In this document: one piece after another, positions 1 through 64,000 of the stretch
How the letters are laid out: each line of letters starts with the position of its first letter
Position numbering within the stretch: the first letter of the stretch is position 1
DNA from: Candidatus Zhuqueibacterota bacterium
Lineage (GTDB): Bacteria; Zhuqueibacterota; Zhuqueibacteria; Oceanimicrobiales; Oceanimicrobiaceae
Reading direction: 5' to 3'
DNA: 64,000 nucleotides
NCBI GenBank assembly: GCA_029262035.1
Contig: JAJDAE010000247.1
Location: 12,517 to 76,516 of the forward strand
Notes under the pieces: generated by a model
Databases searched by the model: none
What the model was told of the DNA's origin: nothing
Seen by the model: only the letters and a program-made list of their open reading frames with translations
Position numbers and translations under genes: made by a program

Positions 1-3000
1 ATGGCATCCGTACGCGTATCGGCGAAATAAGCTCTGATTATACTACAAATTATAGAGTAAAAGAACTTCTAAAAGCGCACGGTGTTAAGTCGACCAGTGA
101 TTTGGCTTTGAACAAAAGTAATGGAACCCTGGTTTGGCAAGAGCGTGGACCGGGCAATGTGGCGGGTAGAACACGAGCCATTTTGGTCGATCCGGCTGAT
201 GCTAATTATGGTACCTGGATTGTTGGCTCCGTCGGCGGTGGTGTCTGGAAAACTACAGATTCCGGCGAGACATGGGCAGAATTAACCATAGATATTCCTA
301 CACTTGCTACAAGTGCCTTAGCCTGGGCGCCTAATTTCCCTAATTATATTTATGTGGGAACCGGTGAAGGATTTGGTAATGTTGATCAGCTTGATGGTTC
401 CGGCATTTGGAAAACCGATGATGCCGGCGTAACCTGGGCTCAGGTTGCCAGCATTGCTACTAACCCTGACTTTGAAAACGTGATGCGTATGGCTGTAGAC
501 CCTGCAGACCCAATGGTACTGGTCGTAGCTGTCAGCCCCGGGTTTAATCAAGGTACAGGAACTTCAGGCGTTTATCGTACCACAGATGGAGGTACTACCT
601 GGACTAAAACATATGAGGGAGGTAACACGTTTCTTGAAGATATGCGTGCCGATCCTTCAGACTTTAACAATCAGTATGCAACTATAAATGGTGTTGGAGT
701 TATTAAGTCAACAGACGGTGGGCAAAACTGGGTTGATTCCAGCGTAGGCATTGGTCCTGTTGGCCGTATGGAATTGGCCATTGCTCCGTCAGACCCGAAT
801 ACGATCTACCTTTCCGCTCAAGGCGGCGGTACCGGTTCTATTTTGTACAGTTCTAATGATGGTGGTGCAACCTGGTTTGGCCATGCAAATGCAGTTGGCA
901 ACGATGTGCATTGGTTAGGTGGCCAGGGTTGGTACGACAATACTATTGCTGTTAATCCCTATGATGCAAGTGACATCTTTGTTGGTGGTGTCCAGCTTTG
1001 GAACATAACTGCGAGTTCCGCAGTGGATACCTCAGATGCTCAAGTTACGGGGGTTGATCTGGAAAATACCCAATCATTTTGGTCTTTTGTAAATTTTGGC
1101 GGCCCATACGCTGGTGGCGGCTTGGATCTCACCAGTGGTTTCTTTGGATCCGCACCAATTGATCCGAGCGAATTTGCCAGTGTTGAAGTAAGATTTGGAC
1201 CCGGAAAAACACAAAAAGCCCACAGATTTTTTAGAGGCGATGGTAGTTATCCGTATCGGGATTATGTAGATGTTCCTTTTGAAGTATGGGACATCGATAA
1301 CAATCAACAACTAATGGTTTCTTTCCGTGATCATGAGGACAATGGGGTCTTTGAATTGGAAGATCGGGCAACGGATCCGGGCGGTATTGACCGTGAATAT
1401 CTATTCCTGCATAACATTCCTTACGTGGCTGTGGAAGATACAAATGTTGCCCAAGCAGGCGGAATGCTTTTTAAAGGAACCTATTCCATGTGGCCTGAAG
1501 CACCCGGAGGTACAGGCCAGCCTGACTTGACCGCTGTGCCGGACGCGATTGTCCGCATTAATTGGGGCACCTTCCTGACAAAAGGCATTGAAACCGCTAA
1601 TGTCACCGATGGTTATGGCCAATTTGGTGGGTTAGACAAAGGCGTTCATGTGGATCATCATAATATCGTTATGGTTAAGACCGATGAAAGCACATCGAGC
1701 TTCAGATTAATAAACGGAAATGATGGTGGCGTTTCTTATTCAGATGATGCCGGTACCACTTTCAGACAAACAGGTGATCAGGATTTTCGTGGTTTTGGCG
1801 GCGCAGAAACTCCCGGATTAAAAGGTTATAATACCACCCAGTTTTATGGCGCAGACAAAATGAACGGCGCTGATCGTTATATTGGTGGCGCGCAGGATAA
1901 TGGTCAGTGGATTTCTGACGATGATCCCGATAAAACCAGTAGTTGGGTGCCTGCTCCAAGCGGTGACGGATTTGAGGCAGTCTGGAACTACCGTGATCCC
2001 GATCTTATGCTTGAATCTTCTCAATTTAACAGTATTTCTCGTTCCACTGATCGCGGCCTGACATGGCAAAATATCGGTGGCTTGATTCCTGGCAATGGGC
2101 CTTTCTTTACAAGACTCGCCAATTCAAAGCAAGATCCTGATCTTGTTTTTGCCATAAGTGACGCCGGTGTGATACGTTCGGATAATTTTGGCGCTTCCTG
2201 GACAGTTACGCCAATGCCTGCCGGTTTTGTTGGAACCAGCTCATTTTCACAAATTGTTATTTCTTTAGCGAATCCACAAATTGTGTGGACTGCGAGAAAT
2301 ATGACTGCTGCAAGCCACCCGTTTGTTTCAACCAATGGTGGTGTTAGTTTTGATACGACCAACATTTTTACCGATGTTACTATGGGTAGGCTCTCAGGTT
2401 TTGATACCCATCCGACTGAAGAGAATACAGCCTTTGCATTATCAGCACTCAAGGGTGCACCAAAGGTAATGAAGACCACAGATTTGGGTCAGACCTGGAC
2501 AGATATTTCAGGTTTTGGCGCCAACGCAATCAGCTCCACTGGATTTCCGGATGTTGCAGTATTCAGCTTGCTGGTTATGCCGAGCGACACCAGCATTATT
2601 TGGGCCGGTACTGAAATCGGTATTTTTGAAAGTACTGATAGCGGTGGTACCTGGGCATTTGCCGATAATGGCTTAGCAGCTGTTTCTGTCTATCAAATGC
2701 TAATTGTAAACGACGAAGTTGTTGTTGCTACTCACGGTCGTGGTATCTGGACTGTTGCAATTCCGGAATTAGACGGCTATGAACCACCAGCAGTAACTTT
2801 AGCCCCAAGATTTGCCAGCCTCAACGGCGGTGGCGGGGGAATCATCGCTGCAAGCATGATTTTACCATCAGCGTATGATTCTTCTTTTGTTTTGATAGAT
2901 GGTGTTAAAACCGTAAGCCTTGGTGCTAATTCAGCAGCGGTAGATTCATCTTTTGATATTGCTGTATCTGTCCCGCAGTTAGACACTGTTAGCGTGGCTT

Positions 3001-3914
3001 TGGCAGCTTATGTTGGCGGCAATGTTTTAATCAATGCCCCAGCTAATGTAGTTGTCTTCCCGCTTGGCGAACCGGTTGGCTCATATGCTGAAAATTTTGA
3101 TACCGGCAGTGAAGCTTTCTTCGTGTTCAGCGGTTTGGATGTTGGCACTCCTGCGGGTTTTGATAATGCAGCAATCCACTCTCCTCATCCATATCCGGAC
3201 GGAGCAAATATGACCGCATTACTTAAAGCACCAATTATAGTCGCTTCAAGTAATGCAACTCTGAAATATGATGATATCGCAATTGTGGAGACCGGCAGCG
3301 GCTCCGGTGTTTTTGGCGATCCGCAATTCTGGGATTTTGCGATTGTTGAAGGCAGTAAGGATAATGGTTCAACCTGGTTGCCACTCGCAGACGGCTATGA
3401 TGCCAGAGCAGATTCTACCTGGTTAGCAGTTCATGATGCTGGAGCTGCCGGCGATTCTTCAATGTATGTATCCCATGAGATTAACCTGTTGGATACTTTT
3501 GCCGCAGATGATGTGATTTTGGTTCGGTTCAGACTTTTTGCCGATACAAACACAAACGGCTGGGGTTGGGCTGTTGACAATATAAATATTCAGGATGGTG
3601 TTGTTTCGGTTGAATCAGGAAGTACGGTACCGACTGTATTCAGCATGTCACAAAATTATCCGAATCCATTTAACCCAACTACGCAAATTAACTACGCTTT
3701 ACCAAAGGACGCTGACGTGACTTTGCAGGTCTTTAATATTGTAGGCCAAAAAGTACGCGACATCTTTGTTGGGCAAGCGCAAAAAACTGGTAGATATACT
3801 ATTGCCTGGAATGGTAGAGACAATAGTGGTATTCAGGTTTCCAGTGGTTTGTATTTTTACAGAATTAAAGCGGGTGACTTTGTGAAGACTCATAAAATGA
3901 CCTTGTTGAAGTAA
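1..3914 (+). CDS. 5'-truncated giant secreted protein with ~10 BNR/Asp-box (SxDxGxTW) repeats and a T9SS C-terminal sorting domain. It is possibly sialidase- or GH74-like, or another beta-propeller glycan-binding protein.
   Basis: Frame 3 is open from nt 3 to the stop at 3914, with no stop upstream of the TTG the ORF track used at 102, so the gene starts outside the window. Repeated motifs TTDSGETW, TDDAGVTW, TTDGGTTW, STDGGQNW, SNDGGATW, STDRGLTW, TTDLGQTW and STDSGGTW are present. The C-terminus NYPNPFNPTTQINYALP...LYFYRIKAGDFVKTHKMTLLK matches the T9SS CTD pattern. Confidence 0.75.
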   Translation, partial: GIRTRIGEISSDYTTNYRVKELLKAHGVKSTSDLALNKSNGTLVWQERGPGNVAGRTRAILVDPADANYGTWIVGSVGGGVWKTTDSGETWAELTIDIPTLATSALAWAPNFPNYIYVGTGEGFGNVDQLDGSGIWKTDDAGVTWAQVASIATNPDFENVMRMAVDPADPMVLVVAVSPGFNQGTGTSGVYRTTDGGTTWTKTYEGGNTFLEDMRADPSDFNNQYATINGVGVIKSTDGGQNWVDSSVGIGPVGRMELAIAPSDPNTIYLSAQGGGTGSILYSSNDGGATWFGHANAVGNDVHWLGGQGWYDNTIAVNPYDASDIFVGGVQLWNITASSAVDTSDAQVTGVDLENTQSFWSFVNFGGPYAGGGLDLTSGFFGSAPIDPSEFASVEVRFGPGKTQKAHRFFRGDGSYPYRDYVDVPFEVWDIDNNQQLMVSFRDHEDNGVFELEDRATDPGGIDREYLFLHNIPYVAVEDTNVAQAGGMLFKGTYSMWPEAPGGTGQPDLTAVPDAIVRINWGTFLTKGIETANVTDGYGQFGGLDKGVHVDHHNIVMVKTDESTSSFRLINGNDGGVSYSDDAGTTFRQTGDQDFRGFGGAETPGLKGYNTTQFYGADKMNGADRYIGGAQDNGQWISDDDPDKTSSWVPAPSGDGFEAVWNYRDPDLMLESSQFNSISRSTDRGLTWQNIGGLIPGNGPFFTRLANSKQDPDLVFAISDAGVIRSDNFGASWTVTPMPAGFVGTSSFSQIVISLANPQIVWTARNMTAASHPFVSTNGGVSFDTTNIFTDVTMGRLSGFDTHPTEENTAFALSALKGAPKVMKTTDLGQTWTDISGFGANAISSTGFPDVAVFSLLVMPSDTSIIWAGTEIGIFESTDSGGTWAFADNGLAAVSVYQMLIVNDEVVVATHGRGIWTVAIPELDGYEPPAVTLAPRFASLNGGGGGIIAASMILPSAYDSSFVLIDGVKTVSLGANSAAVDSSFDIAVSVPQLDTVSVALAAYVGGNVLINAPANVVVFPLGEPVGSYAENFDTGSEAFFVFSGLDVGTPAGFDNAAIHSPHPYPDGANMTALLKAPIIVASSNATLKYDDIAIVETGSGSGVFGDPQFWDFAIVEGSKDNGSTWLPLADGYDARADSTWLAVHDAGAAGDSSMYVSHEINLLDTFAADDVILVRFRLFADTNTNGWGWAVDNINIQDGVVSVESGSTVPTVFSMSQNYPNPFNPTTQINYALPKDADVTLQVFNIVGQKVRDIFVGQAQKTGRYTIAWNGRDNSGIQVSSGLYFYRIKAGDFVKTHKMTLLK

Positions 3915-3937
3915 GTTTCAAAACTTATTTAATTCAA

Positions 3938-3973
3938 AGGGAGCCGGGATATTTCCGGCTCCCTTTTTTTTAT
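3938..3973 (+). terminator. Rho-independent terminator after the BNR-repeat gene
   Basis: A perfect GC-rich hairpin AGGGAGCCGGG-atattt-CCGGCTCCC is followed directly by a run of nine T. Confidence 0.7.
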
Positions 3974-4177
3974 TTCCCCTCCCATTAATAGGTCTGCTCG
4001 AAAATAGTTCATGCACCAGAATCTAAATGTGAAATCTTAGTATGATTAGATCCAAAGGAATGCCGATCTACTTTTAGAAGACTTCTAACCAACCATTTTA
4101 TTGAAATTCTCTTGCTTTTCTTACAAATGTTGTTAATTTATTTCCGTGAATTTTCAGTTCAATATTAACTCAAAATA

Positions 4178-4534
4178 ATGAATCTTATGTCCGAAGAAAA
4201 AAATGTAGCGAAGCTTGATTTTGAAACCAGTTTGTTTACCATCGAGGGTAGAACTTTTTTAAAACAACTCAGTTCAGTAAGTCGTGTATTGTCTGTAAAA
4301 GATGCCGGGGCTGAGTTCTGGGGCGATGAAAAAGTTAAAACAGGCTATGTCGGGGATTGTAAGAGCGTCCAGCTTTTTGAGTGCCCCGATGGCTTTCTCC
4401 TTTTTTGCAATAAAGCTTTTACTAACAATAATTGGTCAGCAACAGGGCAAACAGTAGCAGAAGTTTTGGACAAAGTTTCTAATTTTGATGTTAAGAAGAA
4501 AATTGAAGAAGAACTTTCAAACGCCGGTGCTTAA
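4178..4534 (+). CDS. hypothetical small protein (118 aa), no recognisable motif
   Basis: ORF with a reasonable ATG start and a clean intergenic context. No signal peptide. Confidence 0.4.
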   Translation: MNLMSEEKNVAKLDFETSLFTIEGRTFLKQLSSVSRVLSVKDAGAEFWGDEKVKTGYVGDCKSVQLFECPDGFLLFCNKAFTNNNWSATGQTVAEVLDKVSNFDVKKKIEEELSNAGA

Positions 4535-4570
4535 TCTGGTAACACGTTTCATTCTGATGGAGTAACAAGT

Positions 4571-4996
4571 ATGACCGAAATAACGCGTTCAATTGAAATT
4601 CTGGCGTCAAAGACTCGGGTGTGGTCACATATTAACCCCACCAAGTGGAAAGAGATTTTTTATTTCGTGAAGGAAGTTGATGGTTATACGGATGGTGAGC
4701 CTGGTGTTGGTACGAAGGCGCACGTTGTGGCCGGAGATAACGAATTGACTGCCGTAAGATACAGCGTTGAAATTACAGAGTTCGTGCAAAAAGAAAAAAT
4801 TGAATACCGTAGATATGGCGGTCCGTTGCAAGGCCGGGGTGTTATGCATCTCAAATCTCTACAAACAGGTACGTTGCTCCGCCGGACGAGCTATTATGAT
4901 GACGAACTATCGAGTGAAACAATAAAGGCTTTAAGCGAGGGAATGGAAAAAGATAATATGCGTCTCAAATTGCAAATAGAGACAATTAAAAAATAA
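4571..4996 (+). CDS. small cytoplasmic protein, possibly SRPBCC/Bet v1-like (polyketide cyclase/START-like) fold
   Basis: 141 aa. The N-terminal MTEITRSIEI..RVWSHI..P..W.E pattern resembles SRPBCC proteins. This is pattern recognition only. Confidence 0.35.
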   Translation: MTEITRSIEILASKTRVWSHINPTKWKEIFYFVKEVDGYTDGEPGVGTKAHVVAGDNELTAVRYSVEITEFVQKEKIEYRRYGGPLQGRGVMHLKSLQTGTLLRRTSYYDDELSSETIKALSEGMEKDNMRLKLQIETIKK

Positions 4997-5027
4997 CGCT
5001 CAAATAGGCTTTCCGAGCGGATTTTTA
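4997..5027 (+). terminator. probable intrinsic terminator
   Basis: Hairpin CGCTC-aaataggctttcc-GAGCG is followed by gATTTTTa immediately after the stop at 4996. Confidence 0.4.
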
Positions 5028-5146
5028 CCCCCCGCTAATTCATTTGTTTTATTTCCCCCTTTACTTATTTCAATGTTTTTTGTTGCAGGATGCTCTGAAT
5101 TTTGTAATATATAAAAGTACATATAACAGCGGAGTCATTTTTCTTA

Positions 5147-8100
5147 ATGGAAAAAATGTATTTAGTACCGGCACAACGAAATGGCAGTTTTAATTTCGAA
5201 ATGAAAAATTATTTCCCATTTGAGTTTCACATAAGCGGTGAAGCCAGACAAATTTACGATTTTGACCAATCGATTTTTAAGAGCAACGGAAATGTGGTTT
5301 TAGCCGATTTTCAGGCAGCCAGGTTATTTGCCCAAAAAATGAATTCAAAGCGCGATCTTATCAGCAATCCTGAGCAGACGATTAGGGCGGGTGAGGTGAA
5401 TGCCATGGGGCTGATCGATGAGATTCTGCACTATTTGCTTTGGAACTATCGCCAGCAAATAAATAAAAATCTGTTTAAAGATGCCCGGGAATGGCTCACA
5501 AAGCGTGTGAGTTCTGCACAGTTTGAAAAAGCTTTGCTTAAATTTGTAGAAGCTTTTCCGCCGATTGCAGTTCATAAAAAAGAGATATCAGTTGAAGATT
5601 ATTTGACCGGGCAAACGGACGGTGTGTCACATAAGGACGTCGCCCTCGAAGAAATGTTGATGCTGTGGATTGCCAATTTAAACCCGGCATTTTCAAAGTT
5701 TACAGAGCTTTTTGATGATCGTGCTTTACGTGAAAATACGGCCTACAAAAGCATCATGAACAACCTGGCCTCTTTTTTTGAAACGCAACCTAAGTTCGGA
5801 CCTGGCAATTATAATTTGTATAGACTTTTGCGTTTGCCGGCTCTGGAACGACCGCACTCGCTCGAAGACCAATTGCGCTTTCTCACCAGTGCTTTTGGTA
5901 CGCTTCTCAGCAAATTCGACCTGCGTTTGTTGAGCAGCATGGATTTGATTCGTGAGGAAATCAAAGCCATGTTTGCGGGACCTCCGCCAACCGAAGTGAT
6001 GAAGTTCGATTACACAGAATATGAAGCCGAACGTTTCAGTCACGATTTGCACTGGATGCCGGAATTGGTTTTAATCGCCAAAAGTACCTTGGTTTGGCTT
6101 GACCAGCTTTCAAAAAAATATCAACAGTCGATTACCCGCTTAGATCAAATTCCTGATGAGGAAATCGAAACACTTGCACGCTGGGGTTTTACCGGTTTGT
6201 GGTTGATTGGCATCTGGCAGCGCAGCGATGCATCCAAACGGGTGAAGCAAGCCTGCGGCAATCCGGAGGCGGAATCATCAGCTTACTCCTTGTTCGACTA
6301 CGAAATTGCCCATGAATTGGGAGGCTATGACGCGCTGCAAAATTTGAAATCGCGTTGCTGGAAATATGGCGTTCGCCTGGCTTGTGATATGGTGCCCAAT
6401 CACACCGGCATCGATTCAAAATGGATGCGTGATCACCCCGACTGGTTTGTCTCGCTGCCGTACAGCCCGTTCCCTTCCTACACTTTTAATAGTATGAATC
6501 TTTCCCGGGATGAGCGTTACGGTGTTTTCATTGAAGACAAATATTATAATCAGAGTGACGCAGCGGTGGTCTTCAAACGTGAAGATTATTGGAACAATGA
6601 TGTGCGCTATATATATCATGGCAACGACGGCACCAGCATGCCGTGGAATGACACCGCGCAATTAAATTATTTAAACCCCGAAGTCCGGGAAGCCGTGATT
6701 CAAAAAATTATTGATGTCGCGAAAATGTTCCCGGTAATTCGCTTTGATGCAGCGATGACCCTGGCGAAAAAGCACTACCAGCGGCTCTGGTTTCCGGAGC
6801 CGGGTTCCGGCGGTGACATCCCCTCCCGCGCAGATTTTGGTATGACACGTGAAGACTTTAACCGCATTTTCCCGGAGGAGTTTTGGCGGCAGGTCGTTGA
6901 CCGTGTTGCTGTGGAAGTGCCTGAATGTTTGCTGTTGGCTGAGGCTTTCTGGATGATGGAGGGCTATTTTGTCCGCACACTTGGTATGCACCGTGTTTAC
7001 AACAGCGCTTTCATGAATATGCTTAAAAATGAAGAGAACACAAAATATCGGCAGACAATTATTAACACCATTCAATTTAATCCGGAAATCCTGAAACGAT
7101 ATGTCAATTTTATGAATAACCCGGATGAAGATACGGCAATCGAGCAATTTGGCGATAGCGATAAATACTTCGGTGTTTGTGCTGTGCTGGTAACTATGCC
7201 CGGTCTGCCTATGTTCGGGCATGGCCAGGTTGAAGGCTATCGTGAAAAATACGGCATGGAATATCGTAAGGCTTATTGGGACGAACAGCCGAATGAAGGC
7301 CTCATGCAGCGCCATGAGCGGGAAATTTTTCCATTAACTAAAAAGCGTTATTTGTTTGCTGAAGTGGAGAATTTTCTATTCTTCGATTTTGTTTCCGGGG
7401 ACGGTTCTGTAAATGACAATGTGTTTGCTTATTCAAACAGCGCTCGTGGCGAACAGGCTCTGGTAGTTTACAACAATAAATATGAGCGAGCTACCGGTTG
7501 GGTACGGTCTTCCGTTCCTTTCGCTGAGAAAACCGGGAATGGCGATGAAACCCACCAGGTGCAAAAATCACTGCGCCAGGGACTTCGCTTGCCTTATGAA
7601 GACGACAAATATTTGATTTTTCGAGATTTGATTTCCGATCTCGAGTATATCCGCAATTGCAAACAGGTATGCGACGATGGCTTTTATTTCGAGTTAGATG
7701 GCTTCAAATACCAGGTTTTCGCAAATATGTATGAAGTGCAGGAAAACGAGTGGGGGCATTATGGGCAACTGAATGCAAAACTTAATGGCCAAGGCGTGCA
7801 AAGCATTTCTGAGGAAATTAGGGAAATCGCCCACAAACCTTTACACGAGGCATTTCAATTTGTTTATGAGCCGTCTTTTTTTCAGGAATTCCTTTCAGGT
7901 TTTAATGGAGTCGGCAAAGATTCTTTCATTAAAAATTTTGAGGAAAACTATTCTCCTGCACTTGCAGTAGCGCAAAAGTATGCGCAGGGCAAAAATGCAA
8001 TCGAACTTATCTCTGAGTTGGTAAAAGTTAAAATCGGTTCAGCTTCTGGCTTAGCAAAATTTAAATCAAAATTCACCAAGACTGAAACTACAAAATATAA

Positions 8101-8662
8101 AGTGTTAATCGAACGCGTGGAAGCTGCGAGCAAACAGGAAGACTTGATTGCGATCGTTTATTTTTGGTTGATTTTGCATGCGTTGGGTAAATTCGCGGAT
8201 GAAACAAATTTTGAATTTAACAGTGTTACCTTTGCTGATAACTGGCTGCTTACCAAACGCGTCCGTCATTTTTTTGAAAATCATATTTCCAGAGAAGAAT
8301 CTCAGGAAAATACAATTTTAGTAAAAATTCTCATAGAAAACCAGAACATCTTGATTGCAGATGATGTTAGCCCTTCTCAAACACTATCTATTTTATTAAA
8401 CCAGCCGCAGGTTCAACAGGTTCTGAAAGTTAACCATTACGAAGATATTGCCTGGTTTAACAAAGAATCATTTCAAAAACTGGTTGATGCTTTTTTAGCT
8501 ATTTCAATTGTTCAAGTTATTTCAAGTCAATCAAAAAAGAAGGATTTCTTGAAATCAGTCGTTGGGCTTCAAAAAATCCTGAAACAATGGACATCAGCTA
8601 AAGAGAAATCTGAATACCAGGTTGAGAAATTGTTGAATTTTTTAAAGAAAAATACTGAGTAG
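5147..8662 (+). CDS. large (1171 aa) GH13 alpha-amylase-family enzyme. The catalytic core is most similar to GlgE-like maltosyltransferases, with a ~330-aa N-terminal and a ~450-aa C-terminal extension.
   Basis: GH13 region I DMVPNHTG is followed by RDHPDWF (compare GlgE KHPEWF). Region II is VIRFDAAM (nucleophile Asp), region III LLLAEAFW (acid/base Glu) and region IV YVNFMNNPDED. There is no signal peptide. Confidence 0.6.
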   Translation: MEKMYLVPAQRNGSFNFEMKNYFPFEFHISGEARQIYDFDQSIFKSNGNVVLADFQAARLFAQKMNSKRDLISNPEQTIRAGEVNAMGLIDEILHYLLWNYRQQINKNLFKDAREWLTKRVSSAQFEKALLKFVEAFPPIAVHKKEISVEDYLTGQTDGVSHKDVALEEMLMLWIANLNPAFSKFTELFDDRALRENTAYKSIMNNLASFFETQPKFGPGNYNLYRLLRLPALERPHSLEDQLRFLTSAFGTLLSKFDLRLLSSMDLIREEIKAMFAGPPPTEVMKFDYTEYEAERFSHDLHWMPELVLIAKSTLVWLDQLSKKYQQSITRLDQIPDEEIETLARWGFTGLWLIGIWQRSDASKRVKQACGNPEAESSAYSLFDYEIAHELGGYDALQNLKSRCWKYGVRLACDMVPNHTGIDSKWMRDHPDWFVSLPYSPFPSYTFNSMNLSRDERYGVFIEDKYYNQSDAAVVFKREDYWNNDVRYIYHGNDGTSMPWNDTAQLNYLNPEVREAVIQKIIDVAKMFPVIRFDAAMTLAKKHYQRLWFPEPGSGGDIPSRADFGMTREDFNRIFPEEFWRQVVDRVAVEVPECLLLAEAFWMMEGYFVRTLGMHRVYNSAFMNMLKNEENTKYRQTIINTIQFNPEILKRYVNFMNNPDEDTAIEQFGDSDKYFGVCAVLVTMPGLPMFGHGQVEGYREKYGMEYRKAYWDEQPNEGLMQRHEREIFPLTKKRYLFAEVENFLFFDFVSGDGSVNDNVFAYSNSARGEQALVVYNNKYERATGWVRSSVPFAEKTGNGDETHQVQKSLRQGLRLPYEDDKYLIFRDLISDLEYIRNCKQVCDDGFYFELDGFKYQVFANMYEVQENEWGHYGQLNAKLNGQGVQSISEEIREIAHKPLHEAFQFVYEPSFFQEFLSGFNGVGKDSFIKNFEENYSPALAVAQKYAQGKNAIELISELVKVKIGSASGLAKFKSKFTKTETTKYKVLIERVEAASKQEDLIAIVYFWLILHALGKFADETNFEFNSVTFADNWLLTKRVRHFFENHISREESQENTILVKILIENQNILIADDVSPSQTLSILLNQPQVQQVLKVNHYEDIAWFNKESFQKLVDAFLAISIVQVISSQSKKKDFLKSVVGLQKILKQWTSAKEKSEYQVEKLLNFLKKNTE

Positions 8663-9028
8663 AGTCTGAACGAAAACACCGACTTTGTCCTTCTGAGCGC
8701 GAACCCTCAAATGTGGCACTTGAGGCAGAAGATGATGCGCGAAGAATCTCCTGGGAGAAAGATTCTTCACACGGCGGCGGCGATCTTGAAAAGCAACATG
8801 AGAGATTTTGTGTTCAGAATGACGTGGAATTTTTGGTTTACGGTCAATCATTTAGTAGTTAGTCCAATTTTTATGGGCTGTTTGAAATATTTCAGCGATA
8901 GTTTACGCTGAATATCGCTAAATTATAGTTCGTGATAATTCATGGAATTACTGACTTGCGTGACATGTTTTTACAGATATTCAAATCAACATTAATAATG
9001 GCTGTTTAATTCACCCGAAATAAAGAAT

Positions 9029-10126
9029 ATGAAGTTTAGATATTCAGAATGGCAGGAAGGCAAGAGGAAAGGTAAACTTACCTTTGATGAGCTGATGAAG
9101 TTGTTCAATCAGCTTTTACTGCATAGTAATGGCAGCATTGACGAAGCGCTGGCATGGATGACTGAACTTGATAAGGAGTACAATGTTTTTGATGACAAAA
9201 ACGGTTTAGGTTTCGACGACTTTTTGGAGTGGTTAAAAAAAGAAGGCTATATCGAGGAGAATAATGATATTCTGGCACTGAGCCATAAAGGTTCAAAAAG
9301 AATCCGCCAGGATGCCTTAAAAGAGATATTTACTTCGCTGCGTAAGCGTTCCCTCGGTGAGCATGAATCGCCGCACACCGGGCAAGGGATTGAGCGTTTG
9401 AGTGAGACCAAGCCGTATCAATTTGGCGATCAGGCTGCGAACATAGATTTTTCTTCAACCATAAACAATGCCATTCGGCGGGATGGACTTGACAAGTTCA
9501 ATTTGAAGGAAGAAGATTTCGAGGTTTACGAAACAGAGCACATGACCACCTGCGCCACCGTGTTAATGCTGGATATCAGCCACAGTATGATTCTTTATGG
9601 CGAAGATCGTATTACGCCGGCCAAAAAAGTAGCTCTCGCTTTAGCTGAGATGATCTCCACACGCTTCCCGAAAGACAGTTTGGATGTTGTGGTTTTCGGC
9701 GATAAGGCGGTTGAAGTTGATATGGCGGATATTCCGACCATTGCGGTTGGCCCGTATCACACCAACACCAAAGATGCGCTGGACAGGGCGCAAAGAATTC
9801 TCAAAAGAAAGAAAAATGTCAACAAACAGATTTTTATGATAACGGACGGCAAGCCCTCTGCTATTTTCACAAATGGTCGATTGTACAAAAATCCGTATGG
9901 GTTAGATAGAAAAATTGTGAGTCAGACGTTGGGCAGTGCACGTGCCTGCCGCAAGAATAATATTACCGTCACCACCTTTATGATTGCCCGGGATTCCTGG
10001 CTTGTAGATTTCGTCAAAGAATTGACTGAAATTTGCAAAGGACGGGCGTATTATTCTTCTTTAAATAACCTCGGTGAATATATTTTTGTTGATTACATCA
10101 ACAACAGGAAAAAGAGATTTAGGTAG
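9029..10126 (+). CDS. von Willebrand factor type A (VWA) domain protein, CoxE/ChlD-C-terminal-like
   Basis: MIDAS DxSxS motif LMLDISHSM, then ...FMITDGKPSA and a hydrophobic strand pattern typical of VWA. It is located directly upstream of the AAA+ gene. Confidence 0.7.
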   Translation: MKFRYSEWQEGKRKGKLTFDELMKLFNQLLLHSNGSIDEALAWMTELDKEYNVFDDKNGLGFDDFLEWLKKEGYIEENNDILALSHKGSKRIRQDALKEIFTSLRKRSLGEHESPHTGQGIERLSETKPYQFGDQAANIDFSSTINNAIRRDGLDKFNLKEEDFEVYETEHMTTCATVLMLDISHSMILYGEDRITPAKKVALALAEMISTRFPKDSLDVVVFGDKAVEVDMADIPTIAVGPYHTNTKDALDRAQRILKRKKNVNKQIFMITDGKPSAIFTNGRLYKNPYGLDRKIVSQTLGSARACRKNNITVTTFMIARDSWLVDFVKELTEICKGRAYYSSLNNLGEYIFVDYINNRKKRFR

Positions 10127-10186
10127 TTTGCTAACCGCTAATGGACGCGAATAAACGCAAATTTAGTTGGTTAAGAAATTAAGAAT

Positions 10187-10324
10187 ATGCTTAAAATTAT
10201 TTTAACGATGAGTACAGGGCTTGCAACTTTAATTGTATGGTTAATATTCATGCCGAATTCAGTGAGATACAAAGAGGAATTTAAGGAAAGCCAGTACCTT
10301 ATCGAAGCAATTGAACACTTTTAA
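10187..10324 (+). CDS. possible 45-aa single-pass membrane micro-protein in the VWA-AAA spacer
   Basis: ATG ORF MLKIILTMSTGLATLIVWLIFMPNSVRYKEEFKESQYLIEAIEHF has one hydrophobic helix. The same frame stays open after its TAA for 75 more codons, up to the ATGA overlap with the AAA+ gene. Confidence 0.25.
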   Translation: MLKIILTMSTGLATLIVWLIFMPNSVRYKEEFKESQYLIEAIEHF

Positions 10325-10548
10325 AAAACTTTTGATCGTCTACCGGAAGGAGCTGAAGTACGTAACATCTTAAATAAGGATGGTGTTCTTGAGAATGATG
10401 AATGTCCTTGCTATGGCAAGAAGAGTTTAGAATCCTATATTGTCTGGTTTGGAACTTCTTTGGGCGAATCAATTATTTACGATTCCGAAACCACAGAGTG
10501 GAGGTACGTATTTTCTGCCTCTGTCGTTATAAATAGAAAAAGGGTTGT

Positions 10549-12045
10549 ATGAAAAATATAAAAACACTCGGCGACTTAAAAGCCGCAAAATATAGAGTCA
10601 AGTCGGTCAAGCAGGAGATGCGGGATAATCTTATCCAAAAATTGCATGATAAAGAAAAGTTGTTCCCGGGTATTATTGGTTTCGACTCGACGGTCATTCC
10701 TGCGCTTTGCAATGCCATGTTGTCGTATCACGATTTCATTTTACTCGGCTTGCGCGGACAGGCGAAGACTAGAATTATCCGCTCATTGCCAACTTTGTTG
10801 GATGAATTTATTCCTATCATAAAAGGTAGTGAAATCAATGATAATCCGTTTAGTCCGGTCAGCAAATATTGTGCTGATCTTGTGGCTGAGCATGGCGAGG
10901 ATGTTGAAATCGAATGGCTTCACCGGGATGAACGCTTTGGGGAAAAGCTGGCAACCCCTGACGTGACTATATCCGATTTGATCGGTGACATCGATCCCAT
11001 TAAAGCCGCTTCCCAACGCTTGCACTATGCCCATGAAGGCGTCATCCATTTTGGTATTATACCTCGTAGTAATCGCGGCATTTTTGCCATCAACGAACTA
11101 CCTGATTTGCAGCCGCGAATTCAAGTCGGCTTGTTCAATATTATGCAAGAAAAGGATATCCAAATTCGCGGCTTTCCCATCCGAATTCCTCTGGATGTTG
11201 TGATTGTTTATACTGCAAATCCGGAAGATTACACAAACCGCGGCAGTATTATTACCCCGCTGAAAGATAGAATTGGTTCACAAATTATCACACATTATCC
11301 GCGCACCATTGAAGAGGGCATGGCCATAACCCGCCAGGAATCCAAAGCTGAGCGGGATAGCGGCAGGACTGTGATTATTCCTGAATTCTTCAGGGAGATC
11401 ATCGAGCAAGTCGCTTTCGAAGCGCGTAAAAGTGAATTTGTAGATCACAAGTCCGGAGTCAGCGTACGCATGACAGTAACCAGCATGGAGAATCTGATCA
11501 GCAATGCTGAACGTCGTGCGATTATTCATGATGAAAAGGAAATTGTTCCACGTATTTGCGATCTGTATGCAATGTTGCCTTCAATCACAGGTAAAGTTGA
11601 ACTGGTTTATGAGGGTGAGCAGGAGGGTGAATTAAATGTAAGTCGTGCACTTATCGGCAAAGCAATTAAGACACTTTTTGCAAAACTGTTTTCTGATCCT
11701 TTGGTGGGCGCAAAAAAGGGAGACAAGACTTTTGAGGAGATTGTTGGCTGGTTTAAAGACAATAAATCCATTGATACTGCCGATGATATGTCGAAGAAAG
11801 ATTATTTTTCCGAACTCGCCCAAGTGAGCGGTCTCCGGAAACTCGCCGCCGATAAGATGAAAATTTCTGCCGGTGAAAACGAAGCTATTCTCGGTGCAGC
11901 CATGGAATTTGTATTAGATGGTCTGCATCAAAACTCAATGTTGAGTAAAGATATATTGGATTCAAAGATATCCTATAGCGATATGTTCAACAGCATGTTC
12001 AGCTCTCTCAAGCCGGGAGAAGATTTTTTTGATGAAGAAACTTAA
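10549..12045 (+). CDS. AAA+ ATPase of the MoxR/ChlI (helix-2-insert) clade
   Basis: Walker A is GLRGQAKT, the AK[ST] variant seen in MoxR/RavA. The sensor region VYTANPEDYTNRGSIITPLKDRIG matches the NPEE...LLDRF pattern. The Walker B region reads IFAINE, i.e. NE rather than DE. There is a ~150-aa C-terminal extension. Confidence 0.65.
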   Translation: MKNIKTLGDLKAAKYRVKSVKQEMRDNLIQKLHDKEKLFPGIIGFDSTVIPALCNAMLSYHDFILLGLRGQAKTRIIRSLPTLLDEFIPIIKGSEINDNPFSPVSKYCADLVAEHGEDVEIEWLHRDERFGEKLATPDVTISDLIGDIDPIKAASQRLHYAHEGVIHFGIIPRSNRGIFAINELPDLQPRIQVGLFNIMQEKDIQIRGFPIRIPLDVVIVYTANPEDYTNRGSIITPLKDRIGSQIITHYPRTIEEGMAITRQESKAERDSGRTVIIPEFFREIIEQVAFEARKSEFVDHKSGVSVRMTVTSMENLISNAERRAIIHDEKEIVPRICDLYAMLPSITGKVELVYEGEQEGELNVSRALIGKAIKTLFAKLFSDPLVGAKKGDKTFEEIVGWFKDNKSIDTADDMSKKDYFSELAQVSGLRKLAADKMKISAGENEAILGAAMEFVLDGLHQNSMLSKDILDSKISYSDMFNSMFSSLKPGEDFFDEET

Positions 12046-12051
12046 TGATAA

Positions 12052-13617
12052 ATGAAAAGCACCAGCCTATCACATGTAAGAAATTTTGAACTTGAAGAGC
12101 AGATACGTAAGCTCAATAAAATTGGTATCGCACTTTCGAGCGAACAAGACTTAAACCGTTTGTTGGAAGTTATTGTTAGGGAAGCCAGGGCTTTTACGCA
12201 TGCTGATGGCGGAAGCCTGTATATCCGCGAAAAAGATCGCCTGAATTTTACGGTAGCTCAAACCGAATCTCTCGATAAGCGCGGCGAAAAACGCAAACCT
12301 TTCACCTCTTTTTATTTGCCACTCTCAAAGGAAAGTATTGCCGGCTATGTAGCCTTGACGGGAGAAATTCTCAACATCAAAGATGTTTATGAGGTTCCCG
12401 ACGAGGTTGAATACAAAATCAATAAGGTGTTCGACAATCAAAATAATTATCGATCCCAATCCATGCTGGTGGTGCCTATGCGTGATACGGATGGTGAAAT
12501 TATTGGCGTGTTGCAACTGATAAATTCGTTGAGCGATGACGGAATCGTTTCGGTTTTTAAAACCGAGTATGAAGCGTTGGTACATTCTCTGGCATCACAA
12601 GCGGCAGTGGCCATTCGAAACGTTAAACTGCTGAATGAAATTAAAAGTCTATTTAAATCTCTGGTGCGCTATTCCGCAAAAGCAATTGATGCGCGAAGCC
12701 CACATACTGCCGGTCATTCCGGGAGGGTAGCGAAATTTTCGGTGCGTATTGCCGAGGCTATTAATGATGAATCCAACGGTGGCCTGAAGGATGTTAATTT
12801 TTCGCCAGTGGAGATAGAAGAACTGCGCATGGCCGGCTGGTTGCACGATATTGGTAAAATCGGCGTGCGTGAAAGTGTACTGGAAAAAGCCAACAAGCTT
12901 AATATTGATCAAATGAACACAGTTTATGAGCGTTTTGAGTCTATTAAGCAAAGCATTGAAAAAAAGTACTTGCAGGCTGAACTTAATTTATTGAGAAATG
13001 GACAGACTGCGAACCCGGGCGAAGTCAAAGGCCGCAAAGCACAATGCGATAAAGAAATCGCTCAAGTTGAGCAGGTTTTTGAGTTTCTTCAAAGAATTAA
13101 TGTCCCGGGCTATCTGGTTGAGGATGATTTGAAGCTCCTGAAATGTATCCACCGGCGTACGTTTGTTGACAGGCTTGGCAATGAGAAAAAATATCTTCTA
13201 CCTGAAGAATATGAGCATCTGGCGATTATCAAAGGTAACCTCACCAAAGGCGAATATCGTGAAATTCAAGCGCATGTTAGTCATACTCTTGACATTTTAG
13301 AAAAAATGCCATTCACCAAAGAGATGGCTAAGATACCCGACTATGCCGCCGCACACCACGAACTGATGGATGGCAGTGGCTACCCACGCGGATTGCGAGG
13401 TGATGAAATCCCTGTTCAGGCTCGCATAATGTGCATCGCTGATATTTTTGATGCGCTCAATTCGCCGGATCGACCTTACAAAAAAGCCACACCGCTTGAA
13501 CGTACTTTGCAGATTTTGCAGGAAGATGCCGAGGCTGGCAAGCTTGATCCACACATCGTAGATATGTTCATCCGCAGGAAATTGTATCAGCGCCCAATTA
13601 GTGAGGACGAGGATTAA
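12052..13617 (+). CDS. GAF-domain HD-GYP phosphodiesterase (predicted c-di-GMP phosphodiesterase)
   Basis: The HD motif is WLHDIGKIGV and the HD-GYP signature is HHELMDGSGYPRGL. The N-terminal ~180 aa are GAF-like. It starts 6 nt after the AAA+ gene. Confidence 0.75.
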   Translation: MKSTSLSHVRNFELEEQIRKLNKIGIALSSEQDLNRLLEVIVREARAFTHADGGSLYIREKDRLNFTVAQTESLDKRGEKRKPFTSFYLPLSKESIAGYVALTGEILNIKDVYEVPDEVEYKINKVFDNQNNYRSQSMLVVPMRDTDGEIIGVLQLINSLSDDGIVSVFKTEYEALVHSLASQAAVAIRNVKLLNEIKSLFKSLVRYSAKAIDARSPHTAGHSGRVAKFSVRIAEAINDESNGGLKDVNFSPVEIEELRMAGWLHDIGKIGVRESVLEKANKLNIDQMNTVYERFESIKQSIEKKYLQAELNLLRNGQTANPGEVKGRKAQCDKEIAQVEQVFEFLQRINVPGYLVEDDLKLLKCIHRRTFVDRLGNEKKYLLPEEYEHLAIIKGNLTKGEYREIQAHVSHTLDILEKMPFTKEMAKIPDYAAAHHELMDGSGYPRGLRGDEIPVQARIMCIADIFDALNSPDRPYKKATPLERTLQILQEDAEAGKLDPHIVDMFIRRKLYQRPISEDED

Positions 13618-13728
13618 CTCATTCCTACTAAAATTTTCAAAAGAATAAGTTTTTATACCTTTTTTTATTTCTTGATATTTTGATGATGAAATGTATATTT
13701 AAACTATACATAAATTTCGGAGATTGAT

Positions 13729-13971
13729 ATGAAGGCCAGCGTTGTTGATCTAAGGTACAAAATGAATGATATCCTCAAGGCGTTAGAAAGAAACGAGGAA
13801 GTAACGGTTCTTTATCATGGTAAAGTAAAAGGCGTTATTGTTCCAGCAAAAAGAGAAGATAATAAAAGAATTACGGATCACCCTTTTTTTGGTATGTTAG
13901 AAGCGGAGACACAAAAATCAGTGCTGGACACTCTGGACAATTTAAGAAAGCCTAGATATGATGATTTTTGA
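13729..13971 (+). CDS. Phd/YefM-family antitoxin
   Basis: 80 aa. The N-terminus SVVDLRYKMNDILKALERNEEVTVLYHGKVKGVIVP is typical of Phd/YefM. It overlaps the downstream PIN gene by 14 nt. Confidence 0.7.
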   Translation: MKASVVDLRYKMNDILKALERNEEVTVLYHGKVKGVIVPAKREDNKRITDHPFFGMLEAETQKSVLDTLDNLRKPRYDDF

Positions 13972-14338
13972 TACGGATATTTTTATTTGGGTACAGCGAG
14001 GTAATAAAAAAGCCGCAAGACTAATGGAAAAATCAGCGAGCAGGAATCTTTCTATTCAAACGTATATGGAGCTTTTGCAATGCGCTCAGAACAAAACTCA
14101 ACACAAGTATGTAAAAGAGTTTCTTGCGTCGTATGGATTTATCGTTCTTCCACTCACTGAAAATATTGGTCATCGAGCATCGATTTATATTGAAGAGTAC
14201 ACACTCGGTTCAGGCTTAAGGTCTGGCGACGCGCTAATTGCAGCCACAGCAGTGGAAAATAATATGAGTCTTGTATCAAGTAATGCCCGGCATTTTAAAG
14301 CGATCAAAGATTTGGATTTTAAGATTTTCAAACCATAA
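13958..14338 (+). CDS. vapC: PIN-domain ribonuclease toxin (VapC-like)
   Basis: MMIFDTDIFIW supplies the first acidic residue. ...SGDALIAATAVENNMSLVSSNARHF is a classic PIN core. Size is 126 aa. Confidence 0.8.
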   Translation: MMIFDTDIFIWVQRGNKKAARLMEKSASRNLSIQTYMELLQCAQNKTQHKYVKEFLASYGFIVLPLTENIGHRASIYIEEYTLGSGLRSGDALIAATAVENNMSLVSSNARHFKAIKDLDFKIFKP

Positions 14339-14355
14339 TCAACTAGTGTCAATCA

Positions 14356-16155
14356 ATGCCAACAATCATCCCACAACATAAAATAGAAGATATCCGCGAA
14401 GCGACCAATGTCGTCGAATTGGTGCAAGGCTATGTTACGCTCAAGCAAAAGGGGCAGAACCACTTTGGCCTGTGCCCCTTTCACCATGAGAAAAGCCCAT
14501 CGTTTAGTGTCAGCGACGCCAAGCAGATTTTTCACTGTTTTGGCTGTGGTGCGGGTGGCAATGTGTTTACTTTCTTAATGCGCTATGAAGGCATTGATTT
14601 TCCTGAAGCGGTACGTTTCCTGGCACAAAAAGCCGGCATCGAACTTGAGCTTGAGGAGAGCGATGATGATATCCAGCCCAAGCAGAATGAAGCTTTGTTT
14701 CACATCAACGAGTTTGCCGCTAAATGGTATCACCAAATCTTAATGAGTGAAGAAGGTGTCAAGGCCAGAGACTACTTGCACGAGCGTGGTTTTACCCCGG
14801 ATGAAATCAAAAAGTACGGCCTTGGATATGCGCCCTCAGCGTGGGATAAGTTAGTGAAGCATACGCAACAAACCACAAACAGCCTGGAGGCGCTCACGAA
14901 CGCCGGTCTTGTAAGCCAAAAAAAGGAAGGCGGCCATCTGGACAGATTTCGTGATCGGATCATGTTTCCGATTTTGAACTTGTCGGGAAGAGTTGTGGCT
15001 TTTGGCGGCCGAATTATTGTTGCTGATAAAAAGACAGCCAAATACATCAATACTTCAGAAACCAGCATCTACGAAAAAGGCAAGCTCCTTTATGGTCTTT
15101 TCCAAAACCGTGATCAGATTCGCCAGCAGAAATTTGCAATCCTGGTTGAAGGCTACATGGATTTACTGAGTCTGGCTTCGGCAGGAATTCATAATGTGAT
15201 CGCGAGTTCAGGAACTTCGCTTACAGAGGAACAGGCACGGCTGCTCAAACGCTACACCAGCAAAACCACAGTCCTGTACGACAGCGACCTGGCCGGAAAA
15301 ACTGCGGCTGCCCGTGGCGCGGATATTTTGACCGCGAATGGTCTTGAAGCGTCGATTGCATCCTTACCTTCCGGCCATGACCCGGATAGTTATGTGCGTG
15401 AATTCGGTGCTGATGCCCTGACAAAAGAACTCAACGCCGCAAAGTCACTGTTCGATTACAAACTCGATCGACTGGCGAATATGAGCGCAGCAGATCAGAC
15501 TGAGGGAATTCGTTCCGTGCTTTCATCTCTTGCCCAGGTTAAAGATAAAATTGCCAGAAATATTTTACTGAGCAAAATTTCCGTGCAAATTGGCATCAGC
15601 GAAAATATTCTTTGGGCCGAGCTGGAGGTGTTGCTGAATAAACAGGTCAAAGACTCTATTCGTCTTTCCGGTATAGGGGAGAGGCTGTCCGATTTATCCA
15701 AAGTTAAAAAACAGACCAGGTTAGAAAAAGCAGTGGAAGATTTAATTCGGATATTAATTAGCGATTGGAGCACGGCAGAGTTTATTTTTAATAATATTAA
15801 TTTTGAGGATATAAACGATTTCTCAAAAACCAAAATTTTGGAGTACTACAAGAACAAATTCAAAAGCGGTGCAATTATTTTGGATGATGATGACAGCATC
15901 GCGCATTATTTTCATGATGTTGAGTTGTCCGAATTTATTGTGCGTGAATTAAATATGAAAAAGGAAGACCTTGACTACAGGCGATGGGCAAAAGAATGTC
16001 TTCAAACCATTCACGAAACTAAAATTAAAGAACAATTGCAGCTTCTAAAAGAGGATATCAAACAGTCTACCGGCGACAAGACCAAGATCAAAGAATTATT
16101 ACAAGCCTGCACGGCGCTTGAACAAAAACGCAAAGAATTTGTGGTTCATGAATGA
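14356..16155 (+). CDS. dnaG: DNA primase DnaG
   Basis: CHC2 zinc finger CPFHHEKSPSFSVS...HCFGCGAGGNVFTFLM is present. The TOPRIM region EGYMDLLSL...LYDSDLAGKTAA follows. Length is 599 aa. Confidence 0.9.
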   Translation: MPTIIPQHKIEDIREATNVVELVQGYVTLKQKGQNHFGLCPFHHEKSPSFSVSDAKQIFHCFGCGAGGNVFTFLMRYEGIDFPEAVRFLAQKAGIELELEESDDDIQPKQNEALFHINEFAAKWYHQILMSEEGVKARDYLHERGFTPDEIKKYGLGYAPSAWDKLVKHTQQTTNSLEALTNAGLVSQKKEGGHLDRFRDRIMFPILNLSGRVVAFGGRIIVADKKTAKYINTSETSIYEKGKLLYGLFQNRDQIRQQKFAILVEGYMDLLSLASAGIHNVIASSGTSLTEEQARLLKRYTSKTTVLYDSDLAGKTAAARGADILTANGLEASIASLPSGHDPDSYVREFGADALTKELNAAKSLFDYKLDRLANMSAADQTEGIRSVLSSLAQVKDKIARNILLSKISVQIGISENILWAELEVLLNKQVKDSIRLSGIGERLSDLSKVKKQTRLEKAVEDLIRILISDWSTAEFIFNNINFEDINDFSKTKILEYYKNKFKSGAIILDDDDSIAHYFHDVELSEFIVRELNMKKEDLDYRRWAKECLQTIHETKIKEQLQLLKEDIKQSTGDKTKIKELLQACTALEQKRKEFVVHE

Positions 16156-16359
16156 GCGGCGAAATCTGAATTTATACTTCCGAACTCCCTTAAGTCTAAA
16201 CCACTCAAAATTTTTTCAGATATTAAAGTTGATTATTACTCAAAAATTGTTAATTACTTAACCTGTAATTTTTTAAAATTAAGAAGTTTTTAGGAAGTAG
16301 AAAATTGGTTTATAAAAAAGCTGTAGTTTTATACATAATTTGTTGAGAGGAACCATTAC

Positions 16360-19062
16360 ATGGCGTTAGATTTAAAGAGGCAATTATTACAACAAAATGG
16401 GGCAAACGAAGACACCGATGTTGACGAGACACAAGAGTGGTTAGAGGCGCTTGAAGATGTAATTCGAATAAAAGGCTACGATCGCACCGTGTTTCTATTG
16501 AATAAGCTGGTTCAGAAAGGCCACAGCAAAGGTGTGAAGTTGCCGTTTACAGGTACGACTCCCTACGTCAATACCATTCATCATTCTGAGCAACCCAAGT
16601 TTCCTGGGAATAGAGCTATTGAGCGCAGAATGAAAAGTATTATTCGTTGGAATGCCATGGCAATGGTTGTTCGCGCAAACATGAAATCTCCCGGCATAGG
16701 CGGTCACATCTCAACCTATGCATCTGCAGCCACGCTTTATGAGGTAGGATTTAATCATTTTTTTAGAGGCCGAGGTGATGGCTTCGATGGCGATCAAATT
16801 TTTTTCCAGGGACATGCGGCTCCGGGTATTTATGCCAGAGCTTTTGTTGAAGGCCGGTTAAACCAAAAGACACTTGAAAATTTTCGCCGGGAACTTGAGC
16901 AGGGTGGCGGTCTTTCATCTTATCCGCATCCTTGGCTAATGAGGGATTTTTGGGAATTCCCAACCGTGTCAATGGGACTAGGGCCGATCAATGCAATTTA
17001 TCAAGCTCGCTTTAACCGTTATCTGCACGACCGTGGTATCAAGGATACAAAAAATAGTCATGTCTGGGCTTTCCTTGGTGATGGGGAAACCGACGAACCG
17101 GAAACATTGGGCGCCATAGCACTTGCTTCCCGCGAAAAGCTGGATAATCTAATTTTTGTTGTCAACTGCAACTTGCAGCGCCTCGATGGCCCGGTTCGCG
17201 GAAATGGCAAAATTATTCAGGAGTTGGAAACCGTTTTTCGTGGCGCCGGCTGGAATGCCATTAAGGTAATTTGGGGAAACGACTGGGACCCGATTTTCGA
17301 TAATGATTCCACCGGAAAACTTGTTCAGGATATGAATGAAACCGTAGATGGTCAATTTCAGAAATATTCTGTTGAATCCGGCGAGTACATCAGAAAAAAT
17401 GTTTTTGGGAAACATCCTGAAATAATGAAACTGATAGAACATTTATCTGATAGAGAAGTGAAGAAACTGCGCCGTGGGGGGCATGACCCGGAAAAGGTTT
17501 ATACCGCTTATAAGGCTGCTGTAGAAAGTGAAGGCAAGCCTACGGTTATTTTAGCGAAGACAATTAAAGGATACGGACTCGGCGAGGCTGGTGAAGGCAA
17601 GAATATTACCCATAATCAGAAAAAGTTGAATGAAGAGGAATTAAAATATTTTCGGGATCATTTTGATATACCTGTTCCCGACTCTAAAATCCATACAGCG
17701 CCTTTCTATAAACCCGATCCCAAAAGTGAAGAAATGGAGTACTTTCTTGAGAGAAGACGCGTGCTAGGTGGTTTTGTGCCTTCCAGAAAAGTTTATAATA
17801 TCCCGCTAGACGTACCCAAGCGTGATACTTTTAAAAATTTTTTTACCGGCACTGACCGTGAGGTTTCTACGACAATGGTATTTGTGAGAATGCTTTCAGA
17901 TCTTTTAAAAAATCCTGATATTGGTAAGCGCATTGTACCCATTGTACCGGATGAAGCCAGAACTTTCGGTATGGAGTCTTTATTCAGACAGTGTGGTATT
18001 TACTCGCACATCGGTCAGCTTTATGAGCCTGTTGATGCAAATACTTTTCTATATTACAAAGAATCAATCGATGGTCAGATACTAGAGGAAGGTATTAATG
18101 AGGCGGGTTCGCTGGCATCCTTTACGGCTGCCGGCACTTCTTATGCGACCCATGGCGAAGTAATGATTCCATTTTTTATTTTTTATTCGATGTTTGGATT
18201 TCAGCGTGTTGGTGATTTAATCTGGGCTTTTGGCGATTTGCGTGGACGTGGATTTTTGCTCGGTGCAACCTCCGGCAGAACAAGCCTCAACGGCGAGGGG
18301 CTTCAGCATGAAGATGGTCACAGCCATGTTCTTGCCAGCACCATCCCAAATCTTTTGACCTTCGATCCGACTTTCGCTTATGAAATTGCTATAATTTTGC
18401 AGGATGGCATCAAGCGGATGTACGAAAATATGGAAGATATATTTTACTACATTACTTTGGGCAACGAAAATTACCCAATGGCCGAAATGCCAAAGGGCGT
18501 AGAAGAGGGCATTCTTAAAGGTTTATATAAATTTAGAGCAGCCCCAAAAAGCAAAGCGAAAAATTCATTGAAAGCACATATTCTCGGCAGTGGATCTATT
18601 TTGAATGAAGCGTTAAGAGCACAAAACATTCTGCTCGAAAAGTACAAAGTGCATGCAGACATCTGGAGCGCGACCAGTTACAAAGAGTTGCGTCGTGAAG
18701 CGCTTGAGACCGAGCGCTGGAACCTTCTGCACCCAACCCAGAAAACCAAGAAATCTTATGTCCAGGAATTATTTGAAAATGAAGAAGGACCTATAGTGGC
18801 GGCTTCGGACTATATGAAAATAGTTCCTGAGCAAATTGGCCGCTGGCTGCCCGGACGTCTTTACTCGCTTGGCACGGATGGCTTTGGCCGAAGCGATACA
18901 AGAGAATCTTTGCGCCGATTTTTTGAGGTTGATGCTGAGTTTATTGCAGTTACTGTTTTATATCAGCTTGCGCAACAAGGTAAAGTAAAACTTGAAGTGG
19001 TGGAAAAAGCAATAAAAGATTTTAAAATTGATCCGGAAAAAATCAATCCGATAACAGCATAA
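16360..19062 (+). CDS. aceE: pyruvate dehydrogenase E1 component, homodimeric type
   Basis: Length is 900 aa. The ThDP-binding region FLGDGETDEPETLGAIALASREKLDNLIFVVNCNLQRLDGPVRGNGKIIQELE is diagnostic of AceE. Confidence 0.9.
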   Translation: MALDLKRQLLQQNGANEDTDVDETQEWLEALEDVIRIKGYDRTVFLLNKLVQKGHSKGVKLPFTGTTPYVNTIHHSEQPKFPGNRAIERRMKSIIRWNAMAMVVRANMKSPGIGGHISTYASAATLYEVGFNHFFRGRGDGFDGDQIFFQGHAAPGIYARAFVEGRLNQKTLENFRRELEQGGGLSSYPHPWLMRDFWEFPTVSMGLGPINAIYQARFNRYLHDRGIKDTKNSHVWAFLGDGETDEPETLGAIALASREKLDNLIFVVNCNLQRLDGPVRGNGKIIQELETVFRGAGWNAIKVIWGNDWDPIFDNDSTGKLVQDMNETVDGQFQKYSVESGEYIRKNVFGKHPEIMKLIEHLSDREVKKLRRGGHDPEKVYTAYKAAVESEGKPTVILAKTIKGYGLGEAGEGKNITHNQKKLNEEELKYFRDHFDIPVPDSKIHTAPFYKPDPKSEEMEYFLERRRVLGGFVPSRKVYNIPLDVPKRDTFKNFFTGTDREVSTTMVFVRMLSDLLKNPDIGKRIVPIVPDEARTFGMESLFRQCGIYSHIGQLYEPVDANTFLYYKESIDGQILEEGINEAGSLASFTAAGTSYATHGEVMIPFFIFYSMFGFQRVGDLIWAFGDLRGRGFLLGATSGRTSLNGEGLQHEDGHSHVLASTIPNLLTFDPTFAYEIAIILQDGIKRMYENMEDIFYYITLGNENYPMAEMPKGVEEGILKGLYKFRAAPKSKAKNSLKAHILGSGSILNEALRAQNILLEKYKVHADIWSATSYKELRREALETERWNLLHPTQKTKKSYVQELFENEEGPIVAASDYMKIVPEQIGRWLPGRLYSLGTDGFGRSDTRESLRRFFEVDAEFIAVTVLYQLAQQGKVKLEVVEKAIKDFKIDPEKINPITA

Positions 19063-19112
19063 TTTTTCAAACTTCGGTTGCTTAAAAATATTAAGTGAAA
19101 TATTTACCTTCG

Positions 19113-19175
19113 GACTTCGACTCATTTACTTTCAGGCGGTACTTGAGTAGTCGAAGGCCGTAAGGTTTCTTTTTA
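19113..19175 (+). terminator. probable terminator after aceE
   Basis: An 8-10-bp stem CTTCGACT...AGTCGAAG with a 26-nt loop is followed by GGTTTCTTTTT. Confidence 0.35.
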
Positions 19176-19208
19176 GACATCCGATTCACTTACAAACCCA
19201 GAGATAAA

Positions 19209-20090
19209 TTGAATTCTACTTTATATTTAATTGACGCCAGCCCATACATTTTTCGCGGATTTTTTTCGATCCCTTCAAAAGTAAAAACCCCAGCTGGTGA
19301 ACCTGCCAATGCGATTTATGGTTACACAGAATTCTTGATTCAATTTTTGAAAAAAACGGTACCAACTCACCTGGCTGTTGCATTTGATGGTAGCCTGACT
19401 ACCTCATTCCGAAATGAAATTTATCCGGAATACAAAGCACAAAGAGAGTTGCCGCCACCCGAGCTGGAAGCACAGATAGGACGCTGCATTCAGGTAACTC
19501 AGGCTATGGGCATGCAAACATTTATAGATGAAAAATTTGAGGCAGATGATCTAATAGGTACCTTGGTTACATTATTTTCAGAACAGTTTGAAAAGGTTGT
19601 CATTTTATCCAGCGATAAGGATTTTTCTCAGTTCGTAAACGCGAAAACCAGTCTATGGGATTTTGCCCGTGATATTGTCTATGATGAAAAAACGGTGCAA
19701 CAAAAATTTGGTGTTCTTCCTGACCAAATTGTCGATTACATTGCCCTGATGGGAGATGCCGTTGATAATATACCTGGTATCCCTGGCATTGGCTCTAAAT
19801 CAGCCTCCATATTGCTAAATGAATTTGGTAGTTTGGACAACATTTATAATAAGATAGGCGAAATTGAAAAACTAAATGTTCGCGGAGCAAAATCTTTAAA
19901 GACCAAAATTGTTGAAGGACATGACAAAGCTTTGCTTTCTCGAAAGCTCGCTGAAATTAAGCTTGATATTCCTTTAGAGGTAACTCTGGAAAGGCTAAAA
20001 TGTTCTGGTGTTAACAAAGTCGAAATTGATTCCTTGTTCGAGGAGTTTGGATTTACACAGATACGAAGCAGAGTTCCGGAATCATCATAA
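19209..20090 (+). CDS. 5'-3' exonuclease (Pol I N-terminal / FEN-like, ExoIX-type)
   Basis: N-terminus LIDASPYIFRGFF, then ILSSDKDFSQF and helix-hairpin-helix IPGIPGIGSKSA. The TTG at 19209 is used by the ORF track, so the true start is uncertain. Confidence 0.75.
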   Translation: MNSTLYLIDASPYIFRGFFSIPSKVKTPAGEPANAIYGYTEFLIQFLKKTVPTHLAVAFDGSLTTSFRNEIYPEYKAQRELPPPELEAQIGRCIQVTQAMGMQTFIDEKFEADDLIGTLVTLFSEQFEKVVILSSDKDFSQFVNAKTSLWDFARDIVYDEKTVQQKFGVLPDQIVDYIALMGDAVDNIPGIPGIGSKSASILLNEFGSLDNIYNKIGEIEKLNVRGAKSLKTKIVEGHDKALLSRKLAEIKLDIPLEVTLERLKCSGVNKVEIDSLFEEFGFTQIRSRVPESS

Positions 20091-20242
20091 TAATAAGTTT
20101 TCTACTGGAAAAATGGGTTGATTTTAGTTTATTTTTCGGCTATATTGTCGTGCTTTAAATCCAATCTTAGAATATAAACACCAGCTAGTTCAAGCTTTGG
20201 TGATATTAAAATGTGCCGGTTTGTGCTAAATTAGGAGAAGGT

Positions 20243-20728
20243 ATGAAAGAAGAAGAAATCAGACGATTGGTAAAAATTGTTGAAGAAAGTAACATAGCTG
20301 AAATTGAAATTACAGAAACCCGTTGGGGAAAAAGTACAATAAAAATTTCTAAAAACAGCTCGGGTGCAGCAAACAGTTCAACGCATATAATTCAGGCGCC
20401 ATCTCCGGCAGCGCCCTTGCTACCAACTGCGCCGGCACCTGTCGCGGCATCACCGGCAAGTGCTGAGGCAAAGCCGGTCACCAGTAGTGGCGCCGACATA
20501 AAATCGCCAATGGTGGGTACGTTTTACCGTTCCCCGGCACCCGACGCCGACCCTTATGTTGAAGTCGGCAGCGTCGTTAAAAAAGGTCAAGTGCTTTGTA
20601 TTGTTGAGGCCATGAAATTAATGAATGAAATAGAGTCTGAAACTACTGGCAAGATTGTCGAGATTTTAGTAGAAAGTGGTCAGCCGGTGGAGTACAATCA
20701 ACCATTATTTATTGTCGAGCCTGCCTAA
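20243..20728 (+). CDS. accB: acetyl-CoA carboxylase biotin carboxyl carrier protein
   Basis: Biotinylation motif [10 protein letters not shown], an Ala/Pro-rich linker and a hammerhead C-terminus. I prefer the ATG at 20243, preceded by GGAGAAGG, over the GTG at 20213 used in the ORF track. Confidence 0.85.
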
Positions 20729-20757
20729 CAATCCTTTAACATTACTGAGGAAATCCA

Positions 20758-22104
20758 TTGTTTAAAAAGATATTGATTGCAAACAGAGGTGAGATTGCGC
20801 TTCGGATTATTCGGGCTTGTAAAGAATTAGGTATTGAAACGGTTGCAGTTTATTCAGAAGCGGATGCAGACTCACTTCATGTCAGATTTGCAGATGAAGT
20901 CGTTTGTATTGGCCCCGGACCTAGCAATCAGAGTTATTTGCAAGTACCAAATATAATTAGTGCTGCTGAGGTGACCAACAGCGAAGCAATTCATCCGGGA
21001 TATGGCTTTTTAGCAGAAAATGCTGAATTTGCTGAAATTTGTGCATCGTGCAATATTAAGTTTATTGGCCCGACTCCTGACATGATAAACAGACTCGGAA
21101 ATAAGTCGCTGGCAAAGAAAACGATGAGAAAAGCAGGGGTACCGGTGATTCCGGGCAGCGATGGGATTCTGAAAGATGTGGATGATGCCCGAAAAACTGC
21201 CGGCGAATTTGGTTATCCGGTTATCATAAAAGCATCTGCCGGTGGTGGTGGGCGCGGTATGCGCATTGTACACGATGATTCCGGTTTGGAAAATGCTTTC
21301 AATCAGGCGAGAACAGAAGCTGAAGTTGGGTTTGCTAATCCTGATGTTTACATGGAAAAATATTTTCAAAATCCACGCCACATTGAAGTTCAGTTACTCG
21401 GTGACGCCCATGGGAATGTTGTCGCGCTGGGCGAAAGAGAATGTTCAATTCAAAGAAAACATCAGAAACTAATTGAAGAATCACCTTCGCCAGCAGTAAC
21501 TCCTGAAATTAGAAAAGCGATGTGCGAAGCAGCGATTAAGGGTGCAAATGCTGTAAATTACGAAAGTGCAGGTACCATTGAATTTCTGTACGAGGACAGC
21601 AAGTTTTATTTCATGGAGATGAATACCAGAATTCAAGTTGAACACCCTGTGACTGAAACAGTATTTGGTATGGATTTAATAAAAAGGCAAATTCAGATTG
21701 CCTATGGTATGAAGTTCGACTGGAACAAAAATTACAAAATGCGCGGGCATTCAATAGAATGTCGAATTAATGCTGAAGATCCTGATAAAGATTTTAGACC
21801 CTCGCCGGGGAAAATTACCAGCTTTCATATACCGGGAGGTCCAGGGGTGCGTGTGGATACACATGCTTATGCACATTATGTTATTCCGCCTTTCTATGAT
21901 TCCTTGATTGCAAAAGTAATAACGCATGGCAAAAACAGAGAAGAAGCCATTTTAAGAATGAATCGTTGCCTTGAGGAATTTGTAATTGAAGGGATCAAAA
22001 CTACGATACCATTTCACCAAAAAGTTTTGAATGATGAATTGTTTTTAAGCGGTGATTTTGATACTAAGTATATCGAAAAAATGCAAAGTAAATTCGAATC
22101 ATAA
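20758..22104 (+). CDS. accC: acetyl-CoA carboxylase biotin carboxylase subunit
   Basis: [33 protein letters not shown] is the canonical AccC N-terminus, and an ATP-grasp domain follows. Length is 448 aa. The TTG start is preceded by GAGGAAA. Confidence 0.9.
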
Positions 22105-22134
22105 TCTGCCTAATTTTTAAAGGAGTGGAATAAA

Positions 22135-22512
22135 ATGAAAATTCCTGCCGGTTTACATTACACTGCGGAACATGAATGGTTAGAAGTAAATGGTGATATT
22201 GCTACAATTGGAATTACAGATTATGCTCAGGGTGAATTGGGTGATATTGTTTTTGTTGAATTACCCGCAGTTGGCGATGAAACAAAAAAAACAGATTCTT
22301 TTGGAACAATAGAGGCGGTAAAAGCTGTTTCAGAACTATATGCGCCAATTTCCGGAGAAGTAGTTGAAGTGAATTCCCAACTAGAAGATCAGCCCGAACT
22401 CATCAATGGTAGCCCATATAGTGATGGCTGGCTGATAAAATTAAAAATCACCTCTAAATCTGAATTGGACGACTTACTGTCTGCTGACCAATATCAGTCA
22501 GAAATAAGTTAG
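22135..22512 (+). CDS. gcvH: glycine cleavage system H protein
   Basis: 125 aa. Lipoyl-lysine region GTIEAVKAVSELYAPISGEVVEVN, with a GGAG RBS. Confidence 0.85.
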   Translation: MKIPAGLHYTAEHEWLEVNGDIATIGITDYAQGELGDIVFVELPAVGDETKKTDSFGTIEAVKAVSELYAPISGEVVEVNSQLEDQPELINGSPYSDGWLIKLKITSKSELDDLLSADQYQSEIS

Positions 22513-22721
22513 CCTTAATTGTAACTGACCGATACATTTTTGTATTAATGGGTTGGGATAGCCATAATTTTTTCATTCTAAGTTTAAAAAAAACAACATC
22601 GATTTATCATTGTCGAGTTTGGTACAAAAGTTGTTGCCTTTCAAGGATAAGAAATAAAGGTTTTTTTGTCATCAGCCGATAGTCAAATTAAAGTATATAG
22701 AAAAGGTTGGCAAAAAATATC

Positions 22722-22750
22722 TTGACAAAAAGTTCTTATATACATATATT
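22722..22750 (+). promoter_or_regulatory. sigma70-like promoter candidate upstream of the PorV-like gene
   Basis: TTGACA, a 17-nt spacer, then TATATT, in an AT-rich region ~215 nt upstream of the start at 22966. Confidence 0.3.
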
Positions 22751-22851
22751 TTGTTGTTAAAATTTGAGGAGTTAAGCTTATATAATTTCGCTACGGTTTT
22801 GTTAAGATTTAAAAGGTAGATTTTTGAGTTGAACCATTGGCGAATTTATAT

Positions 22852-22865
22852 GGGCTCTAGAGCCC
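22852..22865. promoter_or_regulatory. 14-bp perfect palindrome GGGCTCTAGAGCCC, a candidate dimeric regulator binding site
   Basis: Exact dyad symmetry, GC-rich within an AT-rich leader. It lies ~100 nt upstream of the PorV-like start and is immediately followed by a second imperfect hairpin CCGAATG..CATTCGG. Confidence 0.3.
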
Positions 22866-22965
22866 GAATGTATTTAGTTTTATTTTATAAAACTGATGCA
22901 TTCGGTTTTTTATTTATAAGACGCGATTTAGAAAGTAGATGTTTTAAATATCATTTGGAGGTATT

Positions 22966-24039
22966 ATGAAAAAAATAACATCATTGGTTGCGATACTCCT
23001 CATTTTTGTAGTAAGCATCCCGAATTTGTTTGCAGTTAGTGAAGCAGCAGTACTTTTTCTGCTGATTTCACCTCATGCGCGTGTGGGCGGCATGGGAGAG
23101 GCGTTTGTTGCTGTTGCAGATGATGCGTCAGCCGTTTTTTGGAATCCGGCTGGGCTTGCTTTCCAGGAAGGAAGGCAATTCACTAGTATGTACCAACCAC
23201 TTTTGCCGCAGTTTAATCTCGATGATTTGTATTATTTATTTGGGGCCTATCGACAGTCCGTTGAAGGACTCGGTACAGTGGGATTCAACATAACCTTTGC
23301 CAACTACGGCCAACAAATTATTACAGATGAAACCGGCCCTGAGGCGTTAGGTACTTTTAACAGTAATGAGTTTGCGATTACACTTTCCTACGCCACTCTT
23401 TTTTCTCAAAATACCGGCGTTGGTCTGAATGTAAAATTTATTAAAAGTAATTTGTCTGAAGTAGGTGCAGGTATTGAAAAAGGGAATGGCAAGGCCAGCG
23501 CTTTTGCTGTAGACTTGGGACTGTTAAAAAAGAATCTATTTATGGATAATTTAAGTTTTGGAGTGAATATTTCTAATATCGGCCCCAAAATTACTTATAT
23601 TGATAATGCCCAGGCAGATCCTATTCCCACGAATTTTAAGATTGGCTTTGCTTACAAGGCCATTGACCAGGAGTTCAACAGCCTGACTTTTGTGGCTGAT
23701 ATGAACAAGTTGCTAGTGCATCGCACCGCATCTAATCAGATATCGGTTGATGGAGATACAACGTTGGTTAGCGAAGTGGACCCTGTTTTTGAGGCATTTT
23801 TCTCTGCATGGCAGGATGACAATTATATATTCAATCTTGGCACCGAATATTGGTACGCAAATTTAATTGCGTTACGTGCAGGATATTATCATGATCCTGA
23901 TGGGAAAGTAAAATATCTCACTATTGGCGCCGGTCTGAAATATTCGATATATCAATTCGACTTTGGCTATATCTCTGCTGGAGATAACCACCCGCTTTCT
24001 GATACGATGCGTTTTTCGATGACAATCGGTGGTCAATAA
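22966..24039 (+). CDS. outer-membrane beta-barrel protein, probably PorV/PorQ-family (T9SS-associated shuttle/porin)
   Basis: A signal peptide is followed by ARVGGMGEAFVAVADDASAVFWNPAGLA. Amphipathic beta-strands alternate to a C-terminal aromatic-rich end. It sits directly upstream of a T9SS cargo gene. Confidence 0.5.
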   Translation: MKKITSLVAILLIFVVSIPNLFAVSEAAVLFLLISPHARVGGMGEAFVAVADDASAVFWNPAGLAFQEGRQFTSMYQPLLPQFNLDDLYYLFGAYRQSVEGLGTVGFNITFANYGQQIITDETGPEALGTFNSNEFAITLSYATLFSQNTGVGLNVKFIKSNLSEVGAGIEKGNGKASAFAVDLGLLKKNLFMDNLSFGVNISNIGPKITYIDNAQADPIPTNFKIGFAYKAIDQEFNSLTFVADMNKLLVHRTASNQISVDGDTTLVSEVDPVFEAFFSAWQDDNYIFNLGTEYWYANLIALRAGYYHDPDGKVKYLTIGAGLKYSIYQFDFGYISAGDNHPLSDTMRFSMTIGGQ

Positions 24040-24051
24040 ATTTTGTCAAAG

Positions 24052-24114
24052 TTCATTCCGGTTGCTTCGTGCTGAGAGATCTGTAAATCGCAACCGGAAT
24101 GAATTTCACGTTTT
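24052..24114 (+). terminator. strong hairpin terminator
   Basis: A 14-bp perfect inverted repeat TTCATTCCGGTTGC...GCAACCGGAATGAA with a 24-nt loop is followed by TTTCACGTTTT. Confidence 0.6.
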
Positions 24115-24162
24115 ACAATTCAGTTATCTCTTAACCACACTTCGGTTTTACTAGAAAATCAT

Positions 24163-27100
24163 ATGCAGTATTTTCGATATCTTGTTTTTACTATTGGTTT
24201 ATTTTGCACGCTTCAATCAACGATGGCGCAATCACCCAGGCCCAGATTTTATAAACCACAATTTTCTGATAGCAATTTATTGGGAATTAACAACAATCTG
24301 CTGGAAAAATCTAACTCTGGCTTTACGATTAATACGAATACAATTGGTAGTCCGGATACGCTCAAGCTGCTGGTTATTCGCGTAGATTTTCAAACTGACA
24401 ACAATACGTTAACTACCGGGAATGGTAAATTCCAATTTGCCATTGATACTGAAAAAACGATAGATGTACCACCACATAACCGTCCCTATTTTGAAGCACA
24501 ACTTTTGGCTCTGAGTAATTATTATAAGAAGGTCTCAAGAGGAAATCTTATTCTTGAGGCGGATGTTTTTCCTGCTGCAGATACAGCCGGCTACACAGTT
24601 TTCAATCAAATGAGTTACTATTCGCCGGCAGGTAATGATGAGTTGCTAGACACCCGGCTCGCTGAATTTTTTCAGGAAAGCTTTCAGATAGCAGATTTGG
24701 CGGACAATATCGACTTTTCAAATTACGATAGTTTTATTATTTTTCATGCAGGAGTGGGATCAGATTTCGCCCTGGATTTCGATAGCACACCACAAGATAT
24801 TCCGTCGGTATTTTTAAATTTTAATGAATTGAAGAATGAGTTGGGAAATAGTGAGCCCAACTATGCGGGTATAGCTGTGAATAACGGTTCCTTCCATATT
24901 CGGGATGGCATAATTTTGCCTGAAACTCAAAGCCAGGATCAATTTGAGATTGGCATGCTGGGTACGATGGCTCTTATGTTTGGGAATCAGTTGGGGTTGC
25001 CAATCTTGTTTAACCCGGATAATGGCCGTTCAGGAATAGGCGTTTTTGGATTGATGGATCAAGGCTCCGGGAATTTTTTCGGAATGGTTCCCGCTGAACC
25101 CTGTGCCTGGTCAAAAATTTTTCTTGGCTGGGAAACTCCCATCGTAGTAAAAAACGGAGATGCTCTTCCGGTTGCGACCTCTCTTGCAAAAAATGTAAGC
25201 CAGATTTACAAAATTCCAATCAATGCCAAAGAATATTTTTTAATTGAAAATCGAAGCCGCGATTTTAATGGAGACAACTTTGCAATTGGCTTTGATGCAA
25301 AAGGGACAAAGGTTGAATTTGTGTGGGATGACCGCGGACAAATTCTGCAAGCGCAAGAACAAATTGGCGTGATTACCTCGGTGAGTGAATATGATTTTGG
25401 TTTGCCTGGTTCTGGTATTTTAATATGGCATATCGATGAAAACATAATAGGAGCGAACTTCGCCCAAAATCGCGTCAATGCTGATCCCGGTCATCGCGGG
25501 GTAGATTTAGAAGAGGCAGACGGCGCACAGGATCTCGGTCAATTTTATGGCTTTCTGAGCGCAGGCTTTGGCGCTGAAAACGGTGTAATTGAAGATATGT
25601 TTTGGGGTTCAAATGAAATTAACCTGCTTGTAAATCGTAACTCGGATGCTGTTGTTTTCTCACCTGAGACTCTGCCCAATAGTTCGGCTAATAACGGCTC
25701 GAATTCTTACATTAGAATTTTTGATTTTAGCGAGCCCGATTCTATCATGTCTTTTAGTGTGGAAAATACGATACTTCGGCCAGGCTTTCCACAAATTACA
25801 GCTGAGCCAGGTACAAGCATAAATGCCCCGGTTGCCGCTGATCTAAATAATGACGGGGTATCGGAGATTATATCTACTTCAAGTAATTCTACAGAAATTT
25901 ACGTTTGGAATGCAGACGGTACGAAATTTATACCTAATGATGAAATGTTCAATGTTATTGGTTTAAATGGTGTCACAGAATCCTACGAAAAAGCCCTGTT
26001 TGCAACCCCTCCAGGCGAAAAAATCTTTTCTCCGGCAATTGCAACCAGTGAGTCCGATACAATTGTTGTGGTAACGACAGATCGGTCGGTTGCCTTTTAT
26101 CAGCCTGAGGATGCAGATTCAAATGGAAGAGCAGATGAAATATATGTTTACGAAAGCCAGGTTGAAATTACAACTGCGCCACTCGTTTACAGTAATACCG
26201 GCAGTATATTTGAAGTAGTCTTTGGGAATGCAGATGGGGGAGTTATTCTGATTGACAGCGATAGTGTGGTCACCCCACTAATTGTTGCTCAGGGTGGCGG
26301 TGCCATTTCCGGAATTGCACGAAATATAAATTTTGACTTAGCCTACACAACAATATCTGGAGAAGTTGGTCTAATCGGGCAAAATAGAAGTTTGATTTGG
26401 CAGCGTCAAACTAATTCAAATATTTCTAATTCCCCGGTCATTGCAGATTTGAATCGGGATGGCAATGTTGATTTTATTTTAGTATCAGATTCCGGTGAGC
26501 TTTTCGCGTTTACTCAAAATGGCGATAACTTGGAAGGCCTGCCTACATCTTTTCGTGTTGAGAACCCATCGGCAATCGCTGTGAGTGACATTGATGGAGA
26601 TGGTTTTCTAGATGTTGTTTTTACCGGAGACAATCAGCTTTTTGCATTTAACCACATTGGCTCTTTAAAAAACAATTTTCCTGTACAGATTAGTCGGGCT
26701 GAAGAAGTCGGTTTAGGCGCACCGGTCTTGGTTGATTTAACCTCCGATGGAATTCCTGAAATTGTAACCGGCACCTCAGATAACCGGGTGATTGCTTATT
26801 CTGGCTCCGGTATGATAGTCGACGGTTTCCCGGTTTCTCCTGGTGGCAAAGTCAACAGTGCGCCCTATATAGCCGATCTTGAAGATGATGGAGATGTAGA
26901 AATTGTGGCTATTGCTGAGGATGGCTTTATTTATGTCTGGGATTTTGCAAGTTCGTATAATGCTGATGCTTCTCCGTGGCCTGGTCTGTTTGGCGGCTTA
27001 GGGCACCTCAATTTTAATGATGAGTTTAATCAACCGCAACAGCCCTCAACAAATTCTGTAATGGCTAAAAATTTAGTTTACAATTACCCAAATCCAACTG

Positions 27101-27339
27101 AGGGGAATCAAACCACCATTCGCTACAGATTGAATGAAGCCGCTGACGTTAATATTAAAATATATGATTTGGCCGGCGATTTTGTTGATGAGCTAACCGG
27201 ACCGGGTTTTCCCCAAGCAGACAATGAGGTCACCTGGTCTCTGACCAATATTCAAAGCGGCGTTTATCTTGCGCGGGTGGAAGCAAAGGGTGCAAGCAAT
27301 TCTGATGTTAAAGTTATTAAAATTGCAGTTGTAAAATAG
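24163..27339 (+). CDS. 1058-aa T9SS cargo protein with an N-terminal M6 (immune inhibitor A)-like domain whose HExxH is degenerate, FG-GAP/VCBS beta-propeller repeats and a T9SS CTD
   Basis: The signal peptide is present. GTMALMFGNQLGLP aligns with M6 GTFAHEYGHNLGLP (H>L, E>M, H>N). FG-GAP-like repeats include DLNNDGVSEII, DLNRDGNVDFIL, DIDGDGFLDVVF, DLTSDGIPEIVTG and DLEDDGDVEIVA. The C-terminus is NYPNPTEGNQTTIRYRLNE...VKVIKIAVVK. Confidence 0.6.
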   Translation: MQYFRYLVFTIGLFCTLQSTMAQSPRPRFYKPQFSDSNLLGINNNLLEKSNSGFTINTNTIGSPDTLKLLVIRVDFQTDNNTLTTGNGKFQFAIDTEKTIDVPPHNRPYFEAQLLALSNYYKKVSRGNLILEADVFPAADTAGYTVFNQMSYYSPAGNDELLDTRLAEFFQESFQIADLADNIDFSNYDSFIIFHAGVGSDFALDFDSTPQDIPSVFLNFNELKNELGNSEPNYAGIAVNNGSFHIRDGIILPETQSQDQFEIGMLGTMALMFGNQLGLPILFNPDNGRSGIGVFGLMDQGSGNFFGMVPAEPCAWSKIFLGWETPIVVKNGDALPVATSLAKNVSQIYKIPINAKEYFLIENRSRDFNGDNFAIGFDAKGTKVEFVWDDRGQILQAQEQIGVITSVSEYDFGLPGSGILIWHIDENIIGANFAQNRVNADPGHRGVDLEEADGAQDLGQFYGFLSAGFGAENGVIEDMFWGSNEINLLVNRNSDAVVFSPETLPNSSANNGSNSYIRIFDFSEPDSIMSFSVENTILRPGFPQITAEPGTSINAPVAADLNNDGVSEIISTSSNSTEIYVWNADGTKFIPNDEMFNVIGLNGVTESYEKALFATPPGEKIFSPAIATSESDTIVVVTTDRSVAFYQPEDADSNGRADEIYVYESQVEITTAPLVYSNTGSIFEVVFGNADGGVILIDSDSVVTPLIVAQGGGAISGIARNINFDLAYTTISGEVGLIGQNRSLIWQRQTNSNISNSPVIADLNRDGNVDFILVSDSGELFAFTQNGDNLEGLPTSFRVENPSAIAVSDIDGDGFLDVVFTGDNQLFAFNHIGSLKNNFPVQISRAEEVGLGAPVLVDLTSDGIPEIVTGTSDNRVIAYSGSGMIVDGFPVSPGGKVNSAPYIADLEDDGDVEIVAIAEDGFIYVWDFASSYNADASPWPGLFGGLGHLNFNDEFNQPQQPSTNSVMAKNLVYNYPNPTEGNQTTIRYRLNEAADVNIKIYDLAGDFVDELTGPGFPQADNEVTWSLTNIQSGVYLARVEAKGASNSDVKVIKIAVVK

Positions 27340-27407
27340 GTGGGTGAACTTCAAGTAGGTTCTCGGAAGTTTTTAACTTCTCTTACAGGACTAAGGTTGA
27401 ATATTAA

Positions 27408-30400
27408 ATGAGAATGGAAAATTTTTTAAGTAAGAAAAAATATCTCCAGGTTTTATTCATAATATTATTTTTGTCTGGTAATTTATTGGGTCAGTTTGGC
27501 CCCGATGCTTATAATCATCCGGAGCTCGATTGGTACACCATTGAGACAGAACACTTTTTTGTCCATTTTCACAAAGGCACTGACCGTACAGCCAAAGTTA
27601 TTGCAAAAATAGCAGAGGATATTTATACACCGGTCACCTCACTTTATGAATATGAAGCAGATTCAAAAATTCATTTTATTATCAAGGATTATGAAGACTA
27701 TTCCAATGGTGCGGCTTTCTACTATGATAATAAAATAGAAATTTGGGCATCTGCTATGGATTTTGAATTGCGGGGTTCCCACAATTGGCTACGCAACGTT
27801 ATTACCCATGAATTTACCCACATGATTCAGATTGGCGCCTCCAGAAAAATTACGCGCCATGTTCCTGCAGTCTATTTCCAGGCCATTGCTTATGAAACCG
27901 AAAGGCGAGAGGATGTAATTCGTGGAGCGCCGAATACAGTTGTGTCTTATCCAATTGCGATGACGGTTATGCCAAGTTGGTACGCTGAGGGTGTCGCACA
28001 ATTTCAAATTACCGGTTTAGATTATGAAGATTGGGATGCTCACCGCGATATGATCCTGCGTACCTCGGTGCTTGAGGATAAGGTGCTGACTTATACGCAG
28101 ATGGGTGGTTTTGGAAAAAATAGCATTGGCAATGAAAAGGTCTATAATCACGGTTATGCCTTTGTTGGCTACCTTGTTAAGAATTTTGGTTTGAAATCGC
28201 TTCAACAAATTTCAAAGGAAATGAAAGGCTTTCACCGGGTAACCATCGATGGTGCCATGGAAAAAGTGACAGGTAAGAGTGCTTCCACACTTTATAACGA
28301 TTGGATTGAGGAAATAACAGCTCAGTACAAGTCTCAATTGCGGGATATTACTGAGAATCGGGTTGAAGGTGAAATTATCGAGAAAAAGGGTATTGGTAAT
28401 TTTAACCCGACCTGGGGGCCAGATGATATCAGTTTGGTTTATCTGTCTAGTTTTGAACATAATCGTCTTTCCAGTACCGGATTTAAAGCTGTGGGGCCTC
28501 TTGTTAAAAACAACAAGAAGAAAAAACTATGGGTAAGTCATGATCTTGACTGGTCGCCGGATGGAAAGAGATTGGCTTATGCTCACAAAGACAAGCAAAC
28601 CAAAAGCGGTTCAAGATTTTTTGATATTTATATATATGATCTTCAGAGAGAAAAAGAAGAACGAATCACTCGTGGACTCAGGGCGCACAGTCCAACCTGG
28701 TCGCCGGATGCTCAGGAGCTGATTTTTATCGTGAATAATGATGGTACAGAAAACCTTGTTCGTATTGAGCTGGAGACAAAAAAATTAACCTATCTCACTG
28801 ACTTTAAATATGGTGAGCAAATTGCTCATCCTGATTGGTCGCCGGATGGACAGCAGGTTTTATACTCTACTTTTATAAACAGTGGTCAGGATTTATTTCT
28901 TTTAGATCTGGAAACCAACAAGACAAAACCCTTACTTGCTGATGAGTACGATTCTCGCGATGGCGTTTATAGTCCTGATGGAAAAAAAGTCTATTTTAGC
29001 TGGGATAAAACCGGTATTTTCAATATTTATGAAATGGATTTGGAAACCAAAGGAATTGACCAGTTAACAAATGTTGTAGGCGGGGCTTTTATGCCCTCGG
29101 TAAACCGGAAAGGCGAGTTGCTTTTTTCAACATTTACAGCCGATGGGTACAAAATTGCAAAGCTGGAAAATCCCAAACCGATCAATCCGGAAAAAGCGAA
29201 TTATGCTATTTATGCAAATGAAACACAACTTGCATCTGCTGATAACAGTTTTTCTCCTTCTGCCATAGAAAAAATTAAAGCGCCGTATTATGACGATACT
29301 AAATTTTCTAATTATGAGGTAAGTCCTTATAAAACAAAGTACTCCGATATTGCTTTTATGCCACGAGTTATGGTGGATTACGGCACCCTAAAGCTCGGCA
29401 CGTATGCTTATTCTTATGAGGTACTGGAAAAATTTGGATTTCTGGCTGGCTTTGATTTGAATTCGAGATTGGATTATGACTTGTTTGCTTTGGTAGAATA
29501 CAAGAAGTTCAGCCCGACCATTTTTGCTGAGTTTTATAATCAGGTTCAAAATATTAAATTTGATGTAGATTCTACAGAACAAATTGTGAGGGGCATATTC
29601 AACTTGAATAATCCCCAGGATAAGTTTAAATATAATTTAATGGAAATTAACATCGGGCTGGATCAGAAAATTATTAATCGCTACCATACGCTTCGAGCGT
29701 CCTTTATTCATAGTCGTTATGCGACTTCGGTAAAATTTCAAGCCCCGGTTGGAGAACAAACGTTTAAGTACAAATATTTTTTGGGATACGATTTATCGTT
29801 AAAATATACGTACGATACGTTTGGCTTTAGTCGGTTTTTTGAAATAGACCCCAAAGGTCGATTTTTTGAGTTCCGCTACGAGAGAGAGTTTAATAAATTT
29901 TTGGTTGACTTTGCTACGGAGCGAGTTGTAAGTGCTGAAATTTTTGAGAACTACAATTATAACAAATTGACATTGAATTATAAGGAAAATATACCATTCT
30001 TTTTTAAAGGTCATACATTGAATTTGGATGTAAATGGTGGATTTATTGATACAAAGGTTGACAGCTTTTTTAATTTCTTTGCCGGCGGTATTATAGGTAA
30101 TAGGGGATACCCGTATTACAGCATTGAGGGGAGAAAAATGCTACAAGGCAAACTGACCTACCGGTTCCCATTATTTAATAAACTCGATATGCGTTTTATG
30201 CATCTCTACTTTGATAAAGTCTATCTCAGCGCATTTTATGATTACGGCAATGCATTTGATGAAGACAAAATTGATTTTGGCGATTTCAAGTCAAGCGTTG
30301 GCGGCGAGCTTAGGATGGATTCGTTTTCGTTTTATTCATTTCCAACAAAACTTTTTTTTAGTGCCGCCTATGGATTAGATCGGTTTGAATTTGCTGATCA

Positions 30401-30458
30401 GGTTTATGGCAAGGATTGGCGTTTTTATTTTGGTGTTTCTTTTGGTTACCTTGAATAG
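27408..30458 (+). CDS. 1016-aa outer-membrane multidomain protein (paralog A): MA-clan (M1-like) metallopeptidase domain, TolB/PD40 beta-propeller, C-terminal Omp85/D15-like beta-barrel
   Basis: Signal peptide. ITHEFTHMIQ (HExxH) is followed by WYAEGVAQF (compare M1 WLNEGFA). PD40 repeats are WSPDGKRLAY, WSPDAQELIF, WSPDGQQVLY and YSPDGKKVYF. The Y/F-rich C-terminal 400 aa carry GNRGYPYYSIEGRKMLQGKLTYRFPLF (Omp85 L6-like RGY...E.RFP) and an alternating aromatic C-terminus. Confidence 0.6.
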   Translation: MRMENFLSKKKYLQVLFIILFLSGNLLGQFGPDAYNHPELDWYTIETEHFFVHFHKGTDRTAKVIAKIAEDIYTPVTSLYEYEADSKIHFIIKDYEDYSNGAAFYYDNKIEIWASAMDFELRGSHNWLRNVITHEFTHMIQIGASRKITRHVPAVYFQAIAYETERREDVIRGAPNTVVSYPIAMTVMPSWYAEGVAQFQITGLDYEDWDAHRDMILRTSVLEDKVLTYTQMGGFGKNSIGNEKVYNHGYAFVGYLVKNFGLKSLQQISKEMKGFHRVTIDGAMEKVTGKSASTLYNDWIEEITAQYKSQLRDITENRVEGEIIEKKGIGNFNPTWGPDDISLVYLSSFEHNRLSSTGFKAVGPLVKNNKKKKLWVSHDLDWSPDGKRLAYAHKDKQTKSGSRFFDIYIYDLQREKEERITRGLRAHSPTWSPDAQELIFIVNNDGTENLVRIELETKKLTYLTDFKYGEQIAHPDWSPDGQQVLYSTFINSGQDLFLLDLETNKTKPLLADEYDSRDGVYSPDGKKVYFSWDKTGIFNIYEMDLETKGIDQLTNVVGGAFMPSVNRKGELLFSTFTADGYKIAKLENPKPINPEKANYAIYANETQLASADNSFSPSAIEKIKAPYYDDTKFSNYEVSPYKTKYSDIAFMPRVMVDYGTLKLGTYAYSYEVLEKFGFLAGFDLNSRLDYDLFALVEYKKFSPTIFAEFYNQVQNIKFDVDSTEQIVRGIFNLNNPQDKFKYNLMEINIGLDQKIINRYHTLRASFIHSRYATSVKFQAPVGEQTFKYKYFLGYDLSLKYTYDTFGFSRFFEIDPKGRFFEFRYEREFNKFLVDFATERVVSAEIFENYNYNKLTLNYKENIPFFFKGHTLNLDVNGGFIDTKVDSFFNFFAGGIIGNRGYPYYSIEGRKMLQGKLTYRFPLFNKLDMRFMHLYFDKVYLSAFYDYGNAFDEDKIDFGDFKSSVGGELRMDSFSFYSFPTKLFFSAAYGLDRFEFADQVYGKDWRFYFGVSFGYLE

Positions 30459-30470
30459 ATAAATAGGTTT

Positions 30471-31343
30471 ATGATGAAAGTAGTAGTTTTCTGTTTGTTA
30501 TTAGTTTTTGTGTTTGGGTTCGGAAATGTCACGGCTAAGGAAAAAACTAACAGCGAATTAAATGCTTTGGTAACAGCGCGTTCGGAATTTAAAGTTCGTT
30601 TAAAACAAAGTATTGAAACAACCCCCAATATTTCACTGTTTACTCAGGGAGAAACTGCAGGAGGTAAATCGGTTAAAAAGAGTGTGCTATTTTCTGCTAT
30701 TGTGCCGGGTGCCGGGCAAATTTATGCTAATTCCTACATCAAAGGTTTCTTGTTTCTAGGCGTTGAAATTGCTGCAATCGCATTAAATTTAAATTATGAT
30801 AAGAAGGCAAATGATTTTGAGGATGAATTCGAAGGGGTCGCAAATGCACAATGGGATGAAAATTCCTATTGGGACTGGATTGCACAAATAAGCAGTTTAG
30901 ATAGAAGCAATAAATCTGCTCTACGTGACTATGAACGTCGTACCTTTAGCCACTTCTTACCTAATATTATAAATCAACAATATTATGAGAATGTTGGAAA
31001 GTATAACCAATTTATTTATGGCTGGAATGATTTCAGAGACCAGCTGGGGTCCAGGATATTTACTCTTGAGGATTATCTAAATAAAGCATTTGACTCCGAG
31101 AGCTTGGATACTATTTCTCCAACGAGAGTGGGGTATGTGCAAATCCGTAAAGAGTCCAATGATAACTTTAAGAAAGCCACCACGATGACAACAATTATTA
31201 TGTTTAATCATATTTTAAGTGCCATTGACGCCGGGCTAACCACTAAATTCCATAATCGTAAATTCACAGCCGAGCTGAACATGCAAGGCAAGCTCTACAA
31301 CGAAGAACTGGTGCCGGTCTTGGCTTTAGGAGTGCTTTGGTAA
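30471..31343 (+). CDS. secreted/membrane-associated protein, DUF5683-like (paralog 1 of a tandem pair)
   Basis: Signal peptide. Motifs LFSAIVPGAGQIYANSY and MFNHILSAIDAGL are shared with the next gene. It is 13 nt downstream of paralog A. Confidence 0.35.
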   Translation: MMKVVVFCLLLVFVFGFGNVTAKEKTNSELNALVTARSEFKVRLKQSIETTPNISLFTQGETAGGKSVKKSVLFSAIVPGAGQIYANSYIKGFLFLGVEIAAIALNLNYDKKANDFEDEFEGVANAQWDENSYWDWIAQISSLDRSNKSALRDYERRTFSHFLPNIINQQYYENVGKYNQFIYGWNDFRDQLGSRIFTLEDYLNKAFDSESLDTISPTRVGYVQIRKESNDNFKKATTMTTIIMFNHILSAIDAGLTTKFHNRKFTAELNMQGKLYNEELVPVLALGVLW

Positions 31344-32135
31344 ATGATTAGATTTGAAAATTATAACATCCCTATTTCTTTGATGGTTTTGTTAGTACTG
31401 CTATCTTTAAATGCGTTGCATGCTCAACCGCTATTGAGAGGTGGCTCTGACAAGTTAAAAATAAAACAAGAAATAATTCACGCAGCCGTGAGCCGCTACA
31501 ACTCAATTGAAGAAAATACAATGGCTGGTCAGACTTTTCAGGATAGACCCGTATTAAAATCAAGAGGAAGAGCATTTTTGCAGTCGTTGCTTTTGCCCGG
31601 ATGGGGTCAACATTACGCCAATTCTAAACGAACTATGCGGTTTTTTATTTTAACGGAAGTACTTACCGTCGGTAGTTATGTTGGTTTCAGAACCTGGGGT
31701 AATTGGCTGGAAGATGATTATCGTGCATTTGCGGTTACCCATGCCGGTGTAGATTTAAAAGGAAAAAAGGATGATTATTTTGTCGATATCGGAAATTTTG
31801 ATAACATTGCGGACTATAACCAGGCGCAACTACGCGATCGGGACTTAATTGATGTTTATCGAAATACTGAAGCATTCCATTGGCAATGGGACAATAGCCA
31901 AAATCGTGATAAGTTTGAAGATTTACGTATTCGAAGTGATCGCGCCTCCAACAACTCGGAATTTGCATTAGCCGCAATCTTTTTAAATCATCTGGTTAGT
32001 GCGATCCATTCCACTCTTTCAGTTTACAAATACAATAAAAAGTTAAGTGAAAATGAAACAGGCTTTAATTTGAACTTTAAGTATGATCATAGAAGCCAGC
32101 TACTGGCTCTCAACATTTCAAAGACATTGCAATAA
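31344..32135 (+). CDS. secreted/membrane-associated protein, DUF5683-like (paralog 2)
   Basis: Signal peptide. Motifs LLLPGWGQHYANS and FLNHLVSAIHSTL. It is adjacent (1-nt gap) to paralog 1. Confidence 0.35.
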   Translation: MIRFENYNIPISLMVLLVLLSLNALHAQPLLRGGSDKLKIKQEIIHAAVSRYNSIEENTMAGQTFQDRPVLKSRGRAFLQSLLLPGWGQHYANSKRTMRFFILTEVLTVGSYVGFRTWGNWLEDDYRAFAVTHAGVDLKGKKDDYFVDIGNFDNIADYNQAQLRDRDLIDVYRNTEAFHWQWDNSQNRDKFEDLRIRSDRASNNSEFALAAIFLNHLVSAIHSTLSVYKYNKKLSENETGFNLNFKYDHRSQLLALNISKTLQ

Positions 32136-32141
32136 CTTCGA

Positions 32142-32819
32142 ATGGATGTGAAATTAGCCAAAAAGACGGCGGCAATTGAGGCTGTTAATTACGTTGAGAA
32201 TGGCTTTATTGTGGGCTTAGGGACTGGTTCGACAGCGTATTTCGCTATTCAGGAGATAGCTACTCGTATTAAACAAAAAGTTTTAACCATTTCGGGGGCT
32301 GTATCCACATCGCTACAAACGGAACAAATTGCCAGACAGGCAAATATCCCATTACTAAATAGTTTTGAGAAAATTGATATAACCATCGACGGTGCCGATG
32401 AGATTGATCCCAATGGCAATTTAATTAAAGGCGGTGGTGCTGCGCTTACCCGAGAAAAGATTGTAGCAGCCGCAACTGAAAATTTAGTGATAGTTGTCGA
32501 TCAGTCAAAGTTGGTAAAGAAGCTTGGAGCCTTTCCGCTTCCGCTTGAAATTTTGCCTTTTGGTTGGGAAACCACCTATAAAAAAGTTGAATCTTTTGGT
32601 TGTAGAATTGGTGTCAGGAAAGCAGACCATAAGTTGGTTATAACCGATAATGGCAATTATGTTTTTGATTGCAAATTTTTGGAGATTGATGAACCTGAGA
32701 AGCTCAGTGTCGAGTTAAATCAGATACCGGGCGTTGTAGAAAATGGGCTTTTTATTGGTTTGACAAAAACAGCTATTGTAGGCAGAGAAAACCAAAATAC
32801 CGAAATAACCAGATTTTAG
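32142..32819 (+). CDS. rpiA: ribose-5-phosphate isomerase A
   Basis: GLGTGSTA and DGADEID motifs. Length is 225 aa. Confidence 0.85.
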   Translation: MDVKLAKKTAAIEAVNYVENGFIVGLGTGSTAYFAIQEIATRIKQKVLTISGAVSTSLQTEQIARQANIPLLNSFEKIDITIDGADEIDPNGNLIKGGGAALTREKIVAAATENLVIVVDQSKLVKKLGAFPLPLEILPFGWETTYKKVESFGCRIGVRKADHKLVITDNGNYVFDCKFLEIDEPEKLSVELNQIPGVVENGLFIGLTKTAIVGRENQNTEITRF

Positions 32820-32868
32820 TTCCACCCATAATACCCCCACCATTCCCTGTGAGGGTGTTACACAATAA

Positions 32869-33828
32869 TTAACTTTTAGAAATAGCGTACTTTTTCATTT
32901 TGAAGCGTAGTGTAGCTTCCGGAATACCCAAAAGCTTAGCTGCTTTCACCTGATTTCCAGCAAATTTACCCAGCGCTTTTTTAATGAGAAATGTTTCAAC
33001 TTCTGTGATAACGCCTTTCAAGTTTTTGACCTCTAAAAAGTCAAGTGGATGACGTTTAATTTCAAAAGGTAGAAATTCAGTTGAAAGTTCGCCATTAGGC
33101 GACATCATTACCAGGTTTTCAACGCAGTTTCTCAATTCACGGATATTTCCTTTCCAATCGTATTCAAGAATTGATTCGAATATTTCTGCAGGAACAGCAG
33201 GAATTTCGATTTCATTTTCATGGCAATAGTTCTTTAAAAATGAAACGAATATTTCAGGAATATCTTGTTTCCGCTCACGCAAAGAAGGAATTGTTACGGA
33301 AAGAGGATTTAATAAAAAGTAAAAATCCTTGCGGAAGGTACCATTTTCAATATCGTTTTCCATTTCAGCGGCGCTGGCTGAAATAACCCGGATGTCCAAG
33401 GAGATATTTGTTTTTCCGTTAATCCTCCGAAAGGTATTTTCTTTGATGGCCTGAAGCAATTCAAATTGAAACTCCATACTTGTTTCGTTGATGTTATCAA
33501 GAAATAGTATCCCGTTGTTGGATCTTTCAAGAAGACCAATTGTACGCTGGATTGTACCTTCAAGCTCGACTTCTTGTCCGAAAAGATCTTTCTTGTCAAG
33601 TGTAAAACCCAAAGCAGAGCAATTAACCATTACGAATGGTTTATTTTTGCGCGTACTTAATGAGTGTATCGTTCTGGCTGTGTGCTCCTTGCCTGTGCCT
33701 GTGTCACCAATAATTAGAATGTTGCTATTAACCTTGGCAAATTTTTTGACAGCCCTATTAATCCTTTTGGCTTCAGGACTATTGCCCGTAAAGTACTCCT
33801 TGTAAATATCTGAGTCCGTTGTAATCAT
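32869..33828 (-). CDS. sigma-54-activator-like AAA+ transcriptional regulator (bEBP central domain plus Fis-type HTH). It lacks both an N-terminal sensory domain and the GAFTGA motif.
   Basis: Walker A is IIGDTGTGKEHTAR. R-finger/sensor II region is GNIRELRNCVENLV. The C-terminal HTH is KAAKLLGIPEATLRFKMKKY. The position of ESELFGHEKGAFTGA reads KKDLFGQEVELEGTIQ. Confidence 0.7.
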   Translation of the reverse strand: MITTDSDIYKEYFTGNSPEAKRINRAVKKFAKVNSNILIIGDTGTGKEHTARTIHSLSTRKNKPFVMVNCSALGFTLDKKDLFGQEVELEGTIQRTIGLLERSNNGILFLDNINETSMEFQFELLQAIKENTFRRINGKTNISLDIRVISASAAEMENDIENGTFRKDFYFLLNPLSVTIPSLRERKQDIPEIFVSFLKNYCHENEIEIPAVPAEIFESILEYDWKGNIRELRNCVENLVMMSPNGELSTEFLPFEIKRHPLDFLEVKNLKGVITEVETFLIKKALGKFAGNQVKAAKLLGIPEATLRFKMKKYAISKS

Positions 33829-33853
33829 TTAACTAACCCTCAAAAGTTAATAA

Positions 33854-34927
33854 TTATGTGTTAATTTTATTTTTAAAGTTGACAAAGTTTCCGCTATTTA
33901 GTCGTTTTTGGTATAAGGCACTCACGTAAAACAATAACGCAAGCATTCCAATTGATAAAACTGTCATGTTGATTTTGATGAAAATTGAGTTGCTAAAATA
34001 GTTTATAAAAAAAGTTAGTAGCAACATTGAAAAACCAATAGAGTTTCTTTTCTCATGAAAATAAATTTTTAAAAATTGAATAAAAGCATTCTTTTTGCGC
34101 TTAATTGGAACACCATAAACATCACCGTAAGAAATAATGGAGCTGTAAAGTTGTCCAATATCTGAGTATGAATAATTAATAAGACGAAACAGAGTAATCG
34201 AAAAAAATGAAAGACTGATAAGTAAAACGTACTGCGTGTATTTGAAAATGATTATGTTATAAACAGTACCAATTAAATTTGTAATATCCATAATGGTTAC
34301 TATAAAAAAGCAAATCATTAGGGTATTTATATGTTCTCCGAGCGATAGATCAAATTTATATAACAGTGCTCCAAAAAATACCAGAAAGAATAAAGGGAGG
34401 AAGTCAAAAAGAATAACACTTTTATATAATAGCGCATCTTCTACTTCAAGGATGAATTCCTTGTCAGCTATGAATGGAAAGTAATTCCAAATTAATGTTG
34501 GTATTGTTAAGGCAAAGGAGAATAGATAGATTTTTAAGTCAGAACTTGTTTTGAAAATATATTTTAACGTGATGAATATAACGCAGAATGCAGGGAGGAA
34601 ACTCAGAGTGATATATTTGTATTCAAAAAAGAAATAGCGAAGATAATCGTCCCCATAGAGAAAATTCTCACCAACAAAAATATCGGTAAAACTTAAGCTG
34701 TGTAAAAATGCAAAAATACCAATATTTAAGAAAATATTTTTGTTGGCGTTTCCTAGTTTATATAAGGCAATGGTTTGTAGAAAGATCAAAAAATATACCG
34801 AACAGTTAAGCCAGGAAAATACCGGCACTACTTGATGGGGTAGATTAGAAATGATTATCAGAAGCAAAATAAATGATAACCACCAATTTACTATTTTTAT
34901 GTGAATACTTTGATTCTTTTTTAACAT
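33854..34927 (-). CDS. polytopic integral membrane protein (about 8-10 TM helices), candidate membrane sensor coupled to the downstream AAA+ regulator
   Basis: Highly hydrophobic 357-aa ORF rich in F/I/L segments. Same strand and 25 nt upstream of the regulator gene. No conserved catalytic motif seen. Confidence 0.5.
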   Translation of the reverse strand: MLKKNQSIHIKIVNWWLSFILLLIIISNLPHQVVPVFSWLNCSVYFLIFLQTIALYKLGNANKNIFLNIGIFAFLHSLSFTDIFVGENFLYGDDYLRYFFFEYKYITLSFLPAFCVIFITLKYIFKTSSDLKIYLFSFALTIPTLIWNYFPFIADKEFILEVEDALLYKSVILFDFLPLFFLVFFGALLYKFDLSLGEHINTLMICFFIVTIMDITNLIGTVYNIIIFKYTQYVLLISLSFFSITLFRLINYSYSDIGQLYSSIISYGDVYGVPIKRKKNAFIQFLKIYFHEKRNSIGFSMLLLTFFINYFSNSIFIKINMTVLSIGMLALLFYVSALYQKRLNSGNFVNFKNKINT

Positions 34928-34988
34928 GACCCGAACAGAAAGTTCAAAGTTAGTAAATTCCCTGCGACATTCACAACAAACAATGCCC

Positions 34989-35255
34989 CTAGCGTTTCTT
35001 TCTTTTCTTACGTCGCGGCTTTGGTTTTTTTGCTGGTGGTGGCATAGGATCTCGCAAGCTCACCTGAGTTATATTCTGAGAATCTTTAGATCCCATTTGA
35101 CTAGTTGGAGCAAACGCTGTAGTAGCTGCTTCACTCAGTTCAAATTTCGTTAGAAATGAAGTGAGCTTTTCTTGATTGTCAAAAGCTGTGAAGACAGTAA
35201 TGAAAACAAAGTACAGTGAAAAAGTTGTAGCGACAGCGAACAGTTTTTTCTTCAT
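34989..35255 (-). CDS. small secreted or membrane-anchored protein with an extreme polybasic C-terminal tail
   Basis: 88 aa. The N-terminal hydrophobic signal/anchor is MKKKLFAVATTFSLYFVFITVFTAF. The C-terminus is PMPPPAKKPKPRRKKRKKR. Confidence 0.4.
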   Translation of the reverse strand: MKKKLFAVATTFSLYFVFITVFTAFDNQEKLTSFLTKFELSEAATTAFAPTSQMGSKDSQNITQVSLRDPMPPPAKKPKPRRKKRKKR

Positions 35256-35492
35256 AGGCCCTCCTAAAAAATATGAAGAACTTTCTGTCCGAGCCCTTTG
35301 GTTTAAATTTGCAATTTATGCAATAAAAAGGTGCATAAATTACAAAAGAGAATGAACCAAGTTGAAAAAATGTTTCGACGATTTGATGAAAAGGAAAAAA
35401 GTATGCGTCGACACCATTCTCTATATATAATAAGGAAGAAATTTTGGATTGTCAATAATTTTTTTAAGATTATTCGTAGGTTTTTAAGGATA

Positions 35493-37100
35493 CTAGTTTA
35501 ATTGTCGGGCTAAGGATAGCAGGTCATGTGCCTCCGGAAAATAATTTATACCGCTATTCAATTGCTTATCTCTAAGCAAGTTCACCCTGAGTTGAGCAGT
35601 TTTTCCCCAAATCATATATGCCATCTCTCTTTTTAGGAGAAATTGAATGTTTTTAATATTATCTGCATTTTTCAGGTTATTCATGTTCTCGATATTATCG
35701 TAATGAACCGCGAATTTCAGAAAGTCATTTAATATTTCATTTGTTACTTCAAAACTTTTTATAAATCGTTTTTCCCCTCTTTTTTCTATTTGTGGATTTT
35801 TTGCCCGAAATGTTTCTATGTATGCATGAAACGAACGTTTTTTTGAATAGAACAGTTTTCTTAAAGTTTCTGAAAGTGTATTGTTATCATTTTTAATCCA
35901 AATGTCGGGCTTAATGCCCCCATCTGCGTAAACTTTTCGTCCTAACAATGTGTGAAACTCTGCTTGCAGGCTATTATCATATTGAGAAATTGAGTCGTTA
36001 TACGCCTCTCTGTAATATTCATCTTTAGTTTTGGCGAAAAAATTTCTTTGGATAGGTCTGCCACTCGGCGTATAATACTTAGCTGTGGTTATTAAGAGTG
36101 CTGAGCCATCATGGAAACGGTATTGGCTTTGAACAAGACCCTTGCCAAAACTTGTTTTGCCTATGATCAAGCCTCTGTCAAGATCTTGAATTGCGCCTGC
36201 TACTATCTCAGATGCGCTGGCAGAACCATGGTCAATTAATACAATCATTGGAAACAGTTCATGGGTTTTAGCAGCGGTTGAGCGGAATTCTTGGTAAGAA
36301 CTGGCTAACCGGCCTTTGGTTGTCACAATGTTGTTACCTGCAGGAATGAATTTGTCAGTTACTTCAACAGCGGCATTTAAATAACCACCACTGTTACCTC
36401 GTAAATCTAAAACCAGATAGGTCATGCCTTTCTGCTTCAATTCTTTCAAAGCTTGATCTAGTTCCCGGGATGTTGTTGAGGTGAAACGATCGATTTTTAT
36501 ATAGCCAATATTTTGTTTTACCATCAAAGCAAACGGGATGCTTTGTAAAAGTATTCTTTCACGAATTAATTGTATTTCACGTGGTTTGGAAGATTGTAGA
36601 TTTTGTAAAGTTAGAGTAATGGGTAATCCCGGTGGACCGTTCAACTTTGCAACTATGTTTTCTTTTGGAATATTGGTTACATCATCTCCGTTTATTTTTA
36701 ATATTTTATCGCCGGGATGAATACCATATTTTTCTGCGGGACTTGAATCCAGAATGGACATTATAGTCACTTTTCCATTAATTATTTCAAAGCCGATACC
36801 AATGCCGGTATATCCTTCAAAATTTTGATTCCAATTGGTGAAATCGTTTGCGGGCAGAAATACCGTGTGGGGATCCAAATTTTTAACCACGCCTTTTATG
36901 GCTTCCTCTATTAACTCTTCTGTAGTTTTTTCCTCTAAGTACGAGCGTTGAATAGTTTCCATAACAGAAGTAAAAATTTTAATCTGAGTATAAAAATTTT
37001 CAGTTTTGGCCATCAATTTAGGTAAATTTACTTCTTGGAGAATAAAGCCAATGGGTATAAAAATTAGACCTAAGATGAATATTATTTGCTTAGCACGCAT
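35493..37100 (-). CDS. ctpA: carboxyl-terminal processing protease (S41 family, PDZ-containing)
   Basis: S41 catalytic region DHGSASASEIVAGAIQD, with the Lys region GKTSFGKGLVQS. A PDZ segment and an N-terminal TM anchor are present. Confidence 0.8.
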   Translation of the reverse strand: MRAKQIIFILGLIFIPIGFILQEVNLPKLMAKTENFYTQIKIFTSVMETIQRSYLEEKTTEELIEEAIKGVVKNLDPHTVFLPANDFTNWNQNFEGYTGIGIGFEIINGKVTIMSILDSSPAEKYGIHPGDKILKINGDDVTNIPKENIVAKLNGPPGLPITLTLQNLQSSKPREIQLIRERILLQSIPFALMVKQNIGYIKIDRFTSTTSRELDQALKELKQKGMTYLVLDLRGNSGGYLNAAVEVTDKFIPAGNNIVTTKGRLASSYQEFRSTAAKTHELFPMIVLIDHGSASASEIVAGAIQDLDRGLIIGKTSFGKGLVQSQYRFHDGSALLITTAKYYTPSGRPIQRNFFAKTKDEYYREAYNDSISQYDNSLQAEFHTLLGRKVYADGGIKPDIWIKNDNNTLSETLRKLFYSKKRSFHAYIETFRAKNPQIEKRGEKRFIKSFEVTNEILNDFLKFAVHYDNIENMNNLKNADNIKNIQFLLKREMAYMIWGKTAQLRVNLLRDKQLNSGINYFPEAHDLLSLARQLN

Positions 37101-37467
37101 ATAAGCACCCGTTGTGAGTTTAAATAAATTTTCCAGTCAGAGGAATTTTCTTCAAAAAAAATGTATTTAATATAAGTAGTGAAACATTAAATGATTCAAA
37201 AAATGCACTGATAATTGAGCCATATCAAAATTGTGCTATAATATCTATCGGAAAATTACAACCAAAAATTAACTTGATAGAGGTGCATATTTTGTTAAAT
37301 TGTAGCAAAGAATTTGGAAGATATTTTGTTATGGACGATAACCCTTTTCGAAGTGACCTTCTTGAGAAAATGTATTTCTGCCCTATTTCATCTTAAGTTT
37401 TTATGGATTTAATAATTCAATTTTGTCTCACCAAAGACAGTTATCCACCAACCAAAAGAGTTGTAGT

Positions 37468-40443
37468 ATGATAAATATAAAGCTTGTCCGAAATAGCATT
37501 ATTCTTGTTTGTATTTTATGTATTTCGTCTGGGGCTTTTTCGCAATACTATTTTGGAAGAAACAAAATCCAGTACGATGATTTTCGCTGGAATATTTTAA
37601 AGACTGAGCATTATGACGTTTATTTTTATCCGGAGATGCGGGAACTTGCGGAAATAGGGGCAGCCATGGCCGAGGATGCGTATACGCGCCTGGAAAGCAA
37701 GTTGAACCACAACATCACACGCAGAATTCCTCTGATTTTTTATTCAAACCATATTCATTTCCAGCAGACAAATACAATTCCTAATTTTATTTCGGAAGGT
37801 GTTGGCGGTTTTTTTGAATTTATAAAGGGTAGAGTGGTGATTCCCTCTACTGGTTCAATTCATGATTTCAAGCACGTTATTAATCACGAGATGGTACATG
37901 TTTTCACGCGTAGTAAATTAGGCAGGGGATATAAAGATCGCCGGAGAACCCTCTTTGCCGGCGCTCCTTTATGGTTTACTGAAGGCATCGCAGAATACTG
38001 GTCGGAAGGCTGGGATTCTCAAGCAGAAATGTTTATTCGCGATGCAATGTTAAGTGGGTATCTTGTGCCGGTTAGCCAGATGGACAGAATTTATGGTACC
38101 TTTTTAATGTATAAAGAGGGGCAGGCAATCTGTCGGTTTATTGCTGAAAATTTTGGTGAGGAGAAGTTGCTGCTGCTGCTGGAAAATGCCTGGAAAGCTG
38201 AACGTTTTTCGGAAGTGATGAAGCTGACAATTGGCCTTAACTACAAAGAATTTGATAAAAAGTGGATTTATGATTTAAAGAAGAAAATTTATCCTTTGCT
38301 TGATGAAGGAGATGAACCCTACCAGGTAACCAAAGAGTTTACCCAGGCTGGGTTTAATACCAAGCCGGCATATTTCAAAAAGGATGGGGAAGACTGGGTA
38401 GCATTTACAGCAAATCGTATGGGCTATTCGAATATTTACATCAAACCTCTCGGCGTTAAAACTAAATCTCCCGAAGTTTTAGTTAAGGGGGAGCGCACTC
38501 CGGATTATGAATCCTTTTATTTGCTGAAAAGTAAGCTCGATGTTAATGATTCAGGAAAGCTTACGTTTATATCGAAAAGCGGTGCCAGAGATGCACTTTA
38601 TGTTTATGATATTTCAACCAGGGAAAATACCCGCAAATTTGATTTTCCCGATTTAGTTTCTTTGTCGTCGCCACATTGGTCACCCGATGAAAAGGTGATT
38701 GTTTTTTCCGGGAAGAGCTTTGCGGGACAACCCGATTTGTATACCTTGACAGTTGAAACCGGTGACCTGCAACGATTGACAAATGATTTTTATGATGATA
38801 AAGACCCTGAATGGTCGCCGGATGGTAAAACCATTGCCTTCAGTTCCGATCGGTCTTATTATGGTAAAGAAGGTGTCAAAAACTTGTTTTTGTACGAAGT
38901 GCTGACGGGACAGATACGCCATATTACCTGCGGACCCTACAACGATTTTTCACCCACATGGTCTCCCGATGGTCAAAATATTGTTTTTTCTTCTGATAGA
39001 GATGGCACTTTCAATCTATGGATGCTAAAAAATAATACGTTTAATTTTGAGCCGTTTGATGATAACAGCCTGGTTGTCGCCTCACTGGATAACGGTGATA
39101 TTCAACCTGACTACACAAAAAATGATGGGCAATTAGATAGTTTTGATTCGGTCGACGGAGTCTTGAAAAATTTGTACCCCTCAGCAATTGAGCCAGCCGA
39201 TGAAATAAAAAAGATAACCAATTTTACAACCGGTGCCCAGGATGCTGAATGGGTTGATAACAACAGATTGATTTTTTCAGCCTTTCAGGGATTCAGTTTT
39301 CAAATTCGGGAATTGAATGATATTCAAAAGAAATTTGCCGAGGCAGACACGGTCGTTCACGATGTGGTTACAGGAACGAACGATATTTGGGTTCCCAATA
39401 AAATTGTCGGCCAGGTAGATGCTACCCAGATAAAGTACAAAAAGAAATTCAATCTGGATATCGCCCAAAGTGCAATTGCACATGATCCGGTTTACGGTTC
39501 GACCGGTGGCGCCCAACTCGCTATGAGCGATATGCTTGGTAACCAGAAGTACTTTTTCCTTCTGTACAATAATGCTCAAAGGAGCAGTGAGTTTTTTAAA
39601 AGCTGGAATTTTGCGGTCACTCGGGTGGATCTAGGTCGCCGTGTAAATACAGCCGTTGGGTTGTTTAGAATTTCAGGCCGCTTTTTCGATCGGGTCGATA
39701 GTTTCTTTGACCAGGAAAGAGTCGGTGGGTTCGTTTCTGCCAGCTATCCTTTCTCAGTTTTTAACAGAATAGAAGGCAGTATCAGTTTACGAAAAGAACG
39801 TCGGGAGTATCTTAACAGAAGCATAAACGGTATCATCGCTTCTAATTCAATCTCTTATGTTAAAGATAATACGCTTTGGGGTGTTACCGGTCCGGTTGAT
39901 GGTGAACGATACAATGTTACAGTTGGTCATACACTCGATATTCAAAATAACGATGTTAGTTTTTTTACCTTTACAACCGATTACCGAAAATATTTTCGCT
40001 TAAGCCGGCGCACAACTTACGCCACGCGTGTAATGGGGAGATTTAATGTTGGCAAAGAATCTTTCCGCTATTTTATGGGTGGTAGCTGGGATTTGAGGTT
40101 GTATCCGCGATGGCGTATTTGGGGACGGAAATTATTTCTTCTAAATAATGAAGTGAGATTCCCTTTGCTGGATAGATTGATTCTGGGTTTTCCTTTTGGC
40201 GGTTTGGGTTTTGGCGGGTTTCAGGGAGCCGCTTTTGTAGATCTCGGTCAGGCTTGGGATAGTGAGTATCATTTCGAAGAGGTGTTGGGAAGCATGGGGC
40301 TTGGCATTCGTATGCGGTTTGGTGGGTTCCTGGTTTTAAGGTATGAAATTGGCCGTACTTTTCAAGTTAATGATTTAAGCAATCCTTCTATTCATTGGGA
40401 TAGCGGACTAAAAAAAGCATTTTGGTTTGGGCTTGACTTTTAA
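37468..40443 (+). CDS. ~990-aa outer-membrane multidomain protein (paralog B): MA-clan metallopeptidase domain, PD40 beta-propeller, Omp85/D15-like C-terminal beta-barrel
   Basis: Preferred start MINIKLVRNS... at 37468, with a signal peptide. The ORF track starts at 37423. VINHEMVHVF (HExxH) is followed by WFTEGIAEYW. PD40 repeats are WSPDEKVIVF, WSPDGKTIAF and WSPDGQNIVF. The C-terminal region has FMGGSWDLRLYPRWRIWGRKLFLLNNEVRFPLLD and the beta-signal-like end AFWFGLDF. Confidence 0.6.
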   Translation: MINIKLVRNSIILVCILCISSGAFSQYYFGRNKIQYDDFRWNILKTEHYDVYFYPEMRELAEIGAAMAEDAYTRLESKLNHNITRRIPLIFYSNHIHFQQTNTIPNFISEGVGGFFEFIKGRVVIPSTGSIHDFKHVINHEMVHVFTRSKLGRGYKDRRRTLFAGAPLWFTEGIAEYWSEGWDSQAEMFIRDAMLSGYLVPVSQMDRIYGTFLMYKEGQAICRFIAENFGEEKLLLLLENAWKAERFSEVMKLTIGLNYKEFDKKWIYDLKKKIYPLLDEGDEPYQVTKEFTQAGFNTKPAYFKKDGEDWVAFTANRMGYSNIYIKPLGVKTKSPEVLVKGERTPDYESFYLLKSKLDVNDSGKLTFISKSGARDALYVYDISTRENTRKFDFPDLVSLSSPHWSPDEKVIVFSGKSFAGQPDLYTLTVETGDLQRLTNDFYDDKDPEWSPDGKTIAFSSDRSYYGKEGVKNLFLYEVLTGQIRHITCGPYNDFSPTWSPDGQNIVFSSDRDGTFNLWMLKNNTFNFEPFDDNSLVVASLDNGDIQPDYTKNDGQLDSFDSVDGVLKNLYPSAIEPADEIKKITNFTTGAQDAEWVDNNRLIFSAFQGFSFQIRELNDIQKKFAEADTVVHDVVTGTNDIWVPNKIVGQVDATQIKYKKKFNLDIAQSAIAHDPVYGSTGGAQLAMSDMLGNQKYFFLLYNNAQRSSEFFKSWNFAVTRVDLGRRVNTAVGLFRISGRFFDRVDSFFDQERVGGFVSASYPFSVFNRIEGSISLRKERREYLNRSINGIIASNSISYVKDNTLWGVTGPVDGERYNVTVGHTLDIQNNDVSFFTFTTDYRKYFRLSRRTTYATRVMGRFNVGKESFRYFMGGSWDLRLYPRWRIWGRKLFLLNNEVRFPLLDRLILGFPFGGLGFGGFQGAAFVDLGQAWDSEYHFEEVLGSMGLGIRMRFGGFLVLRYEIGRTFQVNDLSNPSIHWDSGLKKAFWFGLDF

Positions 40444-40450
40444 GTATCTC

Positions 40451-41614
40451 ATGACAGAAAAAATTAAATATATCTTCATTTTGCTGTTTTGTTTTCTTGC
40501 GTTTTTCTCCTGTAAGAAAACATTAAAAGTGGATCCAATTTATCTTACAGAAATTAGTGATGAAGATTGGCCGCTTTATGGTAACTCACCTGAAAGAAGT
40601 AATTACAGTGCGACTTCACTTAGCCCGCCTCTTAAAAATTTGTGGACATACAAGGCATCCTCTGCAATAAGCCCCGTATTAGTAGCGGCAAATGGTATCG
40701 TTTATGCTAATACGCTAGATGGTCGTCTCGATGCGATCGATATCAAAACCGGTAATCGCATTGGCCAAATTAAAACCAATGAAAGTATTGAAACGTCAAG
40801 TGCTTTTTTTGATGGAGATCTGTTTATTGTTTCCAGATTTGGTACTGAAACTTTGGCACGTATGGATCTTGAAACAGCCCGGTTTTTGTGGCGAACCAGT
40901 GCTGGAGATATTGCCACAGAACCACTAGTCGATAACTCGGGTGTTTATGTATCAGCAATTTATCGGCATATTGATAAATACGATTTAGAAACCGGTGACC
41001 AGCTATGGAGCTATAAAACCGAAGACCAATTGCATTCGTCGCCGGCACTTTCTGAAAAAACTGTTGTTGTGGGCAGCGATGATGGAACCATTTATGCCTT
41101 AAACACCCAGGACGGTACTTTAAACTGGAAAATGGATACAGACGGGGCGATATTTTCAACACCAATTATTTACGACGGGCAAATTTTTGTTGGTTCTCTG
41201 GATAGTACCTTCTATGCTATCAATTTAAATGATGGTACACTTAGTTGGAAATATAAAACGAACTATCCAATATTTCAAACCGCTGCAATTAGTCAAGGAG
41301 GAGATGTATTTTTTGGCGATAGTAACGGATCATTCTATAGCCTGAGACAAGATTCAGGAAAACTGAATTGGACATTTAGCGCATACAGCAGCATAAGCAC
41401 CTCCCCTTTGGTGGCAGGTGAGATTGTTTATTTCGGTTCCTTGGATCAGAAATTTTATGCTTTATCTGCAAATGATGGAAAAGAACTATGGAATTTCACC
41501 GCCCAGGGAAGAATTCGGACAGCGCTTGTGATTTGGAAAGATTATTTGATTGGGGCATCTGAGGATAAATACATTTTTTGTTTTAAACCTGAAAAAGAGA
41601 TGGTTATTAAGTGA
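40451..41614 (+). CDS. PQQ-repeat beta-propeller lipoprotein, BamB-like
   Basis: Lipoprotein signal ...FLAFFSC. There are repeated PQQ-type blades: GTIYALNTQDGTLNWK, TFYAINLNDGTLSWKY, SFYSLRQDSGKLNWTF and KFYALSANDGKELWNF. Its start overlaps the end of paralog B. Confidence 0.6.
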   Translation: MTEKIKYIFILLFCFLAFFSCKKTLKVDPIYLTEISDEDWPLYGNSPERSNYSATSLSPPLKNLWTYKASSAISPVLVAANGIVYANTLDGRLDAIDIKTGNRIGQIKTNESIETSSAFFDGDLFIVSRFGTETLARMDLETARFLWRTSAGDIATEPLVDNSGVYVSAIYRHIDKYDLETGDQLWSYKTEDQLHSSPALSEKTVVVGSDDGTIYALNTQDGTLNWKMDTDGAIFSTPIIYDGQIFVGSLDSTFYAINLNDGTLSWKYKTNYPIFQTAAISQGGDVFFGDSNGSFYSLRQDSGKLNWTFSAYSSISTSPLVAGEIVYFGSLDQKFYALSANDGKELWNFTAQGRIRTALVIWKDYLIGASEDKYIFCFKPEKEMVIK

Positions 41615-42435
41615 GTAGATCAGTTTCTTATAAATTTTCGATAGTATTAATTTTACTCTGTTTTTTTAATCTTGTCGTTTTTTCAGAACTTTCGATTGCC
41701 TCTGGAATAGATGACGTTGGGTATTTAAAAATTAATGCAAAACATAAAGGTCTGGAAGTTAAACTGGATGGTAAGACTATTGGATACACGCCACTTAATA
41801 TTTTAGCAGTTCCGGTTGGAACCCATGCGATTAGTGTTGCTCATTTTGACAAGAATAATTGGTTGGGGAAAACCTGGCTCAATGAAGTAATGATTGCAGA
41901 TGGAGATACAACATTTCTTCAGGTAAATTTCAAAAAAAGTCTCTCGGTTAACTCTTCACCATACGAAGCGGAGGTTTTTATTGAAAATCGGTTTGTCGGA
42001 GAAACTCCATTCTTTTTTGAGATGGATGAAGGCGAAAGTACGAGCATCACATTAAAAAAGAGAAGTTATAAGGATACCACTTTTACCATAAATGCTACGG
42101 ATTTTGAAAAAATTAATGTTCAACTAAATGAAGTAACTAAAACTAAAAACATGATTCTTCGCGATAGATTTGAGGTTGCGAAAGTCAAGACTAATAAAAA
42201 TAGATTTTTGTGGACACTTGGTGCATCCGTTTTGTCCGGAGCATTAACGTTGTATTTCCGTACCAAGGCAGATGATAAATATAACCGCTATCGCAAAACA
42301 GGAAACCCGGATTCATTTAACGGTCTTTACGACGATGCTAAGAAATTGGATAAATTTGCCGCAGTTTCATACGGAACTTTCCAGGTGAGTTTTGTTTTCT
42401 CTTTTTACTTTTTCTTTGCTTATAAAAATCAATAG
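41611..42435 (+). CDS. PEGA-domain protein with a C-terminal TM anchor
   Basis: Two PEGA-like units: GLEVKLDGKTIGYTPLNILAVPVGTHAISV and EVFIENRFVGETPFFFEMDEGESTSITLKK. C-terminal TM helix. 4-nt overlap with the BamB-like gene. Confidence 0.45.
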   Translation: MSRSVSYKFSIVLILLCFFNLVVFSELSIASGIDDVGYLKINAKHKGLEVKLDGKTIGYTPLNILAVPVGTHAISVAHFDKNNWLGKTWLNEVMIADGDTTFLQVNFKKSLSVNSSPYEAEVFIENRFVGETPFFFEMDEGESTSITLKKRSYKDTTFTINATDFEKINVQLNEVTKTKNMILRDRFEVAKVKTNKNRFLWTLGASVLSGALTLYFRTKADDKYNRYRKTGNPDSFNGLYDDAKKLDKFAAVSYGTFQVSFVFSFYFFFAYKNQ

Positions 42436-42612
42436 TTGTCTCCCAAACAAATATTGTTTTAATGGAATACATCCCTTTTGAGATAGTATTTTTATCGGAA
42501 GTAGGTTGAAAAAAATACTGTTTTATCTCAGGTTATTTGGAACAAGTTGTTTCGGCAAAGTGTCTATAAATAAGGATTTTAACTCACTAATAAAGGCAAT
42601 ACATAGGAAATT

Positions 42613-44397
42613 ATGAAAATAACTATATTAATCATTTTGGTAATAAGTTCATTTGTTGTGGGAGTCTCCCAGGCGGATGACAGTTCAGCTGAGTGGGTAT
42701 ACGGCGCTGTTTGGTATAAAATATTGCCCGAACGTTTCCGGAATATAAATCCTGCAAACGACCCGGTTAAAAAAAATGTCGTTGAAGATGCGGATTATGA
42801 TTGGCAGGTTCACCCCTGGGCTTCCGATTGGTATAAACTGCAAGTCTGGGAAAAAGAACGTAACCTATCATTTCCTGAAGTAGTTTCTGACCGAAGATAC
42901 GGCGGTGATTTGATCGGGGTTATTGAAAAACTCCCTTATTTGCACGCACTCGGTGTTAACGCGATTTATCTCACTCCGGTGTTTGAGTCACCCTCTATTG
43001 AAAAATACGATGCCTCCAGTTTTCACCACATTGACGATAATTTTGGAATTGACAGGGCAGAAGACCGCAAAAAAATAATTGCTGAAAATGAAGATCCTGC
43101 TAACTGGACCATGGCTAAATCTGATGAAATTTTTTTCGAATTATTGCAACAGGCGCATTTACTTAAAATGAAAGTTATACTTGAGGCTTCCTTCTCTTAT
43201 TGTGGAGAGGACTTTTTTGCGTTCAAAGATTTGAAGAACAAGCAGAAGAAATCTAAGTATAAAGATTGGTTTGATGTAGTTGCCTGGGATGACCCAATGA
43301 CTCCCGATACGGTAGAATTTAGCTATAAATTCTGGCAAGGAGATCGTCAGAGGCCGCTTTTTAAAACGACACCCGAAGGTGCATTGACGCCACCTGTTGC
43401 CAAATATGTTTTTGATGTGACTACTCGCTGGATGGATCCTGATTCCGATAAAGTAACAACAGACGGTATAGATGGTTGGTCAATAAAAGATAGTGATGCA
43501 CTGTCTGATAAATTCTGGCGTGAATGGAACGCTCATGTTCGGAAGCTGAATAGAAAAGCTATCACTATTTCTGACAAGACCGACAAGACTGACTTCACAG
43601 TTGAAGCCAGTAAGAAATTGTCCAAAAATATTTTACGCTTTTGGGCTAAGCCGGAAAAAGAGAATCTTGAAGAATTTACTGCGAGCTTAAAAAAAATACG
43701 GGATGAAAGATCCGAATCGAAAAATAGATCCGCGTTTATTCAGTTAAGCGACATTCAGTCCGTCAGATTTCCTTCTGCCATTGTGAATGCCGATAAATTG
43801 AAAATAGCAAATGGTGTTGATGTTTTTGAAAGCTCTGGATTTTCTCCATTAAAACCTGATTCTACCCAGCATAAAATTCAGAAACTGATGGTTGTTTTTC
43901 AACTAACCTATCTCGGTGCTCCATTCATTCTTTATGGGGATGAAAGTGGCATGTGGGGAGCTGGTTATCCGGATAATCTGAAACCAATGCTTTGGAACGA
44001 ATTTATTTATGAGAGGGAATCTTATAAAACCGAGATGACTGATTTAGGCGAAATTGCAAATACTACCGAAAATCAATTGGATCGAAGTATCTTAGATATC
44101 TATATTAAACTAAATGATCTACGCAAAGAAACTGATGTGCTTGTAAAAGGCGAATACGAATTGAATTTTCTGGATGCGGAGACTGGTGCTTTGGTATATT
44201 CCAGAAAACACAAAGGCTCAGATTTATATGTTTTTATGAATTTAGGGGACGAAAAACAAGAAATTGTCTATCAGCCCGGATGGAAGAAAAATCAAAAAGT
44301 TAAGGATGTATTGAGCTTTAAAACATTTAAAATAGATAAATTTAAACTGAAGCTGGAGTTGGAGCCAAAAAGTTTTCGTGTTTTATTAAAAGAGTGA
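42613..44397 (+). CDS. secreted GH13 (alpha-amylase)-fold protein with a substituted catalytic constellation (probably non-hydrolytic)
   Basis: Signal peptide. GH13 N-terminal hallmarks are WYKILPERFRN and GGDLIGVIEKLPYLHALGVNAIYLTPVF. Region I reads ILEASFSY (expected DxVxNH). Region II reads DGIDGWSIKD (expected GFRxDAA). The expected NHD position is degenerate. Confidence 0.55.
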   Translation: MKITILIILVISSFVVGVSQADDSSAEWVYGAVWYKILPERFRNINPANDPVKKNVVEDADYDWQVHPWASDWYKLQVWEKERNLSFPEVVSDRRYGGDLIGVIEKLPYLHALGVNAIYLTPVFESPSIEKYDASSFHHIDDNFGIDRAEDRKKIIAENEDPANWTMAKSDEIFFELLQQAHLLKMKVILEASFSYCGEDFFAFKDLKNKQKKSKYKDWFDVVAWDDPMTPDTVEFSYKFWQGDRQRPLFKTTPEGALTPPVAKYVFDVTTRWMDPDSDKVTTDGIDGWSIKDSDALSDKFWREWNAHVRKLNRKAITISDKTDKTDFTVEASKKLSKNILRFWAKPEKENLEEFTASLKKIRDERSESKNRSAFIQLSDIQSVRFPSAIVNADKLKIANGVDVFESSGFSPLKPDSTQHKIQKLMVVFQLTYLGAPFILYGDESGMWGAGYPDNLKPMLWNEFIYERESYKTEMTDLGEIANTTENQLDRSILDIYIKLNDLRKETDVLVKGEYELNFLDAETGALVYSRKHKGSDLYVFMNLGDEKQEIVYQPGWKKNQKVKDVLSFKTFKIDKFKLKLELEPKSFRVLLKE

Positions 44398-44400
44398 TGA

Positions 44401-45168
44401 ATGATAAAGTTTTCGAATCTGAGTAAAGATTATGATGGAAAATTGGCAGTTGATAATATTTCGCTTGAAATTTCAGCCGGAGAGATTTTTGGTTTTTTAG
44501 GACCTAATGGCGCTGGAAAAACCACCACGGTTAAAATGCTGACAGGCATGATGAAGCCTTCTTCAGGCACGGCCACCATTGGTGATTTCGACCTTGTCTC
44601 ACAATCTCAGGAAGTAAAAAAAATAATTGGCTATGTGCCGGAATCTGGTGCTTTATTTGAGTCTTTGACCGCTCTGGAATTCTTGGAGCTAATGGCAGAA
44701 TTGCACCATATGGAGCGTTCCCAGGCACAACGACGAATGAATGAATTTCTAAATCTTTTTGGTCTTGCTGATAATAAAGATCAGCTGATTAGCCAATTTT
44801 CCAAAGGTATGAAGCAGAAAGTCCTCCTGATTTCCGCACTATTGCACAAGCCGGAAGTTCTATTTCTTGATGAACCCCTAAATGGGCTCGATGCAAATAC
44901 GGCGCTCGTTTTTAAACAACTTTTAAAAAGAATGGCTGAGCAGGGCAAAACCATTTTGTTTTGTTCTCATATTCTTGAGGTTGTTGAGCGAATTTGCAGC
45001 AAAATTGCCCTTATAAATGATGGCAGTATTATCTCGGTTGGAACACCTGGCGAAATTATTCAACAATCGGGAGAAGCCACACTTGAACATGCATTTAGCA
45101 AGCTTACAGGAAATGCCGCGCATGAGAGTCAGTCGGTAGAACTTCTTCAAGCACTCGACAGCATTTAA
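44401..45168 (+). CDS. ABC transporter ATP-binding protein
   Basis: Walker A GPNGAGKTT, signature FSKGMKQKV, Walker B LLFLDEPLNGLD. 4 nt after the GH13-like gene. Confidence 0.85.
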   Translation: MIKFSNLSKDYDGKLAVDNISLEISAGEIFGFLGPNGAGKTTTVKMLTGMMKPSSGTATIGDFDLVSQSQEVKKIIGYVPESGALFESLTALEFLELMAELHHMERSQAQRRMNEFLNLFGLADNKDQLISQFSKGMKQKVLLISALLHKPEVLFLDEPLNGLDANTALVFKQLLKRMAEQGKTILFCSHILEVVERICSKIALINDGSIISVGTPGEIIQQSGEATLEHAFSKLTGNAAHESQSVELLQALDSI

Positions 45169-45208
45169 GCTGGTAACTCAGAATAGCCGACAAAACTAAT
45201 CCCCGCTA

Positions 45209-46843
45209 ATGGTAGAATCTCTTTTTAAAGCTTTAGATGTAGATTTACGTCAATGGTTTGCTCTAACCGGAATTTTTATTAAGAAGGAAATTCGACAGTC
45301 TTCTGTTTCCGTTTTTCGAAGCAAAAATACCGGGAATCGTTCTTTTTATACCCTTCTTTTCTTCTATTTTTTGACCGGGCTGGTCTTTGTCCCGATCACT
45401 GTTTCCAATCCCAATTTATTTATGCCGATTACACTCTTAATCACTTATACCATGTTTATGATTGGCAGCCTGATTTTGGTTGAATACCATAACATCATTT
45501 TAGCCCCGGAAGATTATGTGATTCTGGCCCATAAACCGATTTCATCCAGAACATTTTATTTTGTTAAGCTTGCTTGTCTGATATTTTATGTCATGTTGTT
45601 TTCCTGCATTCTGTCAGTACCTTCATTTGTAGCGCTAATTTTCAATGGAGAGGTTGAGCTTTTTTTGATTTTCATGGCATTTGTCGGGTTAATCTTCGCT
45701 AATGCAGCAGTCTCTCTGGCAATTGTTTTGATGTATACATTTATTTTGAGCAAAGTCAGTTTTAATCGAATGCAAAACATTCTGGCTTTTTTCCAGATTG
45801 GATTGGCGTTTTTAGTTTACAGCAGTTTTTTTATTCTTCCAAAAATCATGGAAATCAGCACAGTTTTTAATTTAACGTTGATGGACATGCCGTTTCTTGT
45901 TTTGTTACCCGCAACGTGGTTTAGCAGTTATGTTATGATTGCCTCCGCAAATGCAAATTTAATATACTGGCTCCTGGCCTTATTGTCCTTATGTGTTTTT
46001 ATTGTGCTTATTATTTTTACCGTATCAAAACTTAGTTTGAATTATGCCGAAAAGCTTATCTCTTTGAGTTCCTACAAAATCCAAAGGAAAAAAGTAAAAA
46101 GTCGCTTCGATCGTATTTTCTACTTTTTTGCAACTGCCCATGAGGAGAGGGTTGTGGCTCGATTGATCATCAATCAGTTTTTGTATGATAATAAATTCAA
46201 GCTGGCTGTTTTGGGAATTTTACCCTTGACTATGTTTTACTTGTTTCGAGGGATTCAAGATGGTGCTTTGGCCGATCCATTCGTAACTTATAAAGTAGAT
46301 TTGGGGAAGACAGGGCTACTCTATTTGTTGATTTTTCTTTTCCCGATGATGTTGCGTACTTATGTAACCCAGAGTGATAATTATCAAGCCTCCTGGGTAT
46401 TTTATGTCACACCCACAAAGTTCTGGCGATTAATTTATGCAGAAAAGAACTTTCTAATGGTGTTTTTTGTACTTCCATTCTTATTTCTTTTGGGTATAAT
46501 ATTTTATTATTATTTTCAAAATTTTTTACACGTTTTACTTCATATTTTTTTCCTGGGCATTCTTGCACACTTATTTTTACAGTTTGCTTTTCTTTATTCG
46601 CCGGACTTGCCATTTTCCAGACCCAATATTCGGGGGCAGCGCTCCCGGCACTTGGCTTTATTGCTCTTGTTGGTTCCTTTTTTACTATATTTCAGCCTGC
46701 CTTTAATTTTTCAATACATTTATCCCGTTGCGTTCAACTACGCAATGTTGATGATAATGCTCCTGGGTGTAACAGTCGTTTTGGAAAATCTAATTAAAGT
46801 ACGTGTCAAAATTCACTTAGGGCGAACAGAATTTCCTGCTTAA
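45209..46843 (+). CDS. ABC-exporter-type polytopic permease (about 12 TM)
   Basis: 544-aa highly hydrophobic protein immediately downstream of the ABC ATPase. No catalytic motifs. Confidence 0.55.
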   Translation: MVESLFKALDVDLRQWFALTGIFIKKEIRQSSVSVFRSKNTGNRSFYTLLFFYFLTGLVFVPITVSNPNLFMPITLLITYTMFMIGSLILVEYHNIILAPEDYVILAHKPISSRTFYFVKLACLIFYVMLFSCILSVPSFVALIFNGEVELFLIFMAFVGLIFANAAVSLAIVLMYTFILSKVSFNRMQNILAFFQIGLAFLVYSSFFILPKIMEISTVFNLTLMDMPFLVLLPATWFSSYVMIASANANLIYWLLALLSLCVFIVLIIFTVSKLSLNYAEKLISLSSYKIQRKKVKSRFDRIFYFFATAHEERVVARLIINQFLYDNKFKLAVLGILPLTMFYLFRGIQDGALADPFVTYKVDLGKTGLLYLLIFLFPMMLRTYVTQSDNYQASWVFYVTPTKFWRLIYAEKNFLMVFFVLPFLFLLGIIFYYYFQNFLHVLLHIFFLGILAHLFLQFAFLYSPDLPFSRPNIRGQRSRHLALLLLLVPFLLYFSLPLIFQYIYPVAFNYAMLMIMLLGVTVVLENLIKVRVKIHLGRTEFPA

Positions 46844-47118
46844 AAAGTCCGGGAATCCACAATTTTTTGAATCCGATCCGCTGTTTCATTTTGTGATAAA
46901 TATAAAAGTTTTGATAAAACTCTCCGCATTTTGGTTGCATGTCATTAAAATTAATATGGGATGCAAAAGATGTTTTAGATGTAAAAAAGCTATGCCGGTA
47001 CTTAATTTAAACAATCAGCTTCTTCCCTCATACGGGAATTGGCAAATAATCTGCTTTGAGCAAAGTCAAATTTGAGGACAAGTCATATGAAAGTCCAGCC
47101 TAATTTGATGAGGAAGTA

Positions 47119-47955
47119 ATGAAAAGATTATTCATTTTCATAATGTTACTTACGTGCGCACTATCTCCAAATGATTCCTTTGGTCAAAAGGATGCTGAGA
47201 GGTACTCTCTTGCTGTTCTTAATTTTAAAATGGATGGCAGCTCACTTTATTATTCTGATGTAAGATTCATTACTGGAGAATTCATTAACGAATTGGTTCA
47301 AGCAAAACTGTTTCATACGATGTCACAAATGGATATGGAGCGTGGATTAATTAATAAAAATATCGATCCCAATGCTAATTGCAATGAAATAAAGTGTGCA
47401 TTAAAAGCCGCTGCCGCTCTCGGCGTGCAGTTGGTAATTATTGGCTCCCTGATTGAGGAAGATAACAAGTTTAAGCTTGAAGTGAAAATGCTGCATGTTG
47501 TAAGTCAGAAAGTTGTAAAAATCCAAAACGCAGAGTTTGATAACAACTTGAGCCGGATTTATTACAACCTGCCTGGGTTTGCCAGTGATTTTTTGGGAAT
47601 TCCCAGAAAAGATGAAGTCAGGCAGGAAGAACAAACGCTACCTGTTGAAAAAAAAGCCGTGGAACCTGATGAAAAGTATGAACTGCCGTACACTGATTTT
47701 AATTTTGTAGAAGAAGATACAACTGAAGCCTTTGAGCCAGGCGAAATTTATCCCTCGCCCAATGACACTGAGGTTATTGATACGGGCGCTATTTATTACC
47801 CCGAAGAGAGTAAGCTGAAAAAGGTACTTTATTGGGGACTTGGTGCGGTGGCAATAGGAGGGTTTAGCGCCAGTATTATTATGCTTAGCGGCGATGATTC
47901 AGGTGGAGGGGGCAACCCGTCAAATGATTTACCAGATCCCCCGGTTTTTCCATGA
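47119..47955 (+). CDS. lipoprotein with a Gly-rich C-terminal tail
   Basis: Lipobox LLTC. C-terminus SGDDSGGGGNPSNDLPDPPVFP. Ends 14 nt upstream of the giant T9SS gene. Confidence 0.4.
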   Translation: MKRLFIFIMLLTCALSPNDSFGQKDAERYSLAVLNFKMDGSSLYYSDVRFITGEFINELVQAKLFHTMSQMDMERGLINKNIDPNANCNEIKCALKAAAALGVQLVIIGSLIEEDNKFKLEVKMLHVVSQKVVKIQNAEFDNNLSRIYYNLPGFASDFLGIPRKDEVRQEEQTLPVEKKAVEPDEKYELPYTDFNFVEEDTTEAFEPGEIYPSPNDTEVIDTGAIYYPEESKLKKVLYWGLGAVAIGGFSASIIMLSGDDSGGGGNPSNDLPDPPVFP

Positions 47956-47968
47956 TGGATAAGGTTTT

Positions 47969-50900
47969 GTGATGCGATATTTAAAACTACATTTTATATT
48001 TATTTTTTGTTTGGGTGCTGTTTCTCTCGCGAATGCCCAAACACCTCCCAAGTTAGTTGATATAAACTTAGTACTGAACAACAATTCCAATCCACCAACT
48101 GTGGGTTTAAATGAAGATGTGAAAATCGAACTGATTTTTGATTCTGCCATGGATCCCACAGTAACGCCGGGCATTCAATTTGGATTGAGTGAATCAAATT
48201 TATTAGATCTTAATTTCAGCAATACTGTGTGGAGTGGCCAGGTCTGGCAGGGCACATTTACTGTGACAAAAAATTTGCCTTCAACTCCCGACGGAGAATA
48301 TATATTTGAGATATTTGGCGCCAGAAATACAATAGGCATTGAAATGGGTACCACCAGCAGTTTGGGAATTGGTGCTCAAGATAGCACACTTTTTATTTGC
48401 CGGTCAGGTAGTCTTGAGCTTGATACCAGCTCACTAAGTTTTGATACTTTGGCATTTGGAAAAGATCAGGTTCTCTCATTTACTGTTTCAAATGTAAGCT
48501 GTGAAATACTAAGAGTAAATTCAATCATAGTGCCAAGCCCGTTTGTTTTATTCCAAAGCCCTGGGCAATTTCAATTGCCTTCAGGTACTAATATTTCGGT
48601 TTCAATAAAATATGAACCACTTTCTAGAACGAAACATACCGGAACCATAATTATTAACAGCGACGATATTTACCAGAACGCTCATTTCCTTGAAGTTACC
48701 GGTGCCGCAGCAGGGCCTCAAATTAGAGTTGTTCCTGATTTTCCCTTGGAATTTGGAACACTGGAAATTGGTGAGGATAGCACCCAGTCAATTTATGTCA
48801 TTAATGAGAAAGCGCCACAACCGGCCTTTAGCGCTCCGCTTGAGGTAAATAATATTTTGATTAATACAGATGCTTATAAGGTTGATACGACTCAGTTTGT
48901 AGTACAACCGGGTGACTCTCAAGAAATTAAAATTACCTTCGCGCCTATAGCACGCGGTCTGTTTAACAACTCGTTGCAGATAAGCAATAATGATTTGCAA
49001 AGCCAAGTGGCAGTAGTTTTTCTGAAGGGCAGAGGGGGCGATGATTCAATTCCTCAAAAACCGGTAAACCTGGCTATAAAATACGGTACGTTCGAGCGAT
49101 TTGTGAATGAGCCTGAGTTTGAAGTCTGCTGGGAAAATCCTGAAGACCCTGTTGGAATTACTGAGCTTTGGTGGAAGTTCTCGCAAGAAAGAAATCCACC
49201 GGTGAGCGCAACGGATACGACGCAATCGGGTGGTAGGTTTATTTTTGGTGATGAAACTTGTGCTACTTTGCAGCTCGCCGGCAATGTTACACCGGGACTT
49301 TGGCGTATTTATTTTTGGCTCGTGGATGCAGAACAAAATTCAGGCTATGAAAATTACACGACCCGCGTTGTTTATTATGACCCGACAGCACCCGTTGCGC
49401 CGCCTGTTATTGGCCGTTCCATACCTGGAGAACAATGGTTTGGGTCCGGCGATGACTTTGAAATAACTATCCAAATTCCAGGCGATCCTGTAACCGGCCA
49501 TAAAGATGCAAACCAGGTTCGCTGGAAATATAAAACTGAACCAGGTTTTAGCCGCGACTTTAATGACAGATATTTTTTTAATGAAGGTGATGGCGCTGAA
49601 GTGACTTTTTCTGTTCCGTTTAATTTGACTTCATTATGCGGTGAAGATAATTTATACATTTGGCTTGCCGATTCAGCCGGAAATGTAGACTTTCAAGCCA
49701 CAACAGCAGTACCCTATCGATTTGATATTTGTTCCGGCTTTGTCACTGATTTTGAAGTAACCTGGCCCAATTTTAGTGGGCATACAAACCAGAATACGCT
49801 TCCAATATGTTGGACGCCGGCACCAGGTGCAGAGGAAATTAGTGAAATCTGGTGGAAGTACACACAAACGCCCACACCGCCGCAAAATAATAGTGATACA
49901 ACAGCAATCGGTGGTAGAATTGTTCTTGATGAAAGTGTTTCATGCGTCAATCTTCCTTTGACGGGAAGCATTAGTTCAGGGCAATGGTACGCTTACGTTT
50001 GGGCGGTGCTTGCAAATGGTAGTCGGGCAAGTTTCGCCGACCCGATTTCTGTAAATTTTATTTACGATTTGAAGCCACCCGCTGCCCCGCAAATTTCGAG
50101 CAACACGATTCCGGATACGGCATGGATAGCCAACGCAGATACGTTTGAAATTACAGTAACTCTGCCTGTTGAGCCGGATAAAACAACCAGCGATGTATCC
50201 GAGCTGCGGTGGAAGTTCAAATCGCCCCCGGTAACAGATGATGATTACGTGAGTAGGCACATTTTTAACGGTGGTTCAACACTTTTGCGAACAGCACCCA
50301 TTCCTTTTGATTCGCCTGAGTTTTGTGGGGATGATTTGCTATACATCTGGTTTGCCGACTCTGCCGGAAATTCAAGCTTGAGTAATATAACCGGGGTTAG
50401 ATATCGATTTGATATTTGTTCGCCTGAGATAACACCCGTAATTGCAAAATCCAATCAGATTGTTCTTTTAGGTGAAGCATTTAGTGATACGGTAATTGTG
50501 GGAGATATTGCAGGTCTTGATTCGGTTTGGGCCGAATACCGTATAGGCGGTTCGTCAAATAGCAGTCAACTCTTGCTAACCGAAATTCCGGGTACCGACC
50601 GGTTTACATTTGAAATATCGCCAGACCTGTTAGGTAAACGTGGCTTAGAGTATCGCATTTTGGCTAAAGATGCCCGCGGGAATGTTGGCTCTGGCCCTCT
50701 TGTGGGTAATAGCTGCAGTTCAGGAGATATCTGGATTTCAGTACAAACACGTATCGAGGGAGATGGCGATTTTCGTGTGGATAGCGATGGCTTGCCGGTA
50801 CCACTGCTGGCCGGCGACGAGCAGTCATTCTATCAATTATTTTCCGTGCCTTATGAAGTCGAACAAAATGATATTCTCTCTGTTTTCCAGGATGACCTTG

Positions 50901-52111
50901 GAAAATATCGCCGGTCAGATTGGCGGCTGTTGGATTACAACCCGGACAGACCTGAAAACGAACGTTACCTGGAAGGTGAAGACGCCCGGCCTTTTATACC
51001 CGGAAGAGCTTATTTTCTGATTACCAAGCAGGTCGATATTATAGTGGACACCGGCCCGGTTACAACTACCAAAACTGTGTGTCCCGATTCCATACGGCTG
51101 TTTGAAGGCTGGAATCTCATCGCCACACCATTTAATTTTTTGGTTTCAAAGCAATCACTTTCGTTGGTAAATTCCAGTTCGCCAATCGTATTGCAAAAGT
51201 ACAATTTTGGTTGGACTGAAGTTGATGCCATAGGGCCATGGCGCGGTTACGCCTTATTTGTAACTGCGGACGCAATCTCTGAGCCGATTTATCTCGTGGT
51301 TCAACCTGAAGCTGTGGAAGATGCTTTAGCGAAGAAAGCTACTAATACTTTAAATGGTGATGAGTGGCAAATTCAAATTTCCGGTAGAGCAGGGCGATTG
51401 CATGATCTTGAAAACTGGGTTGGTGTGCGTTCAAACGCAGCAGAAGGGTTCGATAATTTTGAGCGCGCGGAACCACCGGTGGTAGGTAGTTATCTGAAAA
51501 TCATGATACCGCAAAAAAACTGGCACCAGTCAACCAGTGAATTCAGTTCGGATTTTCGACCGATGTCTGAAGGTGAATTGACCTGGGAATTTGAAGTGCA
51601 AACCAATGTTTCCGGCAGTGTGGAGTTAAGCTTTGATTTTCAAGGTGATGTGCCCGCAACCAGTGAAATCTATTTGATCGATGAAGCCTATAATCTCAGC
51701 CAAAATTTAAGAAATACGCCAATTTACCGTTTTAACGCCAGCTCTGCTGATATCAGCAAGAAACTTAAAATTATCGCAGGCGATCTTGATTACGTGGAAA
51801 CACAAGCCGGTTCAGTGAACTTACTACCGCAAACTTTTGAGCTGATGCAAAACTTCCCGAACCCATTTAATCCGGAAACCAGCATTCGTTTCAATCTGCC
51901 AACCGCGGCTACTGTAAATCTTGAAATATTCGATCTGCTTGGCCGCAAGGTGGCAACGCTCATCGACAACGAACAACGCGCTCCCGGATTTTACATCGGC
52001 GCCTGGAATGGCAGAGATAAAGCGGGACTTGCTGTTGCCTCCGGGGTTTATATCTACCGCCTTCAAGCCTCGGGAAAAACGTTTAGCCGTAAGATGATTT
52101 TGTTGAAATAG
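47969..52111 (+). CDS. 1380-aa secreted protein with N-terminal Ig-like/ASH-like domains, two tandem ~215-aa internal repeats and a T9SS C-terminal sorting domain
   Basis: Signal peptide. The C-terminus is NFPNPFNPETSIRFNLPTAATVNLEIFDLLGRKV...YIYRLQASGKTFSRKMILLK. The repeats are listed separately. Confidence 0.65.
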   Translation: MMRYLKLHFIFIFCLGAVSLANAQTPPKLVDINLVLNNNSNPPTVGLNEDVKIELIFDSAMDPTVTPGIQFGLSESNLLDLNFSNTVWSGQVWQGTFTVTKNLPSTPDGEYIFEIFGARNTIGIEMGTTSSLGIGAQDSTLFICRSGSLELDTSSLSFDTLAFGKDQVLSFTVSNVSCEILRVNSIIVPSPFVLFQSPGQFQLPSGTNISVSIKYEPLSRTKHTGTIIINSDDIYQNAHFLEVTGAAAGPQIRVVPDFPLEFGTLEIGEDSTQSIYVINEKAPQPAFSAPLEVNNILINTDAYKVDTTQFVVQPGDSQEIKITFAPIARGLFNNSLQISNNDLQSQVAVVFLKGRGGDDSIPQKPVNLAIKYGTFERFVNEPEFEVCWENPEDPVGITELWWKFSQERNPPVSATDTTQSGGRFIFGDETCATLQLAGNVTPGLWRIYFWLVDAEQNSGYENYTTRVVYYDPTAPVAPPVIGRSIPGEQWFGSGDDFEITIQIPGDPVTGHKDANQVRWKYKTEPGFSRDFNDRYFFNEGDGAEVTFSVPFNLTSLCGEDNLYIWLADSAGNVDFQATTAVPYRFDICSGFVTDFEVTWPNFSGHTNQNTLPICWTPAPGAEEISEIWWKYTQTPTPPQNNSDTTAIGGRIVLDESVSCVNLPLTGSISSGQWYAYVWAVLANGSRASFADPISVNFIYDLKPPAAPQISSNTIPDTAWIANADTFEITVTLPVEPDKTTSDVSELRWKFKSPPVTDDDYVSRHIFNGGSTLLRTAPIPFDSPEFCGDDLLYIWFADSAGNSSLSNITGVRYRFDICSPEITPVIAKSNQIVLLGEAFSDTVIVGDIAGLDSVWAEYRIGGSSNSSQLLLTEIPGTDRFTFEISPDLLGKRGLEYRILAKDARGNVGSGPLVGNSCSSGDIWISVQTRIEGDGDFRVDSDGLPVPLLAGDEQSFYQLFSVPYEVEQNDILSVFQDDLGKYRRSDWRLLDYNPDRPENERYLEGEDARPFIPGRAYFLITKQVDIIVDTGPVTTTKTVCPDSIRLFEGWNLIATPFNFLVSKQSLSLVNSSSPIVLQKYNFGWTEVDAIGPWRGYALFVTADAISEPIYLVVQPEAVEDALAKKATNTLNGDEWQIQISGRAGRLHDLENWVGVRSNAAEGFDNFERAEPPVVGSYLKIMIPQKNWHQSTSEFSSDFRPMSEGELTWEFEVQTNVSGSVELSFDFQGDVPATSEIYLIDEAYNLSQNLRNTPIYRFNASSADISKKLKIIAGDLDYVETQAGSVNLLPQTFELMQNFPNPFNPETSIRFNLPTAATVNLEIFDLLGRKVATLIDNEQRAPGFYIGAWNGRDKAGLAVASGVYIYRLQASGKTFSRKMILLK
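49100..50425 (+). repeat. intragenic tandem duplication (2 x ~215 codons) inside the 1380-aa T9SS protein
   Basis: Unit 1 runs ...FEVCWENPEDPVGITELWWKFSQ...LYIWLADSAGN...PYRFDIC. Unit 2 runs ...LPICWTPAPGAEEISEIWWKYTQ...LYIWFADSAGN...RYRFDIC. Amino-acid identity is ~35-40 percent by eye, with colinear motifs. Confidence 0.5.
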
Positions 52112-52192
52112 CTCTTATTAGGCAGATTGTAGGTAGGTGAGAAAGTTTCTTCACTTAATTACAGAAGGCTATTCCCTCTCGCTCTGTACGCT

Positions 52193-53305
52193 CTACAAAT
52201 TTTTGCATTCGTAAATCACATATTTTTCATTTTGGGCGATGTCTATGACTTTCTTAAATAACTTACGTAAATGCGTTTTATAGTTCAAATGCTGGTTCGC
52301 AACGACTTGTAGACGTCCACCGTTTTTTAAACAACGCTCGGCTTGCTTAAATAAACTGAGGGCTACTTCAATGTTGTTCTCATATTCAAAATGGAATGGC
52401 GGGTTTGAAACGATGAGATCGAAAGAATTATCCGCAAACTCATCCAATGAATCATTGAAATGGAAGTGTGTTTTTTTATCCGTGAGATTTAGCCTTGAGG
52501 ACTCGACTGCAAGGAAGGAGTCATCCAATAGATGAATGTCGCAGTCCTTTTTTTGTGCCCGCATTGCGACCGCAAGAATCCCATTACCGGAACCCAAGTC
52601 TAAAATTCGTTTGTCTGTATCCTCAAGTTTTATATGGTCCATAAGAAATTGACTGGCGTAATCAATATTTTCAGCAGAAAATACACCGAAGTACTGCTGC
52701 AATAAAATATCTTCTTTCCACTTGAGACTGTTTAGAATGGGTGCCTTTTTGACCGCCGTCTTTTTCTTCAGAATTAGTAACCGCGATTTTTTCCAGGCTT
52801 GCGTTTGCTGGACATCCGCATAAAATTCCTCCGCTATCGCCAACATATTGGAACTAAAATTTCGCGTCATAAAAGAGCAGATGACCGTTGACTTCGCACG
52901 AATGTGCGGATGTAGTTGGTGGAGCTGCAGCCGAAACAGATCCAATGATTTAGGGATTTTGATTACAGCAGTTTGGACAACATGCGGAATTGGCGTTAAC
53001 GATGTGACCATACGGTCTGCACTCGTTTTTAGCTTGTTCGTGTCAAGATTCATCCGACAGGCTTTCTCTTGTGACTTATAATCCAGCACAGTAGTCGGGT
53101 CAAATTTATTAAGCACACAACTTAGCAGGCCAAACCGATCGTTGTACAGCGCCAAGGTATCGGCTTCAATATCAAGTTTCTTTAAATACTTCAGCACATG
53201 TTCGTCCGCAGCGCTCCATGGCCGCAATGATCTGTTTTCACTCTTTGGATAGCGTCGGATGTTAAATTGTTTATTGTCATGGTTGAATGTCATTTTATCC
53301 TTCAA
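52193..53305 (-). CDS. class I SAM-dependent methyltransferase, RsmC/RlmG-like rRNA (guanine-N2)-methyltransferase family
   Basis: SAM motif I ILDLGSGNGILAV, then NPPFH (motif IV), and an N-terminal duplicated MTS-like domain. Length is 370 aa. Confidence 0.6.
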   Translation of the reverse strand: MKDKMTFNHDNKQFNIRRYPKSENRSLRPWSAADEHVLKYLKKLDIEADTLALYNDRFGLLSCVLNKFDPTTVLDYKSQEKACRMNLDTNKLKTSADRMVTSLTPIPHVVQTAVIKIPKSLDLFRLQLHQLHPHIRAKSTVICSFMTRNFSSNMLAIAEEFYADVQQTQAWKKSRLLILKKKTAVKKAPILNSLKWKEDILLQQYFGVFSAENIDYASQFLMDHIKLEDTDKRILDLGSGNGILAVAMRAQKKDCDIHLLDDSFLAVESSRLNLTDKKTHFHFNDSLDEFADNSFDLIVSNPPFHFEYENNIEVALSLFKQAERCLKNGGRLQVVANQHLNYKTHLRKLFKKVIDIAQNEKYVIYECKNL

Positions 53306-53596
53306 CTTTTTTTATATTAAGATAATTCCGGCGAGGCAATGTTCCACATTTTGTATGCATATCCAAAGGGAAGCGGTTGCAAGAACTACATATTATTATA
53401 GAGTCATTCAAGTAAGAAGAAACTTGCAGAAAGTCAATACAATCCCAATAAAAATTGAAAGTTTCTTGTTTCAAGGATTCCTATTTTTAGAGTTTTAAAA
53501 ATAAGGCCATTTTAGTGCCCAAGATTCTTATTATAAGCTTGAATTTCTTCGAGCTTTTTCTTTTATTTGTATTCTTGAAATTGAGGGAATTTAAAC

Positions 53597-55198
53597 TTGT
53601 CTGATAAAATTAGAATAGCACATGTTGGCGGCGGATATTGGGGTAAAAATATTATCCGTAATTTGCACGCTTTGGGCTTTTTAGAGTTAATTTGTGATGT
53701 TGACCAATCATCACTGGATAACTATAAGAAGCAATATCCCGGTGTTTTATGTGTAACGGATTTCAATGAAATCCTAAAAAATAAAAAGATTGATGCAATT
53801 TCGATTGCCACTCCTGCTGCAACACACTTCACTTTGGTTCGTGAAGCTTTAAATGCCGGCAAGCACGTATTTGTTGAGAAACCGCTTGCTTTACGACCTA
53901 AGGAAGGAAAAGAATTAGCTGAGCTTGCTAAACAAAAAAAGTTGATTTTGATGGTAGGCCATATTCTTCGCTACCATCCGGCTATTGATAAAATTAAAGA
54001 GCTAATCGTCTCAGATGCACTTGGCCGCATTGGGTACTGTTATTCAAATAGGTTAAATCTCGGGAAAATTCGCTCTGAAGAAAATATCCTGTGGAGTTTC
54101 GCACCGCATGACATTTCAATTTTAATCTATCTTATGGGTGGCCCTCCGGACGAAGTTTCAGCCAGCGGCGAGATAATATTGCAGCCTGGAATCCATGATG
54201 TAACCTTGACTGTCATGAAATGGAAAAGCGGGGTTAGTGCCCATATTAATGTGAGTTGGCTACATCCCTACAAGGAGCAAAAACTTGTTATAGTGGGCGA
54301 TAAAGCGATGCTTGTTTTTGATGATACCAAAGAAAATGAAAAGTTGATGCTTTATAAGCGTGGCATTGATTTCGTGAAAGGCCATCCGGTCAAGCGTGAG
54401 GATGACGTGCAAATTGTGGATTATGAAAATAAAGAACCTCTTAAAGCGGAGATGGAGCATTTTATAGAATGCATTAAAACCGGAGCTGAACCAAAGACAG
54501 GAGCTATTGAAGCTCTGGCTGTACTCAACGTACTGCACAAAGCGCAATTGTGCTTGACTCAATCCGATAGTCATGCAGAGGCTCAATATTCCGACCAAGA
54601 TTATTTTGCACATGAGACCGCTGTAATTGATGACGGCGCGCAAATAGGCGAGGATACAAAAATCTGGCATTTCACCCATGTTATGCCAAAGGCGCAAATT
54701 GGCAAGAAATGCAGTCTTGGGCAAAACGTCTCAGTAGCCAATAATGTCGTGATTGGCGATAATGTCAAAATTCAAAATAATGTCTCGCTTTATGAAGGCG
54801 TGATTCTGGAAGATAGAGTTTTTTGCGGCCCCTCAATGGTTTTTACAAATGTCAAGAATCCACGTTCCGGGATTCCAAGAAATACTTCTGAGGATTATTT
54901 GAAAACACATGTCAGGAAAGGGGCGAGCTTGGGTGCCAATTGCACTATTGTTTGTGGCATCACAATTGGTGAAAACGCTTTTGTCGCCGCCGGCGCAGTT
55001 GTAACTAAAAATGTCCCGCCAAATGCTTTGATGGCAGGTGTTCCGGCAAAACAAATCGGGTGGATGTGTGAAAGCGGCTACAGAATAAAATCAGGTTCGA
55101 ATAAAAATAAATGTTTGGAATGTGAAAAGAGCTTTGACTTAGAAGAGCTTGACCGCGTTGGGGGAATTGGATGTCCGAAGTTAGAAAAAAAGTCTTAG
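53597..55198 (+). CDS. fused Gfo/Idh/MocA-family NAD(P)-dependent sugar oxidoreductase (WbpB-like) and left-handed-beta-helix hexapeptide N-acetyltransferase (WbpD-like)
   Basis: The N-terminus is [19 protein letters not shown] (Rossmann), then ...EKPLAL and a Gfo/Idh/MocA C-terminal domain to about residue 330. A continuous frame then gives hexapeptide repeats: [45 protein letters not shown] ...[28 protein letters not shown]. Confidence 0.7.
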
Positions 55199-56508
55199 TT
55201 ATTACTTATTATTTCCCTCCTGCTGGAGGTGCAGCGGTTCAGCGTACGCTTAAATTCATAAATTTCCTGCCTTTTCACGATTGGGAGCCAGTGGTTCTGA
55301 CCGTAAGCAACCCCGATTACCTGATAGTTGACAAACAGTTGCTGCAGAAAGTCCCGCGTTGGCTTAAGGTATATACCAGCTATATTTTTGAACCACATCG
55401 CCTGTATATGAAATTCACCAATAAAGAGGCGGGGCAAGCAATAGACTTGTCTGTTGATGAAAATGTAGAAACTGGTTCACTTTCTTTCAAAGAACGTATT
55501 TCCGATTTTATACGTTCGTGGTTTTTTATACCCGACGCCAGAGTTTTTTGGACACCTTTTGCAATATGGCGGGGGCTGCAAGTCATTAAAAAGGAAAATA
55601 TTGATTTAATCTATTCTTCGGCGCCGCCCAACACGGTTCATTTAATCGCGTCGGCATTAAAATTTTTTACGGGGAAACAATGGGTGGCGGATTTCAGGGA
55701 TCCATGGACTAAATATCTCGCCCCACAGCGCAGTCATTTCATTCCTCAGAAACTTGATGAATTTCTGGGGAAGCGAATCATCAATCATGCGGACAGAGTT
55801 GTAAGTGTTGGCAAAGGTGTAAAAGGGGAGTTGGAAAAAACCGCCAGGCAAAAGCCTTTGGAAAAGATAGCTGTTATAACCAATGGATTTAGTGAAGAGG
55901 ATTATAGTGAATTAAAAATAGAAATGACGAAAAAGTTTTCCATCTGCTATATGGGATCTCTGTATGCAAAATATGATTTCAATCCTTTTATCACTGCGGT
56001 TGAAAATGTTTTTGCCAGCAGCGATAATTTTAAAAATGATTTCAGACTGGTTTTTTGCGGCCGGTTAGATGCCGCTTCAAAAAAGAGATTTGAAGCAACC
56101 GGATTTTGTAGCAACATTAGTTTTCTTGGTAACAAGTCTCAAAAAGAGGCGCTGGAAACCATGTGTGGTTCAACTTTGCTTTTACTTTACATTATTGACT
56201 CTGTTGAAGGCAAGGGCATACCCACTAGCAAACTTTACGAATATATTGGCTCCCGGCGACCAATTCTTGCCCTTGCACCTGAGGATAGTGAGGCTGCCGC
56301 AATAATTCAGGAAACAGAAACAGGTCTAATAATACCTCCTGACCAAATTAAGGTTATTGAGAATTCTATCTCGAAACTTTATCAGAATTGGAAAAAGGGA
56401 AGTTTAGATGATATGGTGAAAATGAAACCGGAAAGAAATAAATACGAAATTAAAAGTTTGACTAAAGCACTTGTGAAAGTATTCGACGATGCGACTTCTC
56501 TGGCTTAA
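55171..56508 (+). CDS. glycosyltransferase, GT4-like (GT-B fold)
   Basis: N-terminus [30 protein letters not shown]-terminal GT-B half is present. It overlaps the fusion gene by 28 nt. Confidence 0.55.
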
Positions 56509-56527
56509 CCGAACAACGTGATATATT

Positions 56528-58285
56528 TTGATAGCAGCTTACTTAAACCCGGCAACGCCATTTTATAAAGAGTCCGAATATGTTATTCGGATTCTTTTTG
56601 AAATAATAGGAGTGGATTTCGAGTTGGTGAATCGCCTTGATTCACTTAAAGTCGGGAGGCACAAGATTATAGTTAGTTATGGCGAGCCGTTAAGTAAGTC
56701 TTCATTGCCCAAAGGATGTTTTCAAATAAACATCGCGCAATTCGATTATGAGGCATTCTTGAGAAAAAATGAAGAGCCATCTCCCCAATTTCTTATTAAT
56801 GACAATTCAAATCAAAGCATCCCATATTTATTTTCGAATGCTTACCTTTCCCTTAATGAGGAATTATGGAAGGATGAGGAAACAGGGCATGTATTAATCT
56901 CATCAAAAAAAAATCACATCAGTTGTGATGTTGATTTGATTAGTACAGCATTTTATTTGCTCACTTTGGAAAATGAAACTATTATAAATAAACGGGATAG
57001 TCATAACAGGTTTTTAAGAAAGTTTGCAAGTAATTCTGAACCAATTTACAATTTTGGCGCCGTTGACTCCTATTGTTTTTTGCTGACCTCTTTTCTGAGG
57101 AAAGCAGCACATGCTCAAAATATTCCGTTAATACATAAAGCCTTATGGCCGGAAAATTATCAGTTTGCACTTTGCCTGACTCACGACATCGATCGCTTGA
57201 ATACCTGGACGTTTACCAAAGTTAAATCTTACATCATTTCTCTTTTTCAGCGTGGGCTGGTCAATCCCTTACTTTTGATTTACAGATTGTTAAAGTTAGT
57301 TTTTTCCTTGTTCAATTGGGAAAGCTGGCTTGGTAATTTTGAGATGATTTTGAAAATTGAAAAGAGATATGGCTTTAACTCCTCTTTTTATTTTGTCGCC
57401 GGCAAACATCATGAGCTCGATCCGGTCTATGATTTGAATTCCCGTACAATGCAAAATCGCTTCAAATACCTGAAGGAGCATGAAACAGAAATCGGTTTGC
57501 ATGGTAGCTTTCAGTCTTCAGAGGAATATGGATACCTTAAAACAGAAAAACAGGTGTTGACTGAGCTCACAAATCAGGAGCCCGTTGGTGGTCGTCAACA
57601 TTTTTTGCGATTCACGAAACCACAAACTTTGCTTAATATTGAAGAGGCCGGACTCGCCTATGATTCAACTCTGGGATTCAGCGATGCATTTGGTTTTAGA
57701 TGCGGTATTTCATTTCCGTTCAGACCTTACAATACTGAGACTGAAAAGCCTTATAGCTTTTACGAATTCCCGCTCCATATAATGGAGTCTGCTATCCAAA
57801 AAAATGCGAATTATCGCTTTCTGCATAAAAACAATATTGAACCCATTTGGAAAGAAGTTCAGGTTTTGCTGCGGCAAATTAAAAGTTTTGATGGTTGCGT
57901 TAATGTACTTTGGCATAACTCTGATTTCGATCGGTTTGATATAAGCTGGTATGCTAAATTCTATGAAAACATCCTGCACTGGGTCTACGCAAATAATGGT
58001 TGGGGCTGTTCAGGTCGTGAACTTTTAAGCTGGTGGAAGAAAAGAGCGGAAAGTAAAATTAACACAGTTTTAGTAAATGGTCATGAATTTCAAATAAATT
58101 TGCAGCAAATAGAATTCGATGATTTTTCAATTATTATCGACCCACCAAAAGATTGGCCAAACTGCAATATTGAATATGAAGAATGTACTGGTCAGTTTGA
58201 AGTCAGGGATGGAAAAGTTTATGTAACTTTAAAAGATATCGTCGCGGGAAAGGCTAAAATACGGTTGGCAATTGAAAAGAACTAA
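56528..58285 (+). CDS. polysaccharide deacetylase-like (NodB-homology/CE4-related) protein
   Basis: LCLTHDIDRLNTW and later HGSFQS motifs resemble DUF/CE4-type deacetylases. 585 aa. TTG start. Confidence 0.4.
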   Translation: MIAAYLNPATPFYKESEYVIRILFEIIGVDFELVNRLDSLKVGRHKIIVSYGEPLSKSSLPKGCFQINIAQFDYEAFLRKNEEPSPQFLINDNSNQSIPYLFSNAYLSLNEELWKDEETGHVLISSKKNHISCDVDLISTAFYLLTLENETIINKRDSHNRFLRKFASNSEPIYNFGAVDSYCFLLTSFLRKAAHAQNIPLIHKALWPENYQFALCLTHDIDRLNTWTFTKVKSYIISLFQRGLVNPLLLIYRLLKLVFSLFNWESWLGNFEMILKIEKRYGFNSSFYFVAGKHHELDPVYDLNSRTMQNRFKYLKEHETEIGLHGSFQSSEEYGYLKTEKQVLTELTNQEPVGGRQHFLRFTKPQTLLNIEEAGLAYDSTLGFSDAFGFRCGISFPFRPYNTETEKPYSFYEFPLHIMESAIQKNANYRFLHKNNIEPIWKEVQVLLRQIKSFDGCVNVLWHNSDFDRFDISWYAKFYENILHWVYANNGWGCSGRELLSWWKKRAESKINTVLVNGHEFQINLQQIEFDDFSIIIDPPKDWPNCNIEYEECTGQFEVRDGKVYVTLKDIVAGKAKIRLAIEKN

Positions 58286-58544
58286 ATCATAAATAGAATT
58301 CTTAAATAAATTTGGCGTTTGTTAAGGAGTAAAAGGACAAGGTATCTATAGATAAAAATAAATGAACCCCAAAAGTTACTCAATTTGTCTTTTTGGTAGG
58401 TATATAGGTTTAGTTAAAAATAAAAAATAATTTTAAATGTTTGTCTTCCAAATTCATTTACACCAGCATAAAGCAAAGAGTAGTGCTGTTCCGTGGTTCA
58501 CTTAAATGTAGTTTAAGTTTCAATTTTTAACCAGAGGCTCCCAA

Positions 58545-61061
58545 ATGAAACTATTTAAGATATCTTTAAATGCATCGCAGTTTTTATTTACATCTGTTCT
58601 AATCGGAATTTCAGTTTTCGGATATGCCAATTTTTGTGAAGCACAGTCTGCTAATATTTACACCAAAGTCACCGCGGGTGACATTGTAAACGATGGCGCT
58701 GACTCAAGAGGCGTTAGTTGGGGCGATTATGACAATGATAAGGATTTAGACCTTTTTATCTCAAATAATAAGCAGAAGAACCACCTTTATCAAAATAATG
58801 GTAATGGCACATTTACGAAAATTACTTCTGGCGATATTGTTAATGACATTGGTTGGGCACAAGGCTCAAGCTGGGGAGATTATGATAACGATGGGAACTT
58901 AGATCTATTTGTCGCTAATGCCGGGAATGTAAATAACTTTTTATATAAAAATGATGGTGACGGTACGTTTACTAGAAATTTAACAGTGCCCTTTGTCACT
59001 GACGGAGGTGATTCCTATGGGGGGCTCTGGGGAGATTACGACAACGATGGCGATTTAGACATTTATATCAATAACTATAATAACCAAAATAATCGCTATT
59101 ATGAAAATAATGGAGATGGCACATTTACCCAAGTTACTTCCGGCAGTTTTGTAAATGACGGTGGCCAGACCTTTACCAGCAATATAGCCGATTACGATAA
59201 TGACGGCGATTTAGATATTTTTGTTGTCAATAACTTTGGTCAAAACAATGCTTTGTACCAGAATAACGGGGATGCAACATTTAATAAAATCACAACAGGC
59301 GATGTAGTTGGTGATGGCGGTTATTCCATAGGAGCGAGTTGGGGAGATTATGATAATGATGGATACCTGGATTTGTTCGTCACCAATTCTAACAATGGAA
59401 CTGGCAATGAAAACAATGTCCTCTACCACAACAATGGAGATGGTTCCTTTTCTAAAATAACCGAAGGAGATATTGTGAACGATGCCAGTGATTCTAAAAA
59501 TGGCATCTGGGGAGATGTAAATAACGACGGTTACCTCGATTTGTTTGTCACTAATTTTGGCACCAATTTGCTATATCTTAACAATGGGAATATGACATTT
59601 ACCAAGGTAACCGATGGCGATATTGTCAGTGATAGTGGTGAATTCTTAACGGGTTCTTTTGCAGATTATGACAATGATGGGTCCTTGGATTTGTTTGTCG
59701 CCAATCGCAGTAATTTGAATAATCTACTATATAACAATATTGGCAATGATAATAACTGGATTAATGTAGAATGTATTGGCACCGTATCCAATAACTCGGC
59801 AATTGGGGCAAAAATAAAGGTGAGAACTACCATCGATGGTTCTCCTGTGCGTCAAGTACGAATGATAGCTGAACATTCACATCGTAGCCAAAATAGTTTT
59901 AATGCGGAATTTGGACTGGGTGATGCTGCAACTATAGATTCTCTTATTGTCGAGTGGCCATCGGGATTAAGTCAAACTCTAACCAATGTACAAGTAAATC
60001 AGTTTCTCGAAATTATAGAACCGCAAAGCTGTGAACCAACGATCTGTTCGGGAGCTGCCGTATACCCTAGTAATGGAAATGGGGAATTAGGGGAAACAAT
60101 AACCGGCGCACCAGGAACCCAAATTCAAATAGCAATTAATATGAAAGAAAACCCCAATAAGGTGGATGCATTTAATTTTCGAGTTAATTTTGATGATACC
60201 CAACTAGAGTTTCTTTCGGGCGATAAAGGAGGTTTAACCAGCGCTTTTCCTTTTTTATCCGCTCAATTGAATGCTGGAGACTCCCAGCAAATTATTTGTG
60301 GTGGTTTGCACACAACCCCAATTCCGGAAAATTCTACAGGGTCGTTGATTGTTTTAAACTTCAAAATTATAGCACAAGAAGATATGCTAAGTAATATAGA
60401 GATCTCGAATTTACTCAATGATTTGTCTGGTTTTTCAGCTTGTTGTGTTAAATTTCAATCGAATAGTTCTCTTCCTGTGGAGCTGGTAAGCTTTTTAGCC
60501 AGGGTTTCTGACAGGCAGGTTTCGTTGAGTTGGGTAACGGTCAGTGAAACTAATAATTTTGGTTTTGATGTTGAGAAGAGCATTGATGGAGAGGTTTTTG
60601 ATAAAATAGCATTTGTGCCTGGTAGTGGAACAACTGTACAACCTCAACAATACTTCTTTATTGATAACAAATCTCTTAACAGCCGCGTATTTTACCGACT
60701 GAAACAAGTAGATACAGATGGCTCGTTTGAATATTCAAAAATACTGGAAGTCAATGTCAACTTACCTCAATCTAATACTTTGGCTCAAAATTATCCCAAT
60801 CCGTTTAATCCAACTACCAATATTTACTACGAGCTGTCAGAGCCAATGGATGTTAAGCTGGAAATTTTCAATCTTCGTGGGCAAAGCGTGGTTACACTGG
60901 TTGATGCGTTTCAGCACGGAGGCTATTATGACATGACATGGAATGGGCTAGATCAAGCTAAAAATCAGGTTGGAGCCGGTATTTATTTTATGCGGCTGAG
61001 CACAAGGAGCCTGAAAGGGGAAAGCAAATACTTTTCAAGAACAATGGTTTTGATTGAGTAA
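58545..61061 (+). CDS. CRTAC1-family protein (FG-GAP/VCBS beta-propeller plus ASPIC/UnbV domain) with a T9SS C-terminal sorting domain
   Basis: Repeats SWGDYDNDGxLDLFV occur eight times. The ASPIC/UnbV region is IGAKIKVRTTIDGSPVRQVRMIAEHSHRSQNSFNAEFGLGDAATIDSLIVEWPSG. The C-terminus is NYPNPFNPTTNIYYELSEPMDVKLEIFNLRGQSV... Confidence 0.7.
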   Translation: MKLFKISLNASQFLFTSVLIGISVFGYANFCEAQSANIYTKVTAGDIVNDGADSRGVSWGDYDNDKDLDLFISNNKQKNHLYQNNGNGTFTKITSGDIVNDIGWAQGSSWGDYDNDGNLDLFVANAGNVNNFLYKNDGDGTFTRNLTVPFVTDGGDSYGGLWGDYDNDGDLDIYINNYNNQNNRYYENNGDGTFTQVTSGSFVNDGGQTFTSNIADYDNDGDLDIFVVNNFGQNNALYQNNGDATFNKITTGDVVGDGGYSIGASWGDYDNDGYLDLFVTNSNNGTGNENNVLYHNNGDGSFSKITEGDIVNDASDSKNGIWGDVNNDGYLDLFVTNFGTNLLYLNNGNMTFTKVTDGDIVSDSGEFLTGSFADYDNDGSLDLFVANRSNLNNLLYNNIGNDNNWINVECIGTVSNNSAIGAKIKVRTTIDGSPVRQVRMIAEHSHRSQNSFNAEFGLGDAATIDSLIVEWPSGLSQTLTNVQVNQFLEIIEPQSCEPTICSGAAVYPSNGNGELGETITGAPGTQIQIAINMKENPNKVDAFNFRVNFDDTQLEFLSGDKGGLTSAFPFLSAQLNAGDSQQIICGGLHTTPIPENSTGSLIVLNFKIIAQEDMLSNIEISNLLNDLSGFSACCVKFQSNSSLPVELVSFLARVSDRQVSLSWVTVSETNNFGFDVEKSIDGEVFDKIAFVPGSGTTVQPQQYFFIDNKSLNSRVFYRLKQVDTDGSFEYSKILEVNVNLPQSNTLAQNYPNPFNPTTNIYYELSEPMDVKLEIFNLRGQSVVTLVDAFQHGGYYDMTWNGLDQAKNQVGAGIYFMRLSTRSLKGESKYFSRTMVLIE

Positions 61062-61200
61062 TTGAATACAAATAACCATAGCTTCAAAAACGTGAGTTGA
61101 TTTTTTAGAAAGGAATAGGAAGTGACACAGCGAAAAAATTGTTTCGTGAGAAAGAAAAGCTCTTTTAGTTGAATGGGGTTCTAATCTTTAAAATCGTCTA

Positions 61201-62157
61201 TTACTTTGTTTTTGTTTGCCTGGGTGTTGAACTACCTTTTTTTAGTAAAATCTCAAGAAGCTTTGTATCGAAGATTTTTACCCCATCTTGATTCAAGTGA
61301 CGTGAGTCAAAAAAATGCAATTTGTTGTCGAGCCGTATAATTTCGTTAAAATTATAATAGTCACCCAATTTCTTGATTTTATGATCAAAATCGTTATTGT
61401 TTGAATACCATTTATATTTTGCCTGAGTAGAGGGTACCTGTACAAAAATAAACGGGGTATTGTGCTGTTTTAGTAAGAAAATAATGTTATCTAAAGCATC
61501 AAATTGTTTTTGGTTAAATTTCCATTCTGATGTCTTTTTATATTTAACATAGTCATAATACTTTATCTTTTTTTCGACAAACCCGCCCGGGATATATGTA
61601 TCATCATCTTTGATGATTTCCTCTTTGTAACTTATGTCTTTCTTAAAAAAATCTCTATACAAACCATAAATTAAATTGTTATAAGTTTTTATATGGTTTT
61701 GCCTCAGAGCCAATCCGATCATATCTCTGTCAATTTTATCATTGGCGATAATATCTAATGATGACTCAACACCATCGCTGGTGAACGTCTCGGGATGAAC
61801 TTCATAAACAATGAAGGAAGGATTTAATTTATCTAAATATCTTTTAAGAAGGATTTCAGTTTGCAAAGGTGTCTGACTGCCTGAGCCTAAATTAAATGTA
61901 TGAAGACCGTATTGTTCAAAAATTCTGGGGTCGAACCCACGGTAGGCTCGTGATGAACCTAAAAAAAGTATGTCAATGTCTTTTTCAGTTTCAATGTTTC
62001 GTAACCTTGAATGCATATGACCATAGGAACCAATTTTATAATTTAAATTAGTTTTTAATTGTTTGGAGACACAATCTCCCCAAACAATAAGTAACAAGAT
62101 ATACATCACTGTCGAAAATGGGATGAATAATAGGATTGAATTTATAAAAGTTTTCAT
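61201..62157 (-). CDS. SGNH/DltD/AlgJ-like periplasmic partner of the MBOAT acyltransferase
   Basis: Preferred start MKTFINSILLFIPF, with a signal/TM, 4 nt after the MBOAT stop. DILFLGSSRAYRG (block I-like GDS) and a C-terminal DSRHLNQDG (block V-like DxxH) are present. Confidence 0.4.
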   Translation of the reverse strand: MKTFINSILLFIPFSTVMYILLLIVWGDCVSKQLKTNLNYKIGSYGHMHSRLRNIETEKDIDILFLGSSRAYRGFDPRIFEQYGLHTFNLGSGSQTPLQTEILLKRYLDKLNPSFIVYEVHPETFTSDGVESSLDIIANDKIDRDMIGLALRQNHIKTYNNLIYGLYRDFFKKDISYKEEIIKDDDTYIPGGFVEKKIKYYDYVKYKKTSEWKFNQKQFDALDNIIFLLKQHNTPFIFVQVPSTQAKYKWYSNNNDFDHKIKKLGDYYNFNEIIRLDNKLHFFDSRHLNQDGVKIFDTKLLEILLKKGSSTPRQTKTK

Positions 62158-62161
62158 AGTA

Positions 62162-63613
62162 TTAAAATTGAAAATATATAAATGGCGTTTCCTTTGTTTG
62201 CATGAATAAACCAATTAAGAATATTATAAACGAATAGTACATCCATCTAATCGGTCTTGGCCAATTTAACCCTATGTTAGATATGGCATATTGCCCTTCT
62301 CTTCCAATCCATTCAACTGCAGTAAAGAAAATTACCAAAAGAATTGTTGTTAAAGCTATCTCCCATCCAGAAAAGTAAGGAATTGTTATTAATGATTTAG
62401 AAAATATTTTGGATAAAATGTATATGGCATGTGTAATATTTTCAGCTCTAAAAAATATCCAAGCCATAACAGTTAAACTAAAAGTAATGCCTATACCAAA
62501 AAATTCTTTAATTGTTGGAAGGTACTTGCCCTTTGCAACAATGTCAAAATTTTCCCTGTTTTTCTTAAGAAGTAAAAGAGGTAAAAAGTAAAGTGCATTC
62601 AATGCTCCCCAAATTATAAACGTCCAGTTTGCTCCGTGCCAAAACCCGCTCACAATAAATATGATAAAAGTGTTTCTAATTTTCATCCCAATTCCGCCCC
62701 GGCTGCCGCCTAATGGAATATACAGGTAATCTCTAAACCAGGTTGAAAGAGAAATATGCCAACGTCTCCAAAACTCTGCAATATCTCGTGAGAAGTATGG
62801 GAAAGAAAAGTTTCTCATCAAGTCAAAACCAAAAAGTCTGGATGTTCCGATAGCAATATCTGAGTAACCAGAAAAGTCACAATAAATTTGAAAAGAAAAA
62901 AATAATGCGCCTAACAATAGGGTACTTCCTGGATAATCGGTTGAATTATTAAAAATTAGGTTGGCATATTCAGCACAATTGTCAGCAATTACTAATTTTT
63001 TAAATAATCCCCAAAGGATCTGTTTTAAACCATCAATCACTTTGTTATAGTCGAAAATACGTTTCGCGTAGAATTGAGGAAGCAAGTTTGTTGCCCGTTC
63101 AATTGGTCCTGCTACTAATTGAGGGAAAAAACTAACAAAGGCAGAAAATGCTATAAAATTTTTTGTTGGGTCCAATTTGCGTTTGTAAACGTCAATCGTA
63201 TAGCTTAATGTTTGAAATGTGTAGAAACTAATACCAACGGGTAAAATGATATTTAAGGAATTGGCTCTTATTTCAGTTCCCCAAAATGAAAAGGCAGTTA
63301 CGAAATTATCAAGAAAAAAATTGTAATATTTGAAAAAACCAAGTAAGCCAAGGTTTACTAAAATACTCGTACAAAGTAAGATTCTTCGTTTAGCCTGATC
63401 TCTTTTTTTTAGAAGTTCTAACCCAACCGTATAATCGACGATGGTACTGAACAATATCAAAGATAAAAATCGCCAGTCCCACCAACCGTAGAACACATAG
63501 CTTGCAGCAACTATCAGCAAGTTCTGAATTTTTAAATTTTTAGTAGTTATAAACCAATAAAGTATAAAAACTATCGGTAGAAATATTGCAAAGTCTATTG
63601 AATTAAAAGGCAT
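62162..63613 (-). CDS. MBOAT-family membrane O-acyltransferase (AlgI/DltB/PatA-like)
   Basis: 483 aa and polytopic. The conserved MBOAT His region is FWRRWHISLSTWFRDYLYIPLGGSRGG...FIVSGFWHGANW. Confidence 0.8.
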   Translation of the reverse strand: MPFNSIDFAIFLPIVFILYWFITTKNLKIQNLLIVAASYVFYGWWDWRFLSLILFSTIVDYTVGLELLKKRDQAKRRILLCTSILVNLGLLGFFKYYNFFLDNFVTAFSFWGTEIRANSLNIILPVGISFYTFQTLSYTIDVYKRKLDPTKNFIAFSAFVSFFPQLVAGPIERATNLLPQFYAKRIFDYNKVIDGLKQILWGLFKKLVIADNCAEYANLIFNNSTDYPGSTLLLGALFFSFQIYCDFSGYSDIAIGTSRLFGFDLMRNFSFPYFSRDIAEFWRRWHISLSTWFRDYLYIPLGGSRGGIGMKIRNTFIIFIVSGFWHGANWTFIIWGALNALYFLPLLLLKKNRENFDIVAKGKYLPTIKEFFGIGITFSLTVMAWIFFRAENITHAIYILSKIFSKSLITIPYFSGWEIALTTILLVIFFTAVEWIGREGQYAISNIGLNWPRPIRWMYYSFIIFLIGLFMQTKETPFIYFQF

Positions 63614-63622
63614 TTCCTATAG

Positions 63623-64000
63623 TCAGGATAAAAAATTCCTGCTCCAGTTTTTGATAGAACCTCGAATCTTCGCAATTTCGAATTCAGTGTAAAAGTTTAA
63701 GAAGTATAAAACAACCGGGAAACTTAGAATTATCATTCCTTTGTAAAAAATTCTCTCTCCAAGGGAGTAATTGTTAAATAAAGTCGTTAGCAAAAATAAA
63801 ATGATGCTCGAGATAAATAACATAAAAATTCTATTGAATTCATAGTTTATGGGATAGAATTTTTGAACTGTTCGATAAGCGAATATCAAAGAAGTCAGTT
63901 GAGATAAGACTGTCGCGTAGGCCGCTCCCATTATCCCAAGTTTTGGGATGAGAATGATATTTAATAAAATATTAAGTAAAGCAGAGCCACCTGTTATTAA
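63623..64000 (-). CDS. C-terminal part of a Wzx/MOP-type polysaccharide flippase (5' end outside the window)
   Basis: The minus-strand frame is open to the window edge. The translated sequence is ...ITGGSALLNILLNIILIPKLGIMGAAYATVLSQLTSLIFAY..., typical of the C-terminal TM segments of polysaccharide biosynthesis (Wzx-like) proteins. Confidence 0.5.
   Translation of the reverse strand, partial: LITGGSALLNILLNIILIPKLGIMGAAYATVLSQLTSLIFAYRTVQKFYPINYEFNRIFMLFISSIILFLLTTLFNNYSLGERIFYKGMIILSFPVVLYFLNFYTEFEIAKIRGSIKNWSRNFLS

Follow-up and report, generated by a model that had tools for sequence, protein, structure and literature searches.

Three same-strand (+) genes in the order VWA, AAA+, GAF-HD-GYP, present in the ORF list of the window (the whole 64,000-nucleotide stretch of contig JAJDAE010000247.1 of Candidatus Zhuqueibacterota that was analysed), raise the question whether an AAA+/VWA remodelling module is coupled here to c-di-GMP turnover, as proposed in the first-pass annotation. 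All three domain calls made there are right, and the ORFs are in place on the + strand at 9029–10126, 10549–12045 and 12052–13617. Homologues of each gene number in the thousands, and the best of them, identical ones aside, reach 88–92% identity, so that these are real genes rather than chance ORFs. The explanation that we favour, at a probability of about 0.62, is that two separate functional units are packed together, namely an AAA+/VWA module and an independent phosphodiesterase; the proposed AAA+/VWA–c-di-GMP coupling is probably a matter of conserved gene order and not of shared function. In this explanation, the identities of the domains, the conservation of the motifs, the figures on pairing and the synteny come from computational tools, and we infer the hexamer, the mode of docking, the remodelling of a client and co-transcription.

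The VWA protein, the phosphodiesterase and their arrangement

The first gene (9029–10126, + strand) encodes a VWA/MIDAS partner protein of the Rv0959 type (365 aa; Pfam VWA_2, E=4.9e-9). An AF2 model (pLDDT 77.6), for which the alignment was built from database homologues, begins at the N-terminus with a helical domain resembling a winged helix, which a disordered linker (residues 103–125) connects to the VWA domain, and a Foldseek search with this model retrieves VWA folds, including the VWA domain of NorD and the MIDAS domain of Rea1. PF27098 (Rv0959_3rd) and PF13519 are precomputed Pfam matches on the exact sequence of this protein in the independent assembly L001 and, among the matches listed, on 120 of 120 VWA homologues; a local Pfam scan of the protein does not report PF27098. 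PF27098 and VWA_2 accordingly occur together on the window protein. The MIDAS signature DxSxS noticed earlier is intact, with D182-x-S184-x-S186 (D182-I-S184-H-S186; 9572–9586, + strand) completed by T272 and D273, and in 66 partner proteins from the loci the first Asp, both Ser and the second Asp are found in 66 and the Thr in 65. A beta-hairpin with the sequence AIFTNGRLYK (residues 278–287; 9860–9889, + strand; strands 278–281 and 284–287 in the AF2 model) projects from the VWA domain, and the residues around it include the invariant G283, N288, G291, L292 and D293. By analogy with the finger of NorD (PMC13036017), this hairpin is a candidate pore-binding ‘finger’.

The third gene (12052–13617, + strand) encodes a predicted cyclic-dinucleotide phosphodiesterase of the GAF-HD-GYP type (521 aa; HD_5, E=6e-35; GAF, E=1.5e-16). 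The match to HD_5 (PF13487) scores 120.9 bits against a cut-off of 27.2 and is accompanied by the characteristic motifs, HD at residue 265, HHExxDGxGYP in the form HHELMDGSGYP at 435, and IADIFDAL at 462. A comparison with PDB identifies PmGH (4mcw, 4e-39), followed by V-cGAP3 (5z7c, 1.2e-33). PmGH, an active enzyme from Persephonella marina, has the same GAF + HD-GYP architecture, and the HD, HHExxDGxGYP and DxFDAL motifs all align; the window protein differs in having ~110 extra residues (about 289–394) between the HD and GYP halves and, on our reading of the alignment, appears to have His at the position of PmGH E185, so that the number of metals in its centre is uncertain. The second-best solved relative, V-cGAP3, is specific for 3'3'-cGAMP, and the predicted substrate of the window enzyme is either c-di-GMP or 3'3'-cGAMP.

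The stop codon of the AAA+ gene ends at 12045 and the ATG of the HD-GYP gene is at 12052, so the 6-nt gap read in the first-pass annotation is confirmed. The VWA and AAA+ genes are separated by 422 nt (10127–10548). Between them is a lineage-specific insert (10187–10552, + strand), a single interrupted reading frame of 45 codons, a TAA (10322–10324) and then 75 codons, with a final TGA that overlaps the ATG of the AAA+ gene. The insert is identical in L001 and missing from the relative L002, where the VWA and AAA+ genes are 32 nt apart; it has no Pfam match and no homologue in 103 loci. No terminator-like site is found on the + strand of the VWA–AAA+ gap, and, as far as can be judged from the sequence, co-transcription of the VWA, AAA+ and HD-GYP genes in the window is plausible. 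Neither the intergenic regions of the window nor the 3' end of the AAA+ gene contain a Bacteroidetes-type promoter (TTG-N17-21-TAnnTTnG), and a generic sigma-70 scan yields 15 sites against 13.9 expected, which is not above background. An Rfam scan of positions 8000–15000 of the window (E<=0.1) detects no riboswitch or leader RNA, and in the loci of six relatives (gathering score) the only match is a tRNA after dnaG in L086. A weak terminator-like hairpin is present at 12004–12020, where the coding sequence for the AAA+ protein nears its 3' end.

Upstream of the three genes, the window encodes a 1171-aa alpha-amylase-like protein, which was considered as a conserved partner and rejected, being common to L002 only. 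In several Chitinophagaceae loci, genes of ~1000–1200 aa precede the VWA gene; these are not homologous to the upstream gene of the window.

The AAA+ ATPase and a two-gene module across phyla

The second gene (10549–12045, + strand) encodes a ChlI/BchI-like AAA+ ATPase of 498 aa, with an AAA+ core and a ~170-aa C-terminal helical domain. Its family comprises more than 8000 clusters at 90% identity, the best 120 of which are 62–89% identical to it, and is labelled in databases ‘magnesium chelatase’ or ‘sigma-54 interacting’. The top Foldseek matches of the AF2 model (pLDDT 86) are MoxR CHU_0153 (2r44, 2.6e-8), BchI, LonB, MCM and NorQ, so the model places the predicted fold within the MoxR/BchI/LonB/MCM/NorQ superclade, and the earlier assignment to the helix-2-insert/pre-sensor-1 hairpin group is borne out. 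An AAA+ protein of this fold is indeed paired with a VWA protein here; however, this combination is common to MoxR and ChlI/BchI and does not discriminate between the two families. The narrower assignment to MoxR does not hold up: Pfam AAA_3 (PF07726) matches residues 136–228 only, with 20.1 bits where 27 are required, and a search of PDB with the family profile identifies ChlI (8osf, 4e-15), BchI (1g8p, 6e-13) and LonB (1.4e-12), but no MoxR, RavA, CbbQ or NorQ chain at E<=0.01. By profile comparison, the ATPase is thus best placed nearest to ChlI/BchI and archaeal LonB, not MoxR.

Several other identities were considered and rejected. The scores for Mg-chelatase subunit I (TIGR02030, 25.5 bits against a cut-off of 466.95) and subunit D (TIGR02031, 31.2 against 499.55) are far below the thresholds. 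The sigma-54 activator profile (bEBP, PF00158, Sigma54_activat) gives 17.5 bits against 20.2, and the protein lacks anything like a GAFTGA motif. For YifB/ComM, the window protein has no match to PF01078 (Mg_chelatase) at E<=0.01, and the family profile finds ComM (8rxd) with E=0.0018 only, over 57 residues. The ATPase does not group with the orthologues of Mg-chelatase or ComM, a possibility raised in the first-pass annotation.

The active-site motifs of the ATPase are conserved throughout the family. In the Walker A motif, GLRGQAKT (10747–10770, + strand), Ala takes the place of the usual second Gly; G67, G70 and K73 are invariant, and position 72 is Ala in 86 of 88 loci and, among 22 diverse representatives, Ala in 15 and Gly in 7. 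The Walker B region, AINELPD (11086–11106, + strand), has N182-E183 where D-E is usual and aligns to VDE of ChlI, so the earlier reading of NE was accurate; N-E is present in 88 of 88 loci, and among the diverse representatives position 182 is Asn in 20 of 22 and Asp in 2. Sensor 1 (TANPED, N224) and the arginine finger (LKDRIG, R241) are in a segment (11212–11277, + strand) that aligns to NPEE...LLDRFG of ChlI/BchI; N224 and R241 are kept in 88 of 88 loci, and R241 in 22 of 22 diverse representatives. Sensor 2 is R307. All 88 loci keep the Walker A Lys and the Walker B Glu, along with both sensors and the arginine finger. Given that the Walker B NE is family-wide, it does not mark the window gene as that of a decayed ATPase; the Asn could make for a ring that binds ATP yet hydrolyses it slowly.

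The pairing with a VWA protein is similarly general. Among the matches listed, 80 species-representative loci of other phyla were compared (Bacteroidota, Ignavibacteria, Rhodothermales, Acidobacteriota, Planctomycetota, Zixibacteria and Eisenbacteria), and a VWA gene is in the same locus as the AAA+ gene in 59 of the 73 informative cases, upstream in 43 and downstream in 16, mostly within 150 nt. Across phyla, an ATPase of ~470–505 aa is encoded beside a VWA protein of the Rv0959 type, and both proteins are ~50–60% identical between phyla. The AAA+ and VWA genes, which the first-pass annotation took for a pair, are thus a widespread, self-contained and highly conserved two-gene module. Its proposed client, the HD-GYP protein, does not follow it outside one lineage: no homologue of the HD-GYP or GAF protein is found within 8 kb in any of the 80 foreign loci among the matches listed, and among 78 same-strand neighbours of these loci no third gene recurs and c-di-GMP domains are absent.

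By analogy with BchI/BchD, CobS/CobT and NorQ/NorD, the ATPase may form a hexameric ring on which the VWA protein would dock, possibly through the conserved beta-hairpin. The MIDAS site would then hold an acidic residue of a client protein, and ATP hydrolysis would remodel this client, e.g., for metal or cofactor loading. The client would be encoded elsewhere in the genome, which is the default and not a finding.

The syntenic block of the KSB1-like lineage

Loci of the KSB1-like lineage were sampled via contigs encoding homologues and by a metagenome scan. In all 10 of them, the genes for VWA, AAA+ and HD-GYP are followed by dnaG, although DnaG is only 38–52% identical across the lineage and the genes upstream of the block differ. 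The gene order suggested by the first-pass annotation for comparison across genomes is therefore conserved within this lineage and is found in none of the 80 loci of other phyla. Synteny this deep is often functional. The HD-GYP protein is 59–64% identical within the lineage, above DnaG, and 34 of the 120 best-listed AAA+ clusters have a longest contig of the same size as that of an HD-GYP cluster.

The tight spacing of the last two genes, on which the idea of an operon had rested in part, is real in the window and in L002 (11 nt) but is the exception in the lineage: the AAA+ to HD-GYP spacer is 65–544 nt in seven of the 10 loci and, in an eighth, 764 nt with an inserted toxin-antitoxin-like gene. 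In six lineage loci, this spacer contains a common promoter-like motif, CTTGAC/CTTGCA-N17-19-TAnnTT. Between them, the genomes carry toxin-antitoxin insertions at all joints of the block, and the adjacency of dnaG is as well conserved as that of the AAA+ gene. HD-GYP homologues in other lineages (52–54% identical, one Nitrospinae MAG) have no AAA+/VWA neighbours, and the same is true of homologues at 36–39% identity.

The evidence from the lineage can also be read to mean that the HD-GYP protein is a lineage-restricted client, such that the KSB1-like AAA+/VWA pair loads or exchanges its Fe/Mn centre or gates its activity. HD-GYP enzymes bind two or three metals in a centre of the type that AAA+/VWA systems load, and PmGH, the closest solved relative, has a metal centre. 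Metal insertion is the task of NorQD and of the chelatases (PMC13036017), and the invariant order of the triad in divergent genomes, the matches between AAA+ and HD-GYP clusters, the short gaps in the window and L002, and the unusual conservation of the HD-GYP protein all fit this reading. We nevertheless regard it as rather unlikely: the link is missing from all 80 foreign loci even though the AAA+ and VWA proteins there are 51–63% identical to those of the lineage, HD-GYP homologues from elsewhere occur without the module, the two genes are set apart in most lineage members by a long spacer with a promoter-like motif, toxin-antitoxin insertions between the genes are tolerated, and the unrelated dnaG is an equally constant neighbour. 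Furthermore, conservation of the module across phyla implies that its client is common to these phyla as well. That the KSB1-like AAA+/VWA pair has been recruited to mature or gate the HD-GYP protein, e.g., by ATP-driven Fe/Mn loading, is accordingly an unlikely proposition.

With two separate units packed together, the second unit would be a PmGH-like GAF-HD-GYP enzyme that cleaves c-di-GMP or a similar cyclic dinucleotide and is controlled by its own GAF sensor. In the KSB1-like lineage, both units and dnaG form a stable syntenic block. In the sub-lineage of the window, the spacer between AAA+ and HD-GYP, which in most relatives contains the promoter-like motif, would have shrunk to 6 nt, so that the phosphodiesterase is probably now co-transcribed with the AAA+/VWA module. 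Several points weigh against separate units: the 6-nt gap along with the lack of a promoter-like match in the window, which argue for co-expression; the order of the triad, kept in 10 of 10 divergent loci with differing upstream genes; the 34 matches between AAA+ and HD-GYP clusters; the metal centre of HD-GYP enzymes; the default status of a client encoded elsewhere; and the slow hydrolysis that the Walker B Asn could cause.

Relationship to known AAA+/VWA systems

The closest solved sequence relatives of the window ATPase, ChlI and BchI, belong to the BchI/ChlI–BchD/ChlD motor of Mg-chelatase, considered here together with CobS/CobT; the NPE(D/E) sensor-1 and L(K/L)DR(I/F)G arginine-finger signatures are common to the window ATPase and ChlI/BchI, and BchD/ChlD likewise carries a MIDAS VWA domain. 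With ChlI and BchI as the best sequence matches, weak NCBIfam matches to BchD/ChlD, BchI/ChlI and a putative cobaltochelatase, and ‘magnesium chelatase’ as the name of the family in the sources, the pair might be taken for an I/D motor, with a tetrapyrrole receiving the metal from a magnesium or cobalt chelatase. This is very unlikely, considering that the scores are 25–31 bits against family cut-offs of 467–779, that the 365-aa VWA partner lacks the AAA+ half of BchD/ChlD, that no H/CobN subunit is nearby (no ChlH/CobN-like protein among the scanned large ORFs of the window or the neighbours in 78 other loci), and that the AAA+ family is present in many non-photosynthetic phyla. The ATPase further differs from Mg-chelatase in the Walker B N-E instead of D-E and in the extra ~170-aa C-terminal domain.

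MoxR pairs usually adjoin their client genes, whereas the window-type pair has no constant neighbour, scores below the AAA_3 cut-off and shows no MoxR match by sequence profile. The same logic, in which a ring ATPase from this structural superclade is combined with a VWA/MIDAS adaptor, applies to NorQ/NorD, CbbQ/CbbO and RavA/ViaA, and the window VWA protein matches the layout of NorD, in which a disordered linker joins the N-terminal domain to a VWA domain from which a hairpin protrudes (PMC9976466, PMC13036017).

It is highly improbable that the locus is an AAA+/VWA-type conflict or anti-phage system with the phosphodiesterase as its nucleotide-signal component: some conflict systems do include AAA+/VWA pairs, and several genomes have clusters of toxin-antitoxin genes near the block, but these are insertions at varying positions and not fixed parts of it, a PADLOC scan of all three proteins gives no match, and the pair is unusually conserved across phyla in stable chromosomal contexts, with housekeeping genes (dnaG, for example) as neighbours, whereas defence genes are patchily distributed and evolve fast.

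A two-gene arrangement is likewise seen in Mycobacterium tuberculosis, where Rv0958/Rv0959 (MSMEG_5512 and Mmar_4541 are orthologues) are a ‘possible magnesium chelatase’ and a VWA protein. Rv0959, which has given its name to the PF27098 domain carried by the window VWA protein, is much longer than the latter (365 aa). The window ATPase bears corresponding labels, ‘magnesium chelatase’ or ‘sigma-54 interaction domain’ (PMC7092591); on the basis of the Pfam family name and the annotation in that source, Rv0958/Rv0959 appear to belong to the same AAA+/VWA family. Reports on the mycobacterial pair are limited to its appearance in proteomic pull-downs together with RNA polymerase and ClpC1, a lack of association with DNA, and a single transposon hit from a screen on B12, and no functional study was found in the literature on Rv0958/Rv0959, MSMEG_5512 or COG4867/COG1239.

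The AAA+/VWA family is thus very large, unusually conserved and uncharacterised. ‘Magnesium chelatase’ and ‘sigma-54-interacting regulator’ are routine mis-annotations, given that neither family's cut-off is reached. The support for coupling to c-di-GMP extends as far as lineage-level synteny, and the HD-GYP gene, the only recurrent neighbour of the module that was found, and this in one lineage, is a weak lead to a client. If the lead is true, recruitment in this lineage would tie second-messenger turnover to an AAA+ metallochaperone, and the HD-GYP protein would be the first client named for this module, of which many phyla, mycobacteria among them, have a conserved version.

The ATPase and its VWA partner

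All three genes described in the first-pass annotation are found at the claimed positions on the + strand, namely a VWA gene (9029-10126, 365 aa; Pfam VWA_2, E=4.9e-9), an AAA+ ATPase gene (10549-12045, 498 aa; all Pfam matches below threshold) and a GAF-HD-GYP gene (12052-13617, 521 aa; Pfam HD_5, 6e-35, GAF, 1.5e-16, and HD). The motifs reported there, i.e., the MIDAS D182xS184xS186 of the VWA protein and the Walker A GLRGQAKT, Walker B N182-E183, TANPED and LKDRIG of the ATPase, are present as well, and the AAA+ stop codon is indeed located 6 nt from the HD-GYP start.

The Pfam scores of the ATPase remain below the respective cut-offs for AAA_3 (20.1 bits vs 27), AAA_5 (19.4 vs 22) and Sigma54_activat (17.5 vs 20.2), and the NCBIfam profiles for BchD, BchI and cobaltochelatase give 22-31 bits compared with cut-offs of 467-779. 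A search of the PDB started with a family profile of 22 diverse members identifies ChlI (4.4e-15), BchI (5.9e-13) and archaeal LonB (1.4e-12), followed by weaker matches to sigma-54 activators, MCM and ComM at 1e-5 to 1e-2, and no MoxR-family chain at E<=0.01. Given the latter result and the sub-threshold AAA_3 score, the MoxR part of the original MoxR/ChlI assignment has to be abandoned. The ChlI-like part stands, although the NCBIfam scores exclude a Mg-chelatase orthologue and ComM, reached only in the weaker tier, excludes a ComM/YifB protein. A sigma-54 activator is rejected on the Sigma54_activat score and the missing GAFTGA loop, which was not found in the protein. The AlphaFold model of the ATPase (pLDDT 86, pTM 0.86) resembles MoxR CHU_0153, BchI, LonB, MCM, NorQ and PspF about equally (target-normalised TM-score of ~0.2-0.55), which places the protein in the helix-2-insert/pre-sensor-1 hairpin superclade; fold alone does not separate MoxR from ChlI. 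The family is a distinct, ChlI/BchI-like one. Its homologues form more than 8000 clusters, the best 120 of which show 62-89% identity, with 702 representatives at E<=1e-30 in a library clustered at 50% identity; the named sources include candidate division KSB1, Calditrichota, Ignavibacteriota and Bacteroidota, and the database labels are "magnesium chelatase" or "sigma 54-interacting transcriptional regulator".

The earlier reading of Walker B as NE is borne out: N182-E183 aligns with the D-E of ChlI, and N-E is present in 88/88 homologues from the fetched loci, with Asn in 20 and Asp in two of the 22 diverse representatives. Thus, this is an old, selected family trait rather than a defect of the gene in the window. 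Residues K73, E183, N224, R241 and R307 are essentially invariant, and Walker A has Ala72 in place of the usual Gly, again a family feature (15 of the 22 representatives have Ala and seven have Gly). In some members of the family alignment (P0035, P0061, P0110 and P0082), the insert after Walker A (alignment columns ~100-125, window residues 93-110) contains three cysteines (GCEINDNPxxPVCKxC), at positions where the window protein has Ser/Ser/Cys; this may be a metal-binding site that was lost in the sub-lineage of the window.

All 120 VWA homologues among the matches listed contain PF13519 and PF27098 ("Rv0959_3rd"), and all 66 partner proteins share D, S, S and D of the MIDAS, with T conserved in 65. 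The AlphaFold model (pLDDT 77.6) consists of an N-terminal helical, winged-helix-like domain, a disordered linker (103-125), the VWA domain and a conserved beta-hairpin (278-287). A Foldseek search with this model identifies generic VWA domains, including that of NorD from the NorQ complexes and the MIDAS domain of Rea1/MDN1. NorD has been described as reaching into the pore of NorQ with a finger and binding the client through its MIDAS site (PMC9976466, PMC13036017). The VWA partner has a matching layout, and we propose, by analogy, that it might work in the same way.

No functional publication on the mycobacterial ATPase/VWA pair, Rv0958/Rv0959, was found in the literature searched. MSMEG_5512 (Rv0958) has been pulled down with RNA polymerase, with no DNA association seen (PMC7092591), and is listed in a ClpC1 interactome (PMC10433963); a B12-resistance screen recovered a transposon mutant with the insertion located 49 bp upstream of the Mycobacterium marinum orthologue (PMC11237697), and one paper adopts the "magnesium chelatase" label as it stands (PMC10774309).

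Gene neighborhoods inside and outside the lineage

A search with the family alignment against one genome per species was used to select the best 80 loci from other phyla, mainly Bacteroidota, Ignavibacteria, Rhodothermales, Acidobacteriota, Planctomycetota, Zixibacteria and Eisenbacteria, with AAA+ identities of 51-63% and one incomplete match at 66%. A VWA gene is present in the same locus in 59 of the 73 informative cases (43 upstream and 16 downstream, after correction of two over-extended ORFs), mostly at a distance of <=150 nt, so that the AAA+ and VWA genes do form a real pair, as the first-pass annotation assumed. No GAF or HD-GYP homologue (E<1e-5) is encoded within 8 kb in any of the 80 loci, and none of the 78 same-strand flanking genes scanned against Pfam encodes a GGDEF, EAL, PilZ or HD-GYP domain. 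There is no recurrent third gene among these neighbors, the most common family, TMEM260-like, accounting for 9/78.

Within the window's own lineage, the VWA-AAA+-GAF-HD-GYP order is found in 10/10 loci examined (the window, with the identical L001, and the homologous loci L002, L003, L086, L087, L097, L098, L099, L100 and L103). The gene triad is conserved as a lineage-level neighborhood, with no counterpart in the 80 loci from other phyla. The dnaG gene follows the block in each lineage locus that reaches far enough, and an NYN-domain gene comes after dnaG in five. Identities to the window proteins are 65-75% for AAA+, 62-83% for VWA, 59-64% for HD-GYP and 38-52% for DnaG, and the genes upstream of the block vary (amylase-like, MTHFR, Rce1-like, G8-domain). 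The persistence of the order despite such divergence of DnaG and the differing upstream genes shows that the block is old within the lineage. For 34 AAA+ clusters among the best 120, the longest contig is equal in length to that of an HD-GYP cluster among the best 120. Neither AAA+/VWA nor dnaG is found near the HD-GYP homologues at 52-54% identity (L101, a Nitrospinae MAG, and L102) or at 36-39% identity (L088-L095).

The gene upstream of the block in the window (5147-8662) encodes a 1171-aa protein whose only match is a central alpha-amylase catalytic domain (residues 342-702), flanked by long unassigned N- and C-terminal regions; L002 has it at the same position ahead of VWA (56% identity), unlike the other relatives. 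Elsewhere in the window, several large predicted secreted proteins (102-3914, 24163-27339, 47969-52111 and 58545-61061) combine FG-GAP, Sortilin or ASH repeats with C-terminal FlgD_ig or Por_Secre_tail domains, the sorting signals of type IX secretion. These domains are consistent with an FCB-group (KSB1-like) organism.

Spacers of the block

The gap between the AAA+ and HD-GYP genes is 6 nt in the window, 11 nt in L002, 65 nt in L103, 71 nt in L087, 238 nt in L003 (7501-7738), 335 nt in L099 (6573-6907), 379 nt in L098 (6507-6885), 387 nt in L097 (6507-6893), 544 nt in L100 (6510-7053) and 764 nt in L086, where a PIN-like, toxin-antitoxin-like gene is inserted (2888-3651). The spacers of L097, L098, L099, L100, L003 and L087 share, 0-130 nt downstream of the AAA+ stop, the motif CTTGAC/CTTGCA, 17-19 nt, TAnnTT(T)G, which is similar to the sigma-70 consensus and to the Bacteroidetes-type -33/-7 promoter as well; no such motif was found in the window. 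In L097-L100 and L003, the leaders between the motif and the HD-GYP start span ~100-500 nt, some being GC-rich with repeated segments that form hairpins (L097) or containing terminator-like hairpins (L098). They have no Rfam match and so might harbor a regulatory leader or a small RNA that is not annotated.

Other toxin-antitoxin inserts are located between VWA and AAA+ in L097 (4049-4970, PIN plus HicB-like) and L098 (4810-5004, HicB-like), between HD-GYP and dnaG in the window (13729-14338, Phd/PIN), and at a block joint in L004 (4748-5331, MazEF); the spacers of the block seem to be preferred landing sites of such modules. Taken together, the variable gaps, the shared motif and these inserts indicate that the ancestral genes look adjacent yet separately promoted. 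The tight packing in the window appears to be a derived state.

The VWA and AAA+ genes of the window are separated by 422 nt, a distance that the first-pass annotation did not mention. Most of this gap is taken up by one frame (10187-10552), in which an in-frame TAA (10322-10324) separates the first 45 codons, encoding a hydrophobic N-terminal part, from another 75; its terminal TGA overlaps the AAA+ start (ATGA). The insert has the same sequence in the independent assembly L001, no Pfam match and no homologue among 103 loci; it is absent from relatives such as L002, where VWA and AAA+ are separated by 32 nt. Possible explanations are a gene that was inserted and has since decayed, a pair of small ORFs, or a product of read-through.

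The phosphodiesterase and the possible client of the module

The nearest solved relatives of the HD-GYP protein are PmGH (4mcw, 4e-39), which has an identical GAF plus HD-GYP architecture, and the cGAMP-specific V-cGAP3 (5z7c, 1.2e-33). The HD, HHExxDGxGYP and DxFDAL motifs all align with those of the solved relatives. Compared with PmGH, ~110 extra residues separate the HD half of the window protein from its GYP half. CyaB2 and PDE5 have GAF domains that bind cyclic nucleotides, and the GAF domain of the window protein resembles these (E=1e-13 to 1e-16). A straightforward reading of the sequence is that the protein is probably an active, GAF-regulated cyclic-dinucleotide phosphodiesterase. 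In the window, L002, L003, L086, L087 and L097-L100, it is better conserved (59-64%) than the primase DnaG (38-52%), which is unusual for a signalling enzyme.

The findings are best compatible, with a probability of about 0.6, with two independent units, the AAA+/VWA pair and the phosphodiesterase gene, that are secondarily co-transcribed in the window. The observation in the first-pass annotation is correct, and its interpretation is supported in part. The proposal that the HD-GYP protein is the client of the module in cis retains the constant association in one lineage and has no counterpart in the 80 loci from other phyla. A lineage-specific functional link, e.g., metal loading of the HD-GYP center, would account for that association and is rather improbable: the HD-GYP gene is a constant neighbor inside this lineage only, dnaG is just as constant there, and most lineage members keep a spacer with a promoter-like motif between the AAA+ and HD-GYP genes. 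The AAA+/VWA pair itself is real, a ChlI-like module of a known, widespread, uncharacterised family, and, since this pair has no fixed neighbor, the gene for its client most probably lies at another site in the genome.

Follow-up and report, generated by a model that had tools for sequence, protein, structure and literature searches.

The protein considered here has its closest described counterparts in two different settings. On the proteolytic side are InhA and PrtV, the M6 metalloproteases of Bacillus and Vibrio (MEROPS M6; PF05547; Protein Data Bank [PDB] 4yu5 and 4yu6), in which the zinc consensus is the metzincin motif HExxHxxGxxD (PMC12237041), with two His and one Asp as zinc ligands and the Glu as the general base. 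On the secretion side are PorU and PorZ, type IX secretion system (T9SS) proteins that carry a C-terminal sorting domain (CTD) and that PorV and PorQ hold at the cell surface; PorZ, which is built of propellers, has an uncleaved CTD and works with PorU (PMC8545088). The two settings meet in a curated NCBIfam equivalog family, NF052323, the T9SS-dependent M6-like inactivated metalloproteases (T9SSA_dep_M6i), for which our literature search retrieved no publication or experiment on any member.

We analyzed a continuous 64-kb stretch of bacterial DNA (hereafter, the window), in which the open reading frame (ORF) list places an M6-like gene on the forward strand at 24163..27339, encoding 1,058 amino acids (aa) plus the stop codon, with exactly the boundaries given by a first-pass annotation made from the sequence alone. 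Over its full length, the product scores 658.6 bits against the NF052323 model (cutoff 600; E = 1.7e-197), and we assign it on this basis to the T9SSA_dep_M6i family, with which it shares both the architecture and the defining idea: an M6-like domain devoid of HExxH and a type A T9SS CTD are both present, and no difference from the family description was seen. All 22 of the N-terminal homologs tested matched the same model. The first-pass annotation had called the protein a probable pseudo-protease; the occurrence of an M6-type scaffold without catalysis in a T9SS protein was already catalogued under that very description, so that the call amounts to a correct rediscovery.

The similarity to M6 peptidases is well beyond chance, with an E value of 2.4e-16 for the M6 domain model TIGR03296, although the corresponding 60.5 bits fall below the model cutoff of 110.8. 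Pfam Peptidase_M6 (PF05547) gave no match to the protein itself; 7 of the 22 homologs matched it at E ≤ 0.001, and eight homologs scanned individually scored 24.8–36.4 bits (gathering score, 22). When a profile of the N-terminal region (A3) was compared with the PDB, InhA (4yu5/4yu6) was the sole sequence match at E ≤ 10 (E = 0.0045), whereas the full-length profile (A1) retrieved CTDs and propellers only, with InhA absent, and a single-sequence phmmer search with the whole protein yielded no PDB match even at E ≤ 10. The domain has the catalytic-domain fold of the M6 metzincins. Beyond this domain, the differences from InhA and PrtV are extensive: those enzymes have C-terminal domains of their own, whereas the C-terminal half of the M6-like protein consists of an FG-GAP propeller and the T9SS CTD, and the hosts of the latter belong to Gram-negative FCB phyla.

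The M6/InhA-fold catalytic-like domain, in which the metal site is missing, covers approximately aa 64–330 (24352..25152, forward strand) and includes the degenerate zinc motif GTMALMFGNQLGLPILFN (aa 267–284; 24961..25014, forward strand), the counterpart of HExxHxxGxxD. The first-pass annotation had set the segment GTMALMFGNQLGLPILFNPDNGRSGIGVFGLMDQGS, which begins at residue 267, in register with the M6 active-site block, and alignment of the N-terminal profile with InhA in the PDB bears this register out: the first His corresponds to L271, the catalytic Glu to M272, and the second His to N275, precisely the replacements that had been proposed, and the third ligand, Asp, is lost as well (I281). 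HMMER pairs the family consensus '..alnlGsqlglpdLfn..GlmDqGs' with the stretch of InhA containing the zinc motif and the Met-turn. All of the zinc ligands and the catalytic Glu of InhA and PrtV are thus replaced, and the consensus HExxHxxGxxD is absent, but G278 of the motif is kept, as is the Met of the Met-turn, M298, which lies in GLM298D opposite SLMSGG of InhA and is a Met in 132 of 134 representatives (M6-like homologs clustered at 50% identity).

The loss of the active site is a property of the whole family. Neither HExxH nor HxxEH occurs anywhere along the protein, which contains 7 His in total, and a genuine HExxH outside the aligned segment, the finding that the first-pass annotation had named as speaking against its proposal, is accordingly lacking. 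No complete HExxH..D was detected in any member among 120 homologs or the 134 representatives; the Glu column is occupied by Glu in 0/120 and 0/134 of these sequences, respectively, and at least 40 different residue combinations populate the four ex-catalytic positions across the 134 representatives. Because the two His, the Glu, and the third-ligand Asp are all replaced, the domain is predicted to be unable to bind a catalytic zinc or to activate water. The metzincin scaffold is retained, with its active-site helix, glycine turn, Met-turn, and HAGxG strand (H195 kept in 133/133 representatives), and the domain most likely binds a ligand without cleaving it. A search for active M6 paralogs, suggested at first pass, found none within the window.

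The remaining parts of the protein conform to the layout of a type A T9SS cargo, namely, a putative signal peptide combined with a type A CTD. The N-terminus MQYFRYLVFTIGLFCTLQSTMA (about aa 1–22; 24163..24228, forward strand) reads by eye as a signal peptide, as it did in the earlier annotation, in which a cleavage-type site, TMA/Q, comes after a hydrophobic core; AlphaFold2, which produced a model of the protein with a mean pLDDT of 88.7 and a pTM of 0.86, renders the same region as an N-terminal helix (H2–19). The catalytic-like domain is followed by a β-rich middle domain (about aa 331–540; 25153..25782, forward strand) that carries the invariant motifs GSGILIWHID and RGVDLEEADGxQD, with the invariant columns W422, H423, D425, E451, G454, D457, and G459 (H423 is kept in 132/134 and D425 in 129/134 representatives). 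The Pfam Peptidase_M6 model stops short of this 'LIWHID...VDLEEADG' region, and a sub-profile restricted to it (A5) had no match in the PDB.

The middle domain leads into a fast-evolving, 8-bladed FG-GAP β-propeller (about aa 541–955; 25783..27027, forward strand), the blades of which had been recognized at first pass and are matched by Pfam FG-GAP_3 (PF13517) in four stretches, with 61.5 bits (cutoff 26.9). The propeller contains four D-x-x-x-D-G loops and one further match resembling a Ca loop, DADSNGRADE, and its structural neighbors are 8-bladed propellers. The CTD, also expected from the earlier annotation, occupies aa 975–1058 (27085..27336, forward strand), scores 36.9 bits against TIGR04183 (cutoff 23) and 36.3 bits against PF18962 (cutoff 27), and was found in all 127 full-length representatives of the family. 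Its closest sequence match in the PDB is the CTD of PorU (6za2; E = 2.6e-5), a likeness that is weakly above that to other CTDs.

The genomic neighborhood of the M6-like gene is highly conserved on its upstream side. In the window, the gene is directly preceded by a porV ortholog (22966..24039, forward strand), which encodes the PorV/PorQ-family outer-membrane barrel already noticed at first pass and scores 291.9 bits against NF033709 (PorV_fam; cutoff 90) and 235 bits, just below the cutoff of 250, against the PorV equivalog NF033710; its product is 45% identical, over the full length, to that of another locus (L080), which passes the PorV cutoff (277.5 bits) and adjoins a true PorU. In 69 of 69 independent loci, which span several bacterial phyla, the M6-like gene has porV directly upstream. 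A true PorU (NF033707, 631–991 bits; Peptidase_C25 plus CTD), counted with a PorU-core profile, is encoded immediately 5' of porV in 27 loci, and the order porU-porV-M6i is found in 23 of the 57 loci having sufficient upstream DNA. The linkage of the gene to porV/porQ and porU is that of components of the attachment complex. The window and its nearest relatives lack an adjacent PorU; the PorU-core profile had no match in the window, and gldK-N/porK-N, sprA/sov, and porU were all absent from the window ORFs included in the scan (about ten ORFs of at least 150 aa lay outside it). Three other CTD proteins are encoded within the window. The 80 loci that we retrieved come from 80 different assemblies, and since each assembly contributes a single locus, this suggests one M6-like copy per genome.

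Between porV and the M6-like gene lies a non-canonical, terminator- or attenuator-like hairpin (24049..24106, forward strand), as revealed by RNA folding, with a 17-bp stem, a folding energy of −29.4 kcal/mol, and a z-score of −4.95; none of 200 shuffled sequences folded equally well. The strong terminator placed here by the first-pass annotation is therefore sustained as far as the strength of the intergenic hairpin is concerned, but not in its canonical form, given the long loop of about 22 nt, because of which the hairpin was missed by the consensus terminator scan, and the interrupted downstream T-tract CACGTTTT. The promoter-like elements reported alongside it were not recovered: a consensus scan found no promoter-like site in the 124-nt spacer between the two genes, and the region as a whole contains 29 such sites compared with 30.7 in shuffles, that is, no excess. 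Given the strong hairpin between them, porV and the M6-like gene may not be strictly cotranscribed.

On the downstream side, the M6-like gene is followed, after 69 nt, by a gene for a 1,016-aa protein (27408..30458, forward strand) in which an MA-clan peptidase domain with HExxH, a TolB-like propeller, and an Omp85-type barrel are joined, and then by genes for a DUF5683 protein (30471..31343, forward strand; PF18935, 33 bits, cutoff 26.7) and a second, DUF5683-like protein (31344..32135, forward strand; 20.8 bits against PF18935, below the cutoff), the orthologs of which were detected in many loci and which is a member of the cassette in many lineages. The end of the cassette is marked by the next gene, which encodes a ribose-5-phosphate isomerase. 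The Omp85-fused peptidase and DUF5683 are conserved partners of the M6-like gene, found downstream of it in 47 of 51 loci; in the other four, porV-M6i is present without these genes, and two of the four, L043 and L075, have the arrangement porU-porV-M6i, which in L075 is the conserved unit in its entirety.

On the strength of the M6 fold, the missing catalytic residues, the CTD, and the linkage of the genes, we favor the possibility, with a probability of roughly 55%, that the M6-like protein acts constitutively at the cell surface as a partner of the PorV shuttle/PorU sortase stage of the T9SS in FCB phyla beyond the well-studied Bacteroidia. The signal peptide would carry the protein over the inner membrane, and the type A CTD would then carry it over the outer membrane via the T9SS, to the cell surface, where it may be tethered to PorV through the CTD, in the manner of PorU and PorZ; the dead cleft could bind a cargo polypeptide as its ligand, and a glycan or protein of the surface could be the ligand of the propeller. 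The porV linkage in itself does not prove a physical interaction. Among the known components, PorZ (PDB 5m11) offers a parallel, being likewise CTD-bearing, propeller-containing, non-enzymatic, and linked to the PorV/PorQ family. It consists, however, of two 7-bladed propellers and lacks a protease-like domain, and, apart from the CTD and a propeller fold of the generic kind, it has no homology to the M6-like protein, which scores 19.1 bits against the PorZ model NF052228, on the CTD alone; PorZ ranked 50th among the Foldseek matches of the M6-like model, and its CTD was among the sequence matches. PorU (C25; PDB 6za2) is similarly a large CTD protein encoded beside porV, but it is an active cysteine peptidase of the C25 fold, unrelated to the M6-like protein, with no homology outside the CTD. 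We also considered the M6-like protein as a replacement for PorU and rejected this idea because PorU coexists with it in the same loci.

A more far-reaching and decidedly tentative version of the favored reading casts the M6-like protein as a core component of T9SS attachment and sorting, which would reside on PorV with its CTD uncleaved, work alongside PorU, and serve as a PorZ-like adaptor for cargo, CTDs, or glycans. The FCB phyla to which this version refers, all outside Bacteroidia, are KSB1, Calditrichota, Marinimicrobia, LCP-89, Zixibacteria, and Ignavibacteria-like lineages. In this version, the machine would also include, as additional lineage-specific parts, the Omp85-fused HExxH peptidase and the DUF5683 proteins.

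The distribution of conservation along the protein bears on an alternative raised by the first-pass annotation, that of a surface adhesin or decoy. The best-conserved parts are the dead protease domain (median identity of 45%) and the CTD (48%), and conservation is lowest in the FG-GAP propeller (20%). Taken with the linkage pattern, this distribution of constraint is as expected if the protein is a fixed partner of the machinery for secretion and attachment, and not as expected of an adhesin that varies or of a decoy aimed at a host. Under the alternative, the protein would be an ordinary T9SS cargo, either a non-catalytic adhesin relying on its FG-GAP propeller or a decoy, and the adjacency of porV would reflect coexpression only. 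We regard this as improbable: conservation is lowest in the very propeller that would mediate adhesion and among the highest in the dead protease domain, the gene never departs, in any of the phyla, from its place downstream of porV, and each of the 80 loci represents a separate assembly. Furthermore, the hosts are free-living environmental lineages, judging from the MAG names, and so present no obvious target for a decoy.

Somewhat less probable still, in our assessment, is that the M6-like protein works as a pseudo-enzyme together with the Omp85-fused HExxH peptidase, contributing to docking, regulation, or substrate presentation in an envelope proteolysis or quality-control module that would also include DUF5683, with the porV neighborhood being incidental. 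Pairs made up of a pseudo-enzyme and an active enzyme are common, and the invariance of HExxH in the downstream protein, its frequent co-location with the M6-like gene, shared by DUF5683, and the tight gene spacing in the window are all consistent with such a module. However, the two protease domains are not of the same family (M6-like and Peptidase_MA_2, respectively), and the linkage to porV is tighter than that to the downstream genes, as demonstrated by the four loci that retain porV-M6i without them. Moreover, the N-terminal domains of Omp85 proteins are periplasmic, whereas the CTD protein would be exported to the surface, so that the two products may sit on opposite sides of the outer membrane. 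Finally, it is very improbable that the M6-like protein is still an enzyme, with a catalytic or metal site relocated to H195, E254, H423, D425, E451, and D457: these six residues are 92–100% conserved across the 134 diverse representatives, in excess of what the fold alone would need, but H195 belongs to the HAGVG strand that is also present in active InhA and is thus inherited scaffold, calcium sites typically have D/E-rich motifs of the VDLEEADG kind, the family name chosen by the NCBI curators says 'inactivated', and the sub-profile of the invariant region found no PDB relative.

What this analysis adds to the catalogued family is its genomic context, in which the M6-like gene keeps a fixed place beside porV, and often beside porU as well, across hundreds of species belonging to several phyla that have been little studied, and which includes an unusual fusion of an HExxH peptidase, a TolB-like propeller, and an Omp85 barrel. 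Knowledge of the T9SS comes almost entirely from Bacteroidia. If the M6-like protein is indeed a surface partner of the PorV/PorU stage, this conserved, lineage-specific accessory derived from a dead protease would reveal the organization of the attachment and sorting step outside Bacteroidia and would add one more case of a secretion machine that has recruited a pseudo-protease.

The open reading frame at 24163-27339 on the + strand is intact and encodes a protein of 1058 aa, here called M6i, that comprises a signal peptide (aa ~1-22), an M6-fold domain (aa ~64-330), a β-domain (aa ~331-540), an 8-bladed FG-GAP propeller (aa ~541-955), and a type A CTD (aa ~975-1058). The FG-GAP blades and T9SS sorting domain recognized in the first-pass annotation were recovered with Pfam models FG-GAP_3 (four stretches, 61.5 bits) and PF18962 (36.3 bits) and with the NCBIfam type A CTD model TIGR04183 (36.9 bits; cutoff, 23). 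Similarity to M6 proteases is significant as well, with the NCBIfam M6 domain model TIGR03296 matching residues 113-366 at an E-value of 2.4e-16 (60.5 bits, below the cutoff of 110.8). The highest score was obtained with NF052323, "T9SS-dependent M6-like inactivated metalloprotease" (658.6 bits; equivalog cutoff, 600; E = 1.7e-197); thus, the earlier inference of a pseudo-protease is already described by a curated model and, as stated, amounts to a rediscovery. A literature search found no paper on this family. The exact M6i sequence was not found in a collection of 15 billion proteins, in which all matches were at most 68% identical and a neighbor (P0121) was present at 100% identity (NCBI source); the source record may flag the gene, call it from another start, or not call it at all.

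Neither HExxH nor HxxEH occurs anywhere in M6i, which contains only 7 His residues in total. PDB searches with the single sequence or a full-length profile did not reach immune inhibitor A (InhA), but a profile built from the N-terminal domain alone (22 sequences) matched exactly one sequence at E ≤ 10, namely InhA (4yu5/4yu6; E = 0.0045). In this HMMER alignment, which gives the active-site register originally proposed, the family segment running from "gllgilalnlGsqlglpdLfn" to "GlmDqGs" corresponds to the InhA active-site segment ending in "SLMSGGS", and InhA "VIHAGVGQE" is the counterpart of the family HAGvG strand; the InhA chain reads HAFGH, which we assume to be an E-to-A crystallization mutant. 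Compared with the metzincin consensus, HExxHxxG/NxxH/D plus a Met-turn (PMC12237041), the segment starting at residue 267, GTMALMFGNQLGLPILFNPDNGRSGIGVFGLMDQGS, carries L271 at the first His, M272 at the catalytic Glu, N275 at the second His, and I281 at the third-ligand Asp, so that both zinc-binding His and the Glu are replaced as claimed; G278, the glycine of the motif, and M298 of the Met-turn are retained.

The loss of catalytic and metal-binding residues is family-wide, supporting the pseudo-protease reading. Homology searches recovered >1,100 relatives, which belong to KSB1, Calditrichota, Marinimicrobia, and similar MAGs; among the 120 homologs listed, the Glu column holds M, N, L, or Q but never E, just 3 have His at the first position, and the complete motif is absent from all 120. 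When 1.84 billion cluster representatives were searched exhaustively, 786 matches were obtained at E ≤ 1e-30, from which 133 representatives clustered at 50% identity were drawn and combined with the query. In this set of 134, E is likewise never found in the Glu column (L37, M33, Q22, N20, and S16), and at least 40 different residue combinations occupy the four ex-catalytic positions; conversely, M298 (132/134), H195 (133/133), H423 (132/134), and D425 (129/134) are kept, and a CTD is present in 127/127 full-length sequences. Given that Glu is never present, the motif is never complete, and the scaffold residues are kept, inactivation is old and universal in the clade, and the scaffold is still under purifying selection. 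All 22 N-terminal homologs match NF052323 and TIGR03296 (best E = 1.3e-25), and 7 of the 22 reach Pfam Peptidase_M6 over the segment from the active-site helix to the Met-turn. In a minority of homologs, both His are kept in "AHQFGH", with Glu replaced by Gln and Asp lost. This subclade (P0029, P0030, P0070, P0280, P0283, P0285, P0291, and P0295, all outside the window) resembles an intermediate step in the loss of activity, and its members might still bind metal.

Directly upstream of M6i, as noted earlier, lies a gene for a PorV/PorQ-family barrel (22966-24039). Its product reaches 235 bits against the PorV equivalog model, just missing the cutoff of 250, with far lower PorQ and PorV2 scores, and shares 45% identity across its whole length with the barrel of the homologous locus L080, which exceeds the PorV cutoff (score, 277.5) and adjoins a bona fide PorU; hence, 22966-24039 is a porV ortholog. 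In three long contigs from distant lineages, porV, M6i, and a ~1000-aa Peptidase_MA_2/PD40 protein are followed by DUF5683, with unrelated flanking genes. A scan of species-representative genomes detected M6i relatives in at least 584 assemblies, every one a MAG or SAG from an FCB-group phylum; each of the 80 loci retrieved comes from a different assembly, suggesting one copy per genome. Profiles of the cassette members were run against the open reading frames of these loci, counting only loci with enough DNA: porV is directly upstream of M6i in 69/69, and the MA/PD40 and DUF5683 genes are each downstream in 47/51. A PorU-core profile placed PorU directly upstream of porV in 23/57 loci; over all loci, PorU immediately precedes porV in the same orientation in 27, among them LCP-89 MAGs, a KSB1 SAG, and two complete chromosomes. 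PorU identity was confirmed with NF033707 (631-991 bits; cutoff, 420) and by the presence of Peptidase_C25 plus a CTD. In one locus (L075), the conserved unit is porU-porV-M6i only, followed by unrelated genes. PorU was not found within the 64 kb of the window, where accB/accC/gcvH and rpiA flank the cassette and two tandem DUF5683-type genes (30471-31343 and 31344-32135, +) complete it; the first of the two underlies the 47/51 count. The literature search returned nothing on DUF5683 function.

The spacer between porV and M6i contains a hairpin (24049-24106, +; -29.4 kcal/mol; z = -4.95) whose stem spans 17 bp and has a perfect 14-bp inverted repeat as its core. The "strong terminator" reported in the first-pass annotation corresponds to this strong hairpin, but the hairpin has a long loop (~22 nt), because of which the terminator scanner missed it, and an interrupted T-tract; it could serve to terminate or attenuate transcription in a gene cluster that is otherwise conserved. 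The promoter-like elements were not borne out: a consensus scan detected none in the spacer and no enrichment of such sites in the region, where the best sigma-70-like site (22722-22750) lies upstream of porV. Elsewhere in the window, three more T9SS type A CTD proteins are encoded (102-3914, 47969-52111, and 58545-61061, all +); one of them carries an F510_1955-family glycosylhydrolase-like region, another a choice-of-anchor D domain, and the remaining one no other recognized domain. Evidently, several large secreted proteins of the organism depend on the T9SS. Of the 32 2-kb bins of the window, 31 have positive GC skew (cumulative, rising to 2.92 at 60-62 kb and 2.91 at the window end), and large open reading frames are mostly on the + strand, consistent with one leading-strand replichore segment.

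What role could M6i play? In Porphyromonas, the barrels PorV and PorQ hold PorU and PorZ, both of them surface proteins with a CTD; PorZ is a non-enzymatic propeller protein whose CTD stays uncleaved (PMC8545088). M6i is also CTD-bearing and PorV-linked, the latter known from gene linkage, but lacks homology to either protein outside the CTD. The most economical reading of this linkage is that M6i would associate with PorV in these phyla as a component of the T9SS surface stage that binds rather than catalyzes, comparable to PorU/PorZ; that it is part of the T9SS machinery we consider tentative, with a probability of roughly 0.3.

Alternatively, M6i could be a pseudo-enzyme partner of the downstream protein (27408-30458; 1016 aa), in which T-H-E-F-x-H is invariant across 39 diverse homologs. 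All 39 match Peptidase_MA_2 and PD40, 4 match Pfam Omp85, and the profile matches TolB (E = 1.6e-34) and, weakly, the TamA barrel; this protein is therefore an Omp85-type barrel with an N-terminal, apparently active HExxH peptidase and a TolB-like propeller. The intervening gap is 69 nt in the window and 430-2000 nt in 12 loci (L004, L005, L014, L040, L041, L044, L046, L050, L054, L070, L080, and L082), where, in some lineages, it could accommodate an additional small gene or regulatory sequence. A distant paralog of the same architecture (HEMVH motif, TolB-like propeller, and Omp85_fam match) is encoded at 37423-40443 (+; 24% identity; E = 2e-28), directly followed by a BamB-like PQQ-propeller gene (40427-41614, +). 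M6i might also be a rewired enzyme whose new active site would draw on the invariant residues H195, E254, H423, and D425; a sub-profile of the region around H423 and D425 found no PDB sequence relative. Finally, M6i could be an ordinary adhesin-type cargo or a decoy, as first suggested. For a variable adhesin or a decoy, one would expect patchy occurrence, multiple copies, and a constrained binding surface, whereas M6i is syntenic across phyla, apparently single-copy, and constrained in the ex-catalytic and sorting domains (median identity to the query, 45% and 48%, respectively, vs 20% for the propeller).

Beyond the catalogued family, the new element is the quantified porU-porV-M6i-(Omp85-fused peptidase)-DUF5683 neighborhood, which supports the testable hypothesis that M6i is a T9SS accessory component outside Bacteroidia. 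A machinery role, if true, would genuinely interest specialists in the T9SS.

Follow-up and report, generated by a model that had tools for sequence, protein, structure and literature searches.

Two genes in a 64,000-nucleotide stretch of DNA from a Candidatus Zhuqueibacterota bacterium (GCA_029262035.1, JAJDAE010000247.1:12517-76516; here called the window) raise the question of what a protein that joins a zinc peptidase to a β-propeller and an outer membrane β-barrel does in the cell envelope. Both lie on the plus strand and encode paralog A (27408..30458; 1,016 aa) and paralog B (37468..40443; 991 aa); the ORF of B first opens at a TTG codon at 37423, but with translation from ATG 37468 the protein begins with a normal signal peptide. 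From the N to the C terminus, A comprises a signal peptide, a Peptidase_MA_2 gluzincin domain, a six-bladed PD40 propeller, a linker, and a 16-stranded Omp85-type barrel, as judged from Pfam matches, an AF2 model, and orthologs. B has the same architecture by Pfam and NCBIfam searches, an AF2 model, and homologs. BLASTP aligned A with B over 562 aa at 24% identity (E value, 2e-28), with an additional segment in the barrel (8e-6), and hhalign paired the peptidase domains with a probability of 99.2% and the C-terminal halves of the barrels with a probability of 96.7%. The original prediction of two colinear paralogs of about 1,000 residues, each combining a gluzincin, a PD40 propeller, and an Omp85-type barrel, is borne out by these results, and the alignments indicate that A and B are distant, anciently diverged paralogs, homologous from end to end.

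The peptidase domain spans about residues 37 to 316 in A (27516..28355; Pfam and AF2) and about residues 40 to 290 in B (37585..38337; PF13485 match and ortholog alignment). PF13485 (Peptidase_MA_2) scored 36.7 bits in B, against a Pfam cut-off of 32.4; the score for A, 29.4 bits, falls just under the cut-off, and all 42 of the 42 A orthologs matched the family. B also matched Peptidase_M9 weakly. A carries HEFTH at residues 134 to 138 (nt 27807-27821), followed by WYAEGVA at 191 to 197, which includes Glu194 (nt 27987-27989); the corresponding motifs in B are HEMVH at 140 to 144 (nt 37885-37899) and WFTEGIA at 169 to 175, with Glu172 at nt 37981-37983. Both motifs had been predicted in each protein, but at a separation of about 40 residues; in fact, the Glu comes 28 residues after the second His in B and 56 residues after it in A, where an extra β-hairpin (residues 154 to 184) separates the helices bearing HExxH and the Glu in the AF2 model. 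With HExxH, a downstream Glu, and the PF13485 match, A and B are assigned by sequence to the clan-MA gluzincins, and similarity of the motifs suggests that Glu194 and Glu172 provide the third zinc ligand.

The further description of the domain as M1-like proved too specific. The Glu of A and B lies in a W-x-x-E-G-(I/V/F)-A helix resembling the WLNEGFA of M1 enzymes. In M1, however, this Glu falls 19 residues after the second His (HExxH-X18-E), whereas the intervals in B and A are X27 and X55, and the M1 N- and C-terminal domains are missing. GxMEN was not found upstream of HExxH, where B has GGFFE and A has NGAAF, and a Pfam search of both proteins returned no Peptidase_M1 (PF01433) match at an E value of 0.1 or less. 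M1 aminopeptidase identity was therefore rejected. Conservation of the site is strict: H134, E135, H138, W191, E194, and G195 of A are invariant in 42 orthologs, as are H140, E141, H144, W169, E172, and G173 of B in 44. HExxH and WxxEG also occur at fixed spacing in 79 of 80 species loci of the B type, down to 41% identity to B, the sole exception being a locus cut at its 5' end. Such strict conservation suggests that catalysis, rather than scaffolding, is the selected function.

The propeller occupies residues 322 to 586 of A (28371..29165), where about 24 strands form six TolB-like blades, and residues 301 to 616 of B (38368..39315), also six-bladed, with an acidic insertion modeled at low confidence (residues 527 to 567). 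Pfam found PD40 in both. Three to four WSPDG blade motifs had been anticipated, and the count of (W/Y)SPD(G/A) motifs, four in A and three in B, agrees with this, within propellers that have six blades each. In every search, the TolB-like propeller gave the strongest signal. TolB identity was rejected, since the TolB equivalog model TIGR02800 scored 107.6 and 126.9 bits for the two proteins against a cut-off of 343.15, in alignments confined to the propeller region; moreover, A and B lack the N-terminal α/β domain of TolB. Pfam matches to Tricorn_N, Tricorn_2nd, and DPPIV_N were also found. As in tricorn protease and the S9 enzyme DPP-IV, the propeller adjoins a peptidase domain; unlike in those proteins, the catalytic domain is a gluzincin and not a serine peptidase. 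In tricorn protease and S9/DPP-IV, the propeller admits only unfolded chains or peptides to the active site.

A different reading of the same domains is that the peptidase is a degenerate pseudoenzyme used for binding, in a noncatalytic, TolB-like tether to the outer membrane or peptidoglycan. The subthreshold Peptidase_MA_2 score of A, the unusual spacing of the zinc ligands, and the dominance of the propeller signal would all fit, but none of the 86 aligned orthologs departs from the two His residues, the catalytic Glu, or the WxxEG Glu, and the fixed spacing across the species loci points the same way. Pseudoenzymes normally lose such catalytic and zinc-binding residues, and we consider this reading very improbable.

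In both AF2 models (A, pLDDT of 82.5 and pTM of 0.81; B, pLDDT of 75 and pTM of 0.58), a linker of about 50 to 60 residues leads into a C-terminal barrel of 16 long strands with the BamA/TamA fold, in agreement with the barrel originally proposed. It covers residues 649 to 1012 of A (29352..30443) and 682 to 989 of B (39511..40434). The C terminus of B alone matched PF01103 at 29.8 bits (cut-off, 24; E value, 5.5e-7). The only named Omp85-family match in NCBIfam was the generic model NF047779, which B hit at 34.6 bits (E value, 1.5e-8), under its 200-bit cut-off. A itself did not match PF01103, which was matched by 4 of its 42 orthologs (best E value, 1.8e-6); the C terminus of A gave six PDB matches, all to TamA (best E value, 0.0017), across FFAGG..RGY..FxDxGNAF. 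Omp85 barrels are defined, from BamA, by a loop-6 (V/I)RG(F/Y) motif and a strand-13 (F/G)xDxG motif. A has GGIIGNRGY in loop 6 and FYDYG in strand 13; B has a variant loop 6, DLRLY, in which R877 is invariant and Y879 nearly so, together with FVDLG, and FxDxG is present in 73 of 80 B-type loci. An RGY...E.RFP motif had been claimed for both proteins: RGY holds for A and EVRFP for B, but B has DLRLY in place of the former and A has YRFP in place of the latter. The predicted β-signal of B, AFWFGLDF, is present at its C terminus.

The 16-stranded barrel, the loop-6 Arg-aromatic pair, and the strand-13 FxDxG motif are shared with BamA and TamA, as is, in B, the aromatic β-signal. A and B are nevertheless not orthologs of either: they lack POTRA domains, whose place is taken by some 600 residues comprising the enzyme and the propeller. 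Pfam matched no POTRA domain in A or B, and no β-α-α-β-β unit was found between propeller and barrel in either AF2 model. Omp85 subfamilies without POTRA are recognized (PMC4104836), so by this absence A and B differ from BamA, TamA, TpsB, and PlpD without falling outside the Omp85 superfamily. The retained Omp85 motifs could indicate a dedicated insertase or translocase, in which the barrel is a BamA/TamA-like machine, the propeller a BamB-type scaffold, and the peptidase a device that processes or proofreads specific clients. Against this stand the strictly conserved zinc site, suggestive of selection for catalysis and not scaffolding, and the lack of POTRA, which to our knowledge is the substrate- and lipoprotein-binding module in all characterized Omp85 insertases and translocases. 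On balance, an insertase function seems unlikely.

The arrangement had been thought undescribed, but it was already catalogued in 2014 and hence is not new: Heinz and Lithgow (Front Microbiol 5:370, PMC4104836) defined a "WD40-like Omp85" subfamily, and their Table S3 covers about 100 members, each with a best WD40 match, TolB, and a best aminopeptidase match. The latter are tricorn factor F3, aminopeptidase A, collagenase, and ERAP1 (templates 1z5h, 4kxd, 4ar1, and 3qnf; about 99% confidence); Phyre matched the barrels to BamA (4k3b) and TamA (4c00), and PD40 was modeled on TolB (2w8b). The main text of that paper treats the WD40 part alone and proposes a BamA-BamB-like fusion, which would favor the insertase reading. 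Like the listed members, A and B have an Omp85 barrel, PD40/TolB-like repeats, and an N-terminal peptidase, with no POTRA recorded, and they differ from the published description in nothing architectural. We conclude that A and B are members of WD40-like Omp85, assigned by architecture. A single genome often encodes more than one member of the subfamily, with three paralogs in Caldithrix abyssi, where H1XQ58, H1XRH5, and H1XP27 are listed, three in Ignavibacterium, and four in Rhodothermus (PMC4104836); the phyla match those of the relatives found here. The phyletic survey recovered more than 4,000 homologs of B, and within the FCB superphylum its relatives occur in at least 595 species genomes; among the full-length relatives are proteins from Caldithrix, Calditrichia, Ignavibacterium, and Rhodothermales, the taxa of the listed members. 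In 2024 the subfamily was mentioned and treated as uncharacterized (PMC11358297, PMC11116518).

B and the two genes that follow it are tightly spaced or overlapping. In 66 of 69 loci, the gene immediately 3' of the B ortholog encodes a PQQ-repeat β-propeller lipoprotein (40451..41614 in the window, plus strand; PQQ_2 E value, 3e-43), and a PEGA-domain gene (41611..42435, plus strand; E value, 2e-17) is detectable next in 43 of 60; these loci come from KSB1, Calditrichota, Ignavibacteriota, Bacteroidota, Kryptonia, Marinimicrobia, and Rhodothermales. Translational coupling throughout had been predicted. It stands for the PEGA gene, whose GTG at 41611 overlaps the lipoprotein stop by 4 nt, but the lipoprotein probably starts at ATG 40451 (MTEKIKYIFILLFCFLAFFSC, with the lipobox FFSC), 7 nt past the B stop; only a TTG start at 40427 would make it overlap B. 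The synteny, conserved over several phyla, supports the suggestion that B, the lipoprotein, and the PEGA protein form a dedicated envelope module. The divergently oriented neighbor of B (35493..37100, minus strand), which encodes a CtpB-like S41 peptidase containing a PDZ domain, is retained only in closer relatives of the KSB1/Calditrichota type. Amylase genes also lie near B.

The lipoprotein has the PQQ-type, BamB-like propeller fold and a lipobox; it was not identified as BamB, the equivalog model TIGR03300 scoring 173.1 bits against a cut-off of 285.2. BamB is a lipoprotein propeller that binds POTRA3 of BamA. A second BamB-like protein, cotranscribed with B, would suit an insertase, but the docking site it would need is absent from B. 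The five residues after the lipid-modified Cys in the partner lipoproteins average 0.10 D/E versus 0.93 K/R, so that the partner appears to lack an acidic surface-export signal; the rule for this signal was drawn from Bacteroidota and may not hold in the present lineage. The PEGA protein has an N-terminal signal or anchor and, at its C-terminal end, two hydrophobic helices with a loop rich in Lys and Arg between them.

These features bear on the possibility that the barrel translocates or displays its own peptidase-propeller passenger, yielding a surface protease that serves nutrient acquisition or processing at the surface. Type V secretion likewise has the passenger at the N terminus and the barrel at the C terminus, a linker precedes the barrel, A adjoins surface-protein genes of the T9SS, and the amylase genes near B would be in keeping with such a role. 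Loop 6 plugs the lumen of Omp85 barrels, however, and its motif is conserved in A and B; neither protein has a ShlB (PF03865) or TpsB-type match in Pfam; and the partner lipoprotein and the predicted inner membrane helices of the PEGA protein argue for the other side of the membrane. PlpD, formerly the type for "type Vd secretion," likewise has a hydrolase N-terminal to an Omp85 barrel, although it has a POTRA domain and a patatin lipase, and A and B carry a zinc peptidase and a propeller with no POTRA. It is the only enzyme-Omp85 fusion tested for topology, and its patatin domain proved periplasmic and not secreted, the barrel serving as a scaffold (PMC11116518). This weakens the proposed PlpD-style translocation, and we judge self-export improbable. 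The PlpD precedent, the nonacidic lipoprotein N terminus, and the PEGA helices together lend indirect support to a periplasmic orientation.

A lies in a different setting. The conserved order is a PorV-like barrel gene (22966..24039; Pfam), an FG-GAP protein with a T9SS C-terminal sorting domain (24163..27339) directly upstream of A, A itself, and two genes for DUF5683-like membrane proteins (30471..31343 and 31344..32135), all on the plus strand. The upstream pair recurs in loci L087, L088, and L089, whose A orthologs are 46 to 48% identical, and the downstream pair recurs in matching order in these and in L001. Two DUF5683-like paralogs had been predicted after A; both are present, but their matches (33.0 and 20.8 bits; cut-off, 26.7) and their mutual similarity (E value, 1e-5) are weak. 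That PorV-like and T9SS cargo genes flank A in four lineages might mean that T9SS-linked outer membrane or surface proteins are clients of an insertase; the PorV-like barrel and the sorted cargo are also compatible with a cell-surface role. No description of the conserved partner genes of A or B was found in the literature searched, and neither the PQQ lipoprotein with PEGA nor the PorV-like, T9SS cargo, and DUF5683 set is mentioned in the passages of PMC4104836 examined.

The explanation that we favor, with a probability of roughly 55%, is that A and B are outer membrane-anchored, periplasm-facing, propeller-gated metallopeptidases of an envelope complex. Each would be exported by its Sec signal peptide and anchored by its POTRA-less, 16-stranded barrel, which would tether the enzyme to the outer membrane. 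The clan-MA zinc peptidase, predicted to be competent, would sit beside the six-bladed TolB-type propeller, most likely on the periplasmic side, where the propeller may keep all but unfolded chains or peptides away from the active site. BepA, YcaL, and LoiP are M48 zinc proteases that act on stalled outer membrane proteins at BAM, and BepA, a zinc metalloprotease of the periplasm that is recruited to an Omp85 machine, may offer a functional parallel (PMC13067283); it differs from A and B in being a separate soluble protein of another peptidase family, with TPR repeats and no fusion. In the manner of BepA at BAM, A and B could act in turnover or quality control of envelope proteins. B would do so with two cotranscribed partners, the periplasm-facing PQQ-propeller lipoprotein and the PEGA protein with its predicted inner membrane helices, and A would belong to a separate cluster with the PorV-like barrel, the T9SS-sorted FG-GAP protein, and the two DUF5683-like proteins.

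A bolder and more doubtful extension is that the B trio is an unrecognized envelope-spanning proteolytic machine of the FCB superphylum, with A, in parallel, a T9SS-linked component of surface attachment. If so, B would be the barrel-tethered zinc protease, the lipoprotein its periplasmic adaptor, and the PEGA protein an inner membrane-anchored subunit; A would act with the PorV-like barrel, the FG-GAP protein bearing the sorting domain, and the DUF5683-like proteins. The B trio would then carry out outer membrane protein quality control or turnover in lineages without the proteobacterial BepA/BamB arrangement.

Both open reading frames lie where the original prediction placed them. Paralog A (27408..30458, plus strand) encodes 1016 aa; paralog B (37468..40443, plus strand) encodes 991 aa from the ATG at 37468, which gives a normal signal peptide, and its frame opens earlier, at a TTG at 37423. 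The predicted layout of gluzincin, propeller, and Omp85-type barrel agreed with domain searches, so the domain-level observation was real and correctly read. Peptidase_MA_2 and PD40 repeats were matched in each protein (Pfam), TolB-type propeller similarity was found far under the TolB cut-off (NCBIfam), and the generic Omp85_fam model matched B with an E value of 1.5e-8 (NCBIfam). Scanned alone, the C-terminal 391 residues of B scored 29.8 bits with Pfam Omp85 against a cut-off of 24; the C-terminal region of A did not pass that cut-off. The Omp85 RGY motif is present in A but not in B, where DLRLY stands instead. BLASTP aligned 562 residues of A and B at 24% identity (E 2e-28), with a separate barrel segment, and profile-profile comparison of the two ortholog families matched the peptidase domains with 99.2% probability and the barrels, in their C-terminal half, with 96.7%. 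By these sequence comparisons, A and B are true but distant paralogs.

Chance ORFs or a mobile element were ruled out by the housekeeping neighbours and by thousands of full-length homologs; the window is a chromosomal housekeeping context, with DnaG, PDH E1, biotin carboxylase, and RpiA nearby, and belongs to an uncultured relative of KSB1/Calditrichota. An Rfam scan of the window found 0 RNA families. After the hydrophobic leader, the ortholog alignments show an invariant Gln, Gln29 in A (window 27492) and Gln26 in B (37543), the latter being the first residue of an invariant stretch, QYYFGRNK. The invariant Gln residues would fit the "Q-rule" of Bacteroidetes, by which substrates of signal peptidase I carry an N-terminal pyroglutamate.

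The H-E-x-x-H and W-x-x-E-G motifs are invariant in the A ortholog alignment and in the B ortholog alignment, and both occur at fixed spacing in 79 of 80 species loci, down to 41% identity; the single exception is a locus cut at its 5' end. This conservation argues against a pseudo-enzyme. The ligand geometry had been misjudged, however: in place of a distance of about 40 aa, the second His and the Glu are separated by 28 residues in B and 56 in A, and this spacing differs in both from the M1 arrangement that had been assigned to them.

AlphaFold2 models were built with 42 to 44 orthologs per alignment and had a pLDDT of 82.5 and pTM of 0.81 for A, and a pLDDT of 75 and pTM of 0.58 for B. The two models are alike: a mainly helical peptidase domain comes first, about 24 strands are consistent with six propeller blades, a linker of 50 to 60 residues is modelled with low confidence, and exactly 16 long strands form the C-terminal region, as expected for the predicted 16-strand barrel. 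Among the 80 species loci, 77 of the 78 complete genes encode an aromatic last residue, typically in ...FFFGWDF. The A C-terminus gave six matches among PDB sequences, all TamA (best E 0.0017), with the alignment spanning FFAGG..RGY..FxDxGNAF; PF01103 was matched by 4 of 42 A orthologs, and the Omp85-type nature of the A barrel is backed also by homology to the B barrel and by the 16 modelled strands. A phmmer search of the B barrel alone against PDB sequences returned 0 matches. Profile searches of PDB sequences with the full-length A and B family alignments were dominated by TolB, and the top 50 Foldseek matches of the full A model in the PDB were all propellers, uninformative for the barrel and the peptidase. 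Within the B propeller, some 40 residues rich in Asp and Asn, NNTFNFEPFDDNSLVVASLDNGDIQPDYTKNDGQLDSFDSVDG (aa 527-567; 39046..39168), form an insertion that has a pLDDT of <50 and is not conserved in the family consensus. Protein insertion and translocation are the best-known functions of the Omp85 scaffold, and one reading of A and B is a BamA-like insertase that has its own BamB built in and a peptidase for proofreading. A beta-alpha-alpha-beta-beta POTRA unit is absent from both models, however, and we consider an insertase unlikely.

The arrangement had been put forward as undescribed, but it was already catalogued by Heinz & Lithgow (2014, PMC4104836). As set out in the subfamily scheme, domain table, and Table S3 of that paper, the Omp85/TpsB superfamily is split into ten subfamilies, one of which, "WD40-Omp85," combines PF01103 with one to five PF07676 repeats. 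Table S3 covers roughly 100 representatives, of which three come from Caldithrix abyssi and several from each of Ignavibacterium, Melioribacter, Rhodothermus, Salinibacter, and Chloroherpeton; their best WD40 hit is TolB (2w8b, 100%), and their best aminopeptidase hits, at about 99%, are tricorn factor F3 (1z5h), aminopeptidase A (4kxd), collagenase (4ar1/4ar9), and ERAP1 (3qnf). Hanson et al. (2024, PMC11116518) count the WD40-like subfamily among the uncharacterised "intriguing targets," the enzyme-fused Omp85 subfamilies. A and B are thus two new members of a catalogued, functionally uncharacterised subfamily, and the architecture is not new. NCBI names homologs "peptidase MA family metallohydrolase," "BamA/TamA family outer membrane protein," or "biopolymer transporter Tol." The literature searched yielded no functional study of peptidase-fused Omp85 proteins, nothing relevant on DUF5683 or on combinations of Peptidase_MA_2, PD40, and DUF5683, and no description of the conserved partner genes of A or B.

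The family is large. Scored homologs numbered over 4000 for the B type and over 2600 for the A type, and scanning a single genome for each GTDB species gave at least 595 confirmed loci, in KSB1, Calditrichota, Ignavibacteriota, Bacteroidota, Kryptonia, Neomarinimicrobiota, and Rhodothermales; several paralogs per genome are common in FCB superphylum carriers. Among the matches listed, the closest locus is on L001, a MAG contig with full synteny (identity 69% in B and 61% in A), followed by a "Caldithrix sp." MAG (68%) and a KSB1 MAG (67%). In six pairs, an A and a B ortholog come from contigs of equal length. Orthologs of A and B occur together on L001 (258,614 nt), one of these, and on the Calditrichaeota CLD2 contig QQUE01000014, which indicates that the duplication is old. 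Searched alone against 1.84 billion cluster representatives, the B barrel matched 127 clusters at E<=1e-30; the longer ones are mostly of 900 to 1035 residues with the barrel at the C-terminus, which ties this barrel type to the fused architecture.

A PQQ-repeat propeller lipoprotein gene (40451..41614, plus strand) lies directly 3' of B, and tblastn over the 80 species loci detected its counterpart directly after the B ortholog in 66 of the 69 with room for it; a PEGA protein, encoded next in the window (41611..42435, plus strand), was detectable after the lipoprotein in 43 of 60. Overlapping stops and starts had been predicted for the three genes, and the overlap stands for the PEGA gene, whose GTG overlaps the preceding stop by 4 nt, but not for B and the lipoprotein, where an overlap needs an unlikely TTG start. 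The lipoprotein ATG at 40451, 7 nt after the B stop, opens a lipoprotein signal ending in FFSC. In many genomes among loci L007-L086 the lipoprotein ORF reaches back beyond the 3' end of B, so an overlapping start is possible there; the upstream frame in these reads ...RMGFLM..., probably the conserved C-terminus of B, ...FFFGWDF, in another frame.

The lipoprotein scored 173 bits with the BamB equivalog model (cut-off 285). In 41 orthologs with a locatable Cys, the five positions after this lipid-modified residue hold a mean of 0.10 D/E versus 0.93 K/R. Acidic residues after the lipidated Cys mark lipoproteins for surface export in Bacteroidota; being basic there, the lipoprotein is suggested by this rule to stay on the periplasmic face. 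The C-terminal end of the PEGA protein has two hydrophobic helices with a Lys/Arg-rich loop between them; they suggest that the protein is anchored in the inner membrane and exposes its PEGA domains to the periplasm. BLASTP revealed no membrane module common to the PEGA and DUF5683-like proteins (E 0.42).

In closer relatives, as in the window, a CtpB-like S41/PDZ peptidase gene is divergent from B; the region concerned is 35493..37467 in the window, 6940..9646 in L001, and 6958..9740 in L005. The relatives carry a GGDEF gene between the two; it is missing in the window, where the gap is an AT-rich intergenic region of 367 nt. Genes for a GH13 alpha-amylase, an ABC ATPase, and a 544-aa protein without a Pfam match follow the PEGA gene (42613..46843), also in the closest relatives (L001 15467..19646). 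The amylase is not kept beside the three genes in more distant phyla and is therefore probably unrelated.

A lies in a different, conserved cluster of five genes (22966..32135), in the order PorV-like barrel (22966..24039), FG-GAP protein (24163..27339), A, and two DUF5683-like membrane proteins (30471..31343 and 31344..32135). The FG-GAP protein, of about 1050 aa, has a T9SS C-terminal sorting domain (Por_Secre_tail). This order is kept in a Calditrichaeota MAG, a KSB1 MAG, and a Zhuqueibacterota MAG (L087, L088, and L089), whose A orthologs are only 46 to 48% identical. The cluster resembles pairs of the PorV/PorU or PorQ/PorZ type, in which a barrel goes with a protein that retains its CTD. 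At about aa 265-285 of the FG-GAP protein, a stretch read by eye, TMALMFGNQLGLP, resembles the M6 (InhA-type) zinc motif HEFGHNLGLP with the His-Glu-x-x-His replaced; its orthologs have only faint Peptidase_M6 matches, and the region may be a degenerate pseudo-peptidase domain. Three other large, secreted-looking proteins end in a FlgD_ig-like C-terminal domain: a Sortilin/Vps10-like protein (102..3914), an ASH/DUF1573 Ig-like protein (47969..52111), and an FG-GAP/ASPIC protein (58545..61061). The FlgD_ig-like model also matches the T9SS-tail region of the FG-GAP protein of the A cluster, so the window may carry several T9SS cargo candidates.

Beyond the observed architecture, active-site conservation, and synteny, we propose that an A/B-type protein would be a zinc peptidase anchored in the outer membrane and facing the periplasm. 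This orientation is suggested by the usual topology of Omp85 N-termini, taken with the enzyme domain of PlpD, which was demonstrated to be periplasmic (PMC11116518), by the lack of an acidic export signal in the partner lipoprotein, and by the predicted inner-membrane helices of the PEGA protein. The same PlpD result and partner features speak against a surface protease displayed by its own barrel; the T9SS neighbourhood of A keeps a link to the cell surface possible, and we regard surface display as very unlikely. In the periplasmic arrangement the propeller would gate the peptidase, for which tricorn protease and S9/DPP-IV peptidases are the models, and the protein would work within a small envelope complex. 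A role in quality control or turnover is proposed by analogy with BepA, YcaL, and LoiP, which act at BAM (PMC13067283).

This family is large and ancient, its zinc site is strictly conserved, and it probably has an important function in the cell envelope. Since the architecture was catalogued before, the gain here is the partner genes: the lipoprotein and PEGA protein for the B type, and the PorV-like barrel, T9SS cargo, and DUF5683-like proteins for the A type, lead to testable hypotheses on the composition of each complex and the pathway served by each paralog. The conserved partner genes offer a way into the role of an enzyme-bearing, POTRA-less Omp85 protein.

Follow-up and report, generated by a model that had tools for sequence, protein, structure and literature searches.

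The cluster considered here raises the question of what a bEBP-derived regulator does once it has lost both the GAFTGA loop and any sensory domain of its own, and from where such a protein receives its signal. In the window, i.e., the whole stretch of 64,000 nucleotides that was analyzed, four co-directional genes were found on the minus strand, as originally predicted (Table 1). The cluster is flanked by two ~1000-aa Peptidase_MA_2 and PD40 proteins whose orthologues carry Omp85 matches, in agreement with its earlier placement between two Omp85-peptidase paralogs. The conserved core is not all four genes but a triad of small protein, transmembrane (TM) protein, and regulator. We propose, with about even chances of being right, that the cluster is a three-part envelope-to-DNA signaling module with an optional periplasmic protease, gated by a two-state mRNA leader. 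The regulator is best read as an "atypical EBP" that does not depend on sigma-54, of a new and minimal type that has a membrane partner and probably no ATPase activity. The motif losses, the linkage of the genes, the sigma-70-like promoter of relatives, and the two RNA helices are seen at the level of sequence, whereas the mechanism we infer; the whole points to an undescribed envelope-signaling module in uncultured KSB1-group bacteria.

Table 1. Positions in the window of the genes, promoter elements, and RNA elements of the cluster.
Feature	Position	Strand	Details
Regulator gene	32869..33828	(-)	319 aa; own SD (GAGGG)
Orphan 10-TM membrane protein gene	33854..34927	(-)	357 aa
Long-range helix 3' arm	34928..34945	(-)	GAACUUUCUGUUCGGGUC; runs right up to the TM AUG (34927)
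Small exported or anchored protein gene	34989..35255	(-)	88 aa
Local hairpin 3' strands, inside the small ORF	35237..35255	(-)	P2 and P1 strands
Shared 5' leader element	35273..35295	(-)	includes the long-range helix 5' arm, GGCUCGGACAGAAAGUUC (35295-35278)
Degenerate dyad repeat copy	35331..35345	(-)	TTGTAATTTATGCAC; repeat TCGYA-N6-TRCGA, just upstream of -35 in relatives
Best operon-strand sigma-70-type promoter match	35427..35455	(-)	TTGACA-17-TATTAT, 11/12
S41 C-terminal processing peptidase gene	35493..37100	(-)	535 aa

Motif losses in the regulator and sigma factor dependence

The regulator consists of Sigma54_activat (residues 14-178, 151 bits), AAA_lid_14, and HTH_8. Its ORF is maximal, with the TM gene ending 25 nt upstream, the family spans 310-335 aa, and disorder in the AF2 model is limited to residues 1-12, which bears out the earlier description of a Fis-type HTH protein without an N-terminal input domain. 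Replacement of GAFTGA likewise stands: FGHEKGAFTGA of ZraR is aligned with FGQEV-ELEGT, NifA, FleQ, NtrC1, and E. coli TyrR were compared as well, and the same replacement is obtained against E. coli PspF and NtrC. One residue is deleted, the Phe and Thr are substituted, and the Phe (F85) is kept in 0/120 orthologues; the replacement L1 loop, E-x-E-x-x-G-T-I-Q-R-T-I, is itself well conserved across the family. However, the AAA+ core is not complete, as had been claimed. Walker B reads LFLDN (DE to DN), with the catalytic Glu in 0/120 orthologues, the R-finger position (equivalent to PspF R168) is a Leu, with Arg again in 0/120, and the sensor I Thr is retained in just 11/120. The segment GNIRELRNCVENLV, previously read as the R-finger region, is actually the sensor II motif (GNIRELRN), the Arg of which is kept in 110/120 orthologues, while the Walker A Lys is kept in 118/120. 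More distant family members show equal or worse losses. The regulator is probably a bEBP-derived AAA+ scaffold that binds ATP without hydrolyzing it, fused to a highly conserved Fis-type HTH; hydrolysis loss is predicted for the Walker B E to N and the R to L changes by analogy with PspF and NtrC1 mutants, and residual activity is possible.

A bEBP AAA+ domain with a defective or deleted GAFTGA and a Fis-type HTH is also characteristic of the atypical EBPs, such as TyrR, Brucella NtrX, Vibrio cholerae VpsR, R. capsulatus HupR and NtrC, Caulobacter NtrC, and E. coli DhaR, and the closest solved structure to the regulator (Foldseek) is NtrX. VpsR shares a degenerate Walker B, has no ATPase activity, and has its binding site just upstream of a -35 (PMC6158489). 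GAFTGA-defective homologues work at sigma-70 promoters (PMC3162934, PMC6158489), and all those characterized so far are sigma-54-independent (PMC3162934, PMC6158489, bioRxiv 10.1101/2023.06.06.543975). Nevertheless, every characterized atypical EBP carries an N-terminal sensory domain (REC, ACT/PAS, or GAF), whereas the present family has none; in E. coli TyrR, the Walker B DE is intact and both arginines are present, whereas this family lost the Walker B Glu, R-finger, and sensor I; and only here is the partner a dedicated orphan membrane protein.

It is highly improbable that the regulator is still a sigma-54 activator working through its non-canonical L1 loop. The conservation of that loop, the strong Sigma54_activat HMM match, and the lineage itself would suit such a role, for canonical GAFTGA/DE/R-finger bEBPs occur in the same MAGs and lineage, which consequently very likely has sigma-54; no rpoN lies within the window. 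However, the Walker B Glu and R-finger missing from all 120 orthologues are required for ATP-driven remodeling, the 33 matches to the -24/-12 consensus in the window equal the chance expectation (32.6), and the triad's own promoter in relatives is sigma-70-like (TTGACA-N17-TATATT with the dyad upstream of the -35), as in atypical EBPs. Together with the characterized homologues and the canonical bEBPs that the lineage retains, these features leave the original prediction of sigma-54 independence well supported at the level of sequence. The regulator would no longer contact sigma-54, because the GAFTGA Phe and Thr are missing, nor power open-complex formation, because the Walker B Glu and R-finger are missing; it most likely works like TyrR, NtrX, and VpsR, as an ordinary activator or repressor near sigma-70-type promoters, and would then depend on sigma-70. 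In the window, the promoter is degenerate at the position homologous to that of the relatives and the distal match is better, being kept in the closest relative (L145) and lying ~130 nt upstream of the promoter position of other relatives. The dyad repeat is a candidate operator only; it is only loosely conserved between paralogues, although the HTH is invariant, and no enrichment of the repeat was seen elsewhere in the window.

The likeness to VpsR, an ATPase-dead, GAFTGA-less EBP that requires c-di-GMP (PMC6158489), suggests another reading, in which the degenerate AAA+ domain would be a FleQ/VpsR-like effector of c-di-GMP made by the GGDEF enzyme that heads the cluster in many relatives, and the TM protein would be co-expressed without being the sensor. 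A GGDEF gene lies directly upstream of the S41 gene in 7/15 species-representative loci and in L002-L005, and an HD-GYP/GAF protein is encoded in the window (12052-13617). We regard this reading as decidedly unlikely: the c-di-GMP residues of FleQ are not conserved in the regulator (R144 to E/D, N186 to Q/H/K, E330 to Y/F, R334 to K/N), and a GGDEF gene is absent from the whole window, the copy-B triads, and the remote relative.

Linkage to an orphan membrane protein

The order of small, TM, and regulator genes is kept in both copy-A and copy-B paralogues (KSB1, Calditrichota, and Zhuqueibacterota MAGs), and in at least 43/61 loci the TM gene immediately precedes that of the regulator. The gene of a remote TM homologue (E = 6e-13) still overlaps by 4 nt with a downstream bEBP gene, the product of which is eroded even further. 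This conserved adjacency and the remote homologue argue for the earlier suggestion that the regulator receives its input from the polytopic membrane protein. An adjacent TM gene is absent at about 15-25% of loci, some of which are deletion relics; thus, the regulator does occur without a partner encoded in cis.

The TM protein is polytopic, as predicted: the topology check gave 10 TM helices, which are also present in the AF2 model (pLDDT 74, pTM 0.73). Both termini are predicted to be cytoplasmic, with seven Lys and Arg on the inside-predicted loops versus one on the others. The periplasmic loops have only 5-9 residues, while a conserved basic cytoplasmic loop (residues 255-280) contains the invariant G272, P274, I275, and R277 (GVPIKRKK). 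Helices 1-7 resemble 7TM receptors, but the GPCR-like fold match is at 5-12% identity and a Foldseek search gave no significant match, so that "receptor" is used here by analogy.

Since the regulator lacks a sensory domain, some input in trans is needed, and the signal most likely comes from the 10-TM protein encoded immediately upstream, which would contact the regulator directly to bind, sequester, or release it. In E. coli, the transcription factor Mlc is sequestered at the membrane by the polytopic PtsG/EIICB. The logic proposed here is alike, in that a DNA-binding protein without a ligand domain would be held by the cytoplasmic surface of a membrane protein; however, the two cases involve unrelated families of proteins, and here it is purely gene linkage that suggests an interaction. 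A PspF/PspA-like logic, which had also been put forward, agrees in architecture only. The group V bEBPs PspF and HrpR/HrpS, controlled in trans by PspA/HrpV, similarly contain only AAA+ and HTH, and PspF shares the need for trans control and the link to the cell envelope. Unlike the regulator, PspF is a sigma-54 activator in which GAFTGA, Walker B, and R-finger are all intact; moreover, PspA inhibits it by blocking the ATPase, which in the present family is degenerate to begin with, and the cluster contains an integral 10-TM protein as the candidate partner but nothing PspA-like.

Alternatively, there might be no signaling link at all, with the regulator autoregulating the operon and the TM and small proteins being its cargo (a transporter, an enzyme, or a structural envelope factor). 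Regulators commonly adjoin their targets, the conserved polar intramembrane and loop residues of the TM protein (H31, N41, N62, E198, H199, and Q232) could be catalytic or transport sites, and all 182 TM relatives are stand-alone, none being fused to a signaling domain. We consider this unlikely, as it leaves the regulator without the trans input that it needs; additionally, the pairing of TM and regulator genes persists across very large distances, and the TM fold matches are receptors, not transporters.

The S41 peptidase and the small protein

The first gene encodes an S41 protein with an N-terminal anchor, a PDZ domain, and the GSASASE and FGKG dyad motifs, i.e., the domains and Ser/Lys dyad of Prc/Tsp, CtpA, and CtpB. 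It was formerly called CtpA. Its identity as a C-terminal processing peptidase stands (TIGR00225, the general S41 family, at 274 bits vs a cutoff of 218.6), whereas the name is too specific, since the protein fails the CtpA equivalog (224 vs 625), is far below the CtpA/B/C cutoffs, and has a C-terminal extension of ~180 aa without a Pfam match. The small protein carries an MKKKLF... signal-anchor, a DPMPPP proline motif, and the polybasic tail for which it had been named; the tail is sub-clade-specific, and it is the N-terminal signal-anchor and a DP[MT]PxPPK motif that are family-wide. The small protein would serve as a periplasmic co-factor or ligand, and the protease, where present, may act on the periplasmic side.

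In the stronger, RseP/CtpB-like version that had been suggested for CtpA, cleavage of the small protein or a TM loop by the protease would be the primary signal for release or activation of the regulator. All three proteins are envelope-located, the S41 gene has the same direction as the triad and immediately precedes it in the window and at many copy-A loci, no terminator was seen between it and the small gene, and at some loci it still adjoins the regulator after deletion of the small and TM genes. However, it lies within 2.6 kb at just 18/45 loci, and neither the second paralogous copies (copy-B) nor the remote relative have it; it is a frequent but facultative neighbor of the triad. The triad, furthermore, has its own promoter, the small proteins show no conservation at their extreme C-termini, the part recognized by S41 PDZ domains, and the TM periplasmic loops are very short. 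Beyond this facultative proximity, nothing supports the proteolysis logic suggested earlier, and proteolysis as the primary signal is unlikely.

Competing helices in the mRNA leader

We describe here a new long-range mRNA helix that is supported by sequence covariation and competes with a local hairpin. It encloses the small ORF and buries the TM start codon; its 3' arm, which ends 0-6 nt before the ATG in 29/29 loci, spans the ribosome-binding region of the TM gene. In its 11-pair core, 0/319 cells are unpaired and 16/16 variant cells still pair; covariation exceeds that of 500/500 shuffles, pairing is 82.6% vs 28-45% in slid registers, and the helix is present in MFE and centroid folds alike. 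The additional changes in the closest relatives are G.U-only.

The same leader element also pairs locally. CGGACAG within GGCUCGGACAGAAAGUUC forms hairpin P1 with CUGUUCG (35243-35237, codons 5-7 of the small ORF), and UUCUUCAU (35280-35273) forms P2 with AUGAAGAA (35255-35248), which includes the small-ORF start codon and thereby buries it; the small-ORF SD, AGGAGGG (35265-35259), lies inside the hairpin loop. The hairpin was found in 28/29 MFE folds, P2 beats shuffles (median p = 0.015), and synonymous sites in the P1 strand are conserved (Leu CTG at 28/28 loci, Phe TTC at 26/29). The leader element would pair either locally, with the small-ORF start buried, or ~350 nt downstream, with the SD-less TM start buried, so that translation of the small protein and the receptor would be set reciprocally; the direction of this switch, too, we infer.

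SecM, MifM, and VemP offer a partial parallel, each being a small upstream ORF with an export or anchor signal at its N-terminus and a proline-rich motif at its C-terminus, ahead of a gene whose start of translation lies buried within an mRNA helix. In contrast to these, the proline motif lies here 60-130 nt upstream of the helix arm, and the strand with which that arm pairs belongs to the 5' leader instead of the 3' end of the ORF; therefore, a stalled ribosome would have no direct way to melt the helix. Moreover, the motif occurs in up to five repeats and is conserved at the protein level, as in a functional protein.

Domain architecture and lost motifs of the regulator

The regulator of the minus-strand cluster is derived from the bacterial enhancer-binding proteins (bEBPs) and matches Sigma54_activat (PF00158; 151 bits, residues 14–178), AAA_lid_14 and HTH_8, and nothing else. 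No domain precedes residue 14, the family measures 310–335 aa, and in the AF2 model (pLDDT 84) residues 1–12 are disordered and followed by the AAA+ domain, with no extra domain; the original prediction of a protein lacking a receiver, GAF or PAS input domain thus holds. A Foldseek search with this model returned Brucella NtrX, an atypical EBP (a GAFTGA-defective homologue), as the best match, followed by ZraR, FlrC, NtrC1 and FleQ.

Residue-level alignments were made to solved bEBPs and to the E. coli PspF, NtrC and TyrR sequences from NC_000913.3, and motifs were surveyed in 120 orthologue clusters of 57–88% identity and 310–335 aa. Alignment to PspF, NtrC and TyrR bears out the predicted loss of GAFTGA, the L1 loop that contacts sigma-54: FGQEV-ELEGT of the regulator lies opposite FGHE(K/A)GAFTGA, with a one-residue deletion and both Phe and Thr gone. 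Across the clusters, the Phe (F85) is kept in 0/120 and the Thr in 6/120. The AAA+ core, which had been called complete, is degenerate. Walker A reads GDTGTGKE, and its Lys is kept in 118/120 clusters; Walker B reads LFLDN versus LFLDE, with the Glu in 0/120 (N in 100, H in 10 and Y in 8). The arginine finger (PspF R168, NtrC1 R299) is replaced by Leu (FYFLLN versus LYYRLN), and Arg occupies this position in 0/120 clusters (L in 89, Q in 12, H in 6). The segment GNIRELRN, formerly assigned to the R-finger region, is actually the sensor II motif, which is intact. The sensor I Thr is changed to Ser or Ala, N64 is kept in 116/120 clusters, R162 in 102/120 and the sensor II Arg in 110/120. More distant members (43–55% identity) display the same losses.

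By what is known of AAA+ enzymes and of PspF and NtrC1 mutants, an intact Walker A combined with loss of the Walker B Glu and the R-finger would permit nucleotide binding without efficient hydrolysis. The same behaviour is predicted for the regulator from its motif pattern, and the family is probably ATPase-dead. E. coli TyrR, the classic GAFTGA-less homologue, retains the DE pair and both arginines, whereas the present family has lost the Walker B Glu and the R-finger. Additionally, the segment that joins the AAA+ lid to the HTH (residues ~245–275, LSTEFLPFEIKRHPLDFLEVKNLKG) is almost invariant across the family (L253, P254, H260, E266, N269 and L270 are invariant), while in canonical bEBPs this linker is variable; this suggests that it forms an interaction surface.

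GAFTGA-defective homologues, namely TyrR, DhaR, HupR, VpsR, YplP, NtrX and the NtrC proteins of R. capsulatus and Caulobacter, act at sigma-70 promoters (PMC3162934; PMC6158489; bioRxiv 10.1101/2023.06.06.543975). VpsR has a degenerate Walker B and undetectable ATPase activity, and it binds immediately upstream of the -35 (PMC6158489). All of these atypical EBPs carry an N-terminal sensory domain, unlike the regulator family. To our knowledge, every atypical EBP studied so far keeps its sensory domain. PexR was ruled out as a precedent, being a canonical bEBP with a GAF domain and GAFTGA.

Sigma-54 independence, as originally predicted, is well supported at the sequence level by the motif losses, by this literature and by the -24/-12 consensus, whose 33 matches in the window equal chance (32.6 expected) and include none that is sensibly placed. 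Residual activation of sigma-54 would need an L1 loop without Phe or Thr to work, driven by an ATPase without catalytic Glu and R-finger. The 64-kb window lacks rpoN, and no rpoN, RpoN box or GAFTGA ORF was found in the window together with ~640 kb of lineage DNA, a local sampling and hence uninformative; a literature search on KSB1 and sigma-54 found nothing. KSB1 MAGs carrying the family also encode canonical bEBPs, and a GAFTGA-type bEBP lies near the triad (small protein, TM and regulator) at two loci: L027 has a fragment with FLDEIGE, FREDLYYRI and WPGNVRELEN, and in L046 a receiver domain precedes ...ELFGHEK, where the contig stops. Close homologues of both, some named 'candidate division KSB1', have GAFTGA intact, and the next-nearest relatives of the regulator (35% identity, Acidobacteriota) carry GAFTGA or GSFTGA. 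Judged by these canonical bEBPs, the lineage has very likely kept sigma-54-type regulation, and since its bEBPs and the next-nearest relatives keep a GAFTGA-type loop, the family is a specialised degenerate branch.

The family is thus best filed as a new minimal atypical EBP, probably ATPase-dead and presumably acting with sigma-70. Atypical EBPs re-use the sigma-54 activator scaffold for ordinary sigma-70 regulation; this family, which lacks a sensor, the sigma-54 loop and the hydrolysis residues alike, is the minimal case, and it is kept at 57–88% identity across a whole candidate-phylum-level group. Orthologues bear the public names (NCBI, JGI) 'sigma-54-dependent/interacting transcriptional regulator', 'NtrC family response regulator', 'AtoC' and 'PilR', although those so named have neither a receiver domain nor the sigma-54 contact loop; the sigma-54 annotation is almost certainly wrong for this family.

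Gene linkage and distribution of the triad

The four co-directional minus-strand ORFs were recovered with exactly the boundaries first predicted, and the two flanking paralogues were likewise confirmed as ~1000-aa Peptidase_MA_2/PD40 proteins, their Omp85 matches coming from their orthologues.

Features of the window and of related loci (L-numbers denote homologous loci in related MAGs)
Feature	Position	Strand	Size or remark
Regulator	32869-33828	minus	319 aa
Polytopic membrane protein (TM)	33854-34927	minus	357 aa
Small protein	34989-35255	minus	88 aa
S41 peptidase	35493-37100	minus	535 aa
First Omp85-type peptidase paralogue	27408-30458	plus	Peptidase_MA_2 and PD40/Tricorn-type beta-propellers; Omp85 C-terminal barrel match in orthologues
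Second Omp85-type peptidase paralogue	37423-40443	plus	as the first
DUF5683 tandem pair	30471-31343 and 31344-32135	plus	between first Omp85-type peptidase and RpiA
GAF + HD/HD_5 (HD-GYP-type) protein	12052-13617	plus	~20 kb from cluster
VapC-like PIN-domain protein	13958-14338	plus	directly upstream of dnaG
PorV-like protein, then FG-GAP protein	22966-27339	plus	FG-GAP protein 1058 aa, with T9SS C-terminal sorting domain
Proximal promoter position of relatives (degenerate here)	35300-35345	minus
Best sigma-70-type match	35455-35427	minus	11/12
Long-range helix, 5' arm	35295-35278		GGCUCGGACAGAAAGUUC
Long-range helix, 3' arm	34945-34928		GAACUUUCUGUUCGGGUC
4-TM ORF upstream of regulator	L040 5801-6484; L044 4552-5232		~227 aa
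GGDEF between Omp85-type peptidase and S41	L002-L005, L009-L012, L015, L016, L026

Relatives with at least 43% identity all come from KSB1, Calditrichota or Zhuqueibacterota MAGs, and a scan of species-representative genomes found regulator relatives of 50–76% identity. Many MAGs hold two paralogous copies. Copy A has the layout of the window, i.e., a divergent Omp85-type peptidase, an optional GGDEF gene, S41, small, TM and regulator genes and a divergent RpiA, whereas copy B consists of small, TM and regulator genes only, in a different neighbourhood. S41 is absent from the copy-B triads of L023, L025, L027, L033, L045, L046, L109 and L110; those of L023, L025, L027 and L045 follow an unannotated ORF of ~490–600 aa. 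In almost every copy-A locus, one Omp85-type peptidase paralogue divergently adjoins the cluster of S41 and triad, and the position of the DUF5683 pair is also kept in the copy-A loci of relatives.

Of 61 distinct loci, at least 43 have TM as the gene immediately upstream of the regulator. The S41 gene occurs within 2.6 kb in 18/45 loci, and 7 of these 18 have neither the small nor the TM gene; of the seven, at least L009 is a visible deletion relic of the triad that retains a DPMPPP remnant. In 7/15 species-representative loci, the cluster begins with a gene for a GGDEF diguanylate cyclase. In an exhaustive profile search of 1.84 billion representative proteins, the TM family comprised 182 relatives, all stand-alone and of at most 403 aa, with no domain fusion. 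The gene of one remote member (E = 6e-13) overlaps by 4 nt with the next gene downstream, which encodes a 297-aa AAA+/HTH_8 protein that has lost the whole L1 loop and both arginines. Because so remote a TM still pairs with an eroded bEBP, TM and degenerate bEBP constitute an ancient unit, which the small protein joins within the KSB1 group and to which S41 and GGDEF are accessories. In L040 and L044, where a recognisable TM partner is absent, a 4-TM ORF precedes the regulator and is, by eye, a rhomboid-like candidate (MIPIRD... / WWAHIGGF).

Neither TM nor the small protein matches any Pfam or NCBIfam model. The small-protein family has an MKKKLF... signal-anchor and one to five copies of DP[MT]PxPPK near the C-terminus, with up to five tandem LIDP[MT]PRPPK repeats in copy B. 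The codons of the motif vary freely (GAT 33, GAC 10, with even use of the Pro codons), so that its conservation is at the protein level and the small ORF is genuinely coding. The polybasic tail noticed earlier, KKPKPRRKKRKKR, is present, but it is restricted to the sub-clade of the window.

Promoter and predicted two-state leader of the small gene

In the relatives, a sigma-70-like promoter, TTGACA-N17-TATATT, precedes the small gene, which lends indirect support to regulation at promoters of this type; a dyad, (T/A)CG(C/T)A-N6-T(G/A)CG(A/T), ends 7–9 nt ahead of its -35. Both half-sites of the dyad carry TG for CG in the window, where the -35 at the homologous position is degenerate. Some 130 nt farther upstream, the window has its best sigma-70-type match, which is kept in L145, the closest relative; with this strong distal promoter, the 5' arm of the helix described below would in this sub-clade lie well inside the leader, away from the transcript 5' end. 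The dyad is a candidate operator only. Between the paralogue types the dyads resemble each other only loosely, whereas the HTH recognition helix (PEATLRFK[MI]KKY) does not vary, so that covariation of dyad and HTH fails to support this role. Moreover, the 24 copies in the window against 38.5 expected show no enrichment, and no regulon can thus be defined.

After the -35/-10 of the relatives stands an almost invariant box, CGAC[CT]CG[AG]ACAG, whose reverse complement immediately precedes the TM start codon. In the window, the two arms form a helix of 18 bp with three G.U wobbles; on the opposite strand, these would read as C.A mismatches. Across the 11 core pairs in 29 distinct loci, 0/319 cells are unpaired, and 16/16 variant cells keep pairing (eleven G.U or U.G, four C-G to U-A, one A-U to G-C); pairs next to the core show up to five pair types, and the closest relatives add further wobble-only and compensated changes. 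Covariation exceeded that of 500/500 shuffles, and sliding the register reduced pairing from 82.6% to 28–45%. The helix closes both the MFE and centroid folds of the 401-nt region; Rfam gave no family match, with one chance-level hit elsewhere in the region (E = 0.064, 19.5 bits versus a gathering threshold of 60). The box CGACCCGAACAG and its inverted copy were also considered as two DNA operators of the regulator, a reading rejected in favour of RNA pairing because the arm differences are all sense-strand G.U or compensatory, the flanking extension covaries, and the pairing constraints given below account for how little the box varies. An invertible DNA segment was likewise discarded, with no recombinase nearby and mismatches of the G.U type only.

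The 3' arm ends 0–6 nt before the TM AUG in 29/29 loci. A GGAG-type SD is absent upstream of this AUG, while the small gene has AGGAGGG and the regulator GAGGG. The 5' element also enters a local hairpin, in which P1 pairs CGAACAG with CUGUUCG at small-ORF codons 5–7 and P2 pairs UUCUUCAU with AUGAAGAA, burying the small-ORF start codon and leaving its SD in the loop. MFE folding of the local leader gives this hairpin in 28/29 loci, and conservation at synonymous sites backs it. The Leu codon concerned is CTG in 28/28 loci against 17–24% background use, the Phe codon is TTC in 26/29 against 24–38%, and the leader follows the codon differences in L109, L110, L045 and L004. RNAalifold on a MAFFT alignment recovered P1 only; P2 was tested by duplex energies, which beat shuffles at p < 0.05 in 16/28 loci (median p = 0.015) and are weak in copy B. 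A triple constraint, which includes pairing with the coding CUG-UUC-G (LF(A) segment) and with the TM start region, accounts for the near-invariance of the box.

Since the 5' element is common to both, the long-range helix and the local hairpin are mutually exclusive. The local state would close the small-ORF start and open the TM start, and the long-range state would close the TM start. We infer reciprocal translational control of small protein and TM; processing of the long helix by RNase III is another possibility. This two-state leader has not been described previously, and it offers a clean, covariation-supported case in which a long-range mRNA helix spanning ~350 nt competes with a local hairpin.

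SecM/MifM arrest-peptide leaders, in which a stalled ribosome disrupts a helix occluding a downstream start, differ from the small ORF in geometry: its last proline motif precedes the stop codon by 24–72 nt, and another 26–79 nt lie between the stop and the 3' arm. A simple leader of this type was rejected, the motif being too far from the helix and its codon variation marking a protein-level feature.

Candidate inputs to the regulator and surrounding genes

The membrane protein was rightly singled out earlier as the likely input, and TM may contact the regulator directly. The other proposed input, CtpA-dependent proteolysis, fares less well. The S41 gene encodes a C-terminal processing peptidase (TIGR00225, 274 bits versus a cutoff of 218.6; PF03572 and PDZ also match) with the Ser/Lys dyad motifs GSASASE and FGKG, and to this extent its label stands; the CtpA equivalog NF045588 is not reached (224 bits versus a cutoff of 625). 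A proteolytic cascade driven by S41 is a weak alternative, for which the facultative adjacency of the gene speaks and against which stand the non-conserved extreme C-termini of the small proteins. A FleQ-type c-di-GMP receptor is not supported: the FleQ ligand residues are changed in the family (R144 to E/D, N186 to Q/H/K, E330 to Y/F, R334 to K/N), and from the R-switch LFRS, KExxxRN and ExxxR only the generic R185 is kept. Furthermore, no GGDEF gene occurs anywhere in the window, including 37101–37422, between the Omp85-type peptidase and S41. The regulator may simply lie beside its cargo, which would leave it without any input.

Control of the regulator by TM is the reading we favour, and its full form is put forward tentatively: a stand-alone 7TM-receptor-like protein would directly control a pseudo-ATPase transcription factor that was once a sigma-54 activator, the small protein, exported and bearing the proline motif, would be a ligand or co-receptor, and the bistable leader would set the stoichiometry through reciprocal translation of small protein and receptor. 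On the same doubtful footing, this could be termed a one-step transmembrane signalling pair of a kind not described before. Should the membrane protein be the sensor, a function would be assigned to an orphan 7TM-like family, and the pair would represent a new compact route from envelope to DNA that involves neither phosphorylation nor proteolysis.

The surroundings of the cluster are envelope-themed, with PorV, T9SS-tail proteins, a BamB-like propeller and PEGA. The Peptidase_MA_2/PD40 paralogues have the look of an unusual fusion of protease and outer-membrane barrel. The GAF and HD-GYP-type protein is possibly a c-di-GMP phosphodiesterase. Given the PorV-like protein and the adjacent protein with a T9SS sorting domain, the organism probably has a type IX secretion system.
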